Shown: in pieces, positions 1 to 64,000 of the stretch
How positions within the stretch are numbered: position 1 is the first letter of the stretch
Layout of the letters: each line of letters begins with the position of its first letter
DNA from: Rhizophagus irregularis
Taxonomy: Eukaryota
Direction: 5' to 3'
DNA: 64,000 bases
NCBI RefSeq assembly: GCF_026210795.1
Contig: NC_089431.1
Coordinates: 2,294,001 to 2,358,000, forward strand
The notes under the pieces: model-generated
Databases searched by the model: none
Seen by the model: the letters and a program-made list of their open reading frames with translations, nothing else
Told to the model about the DNA's origin: nothing
Program-made: the position numbers and the translations under genes

Positions 1-427
1 ATTTCAAAGATATAAACGTCCTAAAACAATTATTATTCACTATATATATATAATAGCGTAAAAAATAGAAAAAGAAAGTTATATTTATTTTATATTTATA
101 TTTATTTTTATTTTTTTTTCTTTTTTTCTAAAAAAAAAATTATCCTGCAAAAAAAAGAAACCAAGAAGAAAATATTTTCTTGCAAATTTTCTTGAATATA
201 CACTCCTTGTGTTTCTGATCTTTTAAAAAAAAAGATTTATACTTTTCTTTTTCAAATTTCTACCGTCTTTTAAGTAAATGAAAAGAGAAATTGGCAGGTA
301 TAATTGAAAAAAAAACAGTAACACAAATATTATAACTCAAGAAAATTTTGCCTTAAGAATAGCGAGTTATTTGGTTTGAAAGTCAAGATTATAACATATA
401 CATATGATATAAATTTAATTATCAAAT

Positions 428-1265
428 TTATACAAAATATGTATACATCTTGACTTTACTATTTACAATAAAAAACGATAACAAAATAGAATAAATATCT
501 CATTATACTTACCGTCCAGCATAAGAATATCTAGAACTCCAGCTTTCAATACTTGATTCACACAGACTATTTTTAAGTGCAGTTATGTCTTGTTGTGAAT
601 AACTTCCCATTAATATTTTTGCTACCACAATGTAAGCCTCATCAGTTTTGAGGCATAAAGGCGCATTCACTTGTAGTGGAAGACGGTCTGTGGTGAGCGT
701 CTTTAAAAATAATCGTGATTCTAAATAAAAAATATAAAATATATAAAAGAAAAATGTATATATATGTATATATATGAGAATTAGACAATTAAACGATGTA
801 GAATCTTATATTATATTACATACCAAGATTATCCACAAATACAATTAAATTGTCATTTTTGCCCAAATCCACTTTTCTTATCAATGTGGGAGGACTTAGC
901 CGACCAAGTTCAGGACTTAAAAGTAATACTCTACCAAGACTCTCTTTATCAAGTGCAGGTTGTAATTCTTGTCTTACAACTTTCTTTACGTCGGCAATGT
1001 CGGCATTATATGATACGTAAACTTTAACAGGGTCGGCATGTTGAGAATGTTTTACCCATATAACAAGTTGTTTCTCTTGTATACTACCTCCAGAGTTACC
1101 ACCACCTCTTCCACAACCAGTTATCATAAAATAATGCCACCCAATAAATATAATTAAAAACCAAAATACATAAAACATAATATTGGTTGGATAAGGTGGT
1201 GGTCTCATTTTTCCAGAATTATTTGTCACTCTGGATTGAAATTCTCCACTACTTAACGATACCAT
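428..1265 (-). CDS. Three-exon gene (824-1265, 513-720, 428-458), about 226 aa: N-terminal TM/signal-anchor, Gly-rich linker, ubiquitin-like (CRN-header-like) domain
   Basis: Manual splicing with GT..AG introns (donors GTATGT, GTAAGT) keeps the frame open to TAA at 428-430. Hydrophobic stretch IMFYVFWFLIIFIGWHYFMI is followed by LVIWVKHSQHADPVKVYVSYNADIADVKKVVRQELQPALD. Confidence 0.7.
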
Positions 1266-1706
1266 TTCGTTTATCTCGTAATTGTTTTGTTGTTGAATTT
1301 GAGAGACGAAGTATTAAGAACTCTCCTTTATACGTTTACTTTCAAATCGTCATTTTATATTATCTGTTTCATACTGCGCCGGAATCTTGTATTAGATGCT
1401 GCTATTCCGTAATGATAGCGGATTTACAATGAAAAATTTGATTTATAAGATAAGAACACTATTTGGAGTTACTCGAACTTAATCACATTGTTACTCAGAC
1501 TTCTGAATTAAAAAATTATATGTTTGTGGCGCAGATTCATCCGAGGACTTACGCAATGGCCAGCAGGGACAGGCCTAATTTTACCTAATATAGAAATCCG
1601 CAGTACTGATCATTTATAATCACGCCCAAAGTTGCCGGCGAAATGATAATGTCGGTCAGGCAGCCAAAATTGTTGAATTTTTTTTTTGGATCTTAATATT
1701 TTTAAT

Positions 1707-1860
1707 GAGGTTCTTTAACGTACAGTGAGGGTGTAAAAATATTAACGTACAAACTGGCCCGAGTTTAGGAGTTATGCCCTTGCACGTGATAGCGTTAACG
1801 TTAACTTCGGCCAGTTCGTACATTAATATCGTACGCCCCCACTGTACATTAAGGAATCCC
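1707..1860. mobile_element. MITE, PIF/Harbinger-group-like; copy 1 of a family also at 43574-43718
   Basis: Imperfect ~28-bp TIRs (gaggttctttaacgtacagtgagggtgt / acgcccccactgtacattaaggaatccc). The interior matches 43574-43718 in inverted orientation. Confidence 0.75.
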
Positions 1861-2659
1861 ACTTTTAATAACTTGTCTAATGGAACATGGATTTATAATG
1901 ATATTTTGTATTTTGTATTTGCCATAAATTTAAAATTTAACAAATCATATTATTTTAATTAATTTTATAATTATTTATATTAAATTCATTATTTTTTATC
2001 TTGTTTCAGGATTTAATCTAAATCTAATATGTAGGCTAATTAATAATTTATATATATATTACTTTTTTCAGTATTTTGCTTTAATTTTCTTTTCCTTAAT
2101 CTTAATTACAGAACTCTACTTACTTATAGTAAGAATTTCAGAAATATAAAGTAAATTTATATCAAAAAAAAATTTTTAGGTTTCTAGTTTTAAAAGTAAA
2201 TTTAAATTGGTTGAAATCCTATTAATAAATCATACTACGTGTAAAAATAAATTTAAATAGGAATTTTTTATAAATCTTAGTATATACTATATATTAAGAT
2301 AAATTTATTTATAATTTTAATATTTACTTATATATATTAATAAAAATATCAATTGCTACTAATTTTACATATTATATAATAAGTATACTATGTAATATAT
2401 TAGATTATTTTTAAAAAAATAGGTATTATTTTTATGATTTTATCTTAACTTATTATCACAATTACATTAATAAATAAAATATAATAAAAATAAAATAATA
2501 AATGATACAAAATTTTAAATTTTATCACTTTTAACCCATAATATTCTAGTATATTATTATTATTTATTTATTAGTAATACTTTTAAATATCAAATTTATA
2601 AGAATTGTTTTTAAAAAGTATTTAAGTTAAATTAGTTATTTAATAGAATTCTAAATGTA

Positions 2660-3060
2660 TTTATTGCTGTTTTCTAATTACTGTGATCTAGCATTATTTA
2701 ATAAAAAAAAAAAATTTTGAGAAAACATGTGAAAATAAAAATTTTATTGCATTTTCAAATAAAGAAGGTATGATTATAAGCTAAAAATTATAATTTTAAG
2801 AAAAAATTTTCAATTTTTAAATAAGTTTACTTATAAGTAACTTTTTAAATTTTGTGTAACAAATCGTTTTTAAAAAAGTTATTTATAAGCAAACTTATTT
2901 AAAGATTGAAAATTTTTTCTTAAAATTATAATTTTTAACTTATAATCATATCTCCTTTATTTAAAAATGCAATAAAATTTTTATTTTCACATGTTTTCTC
3001 AAAAAATTTTTTTTTTTATTAAAAAATGCTAGATCACAGTAATTAGAAAACAGCAATAAA
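2660..3060. repeat. ~400-bp foldback (near-perfect palindrome, ~190-bp arms)
   Basis: tttattgctgttttctaattactgtgatctagcat... is mirrored by ...atgctagatcacagtaattagaaaacagcaataaa, with a short loop near 2850-2868. Confidence 0.85.
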
Positions 3061-3793
3061 ATAAGTCATAAGTTATATTTTAAAGTAAATATGCCATAGT
3101 GGTTTTATCTTTATTAATAATTTTACAAAAGTTTACAATAAAAAAAAATATATAATAAACAAACTAATAAAATACTAACTAGCATTATATCATAAATTTA
3201 TTTTAGTAAATGGTAACCATTATCACTAGTAATATTTAGTAATACTCTTATATTTATAATCAAAAATTTTATTTTATAAAATTATTTTTTTACAAGTAAT
3301 AAAGTAAAAACAAAATTTTCATAAAAATATATATTATTAGTAACTATTTGGTTAAATTGATACTTTAAAACAATAAGTCCTTCTGATTTTCTTAAAATTT
3401 CTGGTTTATTAATTAGAAGTGTAGTGATAAAACCAATATTATTAAAAATAATATAAAAGTTGGTACTAAAAAAATCAATAATATAAAAAATATTTATTGT
3501 GGTAAAATAACAAGAATTTTATTTTTCAGATTTCTAAATTTTAGTATATAATAAAAAAACTGATAAATTCCATTTTTATCATTTAAATGCAAATATATTT
3601 GAATAAAAAAGCTAACTTTTAAAATCTTAATGCTTTTTTTATTTTTTAAGAAAATTAGTTACAAATATTAATTTTTTAAAAAAAACTGTAATATGAAATT
3701 TTGTAAATTAAAATGAATGCAAAGTTCAAAACCAATGGAAAAATAAACACCAAAAAATTTTTTGAATATACAAACATCTCAAATCCTATAGTA

Positions 3794-4552
3794 CACAAGC
3801 TTACAATAAATTACCAGATTTCTTTAAAAATGCTTGGTAATTTTCACATTGCATAAAAATACATAAGTTTTTGATGAAATCACTCAATTTTTTTTTTATT
3901 TGAAAGATAATCCTTCGTAGATTTTATATCTTAAATAAAAAAAAAATGTTTATAAGATATAAAAAAAATTATCTGATTATAAAATATGATACCTTTTTGA
4001 GGTTATTTTATATATTTATTTGCACATAGATAACTTTTAAAATTTCAAATATGTCAACCATTTTTATTTGCATTTTTAACAACTACAATTGATTATCTTT
4101 CAAATAAAAAAATAATAATTATAATCTGTTAAAATTTGACAGACTTGTATATATCTTAAAAAATGCCTATTTTACTATATTTTACTATCATTTTTCAAGT
4201 TTATTAGTAATTTTCAGTAAAATTGGCATTTTTCTAGATATACAAAAGTCTGTCAATTTTCAATAGATTTTAATAAATTTTTAAAAATGTTATATAAATG
4301 ACATTCTAAAACCTATCTATGTAAATAAATATACAAAATAATTCTAAAAAAGGCTGTCATAATTAACAATTAGACAATTTTTTTCCATACTATAAAATAT
4401 CCTTTTTTTATTTAAAATTTAAAATCTACAATGGACTAGCTTTCAAATAAAAAAAAATTTGAACGATTTCATCAGAAATTTATAAACTTTCATGCAATAT
4501 GAAAATTACCAAGCATTTTTAAAGAAATCCAGTAATTTATTGTAGTCTTGTG
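3794..4552. mobile_element. ~760-bp foldback MITE with TA target-site duplication (Tc1/mariner-type)
   Basis: ta|cacaagcttacaataaattacc...gtaatttattgtagtcttgtg|ta. Inverted similarity continues nearly to the centre (ttgacagactt / aagtctgtcaa). Confidence 0.75.
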
Positions 4553-4982
4553 TATTTTATGCAAAAAAATACATATTTATTTAAATCAGTAATAAAAGAT
4601 TTTAATCTAAAAAAAAAATACAATTTTAAGCTTAACTATTAAATTAAATTTCAATCATTGACAAATCTACAGGTTTATAATTTCATTATGTATTATATAT
4701 AATATTCATAATTTTATAATTTTTTAGCCAAAAAGCTTTTTTTACTTATTAATATATATACAAGCACAAGGTTTCTATAAAATTTAGTCTGGACCTCATG
4801 ACATTAATACTATTATTATACATATAATACTTTTGAATTATATTGTATACAAGTTATTGTTATCCCCAAATTTTCAAGAATACTAGAATCTAATGATTGT
4901 TCTCTTGAAAAGTCATTTTATATACTGTATAAACCATAATTTTTTGTAAAATATTTAGCGGATATTATGTGATGTATAGCAG

Positions 4983-6814
4983 TTAACCAATGTCTCCAAA
5001 GATATCATTATCCAACAAAAGAGCTTTGAGGTCATGCCAAGACATCGGAATTGTAATCCTAACTTCCCCAGAGGGGGCTCTTTTCGCCATGAATATGCCA
5101 TGAAAATAAAAATCTTCCAAGTAACGTCGGAAAGTCTTCTCATCATTGCATATCGAATTTTCCAAGCAATATTTGAACAACGTGTTAAAGTCCAAACTAT
5201 CCCCATTTGCTTCACTTCTTCTGGTAGCTGTAACAATGTGATCTGCCAACATGGCAAACATTCCACGACGGTATGTATTCCATGATGATAACACCAATTT
5301 TAATTCTTTTCTCTTCAATCGATAATCTTTTGTAGCCTTCTCTTTGCTTGTTACCGTAAATTTGTAATTACTAAGCTTTGTTACTTCGTGAGTATGCCAA
5401 TTCATTTTGTCTTCTGCATTAACGTACCATCCGAGGCAAGAACTGACATTTTCACTCGTAGCGAGGAAGTGTATATTTGGAATATCACCGAGTAAATTCA
5501 ACGCATATCTGGCATCGACACTTTGAAACACGTAACCATCTATATTATGGACCTAATTTTAAACAAAAAAATAGTGATTATTCATCTCGTTAAAAAAGTC
5601 AAAAACTAAATAATGCTCACTATTATTTTGAATTTTATCCTCGAAACAACATCGTCATAATAATTGCGGATGCCAAGTGCTTTCCCGATTAAAGTATGAT
5701 TTTTAAAAATATGATCAGGGCCGAGTATCTTGTCCAACAACATTAAATAGGCATCATTCATGTCTGTTAAGTCACCGCTTCCGTCAAAATGAATCCAAGT
5801 GACATTCTCATTTTTATTATCGAAGGCCTGATATGTCTCCAGAATGTGCTCCTTCGACCCAAATCCGTAAAGCAGGACATTTATGTTAGAATTTAGCTCA
5901 ATCTCCCATTTATTGAAATGCCTAGTAATGTGATGATCAAGATTTTGGAGTTCTTTTGCGTATTTAATTTCAGTAAAAGAAGGTAATACTTTGACATTGA
6001 GCGAACTTGGCATGTCAGCCGACAATTTTTTTACTCTGATTCTTTTTTGTTGAGTTGCATTATCTTCAAAAGATCTCTCGGATCTAGTTGACGCGTCTTG
6101 TTCGCATAGAACAGATTGATTTGATCCCTCAAGCATTGTGAGATCGACAATCTCATAGTCTACATTCTTTGGTCCCCTTTTTATTAGCTTGGGAACGACA
6201 TTAAAGGGGGAAACTAAATCTTTCGAAATGGGCTCGGGAGTCCTCAAGCTAGCCTCATCTGTAAGATTTTCCGAAGCACGCTCAGGTGTCATCATTCGGA
6301 GAACTTTTTTTCCATTTGCCATGGCGAGAAGACTTGCCACCGCATCTAACTCTTTTTTCTCCTCTCGCGTCTCTTTAAAGCTTTGGAGCCGTCGTCTCTT
6401 TTCTCTTGTGAACGGTTTGCCCACATCTTTGGGCTCTATGACGACACTTACAACGTTACCCTTCAATTTCCTAATATGTCTTGTTGGGGTTATCTCATCC
6501 CAAGGTTCCCACACGGAATTATTTTCTTCAGTAGCTATTTCCAGTTCTTGCATAATTTGAGGTTCGTTTTCTTCAAGCCTTTCTATGAACTCATTCCTCT
6601 TGCGCTTAGCACCTCTACGAGACTTTCTGGGCAAAAAAGGATTCTCTAATTCAACCCGTTTTATCTCAGTCTGACTTGTAGACATTCCTCTTCGTCGTTG
6701 TTTAAGTCTTTCAGCTATATTATTACCCTCTACAGAGGATAAAGTCGGGAGAGTCTCGTTGTTGTCGATAAGAAGAGCTTTAATTTCTCTTTTTACTTTT
6801 TGATTTCGGGACAT
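4983..6814 (-). CDS. ORC2: Origin recognition complex subunit 2 (exons 5621-6814, 4983-5552; about 587 aa)
   Basis: ORC2 motifs FNKWEIEL...NVLLYGFGSK, II|VHNIDG across a 68-nt GTGAGC..TAG intron, IHFLAT, and a C-terminal winged-helix-like FRRYLEDFYFHG. Confidence 0.9.
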
Positions 6815-7442
6815 ATTGGATTATTTAATAAAAACATTAATCGTCCTATAATAATTGTATTTAATTATCGTTCTTGCAGTCGCCTGTATGACTTTCAAAA
6901 GCGAAGTGCGATTTTTTTTATTTTGATCAACAAAAAACGAAAATCTAGTGTAGCACCAATTGTACAAATTAGGATAACGTGTTGTTATGGGACACAGTAT
7001 TTTGAAATTTCTAAGTACATATGCGTGCTTATTTCATCTTTAGATTGTGTTATTTTAACATAATATAAAATGAACGAGAATAAAGTGTAATTATATCGAT
7101 TTACATAAACTATTAACAAAAAAAAAAATCCTTGGTAATGCACAAGAGATTAAAATTTGATATAACGAATCCCTTGGAGTTCAGAACGCCTTTTAAATAT
7201 AACGAACAATTATTTATTAAACACTATTTTATGTATGGGAACTTAGCTCATTTTGTGTGTAGTTATCACTATTAAGTATGATATATTACATTACTTACGA
7301 ATACTTTTTAGTAAATAAAAACGACGAAAATAAGTTTTTGGTCCCTATTTTATACTCTTCGTATGAATTTACTATAGAAAGTTATACAATTTCGGCACTC
7401 TATTATGTTACGAGAATATGGTCATTATTATTTTGTTATTAA

Positions 7443-10400
7443 TCATATTGATCCATAAACCCATCTACTATTAACTTTTTGTGCCATTATTTTCATGGGA
7501 GGTAATTCCCAATTTTTTGGGCCAAAACTTGGAATTACGTAAGCCAAATTTTCTGTATCTTTATTCCTTTTCGACCTAATATTAAAATTTAATATTAAAG
7601 AATGTAAATTGAAGTAAAGTATAAATAACAATACGTACTTGCTCGTTGGAAGTTCAACAGGTTTAGAAAATGTACATAAAGATCTACCAAGTTTTGATAG
7701 CCAACTTGATTCAACAATAGTAACACCTGAAAATTCGCCAAATAACATAAGTATTCTTTCTTTTAAAATTTGAAATATGATCAAAAGTTTCTTTCACCTT
7801 TCATCCAAACTTTACTTGTTTTATATAATTCTTGATATACAACAAAGTCTGGTGGTTTGTTGTGAAATAATACAGAAGTAGGATGGATAAATACATTATC
7901 ATTGCCCCACATTGTGCAATATTCGACATTTCTTGTTGATGAAAATATTTTTGATGATTTATCTATTAGTCCTTTACGTATTGCTATTTGATCAATAAAT
8001 CCTGCTGTAATAACTTGTCTTATTGCTTTGAGCTAAAAACAGCATTCAAGAAATAACACATTAAAAGGAAATTCTAATAAATCAAATAAAAATTGCACTA
8101 AAATCCTACCTGAATAGTTGATGGAGGCTTCATTTTTGGATCTAAACAGACATCAACTCCGGGACAATTCATTTGTATAATATTCGTTATTTGTCCCCTT
8201 AATTTACGTATTTCCTCCATTGCCTTTAAAAAAAAATTTTTTTTGAGATAACCCATAAATTTGATAAATGGCACTTAATAACAATATATATTATACCTTA
8301 GGACGAACAAAATTACATTCACAAAATTTGTCCGTGCCTCCTTCATATTCGTATGCTCCCACAACATTAAGTAATTTTAATAAGTCACTAGTTGGGTCAA
8401 GCCCAGCATGTTTCTAAGATGATCAAAAAGAGAGTTATAGTGTTTAATATTATACAATCATATTATATAATCAATAGCCAGATTTATATGTACCTTCTGC
8501 ACATCATAGAACTTTTTTCTGATTAATTTTTGACGTTCTTTTTGCAAAATAGCTTCTTCACTTAATTTATTTAATTCATTAGATCGAACTTCTTCATATT
8601 CTTCCTCTTTCACATCATCATCAGAATTCGTACTATTATCTAGATGGTAATCCTTAATGAATGGGTCAACAACGGATAAAGCAGAAACAATAGCAATAAT
8701 ATAAGGTAAACATCCATGTTGTTGTCCGATTATCAACATTTTAGAAAATCTTGGTGCAATTGGAAATGTTGCCATAGTACGACCAAGTTCAGTTATTCTA
8801 CCATCTTCATCCAGCGCATTCATGTATTGTAATAACTTCTCAGCTTTACGCAAACGATCACGATCAGGAGGAGTAGGAAAAGGAAAATTATTTACAGTAT
8901 CTATATTCATCGCCTTCATTTGTAGTACTATTCCTTCAATTGGCATACGATGAATTTCTGGTACTGTGAATTGTTGAAATTGATCATTGAATACGGCCGA
9001 AGAAAAGAGTCGATAACAATGCCCAGGGCCTGTCCTTCCTGCACGTCCAGCACGTTGGTCAGCTGATGCCTTTGAAGTCCAATCAACCACATATGATTGT
9101 ACTCCAGTTGCCACATCGTATCGACGTCCTTTAACTTTTCCACAGTCTACAACATATTTAATACCAGGAATAGTTAATGAAGTCTCAGCAACATTAGTTG
9201 CAACAACGCACAGACGTGTTCCTTCCGGCGGTGGTTCAAAAACACGCAACTGAGCATGAGTAGATAATAATGAATACAATGGAAGTACGTATAGTGGTCT
9301 GGCTATGTTAAAAAGAAAAAAAGGGTTCAATAAATTATTTATGAAATGGAGTTAAAAAAAAAATGTAATATAGTTTACAGTGTTCATCCATTATCATTTC
9401 ATCATTTTCCAAATTTTCTTCAAAATCTTCAGAATCAGTATCAAGTAATTCTGTTTCTTCCAATTCTTCTTCACCGATATCCAAATCTTCAATTTCAAAA
9501 TCAGCTGTAATTTGTGCCGTAATTTAAATAATTTGAATTATTTAAAATATTTGTAAAGAATATTTTAACATAACAAATTCACCTTCTTTAGAATTTAAAC
9601 TTTCCCTTTCTTGTTCAACTTCTCTAAATGTTTTTTCTTTTTCCAGCATCTGCTTGCTATTGTATTGATTTTGCATTAGATAAGGAAACTTCCTACGAAA
9701 TTTCTTGCAAAGAAGAGTAATTTCGTCTTGGCCAGTCAAGAATACAAGAATTCCTAAAAAAAATGACAAAAAAATTCAATAAATTAAATTTACGAAAGAA
9801 AATATTCAGGAAACGTTGCAACCAACCTCCATGTGGAAGTTTAGTGTGGATTTTGCAAACTTTCTTAAATGCCTCACTAACATAGTCAAAATTTGGAGTC
9901 CGCTTGTTGAAATGAATTGAAACCTAATAGAACAAATAAGATTAGATATTTCTCATTTAAAATATAAAATTACAAGTTTTCACCTACAGGAAATTGACGC
10001 GTATTGACATTAATAACCGGGGGAGCTACGTCAAATAGATTTTTATTTTGTGTAAAATCAGAGACACGTAAAGTTGCCGACATAATAATAACTTTAATTG
10101 GCTAAAGAATTATATAATTAATATTAAAAAAAGACCAAATTTCTCTTTTATCTGTATTTAAATACCCTAATTTTGCTCCCATCTTCTTTGCTTAATTCGG
10201 CTCGTAATTTGAGTACACGACTTATAGCACCAATCAAAATATCAGTATTTAAGCTTCTTTCATGTGCTTCATCAATTATGACTGCTGAGTATTTTGATAA
10301 AAGAAAATCATTGGCGAGTTCACGAAGCAAAACGCCATCAGTCATAAACTTGATAACAGTTTTTGGTGATACTGTCGCATCATAACGAATCTGCACAAAT

Positions 10401-11990
10401 TTGATCAAAGTTTATATTAATTTACATAACATTTTATTTTGTGTTAATATATTCTAATAAAAACCTGGTAGGAAACTTCTTGTTCACTTAATGACAATTC
10501 CTGTGCTACACGTTTCGACATGCTTACAGCTGCAATACGTCGAGGTTGTGTTATACCAATTATCCCAGGATTATCTAAATATTTAATAATAAAAGAGATG
10601 GTGAATCTAAAGATAAAAGATTGTGATGATAATTGACATTTACATACCACTATCCTTATTGCCATATCCAGCTTCGTATAAAAACTGTGGTACTTGAGTT
10701 GTTTTGCCAGAACCAGTCTCACCACATATAATTACTACAGGATTATTGCTTATTGTTTCCATTATTATTTGTTCTTCAGCGCAAATAGGAAGTTCCATTC
10801 TGGCTTCTTGTATTTCTTGGTTTCTTTTGACGGGAATATAGAAGGCCTTAAAAATAATGAATCTGAAATTAGGTTGATGGATAAAATTTACCATATCTTG
10901 AAATATCTAAATACCTTCTTAACAGTTTTTTCATTATCACCTATATTTCCATGAGTAATGTCAATTCCATCTTGGATTAAACAGGTTTCAACATCTTTCT
11001 TTTTCTGCTGTAGGTTTGTAGGTTTCGATTGAGAAATTATACTAGGTTCATGTATAGTATTTTTATTTTCATTATCTTTTGGTTTAATGCCCATTTGCTC
11101 TGTTGCCCATTGTTTGAATGATTGCTCTTTTAATTTTTCACTTATTGCACTTATTGCAGCATCAGAATTTTTGGTTTCTTTGTCAGTATCATACTGAGAG
11201 TCTGAGCTATCAAAAGAATCTTCTTCTAACGTTGACTTTTGTATTGTCTTTACCTTAATAAGTTAAATAAACATAAAAAATCAGAGTTATAATTATTAAC
11301 AGGTAAATCCCTGTAAGAATGAGAAAATTTACTTGTTTTTTCTTTATCTTCTTTTTCTTCTTTTTCTTAATGGGAACTGTAAACTCTCCATTCGGAGCTC
11401 GTTTAAGGGCATTTCCCACAATAACACTTTGATTAATAATTTTTTGATCATTATTCAGTTCCTTAGAATCAGGAAGTATGCTTGAAGAATTATCTTTGAT
11501 AATCTTGGTACTGTTTCCGTTCATCACGTGATCTTCCTTTTCTTCATCCTCATCCTCATCCTCATCCTCTTCCTCTTCTCTCTCATTCACGAACAAAGGA
11601 ACGCTAAGATCAGACTGAGGTAATCTCAAACGTTTCTCATTATAAGCCTTACGAAGTCGTTCCTTCATAGTCTCTTTCTATTAGGCAAATATAATTTCAA
11701 CAATATATAAAAATAACAATTAACCGGAATTCTTTTAATCTTACCCTTCTACCCAAATTTTTACTTGATTTCATCAATTCTGATGAAAATGAAGATTTTG
11801 AAAGTTTCTCTATTAGCATAACGCGTTCTTCCTTTTTAATTTTTTTCTCCTGTAAAAAATTTTTTCTTTAAGGCCTGTTAAGTAATATTGTAGCAAATTT
11901 ACAAATTTGAGAGGTAAATTTATGGCTTACAATATATTTCTTTAACCTTTTCTTTTTTTTACTCGACATTTTCTTGATCGTAGGATCCAT
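7443..11990 (-). CDS. ECM16: DEAH-box RNA helicase Dhr1/Ecm16 (DHX37), multi-exon
   Basis: [61 protein letters not shown] and an HA2 region. N-terminal [22 protein letters not shown] is typical of Dhr1. Start at ATG 11988-11990 is inferred. Confidence 0.9.
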
Positions 11991-12180
11991 TTCGCTAATT
12001 TAATTACGATTGACTTTTTTTTAACTATACTAACTATAGCAGTTCTCGGATCACATCAGTTTTTCAAATATTTTTTATCCAATAATAGTTTTGATTACAC
12101 ATGCTCGTGTGAATGTTTGAGTAGCAAGCTAGTCATCAGATCGATGATCCAAAACGTAGTAGTAAATGAAATTCTAAGTC
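11991..12180. promoter_or_regulatory. Compact bidirectional promoter between DHR1 and the CCDC6-like gene
   Basis: Divergent ATGs at 11990 (-) and 12181 (+) are only 190 bp apart. Confidence 0.55.
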
Positions 12181-14542
12181 ATGAGCGAGACAGAATTACC
12201 ACAAGATCCAACCCAACTTCAAGTTCTCGCTCGCCAGCAGGCGAAAGAATTGAAAGAGCTTCGAGAACAATTGAATGCTAGTCATACAGAGAAAATTTCG
12301 GTAAGCAATCGCGTCTACATTCAGTGGTTCTTTTAGCTCTTTTCTATTACAGGAACGCTAATTTATACCATATAAATTAACTATTTATTTCCATACGTTT
12401 TATAAATATATGTACTTTTTGTCAACTTTCATTTATTGAATTCCACCTTTTGATACAATTTAAAGGATCGCGCTAAAGCTCTGCAGCAAGTTGAACAAAG
12501 TGAAAAAAGCATTACCAAATCCCTTCAAGAACAATTGAATTATGTGAGAATCTTTTTTTATTCCTTTATATCCTATCTAATATCTAATGATGAGCGCTTT
12601 TTATTCTCTTATTATTAAGGCCAGACAAGAGAAGGCAAACTTGGAAGCATCGATGGAAGCTCGCGCTAAATCATTTCAGAGTACTTTGTCTAAATTACAA
12701 ATTAATCAATGGTTAGTTTAGAGAGGGTGGATAATGTTTCTTTTTTGTATATATCTTTAGGTTTGATACGTGAAGGATATATTGAATGTTTCGTATTCTT
12801 TACGACATGCATTCTTTGTTACATTTTTTTTTCAGACGCGTTTTTTAAAAAAATAGATAGATTTTATATTGCAAAGTTTTTTAGAGGAAATTTACTGAAA
12901 TTTAGGGATTAATAAATTTAAAATTATTAGTGAAGTCAGTTCAGAAGTACCGCCTTCACCAATTCCCACTGATACACAAAAATTAGTTTTGGAATCTGAA
13001 GATCCAATCGTTTTAAAACAGGAACTTCAAAACGCATACGAGCGTATTCGACAACAAGAATTAGATATTAAGAAACTCAAATTTGAAGTTGAAATGGAAC
13101 AAGGCCATGTCAATATTTTAAGACATGATAATCAAATGTTAAGACGGATGACAGTCGACATGGTAGGTAGTTTTGTGGTATCATGATTTTTACAATTATA
13201 AAGTGTTATATTTTATACATAATACATTCCCTCTTAGCATGCATCTGCTGAACAAGAAGAAGAATACATTTCAAATAAATTACTGAAACGTATTTCAGGA
13301 CTTAAGAAAGAGAAAGGTGAGTTACTCCTCCAAGTTGAACAAGAGGAGGAGTATCTTACCAATACTTTACAAAAGAAACTGAACCAAGTAAGTCCTCTAA
13401 TATACAAATTACCACAATAACAATAATCATTTAAATAAATTATGATTATACGATTTTTATTCAGTTGCAAAAAGAAAAAATTGATATGGAAAATGCTCTT
13501 GAACAAGAACAAGAGTATATTGTCAATCGACTTCAAAAGCAACTTGATTCATTGCGTCAGCAACAGACGTATCATCCACATCATTCACGCGAGAATAGCA
13601 CTTCTTCAACTTCTAATCCTGGCAATATTACTCCTTTGCCACCTGCATCTCCATCTTCGACGTAGGTGATTTTTACTTTTTGATATTTGTAACGTAGTTG
13701 CTTATGAATTTAAATCATTTTTCATATTAAAGTCACAAAAAGTGGGTAACTGCGCATTCTTCTTCTCCCACTTCTCCTGATTTTGGTCTCGCTTCTCCTG
13801 GTGTAGTTGAAGTACTGAAAGCAGAAGTTAACACGCTTAGGACTAAAATTTCAGAGATGGAAAAAGAATGTGAGTCATTTTAATACATTTGGAATATTGT
13901 TCGTTTATTTGATTAAACATAAAACTTTCATGTTAGATATTGCGAAATCCAGTCAAACAACTCGATTAAAGAATGAATTAATTGAATTGAGAAAGAAATC
14001 CGGATTACCAGTAGAAGATTTATTGACAGAAGAACCGTAAGATGGAGATTTGAATTTCTTTGTACAACTGTTTCAAAGTATGTACAATTGTTTATTCAAT
14101 TTATTTTTCTCTTCAGTGTACCCGCTTTTCTAAGGCATAATAGCAATCCGAGAAATGTAAGTACAATTTACTGGCTTCCTCATTGCCATGGATGCTTTCG
14201 CCTTTTGATTGTGTCTTAATTTCTTTGAAAATAGACGCGGAGATCAAACTCGAATACGCACAATTCGACACCAAACCTTGTCCGAGGTCGATCGGTGTCT
14301 GCAGGTGATGTTAAATCCGCGCTTCCAAATGCAGTCAGTTTAGGTTCACAGGGTAGTATCCAAGCCTCACGGTCACGTAGCGGTAACGTGTTAACTTTAA
14401 GTTTTATAATTATTAAAAACAAGTTCAGTTTTTTATTTATCACAATCTCTTAGTGTCGGCAACTCTCAATCAAGCACCCAGCATCGGAAACTCATCTCAA
14501 TCGGAATCTTTATCATCACCAAGTGGTCCTTCCCAGGATTAA
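12181..14542 (+). CDS. CCDC6-like (DUF2046) coiled-coil protein, multi-exon
   Basis: First exon MSETELPQDP...EKIS|gtaagc. Repeats AEQEEEYISNKLLKRI / VEQEEEYLTNTLQKKL / LEQEQEYIVNRLQKQL are characteristic of CCDC6/DUF2046. Ser/Pro-rich tail ends SGPSQD* at 14542. Confidence 0.8.
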
Positions 14543-15112
14543 TTATCTTAATAATAATATCTAAGTTTTATAATTTTTTACTTAGGGAGTTGTTGATTTT
14601 AGTACATATTTTCATGTTTTTTAAAGGAATCGAAAGGTGAAGAACGAGGTTTAAGATGAATTATAGCATAGAATAACAAAATTACGATATCAGCACTTCC
14701 TATCTTAGCAAAATAATAGAACAATTGGTATAATTATTTTTTGCTAAATGATCTCTCGAAACATTCTAAAAAAACAAAAAAAGTTATTACCAAATATATT
14801 CTTTCAATATCGTAGAATTTAAAATTTTATATTGAGATGGTGAAAAAAATTCATCCATAAAATAATATCATTTTAAATGTTTAAATGTATAATTTCAGCT
14901 TTTTCTTGTATTTTAATAAAGTATTATAATTTACAAAATTGTGTTTTCAATTTTTCGATTGAATTAATTATTGGCCACTTCCGCAGTATGTTCAACCCCC
15001 CACGTGACCTAAAAATATTCATCACCGGCATTTGGACGTTTTAAATTATTTTTTCACGTCCGTTAAATGTCACCGGTCACGTGGGTAGAATTTAATTATA
15101 GTGGTGTTACAA

Positions 15113-15658
15113 CAGAGACCCGGATTTATTCCGATATTAAATCGCAAATTTTTATCACGATAACGAAAAAAATTCCGATTTTATTCCGATAAAAAATTAC
15201 CAATTATAGTAAGAAACATTTGATAATTCTAGCCGGCCTACATCTTAATGCAGGCCAACTTAGGTTGCGCTAGTGACACGACAATAATTTTTAGTCAAAA
15301 ACTGTATAGATATTACAAAATTGCAAAATCACATTTTTTTAGTTAGACTTCTATCACGATATAGTCAATAAAATATGCAATAATGATTGGCTAGTTGTCA
15401 CGTGCCGGAATAAAATCATAAAAATTCCGTTTTATTCCATAATACAGCAAAAATTCTGATTTATTCATTTATTATAAAAATGGAATTTTCCCGGGTTTTT
15501 TTTTTAAATTTTTTTATTTTTAAATCCACGTGAACTAGATTACAGAAAGATAGACAAGAACAAAAGATAAAACAAAAGTCAAACGCTATCTAATACTATG
15601 CTATAATCAAACCGCCCGAAGACGGCGCCACTCTGGTTGGAATTTTCCCGGGTCTCTG
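15113..15658. mobile_element. Non-autonomous hAT element (546 bp)
   Basis: Perfect 11-bp TIR cagagacccgg/ccgggtctctg and a perfect 8-bp TSD tgttacaa on both sides. Confidence 0.9.
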
Positions 15659-16251
15659 TGTTACAACTAAATACTAATATTTAAAGCATCACGTGATAAC
15701 CAATTCGTTATTAAACAGACTAACCAAATTATATTAGTTAGCGAACTAAAAGGAATTTTTGCCGATGATCTGTTAATTCTGTTATGCACTCTAAAAATTA
15801 GTACTATAATGACATGCATACTGAATTAATGCAAGACATGCAAATCATGTATGACAACATAAAAATATTGACTTTATAATTGGTTCTTTCTAATGTTACA
15901 AATTGATTTTTTTTTTCGGTCCGTTTTTTTCGCGCCAAACTCTAAATTAAGATACCTTTTATAGTAAAGTGTTAATTAAAGAATGGAATAATGCAGGAGA
16001 TTTTTTATTATTCAACCCGATTTTCAAATAATAAACAAATGTATTTTGTAATTAATATTTATATTTTGTAACTAGAAATCATAATATGCTTGCGTTTAAG
16101 GTATAATCAATTTATATTTTCTTTTCTTTCTTTATTGTCTTTTCTCATAACGAAAATTTCGCGTTTTAAATTTAATTTTACAAAAAGTTAATTCGTTATA
16201 TGTATGCTTTCTGCGACGATAAATAAAAATATATATACCCAAAGCTAAGTG

Positions 16252-18033
16252 ATGGAAGTGGAATTTAAACATTCGGATTTTATTCCAGCACATACGACAT
16301 CAAGTTCGATAGATGATTCAGAATTGGAACAAAGGCTTGAGTTATACGGACTTTGTAAAGAATGTCAACATCCAAAACTTAACGAAGAGTGGTGTTCAAA
16401 ATGTAATAACGAAAGATTTGAAGCAAGATTTGATACATGGACTAGTGGAAATAAAGATATTGATAAATTTATTTCTACAGTACAATTAACTGCTACAAAT
16501 TATTCTCAAATATTGGAATGGATTCCATGGAAACGTTTAATGGAAATTGTACATATTGGAATTGGTAGATTTGGATCTGCTTATTCTGTTAGATGGTTAG
16601 ATGGATATATTACTCATTGGGATAATACAAAACAAGAATGGGGAAGAAGTGAGTCCGGAAAAAAATTCTATGTTAAAGTCCTTCAAGGTTTATCAACTGA
16701 CTTCGCAAATTTTGTTAATGAGGTGAATAATTCACGTGATTCCTTGTGAAATTTTTTTTTCCTGATTAGCTAATGTCTTGATTTGTTTTCCCTAGTTGTT
16801 GTCACATCAAAATGGTAAAAATGGGTTGATCCGATGTTACGGAATAACTCAGGACCCAGCCACAAAGGATTACGCATTAGTTATTCGTTGCATTGAGCGA
16901 GACATGAAAAGTTATTTATACAGTTCTCTTCCATATCCTGAATACGACTGGAAGACAAAACTAGAAATCCTCGCAGATATCGCTTCGGTCCTTCATCGTA
17001 TTCATGACGCAGGTTTCGTTCACAAGAATCTTCACACAGGAAATTTAAGACGTTTAATGAATAGCACAATAGTAACCGAGATAAACTTGAATAGTCACGG
17101 TGACGATTCACCGACACTATCACATTCGGATGGGGTTTACGGAGTTCTTCCTTATATTGCACCAGAAGTCTTACGAGGGGGGCCAATTAATAAAGCGGCG
17201 GATATATATAGTCTTGGTGTAATTATGTGGGAAGTAGCAATTCAAAGACCTCCATTTGATTTAAATGCTCATGATAAATTGTTAGCCCAAAGGATTTGTT
17301 GTGGATTAAGACCTCACATTAACAATTCAATGCCAAAATCATTGGCTAAATTAATTAAAAGATGTTGGGATGCAAATCCATTAAATCGCCCCGAAGCTGA
17401 AGAAGTTTATATTTGGGTACAATGGTGGCTAGATTTATGTAATGATTCTACTTCTGATATTGCGGCAGAATTTAATATTGTTGATGGTGAAAGAAAACAA
17501 AAGGATGGAAATTTTTTTACGCACCCCGAGGCTATTTATACAAAACGTTTTTTGGATTTTCCGAGTTTACCTGAGCCCGAAAATTTTTCTCCTGATACCT
17601 ATCATCAAATGGTTTCTTTATATGCAAGACGTCAACATATTTTGGATTCTGACAGTCATTGGAGCGCAAATAATAACTCGGATATTTTTGGTAAGTAATT
17701 AATTAAAGATTTTCTGTTCGAATAGTTTGAATATAACGCGAATTTTATTTCTAATAGATTTCGAATCGCAATTATCGCGTCCACCTTCAACCTATGCAGA
17801 AAATAACAAGGACAATCAAATTCTCACCCCACCTCCTCATAAGATTATAAGAGATATCTCATTAGAATATAACATACCAGGAGCATTTATCGGTAATGAT
17901 ACTTTTCTTTCATAACTATATAAATTATGTTTATCTAACATACGTATATTCTCATATATATAGGCGACAATATAGAAATAATTGACAATTGGGATGGTAA
18001 ATATAATTATTTATTATATTTAACAATTATATA
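16252..18033 (+). CDS. AMF-type tyrosine-kinase-like protein, probable pseudokinase (exons 16252-16722, 16796-17690, 17758-17892; last exon uncertain)
   Basis: N-terminal YGLCKEC...WCSKC...WTSGNKDIDKFI and LEWIP, CYGITQDP, YGVLPYIAPEVL, ADIYSLG, CWDANPLNRP are hallmarks of the expanded Glomeromycotina TKL family. Confidence 0.85.
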
Positions 18034-18563
18034 GAATGAAGTCTAATTTCCTCTTTGAATTTTAACACAGATGTTGAAGTATATATTCATTACGTTGTAA
18101 TGGTTCTTATACCAAATGCATTTACGATAATTTTCCCAGATATCACAAAACATTATAAGAGTTTACCATTTTATATCAGAATTAGCTTTCTATCGTTAAT
18201 GTTTTACTCGATTTTTGCTTCTATATGGAGCCTCATTAGATTATTTCTCCTTTTTTTATTTCTTTATTAACAAATAATTAGAAAGTTTATTAAAATTTTG
18301 TATATTAATATAATATTTTTAAATGAAATTTATAATTTAGACAATTATGTTTGTTCTGATCAACATGATCAACATAAAAATTGATAATTTTGTCAAGGCA
18401 CGTGATTCAAAAATGCATATTTACAAAGTCAAATCTCGTTTAAAAGTCTTTTTTTTTTTACTTTTGTTTGAACTACATTATTTTTTAACGTATTTATATT
18501 TTTTTTAAAAAAACCTACAAAAAAGTATTTTCAACTCGTGCTCTTTGTTTACTACTTGACGCA

Positions 18564-19574
18564 ATGGCTTCAATACTTTCTGATGGCTCTTTAACCGATG
18601 TATCCTCGTCGAGTTCGCCTTCGTCAGGGTCATATGATAGTTCGGGAAATTCTTCACCTAATGTAACATTACGTTATCAAAAAGGAGAAGAAGCGCTATG
18701 TTATCATGGTCCTACGGTATATATAGCACAAATCTTGGACACGAGAATAATATACACTAGTAAAGTTGGTGAAGTAGGTCCACAATATCACGTACATTAT
18801 AAAGGATGGAACAAGAAATGGGACGAATGGGTACCTGAATCAAGATTACTTAAGAAGACACAAGAAAATATAGAGATGTACATGATGCCGAAGAAGCATG
18901 TTATGGTTGAATCATCAGAACAAGATTCAGCTGATAATATTGTTGATAATAATAACAATAATAATAAAAGGAGATTTAAAGAAGATGAAAGCGATCTAGA
19001 GGGAGGAGATAAGAAAAATCAAAAATTACGCTCAAAAAGAATTAGGTTATCCGTTGATGTAAAGATTGAGGAGAAAGTCAGGATGATTGATGAATGGCAG
19101 TGGATAACTAAAAATCAATTAATTATACATCCAATGCCAAGAGAAAAAACTGTGGATGATATTCTAAAGGAATTTTTAGACTGGTACTTGGAAAAATTAA
19201 GAGAACGTAATAAAATCACTAAACAACAAGAGTTGGATGTAGACGATGATGTAGAAGATTTTAAAGAATTCTTTAATGAAGCCCTTCCAATTTATCTTCT
19301 TTATCGTTTTGAACGACAACAATTTGTTGAAATGACAGAAAAATATCCTGAACTTCCTTATTCTTCAATTTATGGTGCAGAACATTTAATGCGTCTTATT
19401 GTAAAAATACCAGATCTTGTATTTTCTGTACAAATGAAAGAAGAGAAAGCTGAGGAAATACAAACGTTGGTTAGGGAGATAGCAGAATTCATGCAGCTTA
19501 AATGTAAAAATTATTACGCTACTCAATATGAACCTGCTGATCCTGCTTATATTAGAATTATCTGGGAATATTAA
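18564..19574 (+). CDS. EAF3: Eaf3/MRG15-family chromo-barrel plus MRG domain protein (336 aa, intronless)
   Basis: LCYHGP.VY.A.I...YHVHYKGWNKKWDEWVPESRLLK (chromo barrel); LLYRFERQQ and YGAEHLMRL (MRG domain). Confidence 0.85.
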   Translation: MASILSDGSLTDVSSSSSPSSGSYDSSGNSSPNVTLRYQKGEEALCYHGPTVYIAQILDTRIIYTSKVGEVGPQYHVHYKGWNKKWDEWVPESRLLKKTQENIEMYMMPKKHVMVESSEQDSADNIVDNNNNNNKRRFKEDESDLEGGDKKNQKLRSKRIRLSVDVKIEEKVRMIDEWQWITKNQLIIHPMPREKTVDDILKEFLDWYLEKLRERNKITKQQELDVDDDVEDFKEFFNEALPIYLLYRFERQQFVEMTEKYPELPYSSIYGAEHLMRLIVKIPDLVFSVQMKEEKAEEIQTLVREIAEFMQLKCKNYYATQYEPADPAYIRIIWEY

Positions 19575-20190
19575 TGAAAAGCTCAATGAGAGAATTTTAC
19601 AAAAAAAGCAAATGGAAAGTATTAGAAGAAGTAAATGTCAATTTGCCAGCATATTGTAAATGCTATTTTATTTTCATTTTTCAATAACTTACTTTAATTA
19701 TTATAATTCTATTATCCTTTGTATATATTTTTTTATTTTTTTTATTTTAGTATTCTGCTTTAGTAATTAATGTATTTTAATTCTTTTTTTTTATGTTTAG
19801 CTGTGATAGTTTATAACGTGCAGACATATTCTTTAACATTATAAACTTATTGTTTACATTATCAGGTTTTGTTATTGAAGAAATAAAAATTAATATATAC
19901 CCAAAAAATTTCAATTATTCTAATAATAGTAGATGTGTTGTATGCTAACTGAAATAAATAAATTTGTATATTATATAAGATTTATTTGATTTATTAGAAT
20001 ATTAATAAGTAATAATTTTGGATAAAAAAATTTTATTTACTAAATTAAATAAAAAATATTAAAAATTCTAATAGAAACAATTTTTTTTATATAAGATTAT
20101 AGCTTTAACAATAAATTTAAATAAAAAGTATTATATTTATCTAATTAAACTATATTAATTTGTATATATAAACCCTAATTTTTCAATATA

Positions 20191-20368
20191 CAGTTGTCCT
20201 CCCATATAGTCACCCTCACAACTCCCTTATAAGCACATTTACATTAATCCCAAATTACTAATAAACTTACTAAAAAAAACCTTTCCTTTAATCACATCAT
20301 ATATAATTTTTATAGTCACCCCTTTTTTTTTTGATCCCAAAGGGTGTAATTATATGGGAGGATAACTG
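20191..20368. mobile_element. Tc1/mariner (pogo-type) MITE
   Basis: ta|cagttgtcctcccatatagtcacc ... gtaattatatgggaggataactg|ta. Confidence 0.8.
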
Positions 20369-20430
20369 TATACAGTATAGCTTTATTTTTTTATTTTAAA
20401 TTTAATTTCATATTATTATTAGAAATAATG

Positions 20431-20578
20431 TATTTACCGCACCCTGCGTTACAAATTTATATATATTTTTATGTTTATCATTTGCCATTTTAGGGGGGGT
20501 GCGGCGTATAAACTAAAGATTGACATAAATAATTTACAAAAAAGGAAGGATGCTTTGTAACGCAGGGTGCGGTAAATA
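20431..20578. mobile_element. MITE with perfect 25-bp inverted ends
   Basis: tatttaccgcaccctgcgttacaaa ... tttgtaacgcagggtgcggtaaata. Confidence 0.8.
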
Positions 20579-21488
20579 AATTCACTCTTATTATTATATA
20601 ATATTAATATATAAAAATAAAAAATAACTACATGGAAAATTAACCAAAAAAATTATATAATTTCAAATAAAACTATTACATGCATTATTAACATTAATTC
20701 TTTATTAATTTAAATTAGCAATATTCTATAAAGATATATAATTTTTTTATAATATTAAATATAGTATTATATAAAAGCAAATCAAAATTATCAATTATAG
20801 AATCAAATAAGATCGTATATAATAAAAAATTTGTATTTTAACTAATCATATAAATCTAAAGGCTAAAGCTATTTTAACAAGTTTGTTATATCCTTTTTTT
20901 TTAATATACTGTGCATTTATTAGTTAAAGTAAAAAAAATTATAGATATATAAAGTACAAAAATAATAAATTAAATTACAGAATACTAATAAATTACTTAT
21001 CATCCAATACTATAAACTCTACATATACACAATTAATATTTAGCAGATTAAAACAGCTATATAGGTATATATTTATAAAAAATTCATTTTTAGCATAAAT
21101 GCTTGTAATCTAAACTAGTAAAAGCTACCTTACTATAACTAATATTACCATATATTAGTAAAAATTAAAAACAAAAAAAACTATATAAATTAATAAAATC
21201 CTTTTATAATTTCTATAAAGTCATTTACTTAAGTAAATAAAATGGCAAGTTAGCCTAATTAAATTGTAAAACCATTTTGATTTTCTGGATTTTCAGATTA
21301 AGTTATGGAAAATAAATATATTAGTAATTAAAACTCAAAGAAATATCATTTATGGCAAATATATTTAATATATCAGTATAAAGAATAAATATATTGTAAA
21401 TAGCATTCAAATTCAAATAAAATTAGAGAAGAAATTCTCACATGGACCATTTTTTCACGAAAAAATAATATTTTATTTTAAAGTAACT

Positions 21489-22880
21489 ATGGCCAAAAAT
21501 GACACCAAAAACACTCAAATATGCTTAGAAAAAGCACAAAATGTACTTTGCAACTTTATAAAAGAAGTATTCATCGCTTTACTTGAAGTAGTTCTAGAAT
21601 GCCTTATTAAAACTAGCTCTACAGGTGTATACCAAAGTTTACAAGACCGTTTTGACTCTGAGATGCTGAACTACTTATCAAAAGACTTCTTTGATAGCTT
21701 TATTGATGCACATATGAAAACTAGAACCTTTAACGCAAATAGTTTTATGAACTTAATATTTCTTTTTATGGAGTTTTATGAAATCTTTCTTGAAGCTTTC
21801 GTAAAATGAGAAGGCTCAGAAACTTGAGAAAAAAATTGCACGACTTCCCGCATGTCAAAAATATGCACCAATCAGGAGGTTATATCTCTATGTACATCAA
21901 CATCAGAAATGGAAATTTTTGAAGACACTATACATCAATCATAGGACGTGAATATTGAAATACAAACAAAAGCGCAGATGCCAAATCGTACCCTTTACAA
22001 AAGAAAAGAACCGCATGGTGACTTTTGCTGATATTGTGAAATGAAAGCCTGATAACGATAGCTGGCCATCTTTATCTACTCCTATTGGACGTAAAAGACC
22101 TTTAAAGACTTCTGCTAAGAAAGATCCTAAAAGCAGTGATAAATCGTCTAAGAAGTTTGATAAAAAAATTAAATCTCAATAACATGCTTCTAAAAAAATA
22201 ATTTTAATCATTAGGGCAGTGACATTTATTACGTAATATTTTAGGGGGTGGGAGGGTATTTAAAGGTCATATAACATATAAGTGTAACGTAAGATTTTTC
22301 ATATTACATTTTTTAAAGATGCGCTTGCAGAATGATATTACGTAATAAATGTCACTGCCCTGAGACTGGATATGAGTCTATGAGGATAATATTTGGAAAA
22401 TGGTTGTTTATAATATTTCCTTGAATGTATTTACAGATGAAATACTTAATTACGCTAAGGATTGGAGTAATATTTTGGTTTTAAAGTTCAAAACGCAGAA
22501 GAAATATGTAACAGTCACAGTATTAATAGACCTTAATGACGCAGCTTTGAGTCAATGGAATGAAAAAGTATAGACTGCTTCTCTTAGAGGTTTACCTGTT
22601 TAATAGTTTTCAGCAGCTTGAAATCTAAAGCAATGCAAAGAGCACGAAAAATTCCAGGTAATTTTATTCAATGTTCTCAAATTGCTTACTACTGGTACTT
22701 TATATCTTACTAATAACCCTGCCTAATCATTGCTTTCTTTCACAGGTTGTAAGGTATTCAAACTTATTCAAGATAAAGGGTGTATGAAGCTAATTATGTA
22801 TTACCAATCATAGGCGGACTTGAATAAAGTCACAAATATGAAATTTGACTTCAACAACTTTTCTGATGTATAGATGAGGT
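21489..22880 (+). pseudogene. Decayed ORF1-like region of a non-LTR retroelement, interrupted by a MITE
   Basis: Stop-riddled frames with remnants such as FKTQKKYVTVTV and LPV**FSAA*NLKQCKEHEKFQV. From memory these resemble a common repeat-derived AMF protein motif (..RWFPAxWxLKxRKxREKFQ). Confidence 0.5.
22214..22360. mobile_element. PIF/Harbinger-like MITE (family shared with 34561-34734)
   Basis: TIR gggcagtgacatttattacgtaatat / atattacgtaataaatgtcactgccc; flanks tta/tga. Confidence 0.8.
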
Positions 22881-23060
22881 ACTGTCCCGGGTAGTGGATG
22901 GATAGTTTGGTTCCTAATAATATTAGTTTTTTTTTTTACTTTTCATGTATTGGTTCAGCTAAAATTCTAATAAAGGTTCCAAAATATGCTGCAGCTAAAA
23001 AAAAAAAAAATAGTATTCAAATTAATATATTTCAATTTTTATTCTAAATCTATATAAATA

Positions 23061-23217
23061 CAGTTAACCCTTGTTATAATAAACCTTAGAATCCAGACCT
23101 CAATTTTGCTATAAGACTATAGTAAAGATTTTAAGATTCGTTATAGCAAAAGGAAATTCATTATAGTTGTCTAAAAAATTCACTATATCAAGAGTTCACT
23201 ATATTAAGATTTGACTA
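23061..23217. mobile_element. pogo/Tigger-type MITE (inverted copy at 31498-31669)
   Basis: ta|cagttaacccttgttataa ... ctatattaagatttgacta|ta. The interior matches the reverse complement of 31498-31669. Confidence 0.75.
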
Positions 23218-23698
23218 TACACTAAATTAAAATCCAGAATAATATTAACACAACTCACATTTAAATTTGCTTAAAATTTATATTATAATTTTTCAAAAGT
23301 TGTGTATTACAAAAGTATTTTCAAAATTTTGTTATTCTACATAACCAGTGATTCAATTCTAATAAAATTTATATCATTAAATTCATTTCAATAAGAAAAG
23401 ATTCTAATGATAATAAAATTGCATTTCTAGCTTCAATATTAATAGAATTATACTATAAAATGTATTTTTACCAATTGGTATTTAAAGTTTATTTGCAAGT
23501 TATATTAGTATTATTTAGAGTTTTACTAAATTCTACCAGTTACATTCTTGTATAAAATAATAATTACTAATTTTAACTTAAAGATGCTACCCAAAACTTA
23601 GTAGTTTCTGAAACTGTTATTGGTAAAACTATTTCTGAAATTTTTTTATTTTCTAAAACTAGTAAAACTGGTAAAACTAATCTAAAACTGGTAAATTA

Positions 23699-25592
23699 CC
23701 GTATTTTATCGAAAATAAGCACCTATCAAAAATAAGCACCTCCCCTTATTTTGTGCGATTTCATGCAAAAATCAAAAATAAGCACCTTCAAAAATCAGCA
23801 TCCCCCGGTATTTTATTAATTTTATTGACAATAGAAAAAAAAATAATTTTTAACTATATTGATTTTATTGACTTAAAAAAAATAAAATTTAAACAAATAT
23901 TATTAATTTGTATCGATAAAATCAATTTCATCCATTTCCTCATTTTCATCTTGAAGTTCTTTAAGAAGTTCATCAATTTCTTCATAAACAAGATCATCTT
24001 CCGATCCATCTAAATCATTAGATATACCACATTTTTTAAAAGAACGGATAATAATATAAATGAAAGATATTCTGACGCTTAGCACTTATTTAAACATCAC
24101 TTATTTTAGCACGTCGAAGGTTTCCTGAAGTAGTATACCCAGCACCACCATTAGACATCCAGTGGTGCCATTCTTTACGGAGGTTGTCTTTAAATGGCTT
24201 GTTGATTGCGCATCAAGTGGTTGACAAATGCTAGTCAAACCACCCGGAATTACTGCCAAATCAACATTAGTATCATGAAATGCGTTTTTAACAGATTCTT
24301 CTAAATGTCCTCTAAAAGAATCATACACCATCAATGCAGGAGAGCTGGATTGACCGTTTGTCATTATTCTTGAACGTTTGAGATAATCAACATACCGTTT
24401 CATTAAGTCCGTATTCATCCATCCACTCTCTTGGAACAAACAATCACACCAGAAGGTGCTTGTTCTCCGCGTGGCATTTGTTTTCCTTTGAAAATACAAA
24501 TTGCCGGAAATTTAGTTCCATCTATTATAAATAAAAAAAATTGTTATTTTATTTAAAAACTAATAAAAACCATAAATTTAATGTAAATCTTACGCAAGCG
24601 CATGTTAAAACTTACTGTAAATCTGTTTTTTTCATTTCCTGTTCCACGAATATGAATTGTCTTATCGCCTTTCGTATGAATGGTAAAATTTCCAGCCATG
24701 TCAAACCAGACAGGCGTTTCGTCCATATTAAAAATATTACACAATTCAAAAGATTTTCTGACCCTAATTCGAATGACAAATCTGCGAAATTTTTCCAATA
24801 ATTCTTCTGTTTGTTCAGGTAGTTTTTGCGACACTTTTGTACGCCGCCGTAAAGCCAATTTATACCTTTTCATAAATGCAGATAACCAACTAGATGTTGC
24901 CTTAAATGTTTCTATTGAATTACCATGAGAGAGATCATTTCTGGCCGGTCTAAAATTTCAAACATTGAAATTCGTAAATTCACTGTGGTTATAGCTAATG
25001 CCATTTTTTCTTTTTCATTTGTTCCATAACCCATTTGTATAACTCCACTTCTGCTTCAGGATAAAATGCTTTTCGGCCAGAACCTACACTTTCATGTTTG
25101 TTGCTTTTGTTTCGCTCTTTCCAGTTTAAACTTGCTTTGACCCACTTCCAACCCCATCTAGCACGTCAAGTTAAAGTGCTTATAAGCTTCATTTACGCAC
25201 GTTCGGCAATTAGCATGCAACGACAATTTTTTTTTGCTCAATAGAATACGAACTACGTTGGCGTTTTGAAACTTGTGGCGTAGTATTAAAACAGGTTTGA
25301 AATTGTATGAAATTGTGAAAGTTATAAAAGTTGTATGAAAGTTATGAAGGTCGTATAAAAGTTTCGTGAAAGTTACGAGGTTACGCGAAAGTTATAAAGT
25401 CACGAACGCGAAATAATACCCCTAATTCACATGGTGAAATTCCCGAATTAGTAAAAAAAATTTCCAGAGTGATAAAACCCCTTGATTAATAGATAATCGT
25501 ATTTTAAAAAAAAGTCTTGAAAATAAACACCCCCCAAATTTTTCGTCCAGAATCCTTGCAAAAATGGGGTGCTTATTTTCGATAAAATACGG
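23699..25592 (-). mobile_element. pogo-family DNA transposon with frameshifted, intron-containing transposase (DDE_1 plus CENP-B HTH)
   Basis: Perfect 25-bp TIR ccgtattttatcgaaaataagcacc with TA TSD. Motifs FNMDETPVWFD, GNEKNRFTV, GWMNT, YDSFRGH, IPGGLTSICQPLD, SFKKCGISNDLDGSEDD are split over frames. Confidence 0.92.
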
Positions 25593-25719
25593 TAATCTGA
25601 AACTGGTAAAACTAATTCAAAACTAATAACTAATAAAACTAATCTGAAACTGGTAAATTAATCTGAAACTAATAATTAATCTAAAATTAGTAAAATTGAT
25701 TAAAATTAATAAAAAAAAA

Positions 25720-26600
25720 TTTTTTTTTTTTTTATTTACCCTCATAGGGATCGATATTTAATTATGGTAAGAAGTTTACGTAATCATAAACATTAACCTC
25801 TAAAATACTCCACTCAACCAGCAAATGTTCCCGATGAGCTATAAGCTATATACTATACAATCATAAAATAAAATATTTAAATTTACATAATTTAGAATAA
25901 TAATATAATAAAATTAAAGCTACCAAAAATCCTAACATAAAATAAATAACCATATAAACATTATATTTAAATCAATTATTCACCAAAATTACATTCCTAT
26001 ATCAAAATAATAAAATGACGATAATGGTTTATAAATCTAAGGCAATAAAATGTACTTTTTGATATACAATTGAAGTTGAGAGTGCATCAGGACTAATGAG
26101 TCATCTGTGTAATAGGATCAGGCCATCCAAAACAATAATTTCATCCTCTGCGGTTATAGGTCTGTCAGTAATGGCAGGCTTTGGAGTTAATGGACATGAC
26201 ATGACAGGAGCGCTTTATCCCTGAACTGTAACGTTATGTGATTGTTCCCATTTGATAACTCGTTCACATCTGTTTTTCCATAAATGGTTTTTGAAAAGAA
26301 TAATAATTTGCATTAGAATTTTGGATCCCAATCTTACACTATCAGCTCGGGATAGTTTAAGATTTTTCTTCAGATGAGAGATTGCTGTTGTACTAATCTT
26401 TGCCTGCATGGCATCAGAAAGTAAACTAGTACATTCAAAAGAGTCTGGTGAAGAGCCAAGGAGTGAGTTTATGGAGCGTGATCTAATGTGAGGAGATAGT
26501 TTTTAAAATTCATCAGTGTTATTAAGGAAATAAATGAGTTCAGATCTAAGATAAGTTCTGAAATCTGCTGTTTGTGTGCAAGTTGATAAATGATTTGAAT
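25720..26600 (-). mobile_element. 5'-truncated LINE (3' end of ORF2, 3' UTR and poly(A))
   Basis: Poly-T run at about 25720-25733 on +. Minus-strand remnant NHLSTC...LWKNRCERVIKWEQSHNV resembles fungal LINE RT C-termini. Probable TSD aataaaaaaaa(a)tt. Confidence 0.7.
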
Positions 26601-27518
26601 AAAAAAAATTCAAAATTAATAAAAATTAATTATTGTAATAAAAACATTGTAAAACATTTTTTATTATGAAAACTGTTATGAATAGTTTTTATTTTTTAAT
26701 TTTAAAAAAAAACCATTTTGCAACAGTTTTTATTAATTATTGTAATAAAAAATATTTTTTATTATTTTATTTAACAAAAAACTATTGAAACAGTTTTTAT
26801 TCTTTAAATTTAAAGAAAAATTATTTTGCAATAGTTTTTAATTGTTGAAAAAAAAACCATTTTTTAGTAATAATTTTTAATTAATAAAAAATATTAAGAA
26901 TATTTTTTATTACTATTTTTGTAATAGAAACACTTATTAACATTCTTCATTACCCCTTTTTAAAATCTGCATAAATTTCAAATTAATTTTAGAAGTTTCA
27001 GACTAGAAATTTCAGAATAATTTTAGAAGTTTTGGAATAGTTTTGAAGTTTCAAACAAGTTTTAGTTTTAGTTTTAGTTTCAGTTTTAAAAATTGAAAAA
27101 TAGTTTTAGGCAGTATCTTTATTTTAACAATCTTTTATTTATTATTTTTTTTTTCTACAACGTATTAAAGTAAAAAAAAACAAATTAGAAGAAACTATAT
27201 ATAAAATAAAGTTCTAATAATATTTACTCTAATATAATTAAACTACAAATCACTTGTCATACATATACTAGTATCCTTGCATGTATACTGTCAAGTGATT
27301 GTTTGACTCTGTAAGTAGACTTCGTTTAGAAATGGGTCATCTTAGCAATAAAGCTCTATCTTCAATATCAGGTGATCAGGAGACCTACATTTTAATTAAT
27401 CTTTTAGTGATCAATTTAGATTAGTAAAATTTAAAATAATTCCTACTAATCATATTAATTTTCTTTATTTGACTGATTTATAAAATCCAAAAAGTTAGTT
27501 TCAAATTTAACTAATCTA

Positions 27519-28496
27519 CAGTAGGCAATCAAAAGCAGCGCAGAAAATCCATTATAATTTAACTGGGTTTTCTGGTAAATTTCTAATAAAACTGGTAAAA
27601 TCTTATAATCCCAGAATTGTTCCAGTCATGATGTAGCAGATTTCTGGAATATTTTGTAAATACTGGAAATTTTATTTAATAAATTTATATCACAAAAAAG
27701 TTTTTTATCTTTAATTTTATTATTTATTATTTCAGTAGTCTATTACAATATGATTATTTAAAGCCAGTACATCTTTTCATATTGTATATGCACAAATAAA
27801 AAAAAAATAAAAGATTATTATATATTTGGTAATACCATCTAAAACTGGAATTTTTTTTAATTCTGATCACATGTACCGGTTGAAAAAATAAATTTCTGGA
27901 ATTTTTATATTTAACCAGAATTTTTCCAAAATTTTTCTAAAGTTTTTTTTCACGCTGATCAAAAGTATATGGACACCATTCAAATTAAAAAAATTCTCAT
28001 ACATTTAATATAAAATAAAACTAAAATATAAAGTAAACATATTTATTTCATCTTTATTTATTAAATTACATATAAATATAGACGCTAATAATTTAATTTA
28101 TGGCAGTAATTACTTCAATTTTCCATACATCATATTGATTAATTTTCTTATAATATTTTTGAAAAAATATTTTTTTTTGTGCATTCTCTATTATTTTTTT
28201 TAAGTTAAAATGATAGTAAAGTATGCCAGAAAGTAGGTAAATAGTTGTTTTTATATCTGCTCAGAGATTTTCAGTAAGTTTAAAACCAGATTTCTAATCT
28301 TATGTTTTTGATGATTTTAGTGCAAATGATTCCATATTTGATAAAAATTAACTAATAAAGGAAAGTCTGAAAAATTAAGTGCATTTGTTTATCATAATTT
28401 TAAATTTAAAATTATGTGTTATTCATATCATATGATCATATAGTAATCTACATAATTTTGTAAAACAAGGTGTCCATATACTTTCGATCGCTACTG
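27519..28496 (-). mobile_element. Decayed Tc1-like transposon
   Basis: TA-flanked TIRs cagtag.c.atc.aaagtatatggacacc (left TIR interrupted) / ggtgtccatatactttcgatcgctactg. A degenerate SPDLNPIENLW-like remnant lies near 28262-28292. Confidence 0.75.
27536..27957. mobile_element. hAT MITE inserted inside the left TIR of the Tc1 element
   Basis: Ends cagcgcagaaaa / ttttttcacgctg; perfect 8-bp TSD atcaaaag. Confidence 0.85.
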
Positions 28497-29727
28497 TATA
28501 TTTAATACCTCTAGTTCTTTTAAAAGAACACTAAAGAATAAAATTCAAAAATACTAAAAAAAAAAGTTATAATTTTTAGAAATTCTAAAAAGAAAAATTA
28601 GGTAAAAAAAGTAATAAATATCAAGTTTTTATCTAATACTACAAATTTACAACTCTTCTAAAATTAGGCTAATATCTTTTAATTAATAGTTTTACCTTTT
28701 ACTAGAATCCTGAAAATTACTAAAAAAAACTCAGATTTAAATTTATATAAATTATATATAGATTTTAGCCTTAAATTTTACTAACTTAAAATTTAGTAAT
28801 TGGATTTTAATAATCTTTAGTTTGTTAGATTCATTTCAATACAATAAAATAAATATTTTGATATATAATTTATCTTTTTGGATATAATATTAACTGAGAT
28901 ATTATAGGATCTTGCTACTTACTTATAAGATAGATTACCCTTAAGTCTAAAGTAAAAATGAGATATAAATTCTTTGTAGATCTTATTATAAAAGAAAATT
29001 TTATATTACATTATTATAATTTTTTTTCTTTTTAGCTAATTAATCAATAGAATTTAAGAATAAAGTAAAAATCATTAGTAAAAAGCTAATTTTCTATGAT
29101 GATCTTTATTATAAATAAATCAAGATCCTAATATTGCATTTTTTTAGTAATTTTTAGGATTTTCTTAAAATTTTGCCTACTATTAAGATAGATTACCCTA
29201 TGGTCTAAGGTAAGATTTACATATAAAAGTAATAAAACTCTTTAAAAATCTTACTATAAAAGAAAATTTTATATTATATTATTATAATTTTTTTAATTTT
29301 TTTCTTTTAAATTAATTAAATAACCAATCAAATTTAAGAATTTCCTAAGGTAAGATTTCATATGAAAGTAAAATTTTCACTAATAAGTAATAACATATCT
29401 TAGTAGTAAATGGAATTCTGTTTTTTTTACTTCTATCTGATTAAAATCTAATTGATTAAAATTAAATTACTAGATTTTATTAATTATTAATCAATAGAAA
29501 TTTCATTTTTTTTGTAATTATTAATAAATATAAATTTTTTTAAGTTATATATTATAAATTTTTATTCTTTAAAATTTATTTTACTTATTTAAATACTTTT
29601 TTTTTAATATAATACTTATATAAAAAATTTATATTATTAATAGTCAGTAGAAATGTTACAAAATTAACAAAAAGTTTTTTTATACTGTGATATTACAATA
29701 TAAATTATTAGTATCTCTTAAATAATT

Positions 29728-31266
29728 TTATAAACAAATTTGCCTGCAATTTTTTAAATAAAATTATATCTAAATACAAAGTTTGTCAATATTATTTAGA
29801 TTATTCTACAATTTTACAGCTATATTGATTTACATTTTTAACATTAATTGTATTGGTTTGATATGTAAATGATCACTAAAATTAGACATAAATTAACTCA
29901 AAAAAATAATATCAGAATTTTATATAATAAATTAATTTTCTTTACCTTAATATTCTTTATTATAAAATATTTTAATATATTTTTTTATTTTTATTATGAA
30001 ACTTTACATTTCAATGAACAAAATAAAAATGATAAAATTTAACTTTATACATTTTTACAAGTTTATAAAAATAATTCATTTTTTAGGATTCTATATAAAG
30101 TCAATGCTACTTCTAAATATTAAAATACATAATAATAAAAATTGTTTTCTATAGCAAATACTATATATTCTGTTAAGCTTTAATATAGCTACAAATAAAT
30201 CCTAATGAGATTATAAAATTTTCAAAATTTTTTGTCATTTAAAAAATACAACTTTATAGTTACCGTATATCATTCTCTTGAAAAATTTCATAATTACTTA
30301 TATAAGACCTGTGGGGGATATTTTATAATTATCTCATAATCCAGAGATCAGATTTGAGTCATCTTTTTTTTATTTGATAGCTCTCATTAAGCTCTTCAAA
30401 ATAAAAAAAAAGGATCGTTTAAATTGGACTGGTAGATTATAAGATATTTGCAAAAAACAGAATTTTTAAGTTTTATTTAATATCTGGAAGTACAGGGTCA
30501 AACCTCCAATTTTTGCAAAATACTCAGAATACTGTAGCCCGCTATATACAGTAATCTTCAATTTTATAATATATAATTAATAAATAATGATTAAATTATG
30601 ATTTAAATTCTTTGCAAAAAAAAATTTTATTAGAATAACTTTATTTTTTCGCAGTTCAGATAATATTTTGCATAATAAATTATAGTAAAAGTAATTCAAA
30701 TAATATTTTATATATAAATTACATTAAATATATAAAATAAATTACTTTTTATTTTATAAATGTATTTTTAAATTATAAATAGAATATATTAAAGAATTTT
30801 ATTATTATATAAAATTAAATAAGAACTAGAGATCCTGGGCGAAACTGAAATATTTAGTCATTTGACTAAACTGAAATAGTTTAGACATTTAAAATTAAAA
30901 GACGAAATGCTGAAATTCAATATTCCATAGTATTTCCATGGATTTTTTATAGATTTCCATAGATTTTTAATTATAATAATTACTTATAAAAAAAAATAAT
31001 AATAAATTTATATTAAAATATAATATTTTTTAAAGGAATTTATAAAACTATTATATATATATAATATAATTTCATATATTTTTATAATAAAACTATAATT
31101 TTATATAATTAAAATTTAAACTTAAAAATTATTACTATATAGTTTAATCAATAATGAAACCGAAACTGGTTGGTGATAAAACTGAAATTTTTGGTAAAAA
31201 GAGTTTAGCCAGGTATTACTAATAAGAACTGAATTTTCAGTAAAATTGCAGGCAAATTTGCTTGCA
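29728..31266. mobile_element. Decayed TIR element (approximate bounds)
   Basis: Inverted ends caaatttgcctgcaatttt / aaaattgcaggcaaatttg. Confidence 0.45.
30827..31221. mobile_element. hAT MITE
   Basis: Imperfect TIR tagagatcctgggcgaaact / agtttagccaggtattacta; perfect 8-bp TSD ataagaac. Confidence 0.8.
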
Positions 31267-31497
31267 ATATTTTACTATTTAAAGAATAATATAATCTTAA
31301 AGTCTATAGTATATATGTAAAATCTAAAGTTAATCAAAGTTAATACATATGATTAAAATTAGCACTATAATTCTGGTTAAAATTTTTTTAATTCTGGCCA
31401 AATTCACAAAACTGGCCTAAATTTGGCTAAAATTAAAATTTTCGGGTTATAGGTAGTAACATTGCATTTACACAATGTAACATCATTTTAACAATTA

Positions 31498-31669
31498 CAG
31501 TCAAACCTTGATATAGCAAACCTTTGATATAGTGAATTTTTCAGACAACTATAATAAATTTCCCCTCACTATAACGAATTAACCAATCAAATCTCTTAAA
31601 ATCATCACTATAGTCTTATAGCGAAGTTGAGGTTTGAACCCTAGGGTTCGTTATAATAAGAGTTAACTG
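31498..31669. mobile_element. pogo/Tigger-type MITE
   Basis: ta|cagtcaaaccttgatatag ... ttataataagagttaactg|ta; homologous to 23061-23217. Confidence 0.8.
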
Positions 31670-33437
31670 TATGAGTATATTTATCTAGTTCTTAAAAATA
31701 CATTTATAAACTTTAAAAAGTAAAAAACTTTGTTTTATTCAATTCAATCTAGTTAAATTTATTAATAAAAAATAAAATTTACTGCAATACTGCAATTACT
31801 GCAACATGATATATGATTTATTTATATCAGTATTATCAGCAAGTAACAATATCTGAGACATGTTACATAAAAAAGAAATGATAACTACTTGGTAACCCCT
31901 CAAAATTTTTCTATGATAACTTTGTTTAATACTTAGCAAAATTGTTTAGCATTCAATTATGCATAAATATATATAATTTTTGTAGAGTTTTTTAAGTTAC
32001 AGAAGAGTATGGACAGAGCGCAGACATGTTTGAGACAACCAAAAAGGCTGCGAACATCAAAGATGTACAATACTGATTTATACTGGTAAAATCACCTGTA
32101 ATGATAATTAGAAATTTTCATATATTATATATAATTAAAAAAATTAAAAATTGTAATGTTTACTTTTATTATATTTTACTATTTATTATTATACTAATCC
32201 TTTAATTTTGGTAAGCAATTTTATTTACAATAATACAATATAAAATATTTAATTATAATCAAAAAATGAAATTTATTATTACTTATTATTTATAATATAA
32301 TATTCAAAAAAATTTTGGTTAAAAAAATCACTATTGATTATATATATTTTTTATTTAATATATCACTTTATATTATTATTAGTATTTCACATAAATCAAA
32401 TTTTTGTCTTACAAATTTGATTTGATTTGGACTCAATTTAGATTTGATATACTGTAAAGTCAAAAATAATTATTTCATAATCCAGTAATTAGAATTTGAT
32501 GAATTTTTTTTATTTTATAGCTCTTAGCTCTTATAAAGTACATTAAAATAAATAAAAAAAATTGTAAAATTAAGAATACTAATTATTATTCTTATAATTT
32601 ATTATTAAAATTATTAAATAATTACATGGATTATTTTAATATTCATTAGCAGAAGTAAAATTCATCAGATGATTTTCATCATATTATGTGATTTATAAAA
32701 ATTTAAACTTTTATTTTTTGAAAAAATTGATAAATAAAAAAAAATCAAAAATATAATATAAATGAATAAAACCATATAGAATATTCTTTTCTTTCTGATT
32801 AATATTTTATTAGCAGATGAAATTTATACATAACTGATAAAGCATAATGTAAATCATGTTCCAGTGAAATTCATCAGAGGTTATGTAAAATTAATCCATT
32901 ATACATTCAAAAATAAACCATTTTTTTAGACATCTGGAATTTGTATAATGCCGAAAAGAATTGGATTTTGGCCTGCATTATGAATGACTGATATTGGTTC
33001 ATACTTTAAAATATATATTTCATACTTTATAATTTTTTGCTAAAAAAGTTAATACTGTGAAAATTTTATTTGATTTTAATATCTGTTTATTTTATTATTA
33101 TAGAGTAAATACAATAAATACGCTATTATCAAAAATAAGAAACGCGTAACGCGTCTTAATATTAATATTTTTTGGTATTTATTATTAGGAGAGAAAAAAA
33201 TCAAATACTCTATGACTTTTACATCTTTCTAATAATAAAATATCAAAAGAAATTTCGTATCTTACAGCTTTCACACTTATTAGAAAGGAGTGAGAAGCGT
33301 GATATGTGAAATTTTCTTAATATTTGATTACTAAGAAGGTGTAGATATGAAATATTCTCTACAAATATACAAGCTAAACTCAATAAAAATTCCATATCCA
33401 TTAAGTAACTTAGTTTTCAAGTTTCCAAAAATTAGTA

Positions 33438-33576
33438 CCGTATAGCATTGACTAAAAGACTCCCCTTTTTGACGTGCCCCATTATAATATACGATATAAA
33501 ATACCCCAGGTATAATTTAATTTTTATAATGATAAATTGATTTATATACATGGGTATTTTAGTCAGTGCTATACGG
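33438..33576. mobile_element. pogo-type MITE
   Basis: ta|ccgtatagcattgactaaaa ... ttttagtcagtgctatacgg|ta. Confidence 0.8.
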
Positions 33577-33936
33577 TATACTTTGATCAAGTACCAAAAC
33601 TATACTCTAAACCTTTGTATAAAATTAAATATATTGCAAGTATTGAAGCGTGGGAAAAAGGATTTTAATATAAATACTAGCCCGTAATGCACTGCGTTCT
33701 TGAGGTTCGTCAACGTTGATGAAATTTTAAGGTTTGGTTTATAAGAGGTTAAATTAGTTGTTTTATTATAATTAAATTGTAAGAATAATTATTTTTAAAT
33801 TAAAATTTATATAAGCTTAATATTATTAATTCACTATTATAATTTAAACTTTAAACTCTATTCTTTTTTCTATTATATAAATTTAATATTATGATCAATT
33901 TTTAAACAATTTAATTCTAATCATCATACTGAAATA

Positions 33937-34125
33937 CTAACCCTAATAAATACTAATCCTACCCTAATATAAAACTAATACTAACATTAAACTAATACTA
34001 ACCCTAATCCTAACCCTAACACTAACTCTAACCCTAACTCTAACCCTAACCCTAACCTTAACCCTAACTCTAACTTTAACTATAAACTTAACTATAAACT
34101 TAACCTTAATTCTAATTCTAACTAT
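33937..34125. repeat. Degenerate telomere-like (TAACCC)n tract, interstitial
   Basis: accctaatcctaaccctaacactaactctaaccctaactctaaccctaaccctaac... Confidence 0.8.
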
Positions 34126-34161
34126 ATCTCCTACTAATATAATTAGTAAAATTAATTTTTG

Positions 34162-34240
34162 TTAGTATAATTTATTATGCAAAATATTATCTGAACTGCA
34201 AAGCAGTTCAGATAATATTTTGCATAATAAATTATACTAA
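34162..34240. repeat. Perfect 38-bp-stem hairpin with 3-nt loop
   Basis: ttagtataatttattatgcaaaatattatctgaactgc-aaa-gcagttcagataatattttgcataataaattatactaa. Confidence 0.9.
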
Positions 34241-34560
34241 AAGTAACCCAAATAATATTTTATATATGAATCATATCAAATATATAAGAGTTTTGCTAAC
34301 TTGCCTTTTAGGTTAAATAACCTGGATTAAATCACTTAAAATTTATAATTTATATTAATCATTTTTTTTTTAAAAAAAAAAAATTATTTGTATTATTATT
34401 TATTTTACTTTATATAATTTGAATATTATAGAGTATAATGATCAAGTTTTCTTACATTTTTGATAATGTTATTTGTTTTTGATTGTGATAATTTACATTT
34501 TTTTGAAAATTTGGGTAAAATTATATAATTAAATAAATTTTATTTATCAAGGATATATTA

Positions 34561-34734
34561 GGATAGTAATATATATTAGCTAATATTATTTTAATAGTAA
34601 CGTTTACTCGCCCACTCCCAGGTAAGATTTTATGACCAATCACAACCATTTCACATAGTTTATATTATGTGTAACCTAAGATTTTCTTTTACTCTCCCAC
34701 TCCCTAAAATATTAGCTAATATATATCATTACCC
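34561..34734. mobile_element. PIF/Harbinger-like MITE, TTA TSD
   Basis: tta|ggatagtaatatatattagctaatatt ... aatattagctaatatatatcattaccc|tta; subterminal sequence shared with 22214-22360. Confidence 0.7.
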
Positions 34735-36922
34735 TTATTATATACTATCACTATATATGGTAGTTGTTGATAAGTGAATTAAAATATAAGTTTGGATAAT
34801 AGCATTGTTAAAAAATTAAATATGAAATATATATTATTTATAAAGTATTGTTAAAATTTAAATATTGGATTTTTAGTTAGAGTTTTATAATTTTGAAAGT
34901 TTTTTACTGGTTAGAATGTTAGTTAAATTGTTATTGATTCAAAGTTTGCTGTAATGCTAATCATATTCTTTTAATATATGATTTTTAATTGGTAATATTT
35001 GTTGATGAGTGAATTGAAAATATAAGTTTGGATAACAGCATTGTTAAAAAATTTAATATGAAATTTTTATTTATAAAGTACGTATTGTTAAATTTAATTA
35101 TTGCATTTTATTTAGAACCTTATAATCTTGAATTTCTAATATATGATTTTTAATTGATAATAGTAATAAATAAATTGTTGATAAATTGAAAATGTAAGTT
35201 TAAATAAAAAATCAAATATGGAATTTTATTTATAAAGTATTGTTAAAATTTAAATATTGTATTTTATTTATATAGCATTGTTAAAAAATCAAATGTATTT
35301 ATTATAGAGTATTATTAGAAATTTAACTATTGAATTTTTATTTATATAGTATTTTAATATATAGTATTGTTAAAAGTATATAAAGAATTGTGATTTGCAT
35401 AAGAATTTCCTTTTTGAAAATTTGCAAAACGTCACATGATAGACTTTGATAGATCTTTAATTCCGGCCGGAATTAATTGATCTGCATGGAAATTTCCTTT
35501 TTGGAAATTTGTGTAACTCAAAATTTCATTTTTCGTGAGGAACAAAATTTCCTTTTTTGGGAATTTGTGTAACGTCACGTGATATATTTGGCTCCATCGG
35601 TTGGCTGGCTTGATTGGTCCTTATAGTCAGAATCAGCTGATCATGGGGATGCGACGTTTAATGGATGTGGCAGTTAGCGCATCATCACACACAAAATGTC
35701 ACCCCTTCTGCGGGGATCACATTATATGTCACGTGCCGCATCACATGCCTTCAATTTATTAGTGACGGAGAAAAGGCAAATATATATAGTGGTGATTTCG
35801 TGGGAAAAGTTTTTGCAGTTGAGTTATTATGGTTGTGATTATAATCAACAAAAATATACGATTTGTTCGCCTTTGGGATAAAGATCAGAACAAAATGAAT
35901 AAAATTATTAAATGACTTAATTGCATGTAAAATATATATATATATATATATGTATATTCACTTAATATAATAGTAAATACAAAACTTCTATCAATCCCAT
36001 TACCTCATAATGAACTTACGTTTTTATTGTATTAATAAAGAACCATCGTGATGTAAATTAAGGTAATAAATATACAATTATTATACGTTAGAAAATAACA
36101 ACCTTATAAAAAAAATTGATCACGTATTTTTGAAAAAATTTACATCATTAATTACAAATAGAGCTACAAATATAAGAAATCTCTAAAAAAAAGACATTTA
36201 ATAATTATATAATAAATTTTCTTGTTAAATAATTTAATTTAAAAAGGTAAAATTCAAAACAAAGGGCTCTTTTTTTTTAAAGGATTGTGTTTTATTATTC
36301 ACGCGAGAGTATCTTGTATTTGATTTATGAATATGTTGTTTGTATTCGAATAACGAAATTTTCGTTTACGAGATGATATATATATAATAATCGGTCCGAG
36401 TTAAAAACATTAATTACGACAGACATCTAGAACAAAACTTATCGTATGATGATCTTAGGTGGCTTAAAAAATTATAAAGATGCTATAATAATAATAATTA
36501 TTATTATTATACAAACATTATTGTGTTTTAAAAGTATTTGTCACTATTCTCAAAATAGTTGTGATAATTATTATTTTGATGTTCCTATATTTCAATAAGG
36601 ATCGAATAAAGTATCACCAAAAATAACGTGACTTTTTTCGTGTAAATTTGCGACTTAACTTTGAATAATTGCGAATGGGGAATATTAACGTTATTACGAT
36701 CATAAGTTTAGTAAATATACGAAAATTAGGTTGCGAGTGTTTGTGATATAATAATTTTAAATAATAACGTTCGAAGAAAAAAAACGAAATAAAGAAGAGA
36801 TAAAAAAAAGTAAGGGATCACGGATTGGTGGACGGTATCTTGAAATTTTAAATATAAATATCGATCGAATAATAAAAAATCGAGCACCAAGTATTGTTTG
36901 ATTCCAAAAAGAATCAAACTTG

Positions 36923-37081
36923 TTAATAAAAAGAAGAACCATTAAAAAATGGTGAGAATATAAATTGTCTGGGCAATCGGCGTATTGTTCCTATGTAATC
37001 GTGACTTAGATGCTTTCTTAAGAAACGCAATTTTCTGCGTTCGGAAACGACACTCTTTTTATTTTTATGTAAAGAGGGCAT
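36923..37081 (-). CDS. Arg-rich micropeptide family member 1 (52 aa): MPSLHKNKKSVVSERRKLRFLRKHLSHDYIGTIRRLPRQFIFSPFFNGSSFY
   Basis: Translated manually (below the ORF-track cutoff). ATG to TAA; shares the C-terminal FFNGSSFY* with its paralogues. Confidence 0.75.
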   Translation of the reverse strand: MPSLHKNKKSVVSERRKLRFLRKHLSHDYIGTIRRLPRQFIFSPFFNGSSFY

Positions 37082-39785
37082 TATGTAAGAGTGTTTTTTA
37101 TAATTTTTTATAACAAAAAATTATAAAGTATACGAAGAAAGATAAAAATCGAGGGTATTTATATTAAATATCGACCCTGTTATTAGATATTTAGTTGGTA
37201 TCATAATTTATTATTGAATTGATGAACCAATGGATTATTAAGCGCTAAGCTAATTACGTTCTTTTAGATTTGACATACTTGTATTAATCAAATTAATAAA
37301 ATGCAAGGGTTTTATTTGTTTATACATTATAATTTAAGTAAATGGTTTAAATGAATTAAACCATTTTTTCCTATTTTTTCTATAAAAAGTGCTAATGTCA
37401 AATATCCATATTAAGGTCTTCAGGTTACATTTTAATTTATTTCAATTTTTGTTTGAATGAAGATTTAGTGCGCGTGTTAAAATCATGATTTCTTAGAATC
37501 TTGCATTTGATGTCAATCAAAGTTTGTGTAACATAATTATGATGTTTAAATACATAAATATAATAATACTTATAATACCAGATTTAAACGAAAAATCATC
37601 AATAATCAAATAATTGACCACTGTCTCTATAAAAATGCTAATATACATTTGAAAGCGTTACATATTATTGTATAAAACGCACAAATTTAATATATTGAAA
37701 GGAAATTAAATTAACTGTGTGACAGATCACAGTAAACCAAGCTAAAAATGTTCTTATACAAGAAAAAAACCTGTTTCTTTTACCCCTAAAAAATAAATTA
37801 CCTAATTTGTTATCAACGTGCTCATATAAGTACCTCTAGATTTCGTATATTTGAAACGGGGGAGAAAATTAATAAAAATCAAATAAAATTTGTGTACTTT
37901 TTATGATTGTAATGTTTAAACTTAAATGAAAAATTCTTCGTTAAATGATAAATTCGTGCGGAATAAAGTAATTTCATCTATTTTTAAAATGAACATGTTG
38001 AATCATATTACGTAAATATTTTAAACAAACGATAATAGAATAATAGATGTACATTGCATCTGACATCGGAGAAAAATGTTTATGCATTTTAAAAAATTAT
38101 TTATTGCACTTTACGCCCAGACCCTTACCGTTAAGTGGTGCTTTTTTAAATTATTGTATTACAAATTATAAATAATTACCAAAAAAAAAAATTTATATCC
38201 AAGAATGCAAATTTTGGATAATTTTTATGTGACATTCAAAATTATTCTTTTAATTTAATTATAATAATATTACATTCTCATTCTCCGTTAAACAAGAAAT
38301 CAACAATTTTTTTATGATTTCTTATTTAATATTGAAATCTAAATTTACTTTATTTCATTGGACCACATGGATTTTTATTTCTATAGAAAATTCCTTTTTT
38401 TTTTTACAAATTTTAAGATTCCCGAAAAATAAAAATAAAAAAAAATATATAATATATACTATACACCATACACCAACGCCAAGAAAAATTGTACAACGAT
38501 GATTGTATTACTTTCGACTTTCAAGATGCTTTAATATACAGCGCATACAAATTCGGTGAGTAAACCGATTGGTTTACAAAATAAATCATTCACTAATTTT
38601 ATTTTCATTGAAGTTTAAAAAACGAAAATATAACAAAATTTTTATTAGCCTAAAGAATTAATATTCTATTTCGAGTGTCAGGGTCTTTACACAAAATTAG
38701 TGATGAAATTATTATTTTACATAAATGAACATGTTTTTCTCCTTAAAATTAATTGGTTAATTCAGCTCAAACAATAATGCGGTATTATTATTATTATTAT
38801 TATTATATCTGTAAATCCTAGATTTATCTCTATAGAACTTTAAGCATTTTGTAAGCATTTTTTGTTATGCTTATTGATTTGTGTGACACCTGTCAAACTG
38901 CTGTCAAATACTGTACATTATACTGCATATCTCTTACATAAATTTTTGATTTTTTTTTAAAAAAAAATCTATTATAGAAATAATAGAATCTTGAGTTATA
39001 CTAAAAATTCATTACACGAAGAATCAAAACAGTTCCTTTAAAAAATTTACAAAACTGAATATAGCACTTATACATAAAAATAGAAAATGTACAAACATTT
39101 AAAACTATGATAAAGATAGGTGTTAATATTGTTCCTATTCCTAATAGTAAATATTTCATTATTGCCAATATAAAAACATTAGTATATATGATTCATTAAT
39201 CTTATATTATTGCTCGGTTTAATTTGCGTAAGCTTTTAAAATGAATTTATAAAATTTATTCCCTTATTTTCAAAAAAAACAAAAAATCTTTCATTTATAA
39301 TTCACAATAAATATATTTGTTTCTTAATGATATTGTTTGAATATTTATAACAACATTACCATAACCAGAATTTATACCTTACAATAATAGTTTTTTTTTA
39401 AATGTTTGGAAAGCTTCAAACTAGGAAATTTCGATCCAAATTTTGATATAAGTAAAATATGTTTAAGGATATATATATCATATGCTATTACAATAAATCG
39501 TTTCAATCAACAATTTATATGATAAATATAGTTAGATTATGAGGTTTTATAGAATATGAATTCTGGTCGATGATAATTATGTTTCAGATCCAAAGATGCT
39601 TATGAAAATACCTCAAAAATGAAAACCCTGTAAAAAAAAGGTCGATCCGTTTTTTTATATTTCATCCTTTTTTCCGTAAAAGGCTCATATATCCGGAATT
39701 AATAACCTTATATCACGGAATTTTTCGAGTTATTTTCATTTTCCGTGGGTGGATCCATTTTTACGGAAATTACGGATAAGATTTT

Positions 39786-40020
39786 TTATAGCAATCTTTT
39801 ATCCTTTTTCTTCTTCCAAGCGTCAATTACGACACCTTTAACTTTTTCTTCAACTTCTAACCAATTTTGCTTAGCCAATCTAACCATTAAATCAATTTGA
39901 TCAGGAGTGTAAATAAAATTAGCGAAAGAAGCAAATTTAGCGGTACTAGGTACAAATTTTTATCAACTTTGTCTATGATAAACTGCAGGAGTCGTGTATC
40001 TATCAGTAATCATAAACTTG
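39786..40020 (-). pseudogene. Fragment resembling the C-terminus of a cPLA2/lysophospholipase-like protein
   Basis: Manual translation ..YTTPAV..KVDK/FVPSTAKFASFANFIYTPDQIDLMVRLAKQNWLEVEEKVKGVVIDAWKKKKDKRLL*, with frameshifts and no upstream gene body. Family call is from memory. Confidence 0.55.
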
Positions 40021-41872
40021 CGAAGTGATGATTATTTGAACTAATGAACATTTGGACTATTGGACTATTGTTATTATTCAACTCAAGTCCAAATTTCTAA
40101 TTGGATAATATCTCTCTATTACAATGATAATGTCGCAAAATGGTTGACTCCGTTTTGGTGGATTTCTAACAAAATTCTAAAATTTATTGTATTTTGATAT
40201 ATGAAGTTTCGAAATGTTTGAAAATTATAAGAAGGAAGCTTGGAATTCAGAATGTAAATTGGATCGAAATTGAATTCCTTTTTTTAAAAAAGTGTAAAAC
40301 ATAAATTTATAATTCCAGCTAAAAATTATGCATAATGCAGGCCAATATGTGCTGATATTTGGATATTTGAGCTTATATGCCGATTATCCAAAATTCCAAA
40401 TGTCACAATAGTGCGATTGCAGGAATTAGACAATGTCAATACAGTATCATCAATTGTAAATGCATGGATAATATATTGATTAATTTTACGAATGATTTTT
40501 ATCATACTATTTAAAAGTAAGGAAAAAGAAAAAAATAATAATACAAAAATTTTCTCAAAACTAGAATTAAAACACGATTTAAACAGATTAAATGCTATTA
40601 TAATATTATTATAATCTAGTTAATACTGACATACAAATATTATAAAGGAATTCTAATTGATATTCAAAATGTAAATAACTTGATTTGAAATAATATATAT
40701 ATAGTTAATAAAGAAATCGAAAACTGAAAGAAATATTCAATATATAGTCATATGCCGATCATCGATGAAGCTTTGGGCTAAGCCACAGATGTTCGGGTGA
40801 AACTTGAAACTTTTATAATATATTATTTAAGTATTCAAGAATTTATGACTAAAATAAACCAGGATAATTTTTAATAAACCAGTAGTTATCATTAAATAAA
40901 TACTTGCAATTATTATAAGATAATAAAGCTAATTTTTGGCAACATTTTGAACTGTTTTAAGAATTAATTCATTAACAATAAAAAAATAAATAATCAATAT
41001 GAAACTCAATACAACATATGGTTAAACTATAATAATATGTAACTAATAGATAAAGTCCTTTATTTTATATAAAAATGCTTAATTTTTTATTAAATTATAA
41101 AAAGTATCATTAGTAAAGTTGGTTAATAATATTCCGATTTAAGGTAAAAATTAATATACTATAATTCCGAAGTTAAATGAAGCTATTATTAAAATTTTAG
41201 TATACGTTAATATGTAAATTTTGCAAAAAAATCACTGATAACGGTATTTTTCTTATGTGATAAGATTGACAAAAATGATTGGAAAATCGTGATAAAATAG
41301 CGTTATCCAAATTTAGCTATGAATCGGTCATCTTCCGATAAAGTAGACTAGTAGTAGTAATTTATTATCCAATAGATATTCACACAAAACAATTCTTGTA
41401 TCCAACTATAACTAAGTTTCTTCCAGAGAACTATTTTATTTTATTAAAGTACCAATTAGAGTCAAAGAGTTGTAAATTCATGAAATAAGTAATCAGCGAT
41501 CAGATATAATAAGGTTTTTTTTTGTCTTGTGTATTTTATTATACACATTTAAATATGAAACATGGTTTATTAAAATTTTTAAATTTAAGATATCTATTAT
41601 AATCGGTATAAATCCGATAAAATAAAAGTTTCTTTATTATAAAAATAAATTGGGTTAACAAAAGAATAGAAAATTTAGGCTTTGAAATTTTTTTTTTTTC
41701 TTTCATTTTAAATTTAATGCATTCAGTTATTTAGTTTATACCTTTTATGCATTGTTTTGAACTCATTCATATAATGAATAAAATGTAGAAACAGAACTTG
41801 ACCACAAAAAAAAACAATGACTTCACAAAAAATAAAAATGGTAATAAAGAAAAAAGTTTAATTATTAAATAT

Positions 41873-41986
41873 CACTGCTGGTGATTGTCACCACCTTACC
41901 AGAATTAGAGTAGAATTTTGGGCAGAATTAAAAATGACATGAAACTCTGCCCGTTAACATTTGTTAATGCTGGATCACCTGCAGTG
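41873..41986. mobile_element. Small CACTG-ended (CMC/EnSpm-like) MITE
   Basis: at|cactgctggtgat ... atcacctgcagtg|at; 2-bp TSD. Confidence 0.55.
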
Positions 41987-42510
41987 ATACCCTTAATTAT
42001 TAAAATTGATATACTAATATTTGTTAAAACGATGCTTTTATGACACTAATATAAATGTTATTTATATTATCGACTTATATAATTTATTAATAAAAAGTTA
42101 ATGTAAAATTTATTTGTAATAAATAAAAGTTTCTTAGTTTATTGGTTCATAGGTTCGTAATATCTTTACTTATTATGAAACATTTACTTACAATGGGGGG
42201 AAAATTTTACTTACAAAATGTCAAAGGTAACCAATAATAGGAATAAATAAATATAAAATTCGAAGATCTTTAAAATGTACACGTTAATTGGGTGTAATAT
42301 CAGGGTATATTTTTTAAAAAAAGGAAGAGAATCAACGAAAAAAAGAATTTTATGATTAGAAAAGTAGTCCTATGCGAATAAACGAGATTCGAACTTAAAT
42401 AAATGAAGAACATTGTAAAGCGGAAAGTAAATTTTAGTTTTAAAATGATTAAATCTGAAGAAAAAGTGCGAAATTTTGCAAAAAAAATAACCATTAAAAG
42501 TATTGTTTTC

Positions 42511-42687
42511 CTAATAAAAGGAAGAGCCACAAAATAATTGGATTACAAATTCATCTTGTGAATTTTGTGGAGCCATTTGACGAATTCTCCTCAATGTGTC
42601 GATATGAGGTGATAATCGAATATTTCGAAATTGTCGTCTTCTGTTACGTTGAATTAATCGTCTCCTATTAATATTTTGATTGAACAT
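42511..42687 (-). CDS. Micropeptide family member 2 (58 aa): MFNQNINRRRLIQRNRRRQFRNIRLSPHIDTLRRIRQMAPQNSQDEFVIQLFCGSSFY
   Basis: Translated manually. ATG 42685-42687, TAG 42511-42513; carries the full family motif. Confidence 0.85.
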   Translation of the reverse strand: MFNQNINRRRLIQRNRRRQFRNIRLSPHIDTLRRIRQMAPQNSQDEFVIQLFCGSSFY

Positions 42688-43573
42688 TTGTATAACTTTT
42701 TTTTTTTAATACAAAATTATGTCGAATTTAAAAAAAAAATTAACGAATATTTATAGTGTTGACGACTAAAGTATTCGCTTCTTTCACATGCCCAAAATAA
42801 TCAGTTCTTACAAATAAAAAATTGTTTTCATTCATTTTAAGATTTTCTTAGTACAACAATCAATATGTAAACATTGTTCTCTAAAAATTTTTGTACTAAT
42901 AATCGAAAAACGGTTACTTATTATAAATCCAATATCCTATTTGTAGTTAGGAAGCAGGTCGGATGATATTTTAACCCCCCTGCCCAATAGACAGTCACTT
43001 GATTTTACCACTTAATATATCTAATATATCAATATTTTTCCACCTACGGTTAGCATAGTAATAATTGTATTTTATTCCTCTTTCGTTTGTTGATAGTTCT
43101 GTGATTTATTTATTTGATCGTTCTAGAAATGAATTTTGCAAATCAGTAAATCCAGTGCTTATAAGGCATACAAGGAATTACAAATAAAGTAATTTATGAA
43201 AGTAACAAATTTTTTCGGTAGCATATTTGTGATAGTAATGATAGTAATACTAAATAATTCACTTTGAAAGTAAGCTGTCGGATTCTATAGTTCATTCAAG
43301 TATTGAATTTTGTCGGCCGTAAACCTTTTTTTAAAAAATCGGGTTTGTCGGCCGAAATGTATCAATCTAACATTTTTTCCGATTAAAGAGGCAAATATTT
43401 TGTTTCAATACCTTTCTTAAAAAGATTAATTCACATAACAATTAATACACAACAATTAATAACAATGTTAATTGACTAATTCCTTTACTTCCGGAAACCG
43501 TGATTGTTTTTTTTCATTCTTAAACAAATTTATTTCGCTAAATATATTTATTTCAATGAAAAATAATAAAAAT

Positions 43574-43718
43574 GGGAGCATCCTTAACTTACGCATCATG
43601 TGTACGATATTAACGTACGCACTGGCCGGAGTTAAGTTTAACACTATCATCTGCAAGTGCATAACTCCTAAACTCTGTTAGGATATACGTACGCACGGTG
43701 CGTACGTTAAGGAACTTC
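43574..43718. mobile_element. MITE, copy 2 of the 1707-1860 family (inverted)
   Basis: aat|gggagcatccttaac ... gttaaggaacttc|aat; shared core gtacgatattaa.gtacg.actggccg.agttaa. Confidence 0.75.
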
Positions 43719-45365
43719 AATAAAATGGTGAGTTTGATATTTAAAAATATTATTAAATCATAGTATTGTTAAAAACATACTCTTCAGCTGCAGTCTTACT
43801 TAATCTTATAATTTGATCAGTACAGCATAATCTTGCATAATTCCATCAGACCGAATTATTTCAATAACTCAGTTAAAAACAGGGGGGAGTTATTCAATGA
43901 TTACATAAGAATGTAATACCAATTTAAATAATGTAATAAAAATACTGTACTAAAGAAAGGTATAATTAACTATTATAAAATTAATTTTAAAAATAATTAC
44001 TATATTCAATTTTGAAAAAGGTTTCCGCGATAATGAATAACCGCCGGTACAATAAGTCAATAACTCAATAACTTCCAAATTAGAATCGCGTGAATCAAAT
44101 GAAAAGGATAGATTGGTAAAACAATTGTTAAATAACAAAAATTATTACCAATCATTATTCTAAATGGTGAAAATGGTGATAAACGAGTTAAATGACAGAT
44201 TTGGCGATATGGCGAAATACATATGATACAATATAATCATCGTACGACATCGAGTAACTGTTACCAAAACAAAAATAAATAAGTAAATAAATATTCGGTA
44301 ACGTGACTTTGTATTCACAAAGGTATTCGATAAAAATAGTAACAATAGTTCGCAATAAAATAATATTTTTTTTAACAAATTCTTTATTTCAGTAGTATTT
44401 TTTTTTTTTGAAAAGTACATTATTGTTGTGTTCTAATTTGTTTTGAAAATGAAAACGCGTTTTTTTCTATAATAAACATAAATATAATGAAAGTTTTCTT
44501 TTTATAAATCTAGGAGTTTTAAAGGTGAACTATCAAGTTTTGAAAAGACTTTTTTTTATTTAATATAGCATAATAGTTATTATCATTCTAATACAATTAA
44601 TTATTCATAATTTATTCAACACAATAAAAGAATCATGAAAAATATTAGAAATATTTATATAAATACTTCTTTGCATTTTTTATACTAAAACTACAAATAT
44701 TTTTAGTATAAAATGTTCCTTCTCTTTAGAAAAAAAAACCAACTAGTTCAATTCACGTGATTGAAACAACTGTGCAGTTCCGGACTGCATCGGAACGCCC
44801 GTTTGATCAATAATTACACAAATCGTCGATCATCGGCATCAAATCGTAACTACTTTTATACATGAATATATTATACATGAATATATAAACATGAATATAA
44901 TATACGTAATGTATCACTCTTTCACATATTGCTTTTACTGTAATAAGTAAGATATATGTAAAAATATAGACATATCTATTGTCGTTTTTAAACCAATCGA
45001 AATTCGTCAAAACGGAGATGTAAAATCTCGAATATAATTTAAAATTCTTCGATAATGTTGATAACGATGATCGGGTATCGACGCTTTTTTACTTGTTATT
45101 TCGACTATTTTCCTTTTTCGACGTAAAAAAATAAACCGATTTTTTTTTTTAAATATATTTCTTCGGAGATACGATTTTTAAGATTTGCCAATTTTTTTTC
45201 TTTTTTTTTTGTCCCGATTTTTAAACCGAAAATGCCAATATTTCTTTTACTTTCCACAAATACGAGTCATGAACCAAAAAGTAACTTTTCATCATTTGAA
45301 CAATTATCCTATCACCCAAAAACACTCCACAACACCGAAAAGGTCATAAATAATAATTTTTTAAT

Positions 45366-45539
45366 TTAATAAAAAGAAGAACCTCCAAACAGCTGAGTTG
45401 CAAAAGTTCCTTGAGCATTTTGCAGTGGTAACTGTCTCATAGATGCAACAAAACTTAAGTGGCTCCTATCATACTGAGCCTTCAAGGACCTTCTTCTTCT
45501 TCTCTTAGACACAATATTATTTTTGTTATGAACCATCAT
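45366..45539 (-). CDS. Micropeptide family member 3 (57 aa): MMVHNKNNIVSKRRRRRSLKAQYDRSHLSFVASMRQLPLQNAQGTFATQLFGGSSFY
   Basis: Translated manually. ATG 45537-45539, TAA 45366-45368; carries the full family motif. Confidence 0.85.
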   Translation of the reverse strand: MMVHNKNNIVSKRRRRRSLKAQYDRSHLSFVASMRQLPLQNAQGTFATQLFGGSSFY

Positions 45540-47280
45540 GGACAAAAAACAATATAATATAGAAGTGTGGAAATAAAAGATAAGAATAAAATTATTTTTT
45601 TTTTGAGGGGGGGGAAGACTGTATTTATTACTTTTTTTTAGATTACATAAATTCGGGTATCAATATTTTTTTTTCAGAATCTAACAACCGTTAATTTAAT
45701 TGTTGTCTAATTATCTTTTTAATATTTTCTTTAAAGAACAGATAATTATAGATCAAAATGAAGTTCTTAGTGGAAAAATACACAGAATAGTCTTTTTTTT
45801 CTTCACAGAAACTCGTCCTTAAATAACAAATTATATGATAATAATCAAAACTAGTTAGTTATTTAATCGTAATTGTAACTGTAACTCTAACCGATAAATC
45901 AAACAGATAAAATAGAAAAAACGCATAGAATTTACTATAAATAAACATAAGAATCAAAAGAAGTATTTGTTTGTCCTTATTTAACAAATAAATTAAACAG
46001 CATATTAACCGACAAACAGATAATTTCAACAGTTAAGGAGGTTACATCACAGCGCAGTGTTACACAAAAGTCATTAGTCTATCTGTAATTTGGCCCACTT
46101 TAGTAACACATTATTATGATTTCATTGTTTTCATCCCTGTTGATCAAAAAAAAAACGAACGGTCATTCCCGGTTAATAACGGATAAAATGATTTCACTAT
46201 ATTCATGGTTTGCAAGGATATTTAAATTTTTTTTTTTTCATTATTAACCGTAAAACAAACGTAAAAAAAATTTTTTAGAAGTGATTAATAATAATGATAA
46301 AAAAAAACACAAAATGATGTACCAAAAATTTAATAATTAAATACATTTGGATAACTATAGCATATAAACTGAGTAATTGAAATTTTTATCAAAATACAAT
46401 TAAGGGACTTACTGATAAAAAAAAAAAAAGATTGACATTATGCAATACCAAATTTTTTTTTTTTCACACGTACAAAGAAAAAAGTCGGATTGTACATATC
46501 AGTTTATCAGCTTATCATCTAATCACATGCAGTTACAAGCTACAACGCGGGTCTTACAAATAAAATAATAATCTTGCATTTTTTCAAGAAACCTACTACT
46601 ACATATTTTATTGTATTATAATATTGTACTTCAATGCGTATTCTTTAGACTTCTCACGTGGAAATATTGATTTATTATATAAAAAAACATTTATGTAAAG
46701 AAAAATAAAAAAGAAAATTCCACCAAACATTTTTTATCCATTTTTATATAACTTATAGAAAAACTGATTGTTAAATATTAATAGAAAATGGAAAATATAA
46801 CGAATAAATCAAGTAAAAAATGAATTAAACATAATCATAGTACTTGTGACGTAAATTCTATTGCGATTATTGCGATTTAAATGATAAAAATTATTGATCC
46901 AAGAAAATGGGTAAAGAAATAAACGAATTTAAATAATATTTCATAATAGAAATAATAAAAGGATGGGAATGGGAATTGAAAATTTTTTATCTATAGTAGA
47001 AATCGATTAATAAAAACCCGTTATTTTATGAAAATGCTAATAATTACTAAACTACCTTAAATAAAAGGAAATAGGTATTTATGCTTATAATGCTTACATA
47101 ATTAACTTATTATAAATTTTAGAAATATTGCCGTATTTACAGATTACAGTATTTTATTTGTAAATCGAAAAAGTGATTGACGGTTATATACTGTATATAT
47201 ATATATAGGCGCTGACGATAAAGGATTTGCCGAATGATTTTACCAATTTAAAGTTCTCATGATAGAAGATGAAGGATAAT

Positions 47281-47457
47281 TTAATAAAAAGAAGAACCAT
47301 TTATGATAAAGTTCATAAATTCTTCTTGTGAATTTTGCGGCAATCGTTGCCTTCTTCTTGGTGAATTGTTACTATTGCATTGTGCCAATAGAAATCTTTT
47401 GTTCCTCCTTCGGGTAATAATATTATTCTTGCGATCTGATATCATTTCTTTAATCAT
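47281..47457 (-). CDS. Micropeptide family member 4 (58 aa, or 54 aa from ATG 47445): MIKEMISDRKNNIITRRRNKRFLLAQCNSNNSPRRRQRLPQNSQEEFMNFIINGSSFY
   Basis: C-terminal part of track ORF 47281-47625. Start chosen by length and alignment with the paralogues. Confidence 0.8.
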   Translation of the reverse strand: MIKEMISDRKNNIITRRRNKRFLLAQCNSNNSPRRRQRLPQNSQEEFMNFIINGSSFY

Positions 47458-49815
47458 TAAACGTTTGAAAACCGGGAATAAAGGATTAAAGATGAGATTT
47501 TTGATTTGAATCGGAGCTTTGGTTGAAAACTGCATATTTATAAATAAAAAATTTAACCGTAGTTTTTTTATCAGATATTTATTTCGGAGTTTAAGTGCAA
47601 TAATATCTTCTTTATGGAACGTCACAACAAAATTAATTTTCCAAAGGTCATTGTAATTTCTTTAACGTGTAAAATACAAATAAAGGCATACAATTATTAC
47701 TGTGCCCCTCGAAGTTATGCATTAAAAATGTTTATCTAGTTAGGAAGTTTTAATTATAATTTCGCTTTATATGTAAATATAAAATAGTAATGTTATCAAG
47801 ATAACGAAGATTCGGTTATTCCAATAAAAGAACGGTGAAATACTAGAATCTCATGACCATATTATTTGTTTCCCTTGATCCCCATTTTTGATTATATACC
47901 TTTGTATTGAAATAAATAAACAATTAATTTTTTTTATCTTTAAAAACAATTCTTTAATCGCATATTTTATTTTTAATAATTTTATTTTATGTATATTATA
48001 AATTTTTATATGCTCTTGAATTTTATTTTAGTAAAATGTTAACATAATTATAATAAGTAAGAAGACAGTTATAAAAAAAGTTGTGTAAATTATGATTTTT
48101 TTACCTAGGGTAAAAAAATATTTTTTTTTTAGTTTTTAGTCAAAATTCAAAATTTGTATTTTTAGAAAAAAGGAATTTTTTTCTAGTGTTTTTAGTATTT
48201 TTAGTATTTTTTACTTTTTAGAAATCTTTTTTTGTATTTTTTACTTTTTAGGAAAAAAAAAGAAAAATCTTTTGTTACATTTTTTACTTTCTAGAAAAAA
48301 AAGAAAAAAAAAGAATTTTTTTTTTTTGCTTTTCGTTTTGCTAGTGGTGATTAACAATCGAAACCTTTCACAATCATTTTATTTATATGATTGATTACCG
48401 AAATAGGAAACCGTTAAAAAGAGGATTTTCAATTTGCTGTGATTTGAATGTATAAATATTTTTTTAATCTTTATAATCGGTAATATATATAATCTTAATA
48501 ATCAGGATATAATCTTTATAATCTTTGTTGTTATCCGCAAATATCAGAAGTGATTATATTTATGCTATATCTGAAGTTTCTTTTCTTGTTTTCCTTTTTT
48601 TTTAATCATTGCAATTTTTCAATGTAATAAACAATTATAAATCTTTCTTAAAAAAAAGATAATTGGTATAAACAAGAATTTAAAGTGATTTTACATGAGA
48701 TTTAAACAAGAATTTAAAATTATAAAATAATAATAATAATAATAATAAGCGAAACATATTAGTTGTATTACAAAGATATTCAATTGTTCATTGTTCGATT
48801 TCCAATATGAGAGCATAAAAAAAAAATTTTGGTTGGTCAATAATTATGAAATTATCAATTGACAATTCCAAGTAGTACTAGCATGATTCTAGTACAATAA
48901 TGATTAATTCAATAACCAAATGCGTGTGGCTGAATTGCACACACGAAAAACTTGTTTTTAATTAATGTACATTTTAATTAATGTACATTTTCATTAAAAA
49001 AAAAAAGATTGATAATAAATTTATAATAAATTTCAGAAAAGACGTATTTCTATAAGCGAATATCTTAAAGTAACTTTTATCATGGATAAAATTTATATAT
49101 TTATAATTATAATTATAGAGATAATAACTAGTAACTGTTACCTGTTTAAATTAATTTACCTTTTTTACCTTTTTTTTCCTTTTTCAATTTCATTATTTAA
49201 TAACCAATGAATGAATAATTTATATAAAACGCCACATTTCTTGATTGTTTATCTGTATTGACGGATATGCACAGACAGATAATTGATGTTTATCTTTTAT
49301 CTGTCTCATGTATTCATTTAGACAGATAAAATCATCCCGTACCTGTCCGTATGTTTAATCTGATAATCTGAATTTACCCATACGTTAAAAGAGAACAATA
49401 TAAATAAAACCCAGAAATTACGTCAACATTTTAATACCAAATTTTCGAGTTTTCTTATTTTCGATATTTACTTGATAAAATTATTATTATTATTACATAT
49501 ATATATACATATATTTACATATATGTATGTATTTTTTTTATTTAAGAAATTTTTTACCTTTTTTTACCTCTTTACCTTTTTCAAAAAATTTTTGTTAATT
49601 TAACCATTAAAATATGTAGTGTTATTGTATGACAATATGTAGACCCCTGACTGGTGCTTAAGTCATCCGATCACAGTAACGATAAGCCTTGGCATGAACC
49701 CTCACCAACTTTTCTTTTTGTATTCCGGAATAATTAAGTTACAAAGTCGATGTTATTCAACAAAACATGAACATGATCTTTTTCTTTTTGAATTCATTGG
49801 TTTAAAATTTAATGT

Positions 49816-50860
49816 TGAAATCTTGATATTCAGCCTGAACATTTGAAATGGAAGAAAGAAAAAAAGCATTTATTTTCTCTCATGAAATTTATGGAATTTG
49901 TTTCACAGACTTATAGTATTGATGAAAGTACGATAATCGATAACAGTTGAAAGAAAAAAGTTGTTGTTGTTGATAAGGTTGATTGACTGAGTTGAGAAAA
50001 AAAATTTTTTTTTTTTCCTACCGTTGAAATAAATGCGTTGTCGTGCGTTAAAAAAAAAGATAATGCATTTATTATATTAAGTCATTTTTTATTTTTACTT
50101 TTTATTAAGTCATTTTTTAAAAAATACAAGTTACTTATCAGATTTGAAATTAGGTCATATGCCGAAAATTACCGAATCACATGATACATAATTTCGTTAT
50201 TTTCAAAGGATTTTCATTAAATGAATAAACCGAAAAAATCTTTAGTAGACTACAAAATGATTCAGTAATAATATTATTTAATAAATTCAAAATGGTAACA
50301 ACCGAAAGAAGAATAATAATAATAAAAAAAATAATAATAATAAATCTAACCAAAAAATCATTTAAATATAAATTTTAAATGATTTTTTAATTCAAAGGAA
50401 ATTTGTTTACATTCTGATAAATGGAAATTTTCGATAGAAATTAAAAATTTGATCTACAATAATAGAGTTATCAAGGTTCTTTGATCTAATCCTTGATTAA
50501 TTTTCGAAACTGCATGTAAAAAATTTCCTTTCTTGATTTAACATTTGGTTTCTATAACTGTATATAATATACTATATATGTATTTACTTTAATATTTCTC
50601 TTTCAAAAAAATAAATATATTTGATGCCTGAAATCTTGATAAGTTTGTTCAGCCCTAACATTTAGAATGAAAATTAAAGTTCTTTTTATTTGAAAAAAAA
50701 GGAAAGAAAGACAATCGGTTAAACAATTGCTTTTTTCTCATGAAATGATTGATGTTTGTTTCACAAACTTATTATGTACATCTTCCCAGCAATCATAATT
50801 TTATCGATAAACGTATCATATCGATAATGTTTGAAAGAAAAAATATTACCGTTGATTGTG
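49816..50860. repeat. Diverged direct duplication (about 49816-49985 and 50630-50860)
   Basis: Shared blocks tgaaatcttgata, ttcagcc..aacattt, tctcatgaaat, tttgtttcaca.acttat, tcgataa...ttgaaagaaaaaa. Confidence 0.6.
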
Positions 50861-51313
50861 CGGAATTAAAATCCCACGCACCAATATCGTAATTTATTAA
50901 TTCATTTAAGTCATTTTAAAGTATTAGATTGTATCACAGATTTTTCGAAATTCCATATTCAAATTTATACGTTATTATGTTGTTATATATAAAAAATACG
51001 TATTTGAAACTTGAATTCAATGAAAATGATTTTATTTATTAATATAAAAAATTTACAATAAAAATGAAAAAAATACTTAATTATAATTAAAAAAAAAAAG
51101 GATCATTTTTATCTTGATAATCTTTATAGAAAATGAATTTGAGATAAAAAGATCTATAGATAACAATGTTAAAATGAATAAACTGAAAATTCTTTGATTC
51201 ATTAAATTTTATTAAATGAATCAAAAGATATTAATAGAAATTTCTAAAAGAAATAAAAAAGAATATTTCATCATGATTATCAGAAATACATCGAATTTAT
51301 TGATTGTGATACA

Positions 51314-51550
51314 TCAAAAGGGAAGGGAACCATTGAAAAATTGGTCTACAATAGGGTTTTCCGATATTTGTAGTGGAAATTCCGTTAAAGAATCGAACAT
51401 TTGTTGTGATCCATAATACTTATCATTATTATCGATTAATAATTTCGTATTACGTCGTCTTCGACGGCCTTTATTTCGACTTAAAGTATCGCGTGTAGTA
51501 AGATTTAATGTAGTTTCCCTTCCTCGATTAATTCTTGAATTTGAAACCAT
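51314..51550 (-). CDS. Micropeptide family member 5 (78 aa), ending ...LTEFPLQISENPIVDQFFNGSLPF
   Basis: ORF track; GRRRRRN basic patch and an FFNGSLPF* tail variant. Confidence 0.75.
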   Translation of the reverse strand: MVSNSRINRGRETTLNLTTRDTLSRNKGRRRRRNTKLLIDNNDKYYGSQQMFDSLTEFPLQISENPIVDQFFNGSLPF

Positions 51551-51850
51551 AATATCTGAAATTTATTTATTTTTTATTTATTTTACTTATTTAATTATTT
51601 ATTTAATTTCTAAAAAACGATATTTTGAAGAATATAATAAAATAGTTATTATGAAAGAATTTTTTGAGAAGTTGATAATATTCTTTATTAATAGTATATT
51701 TATTTTTGAGAAGTCGATAATATTATTTATTAGTTGTATATTTATAAATTTCATTTTCTTTGTTTTAAATTTTTAAATTCAAAAATTTAAAAAAATTTTT
51801 TTTTAAAAAAAAAATAATTAAACTTTAAATTCTTCATTGCAATATTTATA

Positions 51851-54130
51851 AAAAAAGTCCCTTTGTTTATAATGAGGAAAAAATAAAAATTTATCAAAGT
51901 GATCGACTATAATGTAACGTAATAAATAATGAGCATATATTTCACTGTATTAAATCGTATTGATTTTTATCACAGATTAATTACACAAAGTTTAGTACAT
52001 ATAAATAAATATAAAGTTTTAACCACGGACATTAAAAAAATTTTTATCTGATTTCATCAAATCTATACATAATTTCAAAATATTTTTTTTTCTTATTAAA
52101 AACTATTCGAATATTTATTTTAATTTTTAAAGTATACTTAATTTTAACAAACTATATAAGTGATAATCAAAGTGATCATCACTCATCAGTTGATTGATAA
52201 TTTTAATGTTATCATCTCCATAAATGCTGCTTAATAACATTCAGGAAGTATAAATATTGTGTGATGGGGGAATATCGTGAATTATTAGGTGTAAGCAACA
52301 TTATACGGTAGCGGAAATTTCGAAATAGGTGAATTTATTAGATATTTTCGACTAATGTGAAACGAGGTTATATTCTATCTCAAGTAGACTCAATGCAATG
52401 AAATATGTGTATGTAATAATTAAATTAACTAAAGCAATTAGATAATATCCAGAATATGAATTATTTCTAAAAAAAACAATATCTTAAAAAGATATTGTGA
52501 AAGAATTTTTGGAGAATTTGACAAATTCGAAAATATTCATTATATTTATAGATTTCATCTTTTGTTAAAAAAAAAAAATTATCAAAGTGATCATCTATAA
52601 TAATATACATCTCACTAATTTTAAACGTATTGATTTGTTGATTATTTGTTATCCCTAATTTATTACACAAAAGTACATATAAATAAATATAAAGCACATC
52701 AAAGGTTAGATACGAACATTAAAAAAAATTTTTATATGATTTTGTCAAGTCCAATAATTTCAAATATTTTTTATTAAACTTATACGAATATTTATTTTTT
52801 TTTAATAATACATAACAAAAATTACTACTATATAGTAGGTGATAATCAAGTGTCCATCACCCAGTTTATCGTCATCCTTGCGAAGACAAAACAGAGCACC
52901 CTTCGTCAGATGTTTTCTTGATATTACTTAATATTACGAGAATTTTGAGTAATATATCATTTATTATTTTAAGAGGATTCGATCTCCGTATAACGCTGCA
53001 TAACAACATTCAGGAAGTAAAAATATTGTATGATGAGGGAATATTGTGAGTTATTAGGTATTGTTCTTAGATAAGAGATTACTGTAAGTACGATGTTAAG
53101 CAGCATTATACGGCAGCGGAAATTTTGAAATAGATGAATTTATTAGATATACTTAACAAATGGTTATGTTCTATTTCAATGCAATGAAATATGTATACTT
53201 AATAAATAAATTAACTAAAGTAATTAGATAATTCTCAGAACATGAATCATTTCTAAAAAATAATATCTTGAAGAATATAAAAAAAAAGGTATTGTGAAAG
53301 AATTTTTGGAGAATTTGACAAATGTCGATAATATATATATTCTTTAATATATTTATAAATTTTCATCTTTTTATTTAAAAAAGTTTCATGTGAGAAAAAA
53401 ATTATTAATTTGAATAAAGTTCAAAATTTTAAAAGATCAAAATTTTAATTCTTCATGCATTCATATTTATAAGAAAATAAAATGTTTAAAAATAAAAAAA
53501 AAAGTCCCTTTGTTTTGTAATGAGAAGAAAAATTATCAAAGTGATCAACTATAATAATGATTTATTTATACATTCGAGTACATTTATTTCACTAGTTTTA
53601 AACATATTGATTTGTTGATTATTTGTTATCACTAATTTATTAATTTATTACACAAGAGTGCATATAAATAAATATAAAGCACATCAAATATTATATACGA
53701 ACATTAAAAAAATTTTTATATGATTTTGTCAAGTCCATACATAATTTCAAATATTTTTTATTAAAACTTATATGAATATTTATTTTAATTTTAAACATAC
53801 TAATTTTCTAATAATACATAAAAATTACTACTATATAGGTGATAATCAATGATCATCACTCACAGATGATATAATATACCATGTAAAGTTTTTTTTAAAG
53901 AGAATTTGATCTCCGTATAGCGCTGCTTAACAGATAAGAGACTACTGTAAGTACGATGTTAAGCAGTATTATACGGTAGCGGAAATTTTGAAATAGATGA
54001 ATTTATTAGATATACTTAACTAATGCGAAACGAGGTTATGTTCTATCTCAAGTGGATTCAATGCAATGGATTATGTGTACGTAATAAATAAATTAACTAA
54101 AGCAATTAGACAATTCCCAGAACATGAATC
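51851..54130. repeat. Three diverged tandem copies of a ~0.7-0.9 kb non-coding unit (about 51851-52562, 52563-53375, 53495-54130), plus an inverted fragment at 54792-54873
   Basis: Blocks ttatcaaagtgatc, ttacacaa, ttatacgg.agcggaaattt, aattaactaaag each occur three times in the same order. Confidence 0.85.
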
Positions 54131-57119
54131 AAGTGGTTGTAAATCAAATTAAAAATAAAATATTTTTGTTTTTGTCTTGACAACATGTAAATGATGATAG
54201 TATTTTCCCTGCATTCAACATTCGAGAAAATAAGTTTCAAAGTAGCTGCAGTTTCTAACATAAACTATAAACACATTTAAAGGACTAATCTAAATTATGA
54301 ATAAAGAACTAAATATGGATTTATCCCATTCATTCGTGTAAAGTTTGAGCCCATTCATATTTCTTGAATAAGTTCGACTATAATAAGGGCGTATACTCAG
54401 CCGATAATATTCACATGATTTATTATAAATTGGAATATGTCCTTCATGTGAATGACGACATATTCAAAAAATAAGTTCAATCTGGTTCCAGGGAAGGGAA
54501 ATTTTTCGTAAAGACTGATAGTAACATCATCAAAAATTTTGCAACTGTTTTAATAAACATTGATAATGGTTTAATTAAAAAAAAAAATGATGATAATTTA
54601 TTATTAGTATAGGAGCTTTGGACTTTTATTATTGTTTTATTTATATGGCTTACCTTTTTTGATCTACAACCTCTTGACTCATGTTCGAAGATCACCTAAC
54701 CACTTTAATATAATTGTTAAAATCTTAAATTTTAGTTTGATCGTCCGTACTGCGAGGTTGTGTCCTCCTCGTTTATTTAGTTTCTAGACCCATCCACTTA
54801 AGATAGTACATAACTTCGTTTGGCAATTAGTCAAGTATATCTAATGAAATTCATCGTATTCAGAATTCCGCTAGTCAAAACTTTTTAATATTTACAAGTT
54901 GTAATACCACAATTTTTGCATTATGACGTAGAAGTTCAGGAGTTTCATTGTTTAAAAAATTACGCTTGTACTTAAAAGGGGACAGATTGGCGGTTTTTAG
55001 CGTTACAAAAAGAAAATTTGGATAAATTTAATAAGCTTAGGGTTTAAATCGATTTATTATCACGAATAAAGTAAACATTGTGTTTCAAGAAAAATCCAAA
55101 GTCTGATATCGTACGAAAGTAATGTAATAAGGTAAAAAGAATATATGAGAATTTTAAATAAATGTCATTAAAAATTCGTTAAATTCATTAATTTTCAAGA
55201 AAAAAAAAAATGAGGAAATAGGGAAAAAAATGTTTAAATAAAAGAAAGTTATGTATATTATCATTTTTTTTTTTTTTTTTTTTGCAAGGAAATTATTTTT
55301 CTTCAATGTATTGATTGAAAGAAAACAAAAAAGAAAAGAATCCTTTGGAGGGTTTATATAATCATGATTAACGTAAATTCGGAATAAAAAATTAAAATAT
55401 AGATAAGAACAATAAGGATATAAATCGATCTTTTGTTAAATAAAAATAAAAATATTTGTTTACAAGTTAACATGTGAATAATGAAATCAGGAGGCCCTAT
55501 TCGTATGTTATATTTGCATAATGTTTATTATATAATCTATCTTATATAATCCAAAAGATGGAAAGGTTAACATTTGAATGAGGTTACCGAACAGGAAAAT
55601 ATTAAATATTTTTCAAACAATGTACAATTATGAAAGTTCATATGATTAATATATTCATTATAATGACAATAAAAATAATACTTTGATGTCATTAACTTAA
55701 AATTTCCGAAATTTAGTGTGATATCGAATAACAGTAAAACCGACTATTATTGAAAAAAGAAAAAGAGAAAAAAGTTCATTATCACGTGACTATTAGTCAA
55801 ATTTTGAAAAATTCAAAGGGACATGAATGGATATTGATCATGGTGTTACGTACGGCGTAAAGTATATCAGATTTTTAACTGGGGCTCCATAAAATTTAAA
55901 ATGTCCATTGTTAATTCTTGCATATGTGATAAACTTTGATGCTTATCACAATATACAGTAATCAGTTCTTTGTATTCTTTCAAACACTATCAAGATTACG
56001 CATTCCCCTATAATTATTATACTTGTAAATAATAAATTAAAAAAGAAATGTAAATGACTAATATCAATGAGGTAAATGGGTAAAAATACTTGAACATCTT
56101 TTCACTATTTAAGAATAGTTGTAAATCCAAATATTTTGGGCGTAAAGAAGTAGAAGGCGTTATTCTATACATTTATTAGATAAACAAATCTGTCGTCGTT
56201 TTCTCTCCACTACGATTCATTTTTATTATTTACAGTATGTCCGATCTCATATTTATTTATACATTTAAAAGTATTCTATTCAATTGCCGTGCGTATCCCA
56301 TTTTCTACATATCAGTTCATTTATTAATAAAAAGTTGGTCCTAAATTATAATTTTCCAATTTTTTTTATATCAAAAAAAAAGAAGACCTTTTAAAGCTAC
56401 CTTTTTTTTTTTGACGTCTTTTGGTGATATGCATACATTATAATGAGCCTGCATCGACGTTTGTTCCTGTAAATCATTACCAAATAATCGGGTAATAATT
56501 TTAGTTGATCCACTCGATCGGTTGAATAATTTAAACCTTAAAAGGCTAAGTATTTCCGCAGTCTGTGGTAAAGCTACCAAATTATGAACAATGTATATTA
56601 GGCGTAAGGGGGTAGGAAAAAAAAAGAAAAAAGAAAGAGATAATATAGTTTTGGGTGAAATTTTCTTTATTTTGCATCAAATCTATTCATAATAATATTA
56701 TAAAAAAATCTAACCAACCATATCAATAAAGTAATAAAGTTTTCGAACAAAAAAAAAGTGATATAAGAATATAGATGATAAATAAATAACTAGTGATTCT
56801 TTAATAAAATTTTTCTTGAAAAGTTTTATAACAAGTTTGATAAATAGAAGAATTTTCCGATGAATGGATTGCCTGTTTTGATTATAAGGTCTGTGTTCTG
56901 AACTTGTAATGAAAATATTAATTAATTAAGGAAATTTGGAGAAATTTTAATTATTAGTTATTAAATAGCTGAACATGTGTATAGTAAATATAAATATTTA
57001 CTAGTAATCTGCAACCGACATATCCCAAAGATGTCACGCATTTCCATAGTATAGGTAGTATTAATTGTGATAAACATTTCAATATTGTGATTAAAAAAAA
57101 ACAAAAAATTCTTTAAAAT

Positions 57120-57344
57120 TTAAAAAAAAGTTGTCCCATTAAACAATTGTTCGGCAAATTCATCATCTATGTTCTGCTGTGGGGGTAATTCTCGCATCCT
57201 CCTTAGCGTATTATTATTATTTAAAATGTTAATCGATGATGGAACAAGTAATAATCGAATTCTTCGATTTAATTGTATTCTGTTGAATTGAAGTCTCCTC
57301 CTTCTTCGATTAATAGAATTATTATTCTGATTTGAAGAAAGCAT
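57120..57344 (-). CDS. Micropeptide family member 6 (74 aa), ending ...TLRRMRELPPQQNIDDEFAEQLFNGTTFF
   Basis: ORF track; RRRRRL patch and the full family motif. Confidence 0.85.
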   Translation of the reverse strand: MLSSNQNNNSINRRRRRLQFNRIQLNRRIRLLLVPSSINILNNNNTLRRMRELPPQQNIDDEFAEQLFNGTTFF

Positions 57345-59345
57345 TTTATTCCTAATTATTTATTTTTACAAAAATTTATAAATACATGTAATCACAGTGT
57401 AGAAAATTTCAAAGATTATATATAGTTTAGTTTCTAGGAGACATTCATTTAAAGATTTTGACAATATAGTGAGAACAATATGACCTTTAATCATTTTATT
57501 TATTTGACCTTTTTTTTTTGGTCTTTAAAAATAATAAGGTTTTTTTGAAATTTTTTTCATGTGAAATAATGATAATTTTTACGATTAACATTGGATTTTA
57601 ACTTGACAAGAAAATAATAATGTACTGTACAATAAAAGTACACAATACAATACACATATATTATTTACTTATTGAATAAAATTAAAAAAATTTATCAATA
57701 GGTGAAAGAATTACCAAATATAGGGTTTTAACTATGAATCTATGATTATAAAGCATGGATGGGGTCATTGTGTGGAGATATGGCAGGTTAGAAATTTAAA
57801 GTTTCAAACAATAATCCCCCACTTATCCACTCGTGATTCTTATAAACTTGTCAAAGTTGACTTACCTTTTTACATTAATTTGTGGCGCAAGGTAACGATC
57901 TCATGTGTTTACATATTACATATTCTAGAATAATGTTGTAAATATGTGCATCATTTAATTTTAATTGGGTATAAGTAGATCTGTGATTATCATCACTTTT
58001 GTTTCAATTGTACATGAAGAAAAATTTTTTCGGCGTATTCGGTAAACGAAAACCCGTTCGCCCTAGCCGTCCATTATAACTTTGGTTCTATCCGACTTTT
58101 AGTCGTTTCCGAAACCTTAAATTCATTGATTACTAATAATAAGTCACAAACCATATGATAATATGATAAAAACATTATTACGGCACTTTAAAAAAATCCT
58201 TTTGAAAAATTGAATCATATGTGCATACTTGCGTTAGTTTGCGTATTATATTATATTTTGTAAAAAAGATGTTATAATATTTAAACCTCCGACGATATTT
58301 AATTTTAATTTATGATCGTCTTTATTGTGAACCATTTTTTTTACCGGTAGATCCCAATGATCCCAATCGACCTATTTTTTTTTTTTACCATGAACTCCAC
58401 ACGTGTATATAGAGTGAACTGCTGCCATATTACAAGTATATCTGTCATGTTAAGTGACTTTATTTTAATTATTAAAAATATATTAAAAATATATTAACTT
58501 CGAGAAAATATGGACTTCTTAATATATTATATACAGTATATGCATACTTATTATACGCATAATTATATTGTACTGAACTTTTATACAGTACATACATAAC
58601 AATTAAAGATTTCTAAATAAAAAAAAAATTAAAGAAAAAAAAATGAATGAACAATATTAAATTCTACAATGATAATATTTTCTTTAAAAAATGTTATTAA
58701 ATAAATATATATATATATAAGCAATAATGTACGTAACTTGCAGCAAAATGCATTAAAATGAACACTTTTTGTTTCCCCATTATAAGTAATATCAAGTGAA
58801 TTATTTCTTTTGACATGTGAATTAATGAAATTATATAATAATATATGGCAAATTAATTTTCATAGCCCATCATAAAAAAAAAAAATACAAAATTATAAAT
58901 AATTTATATAGAGGATTAAAAGAATTCATTGCTAACCGAACAGGAAAAAATTCAATGAAAAAAAAAATCTCATTTTCACGAGAGAAATTTTCTTTTTTTT
59001 TTTTAAAGTTTACCGGAACGACAAAAAATAAATATCCCTAAAGAAGAAAATGTATAATCAAAAACAATTTTTAAAAATATTTTTATTGTACGTTTGAAAT
59101 CAATGAATTTCAATTTATAAATTACATATTCAAACAGCATTTTTCCCCTTTATTGTTTTGCAGAAGTACTAACAAAAGTTTTTACATGCCCATTGTATGA
59201 TTGTATCATACGAATATATCTATTAGAAATTTTGATCCGAATATTTTTATCTGAATTATAAAGTATAGGCTGTAAGATAAGGTTCAGATTGTGCAGATTT
59301 AATGAATATTTTTGGAGTTATACCACTAAAATTAATCACATGCTG

Positions 59346-59620
59346 AAGTGGTTGATACTTCTGGCCGATAACACTGGAAATTGGCATAAAGTTATTGTGA
59401 GTAAATTTTATTATCTGATGTTGCAGTACATGGATATATTATAAAGTTTCAGAAGATGATACGAGAGGTTCGGTTCGTTGATAACTCAATAAAGTGGTGG
59501 ATAATTCTGGCCGACAGCACTGGAAATTAGCATAAAGTTATTGTGGGGGAAATTTAATATTATCTGATGTTACAGTATTTAGTTTCAGAAAATGATACGA
59601 AAGGTTGAGTTCATTGTTAA
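59346..59620. repeat. Tandem duplication of a ~145-bp unit
   Basis: aagtggt.gata.ttctggccga.a.cactggaaatt.gcataaagttattgtg...agtttcagaa.atgatacga.aggtt occurs twice. Confidence 0.85.
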
Positions 59621-60276
59621 AAAGGTACGTAGATTCACGGAATTATGGAGACATAGTAATGGAAATACGGAATTATTCAGTCAGAAAAGACTTTCAAAAT
59701 AATTTTAATAAATTTCAAATTTCTTTTTAAAAGAAAATACATATTAGAAATGGATTAAGTGACAGTTAAATGATTAGAAAAACAGACAATAATAAAAGTA
59801 ACTACAAATAATAAAAATATACTAAAATATACATATATGATATGATAATATGATATACTAACAAATATGAATAACAAATGATATGATGTTATACGTGAAT
59901 GATGATTTGGACTATGTAATAAAAACTAATTAATAGATCTTAAAGCTACAAAAAAAAAATATATATATATTTCGAGCCAAATATCTAAAATTAGAATTTG
60001 GCGTTTGACATATTGTGACTTAATATGCGGTGATCCAAACATGCTTGGTAAAAGCGAGCAACATGCAGAAGCGATAAAACTAAAATAGTTAGCCTATTTT
60101 AATATAAAAGTAATGTTTGAAATTGCTATGAAACATGAAATTTGATAAGAAAAAAAAATTTTTTTTTTGATAGATCATATGACAAATTATATACATTGCG
60201 TTAGAGTAAAAAAAAAAGCTGCAATCTGCGGATTGATAGCCGAATTAATCTTTAATAGGTAAAAAATATTTCGATG

Positions 60277-60462
60277 TTAAGGAAAGGAACAACCTCCAAA
60301 CAGAATTTTTGCATTTTCGTTATCTGTATTTTGAGGAGGCATCTGCTGCATACTCCTTAAAGTTACATCATTATTTATCAAATTTACTAGTCCTCTACTT
60401 CGTCGGATCAACCTTCTCCTTCTTGTATTATTAATTCTACGATTCGAAGATACAGAAACCAT
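60277..60462 (-). CDS. Micropeptide family member 7 (61 aa), ending ...TLRSMQQMPPQNTDNENAKILFGGCSFP
   Basis: ORF track; TRRRRLIRR patch and the family motif. Confidence 0.85.
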   Translation of the reverse strand: MVSVSSNRRINNTRRRRLIRRSRGLVNLINNDVTLRSMQQMPPQNTDNENAKILFGGCSFP

Positions 60463-63400
60463 TTCTCGTTATCTTTTATTGTATAATGATGTACAGTATA
60501 TAGTAAATGATTTGTATCGTTTGAGGGAAGAATAAAAAAGTATATGATTTCTGCTGTATATATTTATATATATATATATATATATTGGAAAAAAAAAGAA
60601 GAGATAGAATTCTCTGTTTATATATATCTTCCAATTAATATAAGTTGCGTCATCATTAAAATTTGAGAATAAACTTGATTTGAGAATAAGAGAATAAAAC
60701 AATTTGTCATTTCTTTCAATACCATACGTATTATTTTTATCAGATTAACCATACAGGGAAATAAAACAAACCCCAACAGTTACTGCGTATTATTTAAACA
60801 GGAAATCGTAGGCGGGAATTTCAATATGCGCATTTGTTTTTTTTTTACTCCGCAATTTTGAGTAAGATATATTGAGTGATCTTATCAAAAATATCCGACA
60901 TTTTTTTATTAAAAAAAAAAGCATTACTATTAACATTTTATTTATTTTACAATAAATTAAAAATGTTACACAGATGGACATTTAAGTTTTCATTCATTAT
61001 TCGGATTTCCGCCACTATATCCAAAACTTGTTCTAATAAAATAGAGGAAAAGTTTTTATTGTTTTTATTTATATAGATGTATTTTAAATATTTTATCCTA
61101 CTTTTTTTATTTATTTATTTGTTAGACTCATGATGATTATTGTTTAAAACAATAAACATGACCAATATATTGTCGGGACGTATTCGTATGGCAATGATGT
61201 GTATGGAGAGAAATTAAACTGGTAAATCTAATAAAGTCAATCACAAAGTATCTGTATGCAAGAATAGAAAACGTTGCTAATTAAATTTCCTATTGAGGTT
61301 GATTTTTGAGCCGCCTTCTGAGTCAAAAAGCGCGCTTAAATTCGGCATGATATATGAATGAGCGAAAAAAGCATACATCTGGCTCAGTATAACTTATGAA
61401 AATCAAAAGCGACTTTTCGCGATAAAAATTAGTACGCCTTATAAGTATTTTTTATTTAAAGAATTTTTATTTTTTACAATAAAATTATATATACAATAAT
61501 GTCCTCTTAATATTTAATCGAAGATGATCAATTTCAATTATGATTTTCGACCATCATTAGATAAATTTTTTCTTAAATGCTCATATAATTCTTACTAAAA
61601 AAGAAAAGAAGAAAAAAAACGGTTATAAGGTCCGATTGAAGAGATCAGCACATAGCATCATGTTGTGTTAGGAGTTTAAAAATCAATTAATAATCACTCT
61701 TTTATTGTAAGGTTCCCTTCTTTACCTATTTTTTCTTTTTGTACCATTGTGTAATGATCATCCTAACAAATCATTTTGTTTATACCGAATTTAAACTCTA
61801 CTTTTAAGAACTAAAAATGTCATTATTAAGACTTATGTAATAATCATACTATCTCTAGTTATTCATTCCTATTGAAGTAGATTTACAACGAAAGATTGTC
61901 ACAATAAGTTGGTCTATGTATTATTGTACGTCAGACATGAATAAATGGTTACATTTTAAAAACTTTCAATTTCCCCATTATTTTTTCACTCATTACGAGA
62001 TTTTTTGTTCCTAAAAAGTTCAAGAAGAAATGCTTATAAATTATTATTAACGCATTTGTACAAGATGTACATGAATAGTAATAAATTCGCTTAACTACGG
62101 ATTATTGAGCGATTACAAAGATTGAGATCGCAGCTTGTTATTTTTTACCTCAATGAAGTCGTGTTTAACAATATATAAGCTTAAATAAATTGAAAACAAT
62201 ATGTTAAAACATTTTCATTATTTAATCTTTTGTTCTCGTGTTTATATTATAGTAAAATATTTATTTGTATAATGTTTTATCGCTTTCTCTATTTATTAAA
62301 TTATGATCATTAATAACATCATAATTTTATTTTTAACAATCAAAGTTTTTATGAATATTATCTAAATTAACAAAGAGGTATAATTATATAATTGGTTAAG
62401 AAAAAACTTGATTTTCGGCGAGCTTTTCTTGTAACACTTTTGAACAATGACTTAAAGAGAACATGTTACACGACAATTCGAGTAGGATAATCTAAATCAG
62501 TTTTGGTCGATCATTACATATTACAAATTTTAAATCGAACGAATTAATCTTATTTTTAGTAAAATAGGTAAATTAAAATCTAGGTTTTTAATTGTACTAC
62601 ATATACTCTATATTTAGTTCTGCTTAAAAATATTAAGTTTTCTTACACTGAATTTCTTTTATTTTTAAAATGAATGAATGCTCTGAAATTTTGTAATAAA
62701 TAACTTTGTAATAAATATTCGAATAAAGTATATAAACATATGTCAATTCTGTTGTGGATTCACTCGATTGAATTATTGGTCACTTATTAAACCTACATGA
62801 TGTTTTTCAAATCACCGACAAATATTTTACTTAAATAAAAATAATTTTATTTAATTTGTAATGCAAATAATATAATTCAATTTTATCAATTAATCAATTA
62901 TAAATATTGTTGAAATACAATATGCTCTGATTGAAAACAACTGAATTTTTTGAATCATTAAAAATGAATTATATAGTTTATAAAGAAATCCTGCTAATGT
63001 TTATAAAAGTCAAAAATTAATTTGTGCGTTTACTCGATCATAAAATAATAATATATCATATAAATAACGATGATTTGATTGTAAGTGAAACGTACCTGTC
63101 GGCTAAATAATTCAGTTGTTGCTAATTTGATTGCTGATAAATTGAACAAAACCCCTAGAGACGATAGATAATACTTAAATTGATTTCCGTGAGAATGAAA
63201 TGACACGACAAAGAACCTAACTTTAATACTATAATAGTCACGTGACAAAATTATGAATGGATTACATTGTTGAACGCATATGATATATCAGTAATACACC
63301 TATTTTTTCAAACATTGTTAAATCGAAGGGCGAGGTCCTCTCTTGGGAGGATGACGACTACCGAATTTTGGTTATTAAATGTAATAAACCCTGGTTACTA

Positions 63401-64000
63401 CTATTTTAGAAATAAAATAAAATAAAATAAATATATCAATACACCATATATTTTAATCATAAATAGCCTAGTTGTTAAGTAGGCAATTGCTCGGAGATAT
63501 TATTGGTGATAATTTGTGTCAAGATTAACCAATCATAAGCTATAATTAGGGATCAAATTATCACGTTGCCTAATAATTTTCTCCGATATTATGAATGTAT
63601 ATACCACTAAAATTATATAGGTAATATTTTTTCAAGAACATTAACCATATTAACCCAGCATGCAATGGAGACAAAGCATGCTAAGTTAATCATCATCGAC
63701 GAATCCAACAAACTATGTTTGTCTTTCTACATCCACTACATGATGAGTTACATGGTTCAACGTTCCTAAAAAAGTTATTTCCAGTTAATTTGGATATTAT
63801 TTTTTACTTTCAATGTAAGATTTCTATTATACAAATTAAATTATTTTAAGTTAAAATAACCATCAAACCATCAAATTTCCATATGGTAGCCGTAGACGAT
63901 CATTGAACGGCATATAGTTATCCCCTATTTATAAGACCCAGGTACTTTACTACTCCTTAATTCTGGTAAAGTTGTATTGTGCTCCCCTCCTATAATACCC

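Follow-up and report, generated by a model that had tools for sequence, protein, structure and literature searches.

Seven short open reading frames (ORFs) on the minus strand of a Rhizophagus irregularis window (the whole stretch of 64,000 nucleotides analysed here) belong to a predicted small-protein family of the Glomeraceae. The reading that we prefer, to which we give about an even chance, is that they are non-secreted docking microproteins, whose C-terminal module would bind and regulate a partner protein inside the cell. We hold it equally balanced that they act in a way comparable to the plant RTFL/DVL peptides, to which they are unrelated in sequence. At other loci of R. irregularis, R. 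clarus and Glomus cerebriforme, gene models for truncated F-box-like proteins finish with this module, and this joining of the module to F-box-like parts in sister gene models is a new finding.

An earlier note on this DNA had placed seven ORFs here, 1.7-5.6 kb apart and with no other intact gene between them. All seven (g1-g7, Table 1) run from ATG to stop, and their coordinates and translations match exactly; the gaps between neighbours measure 1,741-5,569 nt, and the longest stop-free frame between positions 26,500 and 64,000, at 126 codons, is that of g4. An Rfam search of positions 26,000-64,000 gave no matches. The region is AT-rich, and transposon relics lie upstream. An in-frame ATG upstream of g4, at 47535, would extend its product to 84 aa; only two things favour the start giving 58 aa, a TATA-like box and the edge of a contig.

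Table 1. Positions of the cluster members and of the probable g3 transcript in the window, with their relatives elsewhere (matches in brackets).
Feature	Position	Strand	Remarks	Relatives elsewhere
g1, 52-aa ORF	36923..37081	-	most divergent member; TATAAATA 82 nt upstream	no close orthologue; best relative (21/52)
g2, 58-aa ORF, 0 Lys	42511..42687	-	TATAAATA 68 nt upstream; AF2 model	P0009 (54/58), P0013 (47/58)
g3, 57-aa ORF	45366..45539	-	covered by X6 and X8 contigs	P0147 (39/56)
g3 transcript, probable	44669..45788	- (inferred from ORF)	unspliced; ~0.7-kb 3' UTR	
g4, 58-aa ORF	47281..47457	-	TATAAATA 85 nt upstream	P0010 (53/58)
g5, 78-aa ORF	51314..51550	-	sole window member within the clade of F-box-fused genes	P0008 (95%), P0070 (52/78)
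g6, 74-aa ORF, 0 Lys	57120..57344	-	TATAAATT 36 nt upstream	P0006 (64/74), P0079 (47/73)
g7, 61-aa ORF	60277..60462	-	TATAAATA 106 nt upstream	P0087 (41/58), Funneliformis caledonium P0165 (28/61; clade support 0.86)

The comparison with RNA reads and contigs covered positions 41,500-58,400. Here, RNA contigs probably cover g2 (X8, 42229-42457 and 42492-42716), g3, g4 (X6, tiling 46644-47507 with one 35-nt gap) and part of g6 (X8, 56872-57273, carrying an in-frame insertion of 3 nt); none of the records containing the region is registered as RNA, and contigs are no proof of transcript ends or strand. The g3 contigs of two studies (X6, 44700-45788; X8, 44669-45572), each at a depth of about 28, agree at their 3'-side ends within 31 nt, while the g5 coding sequence is covered by none of the listed contigs. 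The uneven contig depth among members at most hints at the individual regulation that the earlier note suggested, alongside a possible developmental or symbiotic role. Two polyA raw-read runs (X23 and X24), given without tissue of origin, showed low depth, and 88% of their placed reads continue into dissimilar sequence. As to annotation, the expectation that gene callers would miss the members held only in part: g5, g6 and g7 are present in NCBI/UniRef, whereas mis-splicing or fusion has cost the models of g2, g3, g4, g5 and g7 in other annotations the conserved tail. Since public gene models often splice out the conserved part, the scores of these genes in expression studies would have been wrong.

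A protein profile search gathered 273 clusters at 50% identity, and all family members that carry a species name come from the Glomeraceae (Rhizophagus, Glomus, Funneliformis); the earlier note had rightly guessed at Glomeromycotina. R. irregularis holds the seven cluster genes and about nine further distinct named proteins from several isolates. When each window protein in turn was left out of an HMM built from the last 30 aa, the held-out member was recovered for g2 (E 1.7e-13), g6 (6.7e-12), g3 (2e-8), g7 (6.3e-7) and g4 (1.3e-5); the result was weak for g5 (0.052) and g1 (0.58), which are linked to the family via relatives outside the cluster. The same kind of HMM found no eighth cluster member with E better than 0.028. 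A strict end-motif pattern matched four of the seven ORFs, and 100 Markov controls gave no match to it. Six of the seven genes have relatives elsewhere (64-93%) that are nearer to them than any cluster paralogue, and g1 clusters with g3 and P0147 (FastTree support 0.91). None of the pattern matches in GTDB genomes (0/96) or viral contigs (0/129) proved to be a relative. Of 538 matches in a metagenome scan, two were confirmed, both on short contigs, so that the scan carries no synteny information.

What the family conserves is a C-terminal module of about 27 aa, predicted as a helix-loop-helix. AF2, run with an alignment of 138 sequences, gave pLDDT values of 84-89 in the C-terminal half and 52-64 in the basic half; the last ~33 aa are predicted as two short helices, both amphipathic, with G-S-x-F-x left as a free end, and a basic helix lies ahead of the module in the model. 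Conservation within the module follows the helical hydrophobic pattern. Among 183 proteins, the motif residues are kept at 87% (Q), 88% (Q), 98% (F), 86% (N), 100% (G) and 87% (F), the F and G values being partly fixed by the anchor pattern, and in 161 of these proteins the C-terminus lies no more than five residues past the G of the FNG motif. Upstream stands a variable stretch, rich in Arg and poor in Lys. Arg accounts for 14.6% of residues and Lys for 2.2%; window exons have 6.1% and 7.3%, and intergenic DNA, when translated, 3.5% and 10.8%. The Arg enrichment is partly built in because the query itself is Arg-rich; 60 of 157 short members contain no Lys at all. The basic patch is absent in four of the 157 (for example, the 44-aa P0105/L002), and the motif is doubled in tandem in five proteins, which argues that the module stands alone. 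The linker from the basic patch to the first helix varies in length and no HLH Pfam match occurs among 138 members, so a bHLH/Id-like identity was rejected. A homodimer prediction for the module, in which the alignment was not used, scored 0.02, which speaks neither for nor against a dimer.

Searches against known proteins agree with the earlier note, which had recognised no described family. Pfam gave nothing meaningful for the seven window proteins or for 138 members, where the best family appeared in just four; the best PDB sequence match had an E of 0.084, and ESM Atlas gave no usable feature match for P0015. Foldseek returned no matches for the module model, a small helical model of little discriminating power, and the best VIA-align Z was 2.9 for a model too small and helical to be informative. 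No description of the family was found in the literature under its motif, gene identifiers or topics, a search outside which lay transcriptome supplements of arbuscular mycorrhizal (AM) fungi and subscription papers that may list these genes; none of six gene identifiers is present in two supplementary files of PMC11035146. Likenesses to a PIP box, a Cy motif, the first F-box helix, an MSDIN leader and bHLH, weighed by eye, were dropped because key residues or spacing did not fit.

The nearest parallels are of architecture. Plant RTFL/DVL (ROTUNDIFOLIA4-LIKE/DEVIL) peptides are described as a multigene group of 40-144 aa that lack a signal peptide and carry a conserved C-terminal domain of ~30 aa behind an N-terminus of low conservation (PMC4408365), and as acting via binding of BSK kinases (PMC10613268). 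The window family shares the short length, the lack of a signal peptide, the conserved C-terminal ~30 aa and the variable N-terminus; it differs in being fungal, clustered in gene-free stretches and accompanied by F-box-fused sisters. Kinship in sequence was ruled out, as the Pfam DVL (RTF) domain matched none of the 138 members at E<=0.05 and none of the window proteins at E<=5. MicroProteins such as LITTLE ZIPPER are presented in PMC7534434 as single-domain proteins akin to the larger multidomain proteins they regulate, and truncated F-box forms are proposed there as decoys. Our family likewise has a single module in common with larger gene models, but most of its members are short, and the long form has the look of a later fusion. 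Engineered decoys are reported to lack the F-box.

The longer models that bear the module measure 193-325 aa, and several are F-box-like; no protein above 325 aa occurs among the best 150 profile matches or three longer matches. The fused model of R. clarus is 66% identical over its whole length. Four of 11 fused models lack any Met from the junction motif to the FNG motif, so that in those the segment could not be started independently. According to ESM Atlas, the fused N-terminal part groups with fungal F-box families of 447-494 aa from Mucoromycota and Ascomycota (0.94 and 0.91), the likely source of this half, and the full-length family apparently has no tail. UniRef labels some fused proteins 'F-box domain-containing'; Pfam F-box matches them at any level in 4 of 10 cases, the best at E 5e-4 with 20.2 bits where the cut-off is 24.3, and the F-box is gone from several of the fused paralogues. 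In the P0196 cluster, 6 of 11 members end before the tail, the AF2 model of P0196 reaches a pLDDT of 34, and the best PDB sequence match for fused forms has an E of 0.058. The short form is probably the older of the two. The seven window genes carry no F-box part, unlike the fungal F-box families; since six of them fall outside the clade with fusions (g5 lies inside) and no F-box remnant was found in the window, the F-box link possibly does not apply to them.

If the window proteins are docking microproteins, their near-invariant Gln, Phe, Asn and Gly residues would form a binding surface for one target class, while the Arg-rich stretch would serve in nuclear or nucleolar import or as a nucleic-acid tether rather than as the active part, and the scarcity of Lys may shield the peptides against ubiquitination. 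The same module on F-box-like N-termini speaks for an intracellular role. Elsewhere, a truncated F-box gene may have taken up the module as its last exon, and the fused forms could then bring the same target to SCF for destruction, in which case stabilising or inhibiting it would fall to the free forms. It is tempting, if rather unlikely, to suppose a two-armed switch of the Glomeraceae, in which about a dozen or more lysine-poor microproteins, each standing alone behind kilobases of private regulatory DNA, bind and shield one target that their F-box-fused sisters send to the proteasome.

Another possibility, which we consider unlikely, is that these are small basic nucleic-acid-binding proteins, packaging chromatin or RNA in a protamine-like manner, perhaps in spores, and using the tail for assembly or targeting only. 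The net charge of +5 to +10 with 7-12 Arg per window protein, the preference for Arg over Lys despite an AT-rich mutation bias and the modelled basic helix would fit such a role. However, the basic part is the variable and occasionally missing one, the conserved tail is not basic (4.4% Arg), the polyA runs are low in depth and no HLH, protamine or histone family matched among 138 members.

Somewhat less probable still is a role as effectors or signals aimed at the host, which would leave the fungus without a signal peptide and enter plant cells through the Arg-rich stretch, the tail then binding a plant protein. Arg-rich stretches can be cell-penetrating, every named member comes from obligate root symbionts and the family has expanded into many genes; against this, single paralogues are conserved across species with no fast turnover, and the window proteins have at most one Cys and no signal peptide, as judged from hydropathy only (top N-terminal 10-residue value 0.69). 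A secreted form of the signals suggested earlier is unsupported, since no window protein begins with a hydrophobic segment (6 of 157 short members do) and sister models fuse the module to F-box-like N-termini. Secreted AM fungal effectors, CLE-like peptides and fungal MSDIN and KEP precursors are likewise small, lineage-restricted and multigene. Unlike them, the window family lacks a signal peptide and a Cys pattern, and its conserved parts do not flank a variable core. For this reason too, we find it improbable that the ORFs encode precursors of processed peptides, RiPP-like or hormone-like, in which a basic leader would release the terminal 8-25 residues: the extreme C-terminal position of the motif, its tandem doubling and the basic residues upstream would suit a precursor, but the entire 27-aa amphipathic pattern is conserved and the 37-kb gene-free stretch holds no modifying enzyme.

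The earlier note had also read the ORFs as an old gene family shaped by selection on the protein and not as a repeat, with little DNA similarity by eye in the flanks and N-terminal halves, and the comparisons bear this out. In 35 of 36 pairs pN<pS, third codon positions are the least conserved (0.45 vs 0.56 and 0.62), and frame and stop position are kept across the 273 protein clusters. All that a BLASTN self-comparison joins is 22 nt where g3 and g4 end; the ORFs are not spanned by any DNA repeat, and no DNA-level similarity or terminal repeats, such as a transposon terminus might leave, were found around the copies. In run X8, none of the eight indels outside the ORFs is of triplet length; the only one within them measures 3 nt. 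It is thus very improbable that the ORFs are chance frames in non-coding or transposon-derived repeats, even if the AT-rich setting near transposon relics and the two of three allelic substitutions within ORFs that change a residue could be cited in favour.

Overall, the family is kept in at least three genera, and few lineage-specific regulators are known from AM fungi. The 27-aa module is simple to synthesise as bait, making a partner search direct even though the fungus resists transformation, and the F-box fusions, if real, would offer a second handle on the same target. If the switch is true, the main mycorrhizal family would have a natural shield-versus-destroy system of its own, mostly unseen in current annotations.

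The seven small minus-strand ORFs, numbered g1 to g7 from the lowest coordinates, lie exactly where the earlier note had placed them, encode 52–78 aa and are spaced 1.7–5.6 kb apart. Genes in the window's first 20 kb are ordinary ones, coding for ORC2, a DEAH helicase, a kinase and an MRG protein, and a DDE transposase relic comes after them. That no other intact gene stands among the ORFs was borne out, the longest stop-free frame past 26.5 kb being 126 codons; no Rfam matches were found in this part of the window either. Leave-one-out tail profiles recovered five of the seven members at E ≤ 1.3e-5, while g5 (E 0.052) and g1 (E 0.58) were weak within the window and are tied to the family via relatives outside it. 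A strict end-motif pattern matched 4/7 ORFs versus none in 100 Markov controls. The copies share little DNA similarity, as had been noticed by eye, with a single common stretch of 22 nt between g3 and g4.

Features of the window and of one further family locus
Position	Strand	Feature
816–1,313		Open frame, 165 codons, no Pfam match; hydrophobic segment, then (by eye) possible ubiquitin-like stretch
18,489–19,574		Chromodomain + MRG (Eaf3-like) protein, one open frame of 361 codons, resembling a diverged paralogue
21,369–21,809		Open frame, 146 codons, no Pfam match
24,101–24,957	minus	Broken Tc5/pogo-type DDE transposase, at border of gene-free stretch
30,651–30,735		Second occurrence of an 85-nt piece beginning in right arm of the 34,162–34,240 inverted repeat
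33,980–34,240		Interstitial telomere-like tract, degenerate (6 exact CCCTAA units amid variants), together with the inverted repeat of the next row
34,162–34,240		Perfect 38-bp inverted repeat, 3-nt loop, after telomere-like tract
36,923–60,462	minus	g1–g7
50,250–50,587	minus	GT-AG intron (reads or contigs), no long ORF over joint
51,606–54,142		About three diverged tandem copies (70–85% alike) of a ~0.8–0.9-kb non-coding unit, beginning just upstream of g5; no family ORF within
54,545–54,653	minus	GT-AG intron (reads or contigs), no long ORF over joint
315–449 of L002		44-aa family member with own ATG and TATA-like box, without Arg patch

Protein-level selection, proposed earlier, agrees with pN < pS in 35/36 pairs and with third positions being conserved least. 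Across the seven tails and two further DNA loci carrying family members (L001 and L002), pS was 0.65 and pN 0.41. Since the tail alignment was itself made at protein level, the whole comparison is in part circular. In the different allele seen in sequencing run X8, all eight indels outside the ORFs were non-triplet and the single ORF indel (in g6) was 3 nt; one of three ORF substitutions was silent.

Proteins identical or near-identical to window members have R. irregularis as their named source. Two search rounds gave 30 and then 66 proteins, and an exhaustive profile search returned 273 clusters at 50% identity (E ≤ 0.001), the best 150 of which supplied members. Among 122 new representatives, 22 were looked up and 10 bore a species name; named members come from R. 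irregularis, R. clarus, Glomus cerebriforme, Funneliformis geosporum and F. caledonium only, a range that may be wider, most members being metagenome-derived. No relatives were found in prokaryote or viral contigs. Pfam, PDB sequences and a fold search gave no known family, and among the open-access papers listed for motif, identifier and topic no description appeared. The seven ORFs are part of a real, conserved and apparently undescribed Glomeraceae gene family. The earlier note had proposed an old family and recognised no described one; the family is wider than the seven-gene cluster visible to it. Gene callers, expected in the note to miss members below the ORF-track cutoff, have not missed all seven: g5, g6 and g7 are in public protein sets, and g1 was met only as a Logan call. 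One model (P0001) fuses g3 to g2, and the tail is spliced off or altered in models of g2, g3, g4, g5 and g7 (P0014, P0019, P0011, P0224, P0221).

Six genes each have an outside relative at 64–93% identity, well above the 25–43% seen among the cluster paralogues. Our tree of 184 sequences is weak, since these are short (up to 50 aa), the root is a midpoint, and anchor-less proteins were left out along with eight entries that duplicate window members or are mis-spliced. In it, each of the six genes stands with its own outside relatives, the pair of g7 and P0087 being weak (0.39). As g7 clusters with a Funneliformis protein (support 0.86), its lineage probably predates the split of genera. No close orthologue of g1 was present among the collected sequences. 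Relatives of g2 (P0013) and g3 (P0220) are recorded on one 27,034-nt JGI contig, and such records, rather than contig DNA, suggest that g2–g3 linkage is conserved.

The expression survey covered 41,500–58,400, taking in g2–g6, with g1 and g7 outside. None of the sequencing runs containing the region is catalogued as RNA. Runs X6 and X8, from two studies and RNA by guess, cover this stretch patchily; the minus-strand GT-AG join in each fits RNA. A single unspliced contig carries g3 in each run (depth ~28; ends 44,700 and 44,669), depth is 3–10 over g2, g4 and part of g6, and the g5 CDS is covered by none among the contigs listed. Three contigs start 29–50 nt ahead of an ATG (that of g2, g3 or g4), and TATAAAT occurs 30–120 nt upstream in 5/7 window genes (7/9 counting L001 and L002), the expectation being ~0.13 per interval and the interval having been picked after looking. 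Both fit stand-alone genes, the contigs being no proof of starts or strand. Two polyA raw-read runs gave low depth only, largely as partial matches, so expression there is weak or stage-limited. The two introns in the table possibly belong to long 3′ UTRs of g5/g6 or to separate non-coding transcripts.

The anchor motif is found in 183/198 proteins, 161 of which terminate within 5 residues after its Gly; in five proteins the motif is doubled. The conserved C-terminal module of ~27 aa holds L, I and L-P-x-Q in its first half and F/L and Q-F/L-F-N-G-S-x-F in its second. AF2 (138 sequences) predicts a helix-loop-helix (pLDDT 84–89) preceded by a low-confidence basic helix. The basic patch, variable in length and sequence, is present in 153/157 short members. 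Arg makes up 14.6% and Lys 2.2% of the family versus 6.1% and 7.3% in window exons, in a set that includes alleles and was collected with an Arg-rich query. Hydropathy revealed no signal peptide, and a classically secreted peptide was rejected.

At other loci, the basic patch and module also form the C-terminal end of eleven gene models (193–325 aa), whose N-terminal part derives from a fungal F-box protein and is truncated and eroded to varying degrees. The Atlas links this N-terminal part to F-box families of 447–494 aa; Pfam F-box matches were all sub-threshold (4/10 proteins, best E 5e-4). One fused orthologue pair, from R. irregularis and R. clarus, is 66% identical along its whole length and is joined in the tree by a G. 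cerebriforme protein (0.94). Close accession numbers and equal-sized source contigs point to a second tandem cluster, with four members sharing an R. clarus contig and paired members in both R. irregularis and G. cerebriforme. From shorter calls stopping at the same residue we infer two exons. The tail segment lacks a Met in 4/11 models, which at the level of gene models argues for real splicing; against it, the tail is absent from 6/11 members of the cluster of one fused protein (P0196). A single clade of 81 leaves (support 0.91) takes in every fused form along with 61 short members, g5 being the only window gene there. Such a topology, in a weak tree, points to an older short form, with the fusion as a later capture.

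Given the observed family, motif and composition and the predicted fold, we infer location, binding and an SCF arm for intracellular docking microproteins, a reading we hold at about even probability. The module with its free aromatic C-terminus would bind one partner class, the Arg stretch would bring the microprotein into the nucleus or nucleolus or onto nucleic acid, scarce Lys would spare it from ubiquitination, and the F-box-fused sisters would steer the same partner to SCF. In way of working, the nearest likenesses may be the plant RTFL/DVL peptides, described as short, non-secreted and conserved in a C-terminal domain of ~30 aa (PMC4408365) and as binding kinases (PMC10613268), and the microProteins (PMC7534434). 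RTFL and bHLH identity was rejected, no such Pfam match occurring among 138 members. Were the Arg-rich products to package nucleic acid instead, we would be somewhat surprised; that they act as effectors directed at the host is a little less likely still, and that they are precursors awaiting processing is improbable. That the loci are non-coding is very hard to credit. For this family, whose products and partner are putative, the F-box fusions offer a testable lead.
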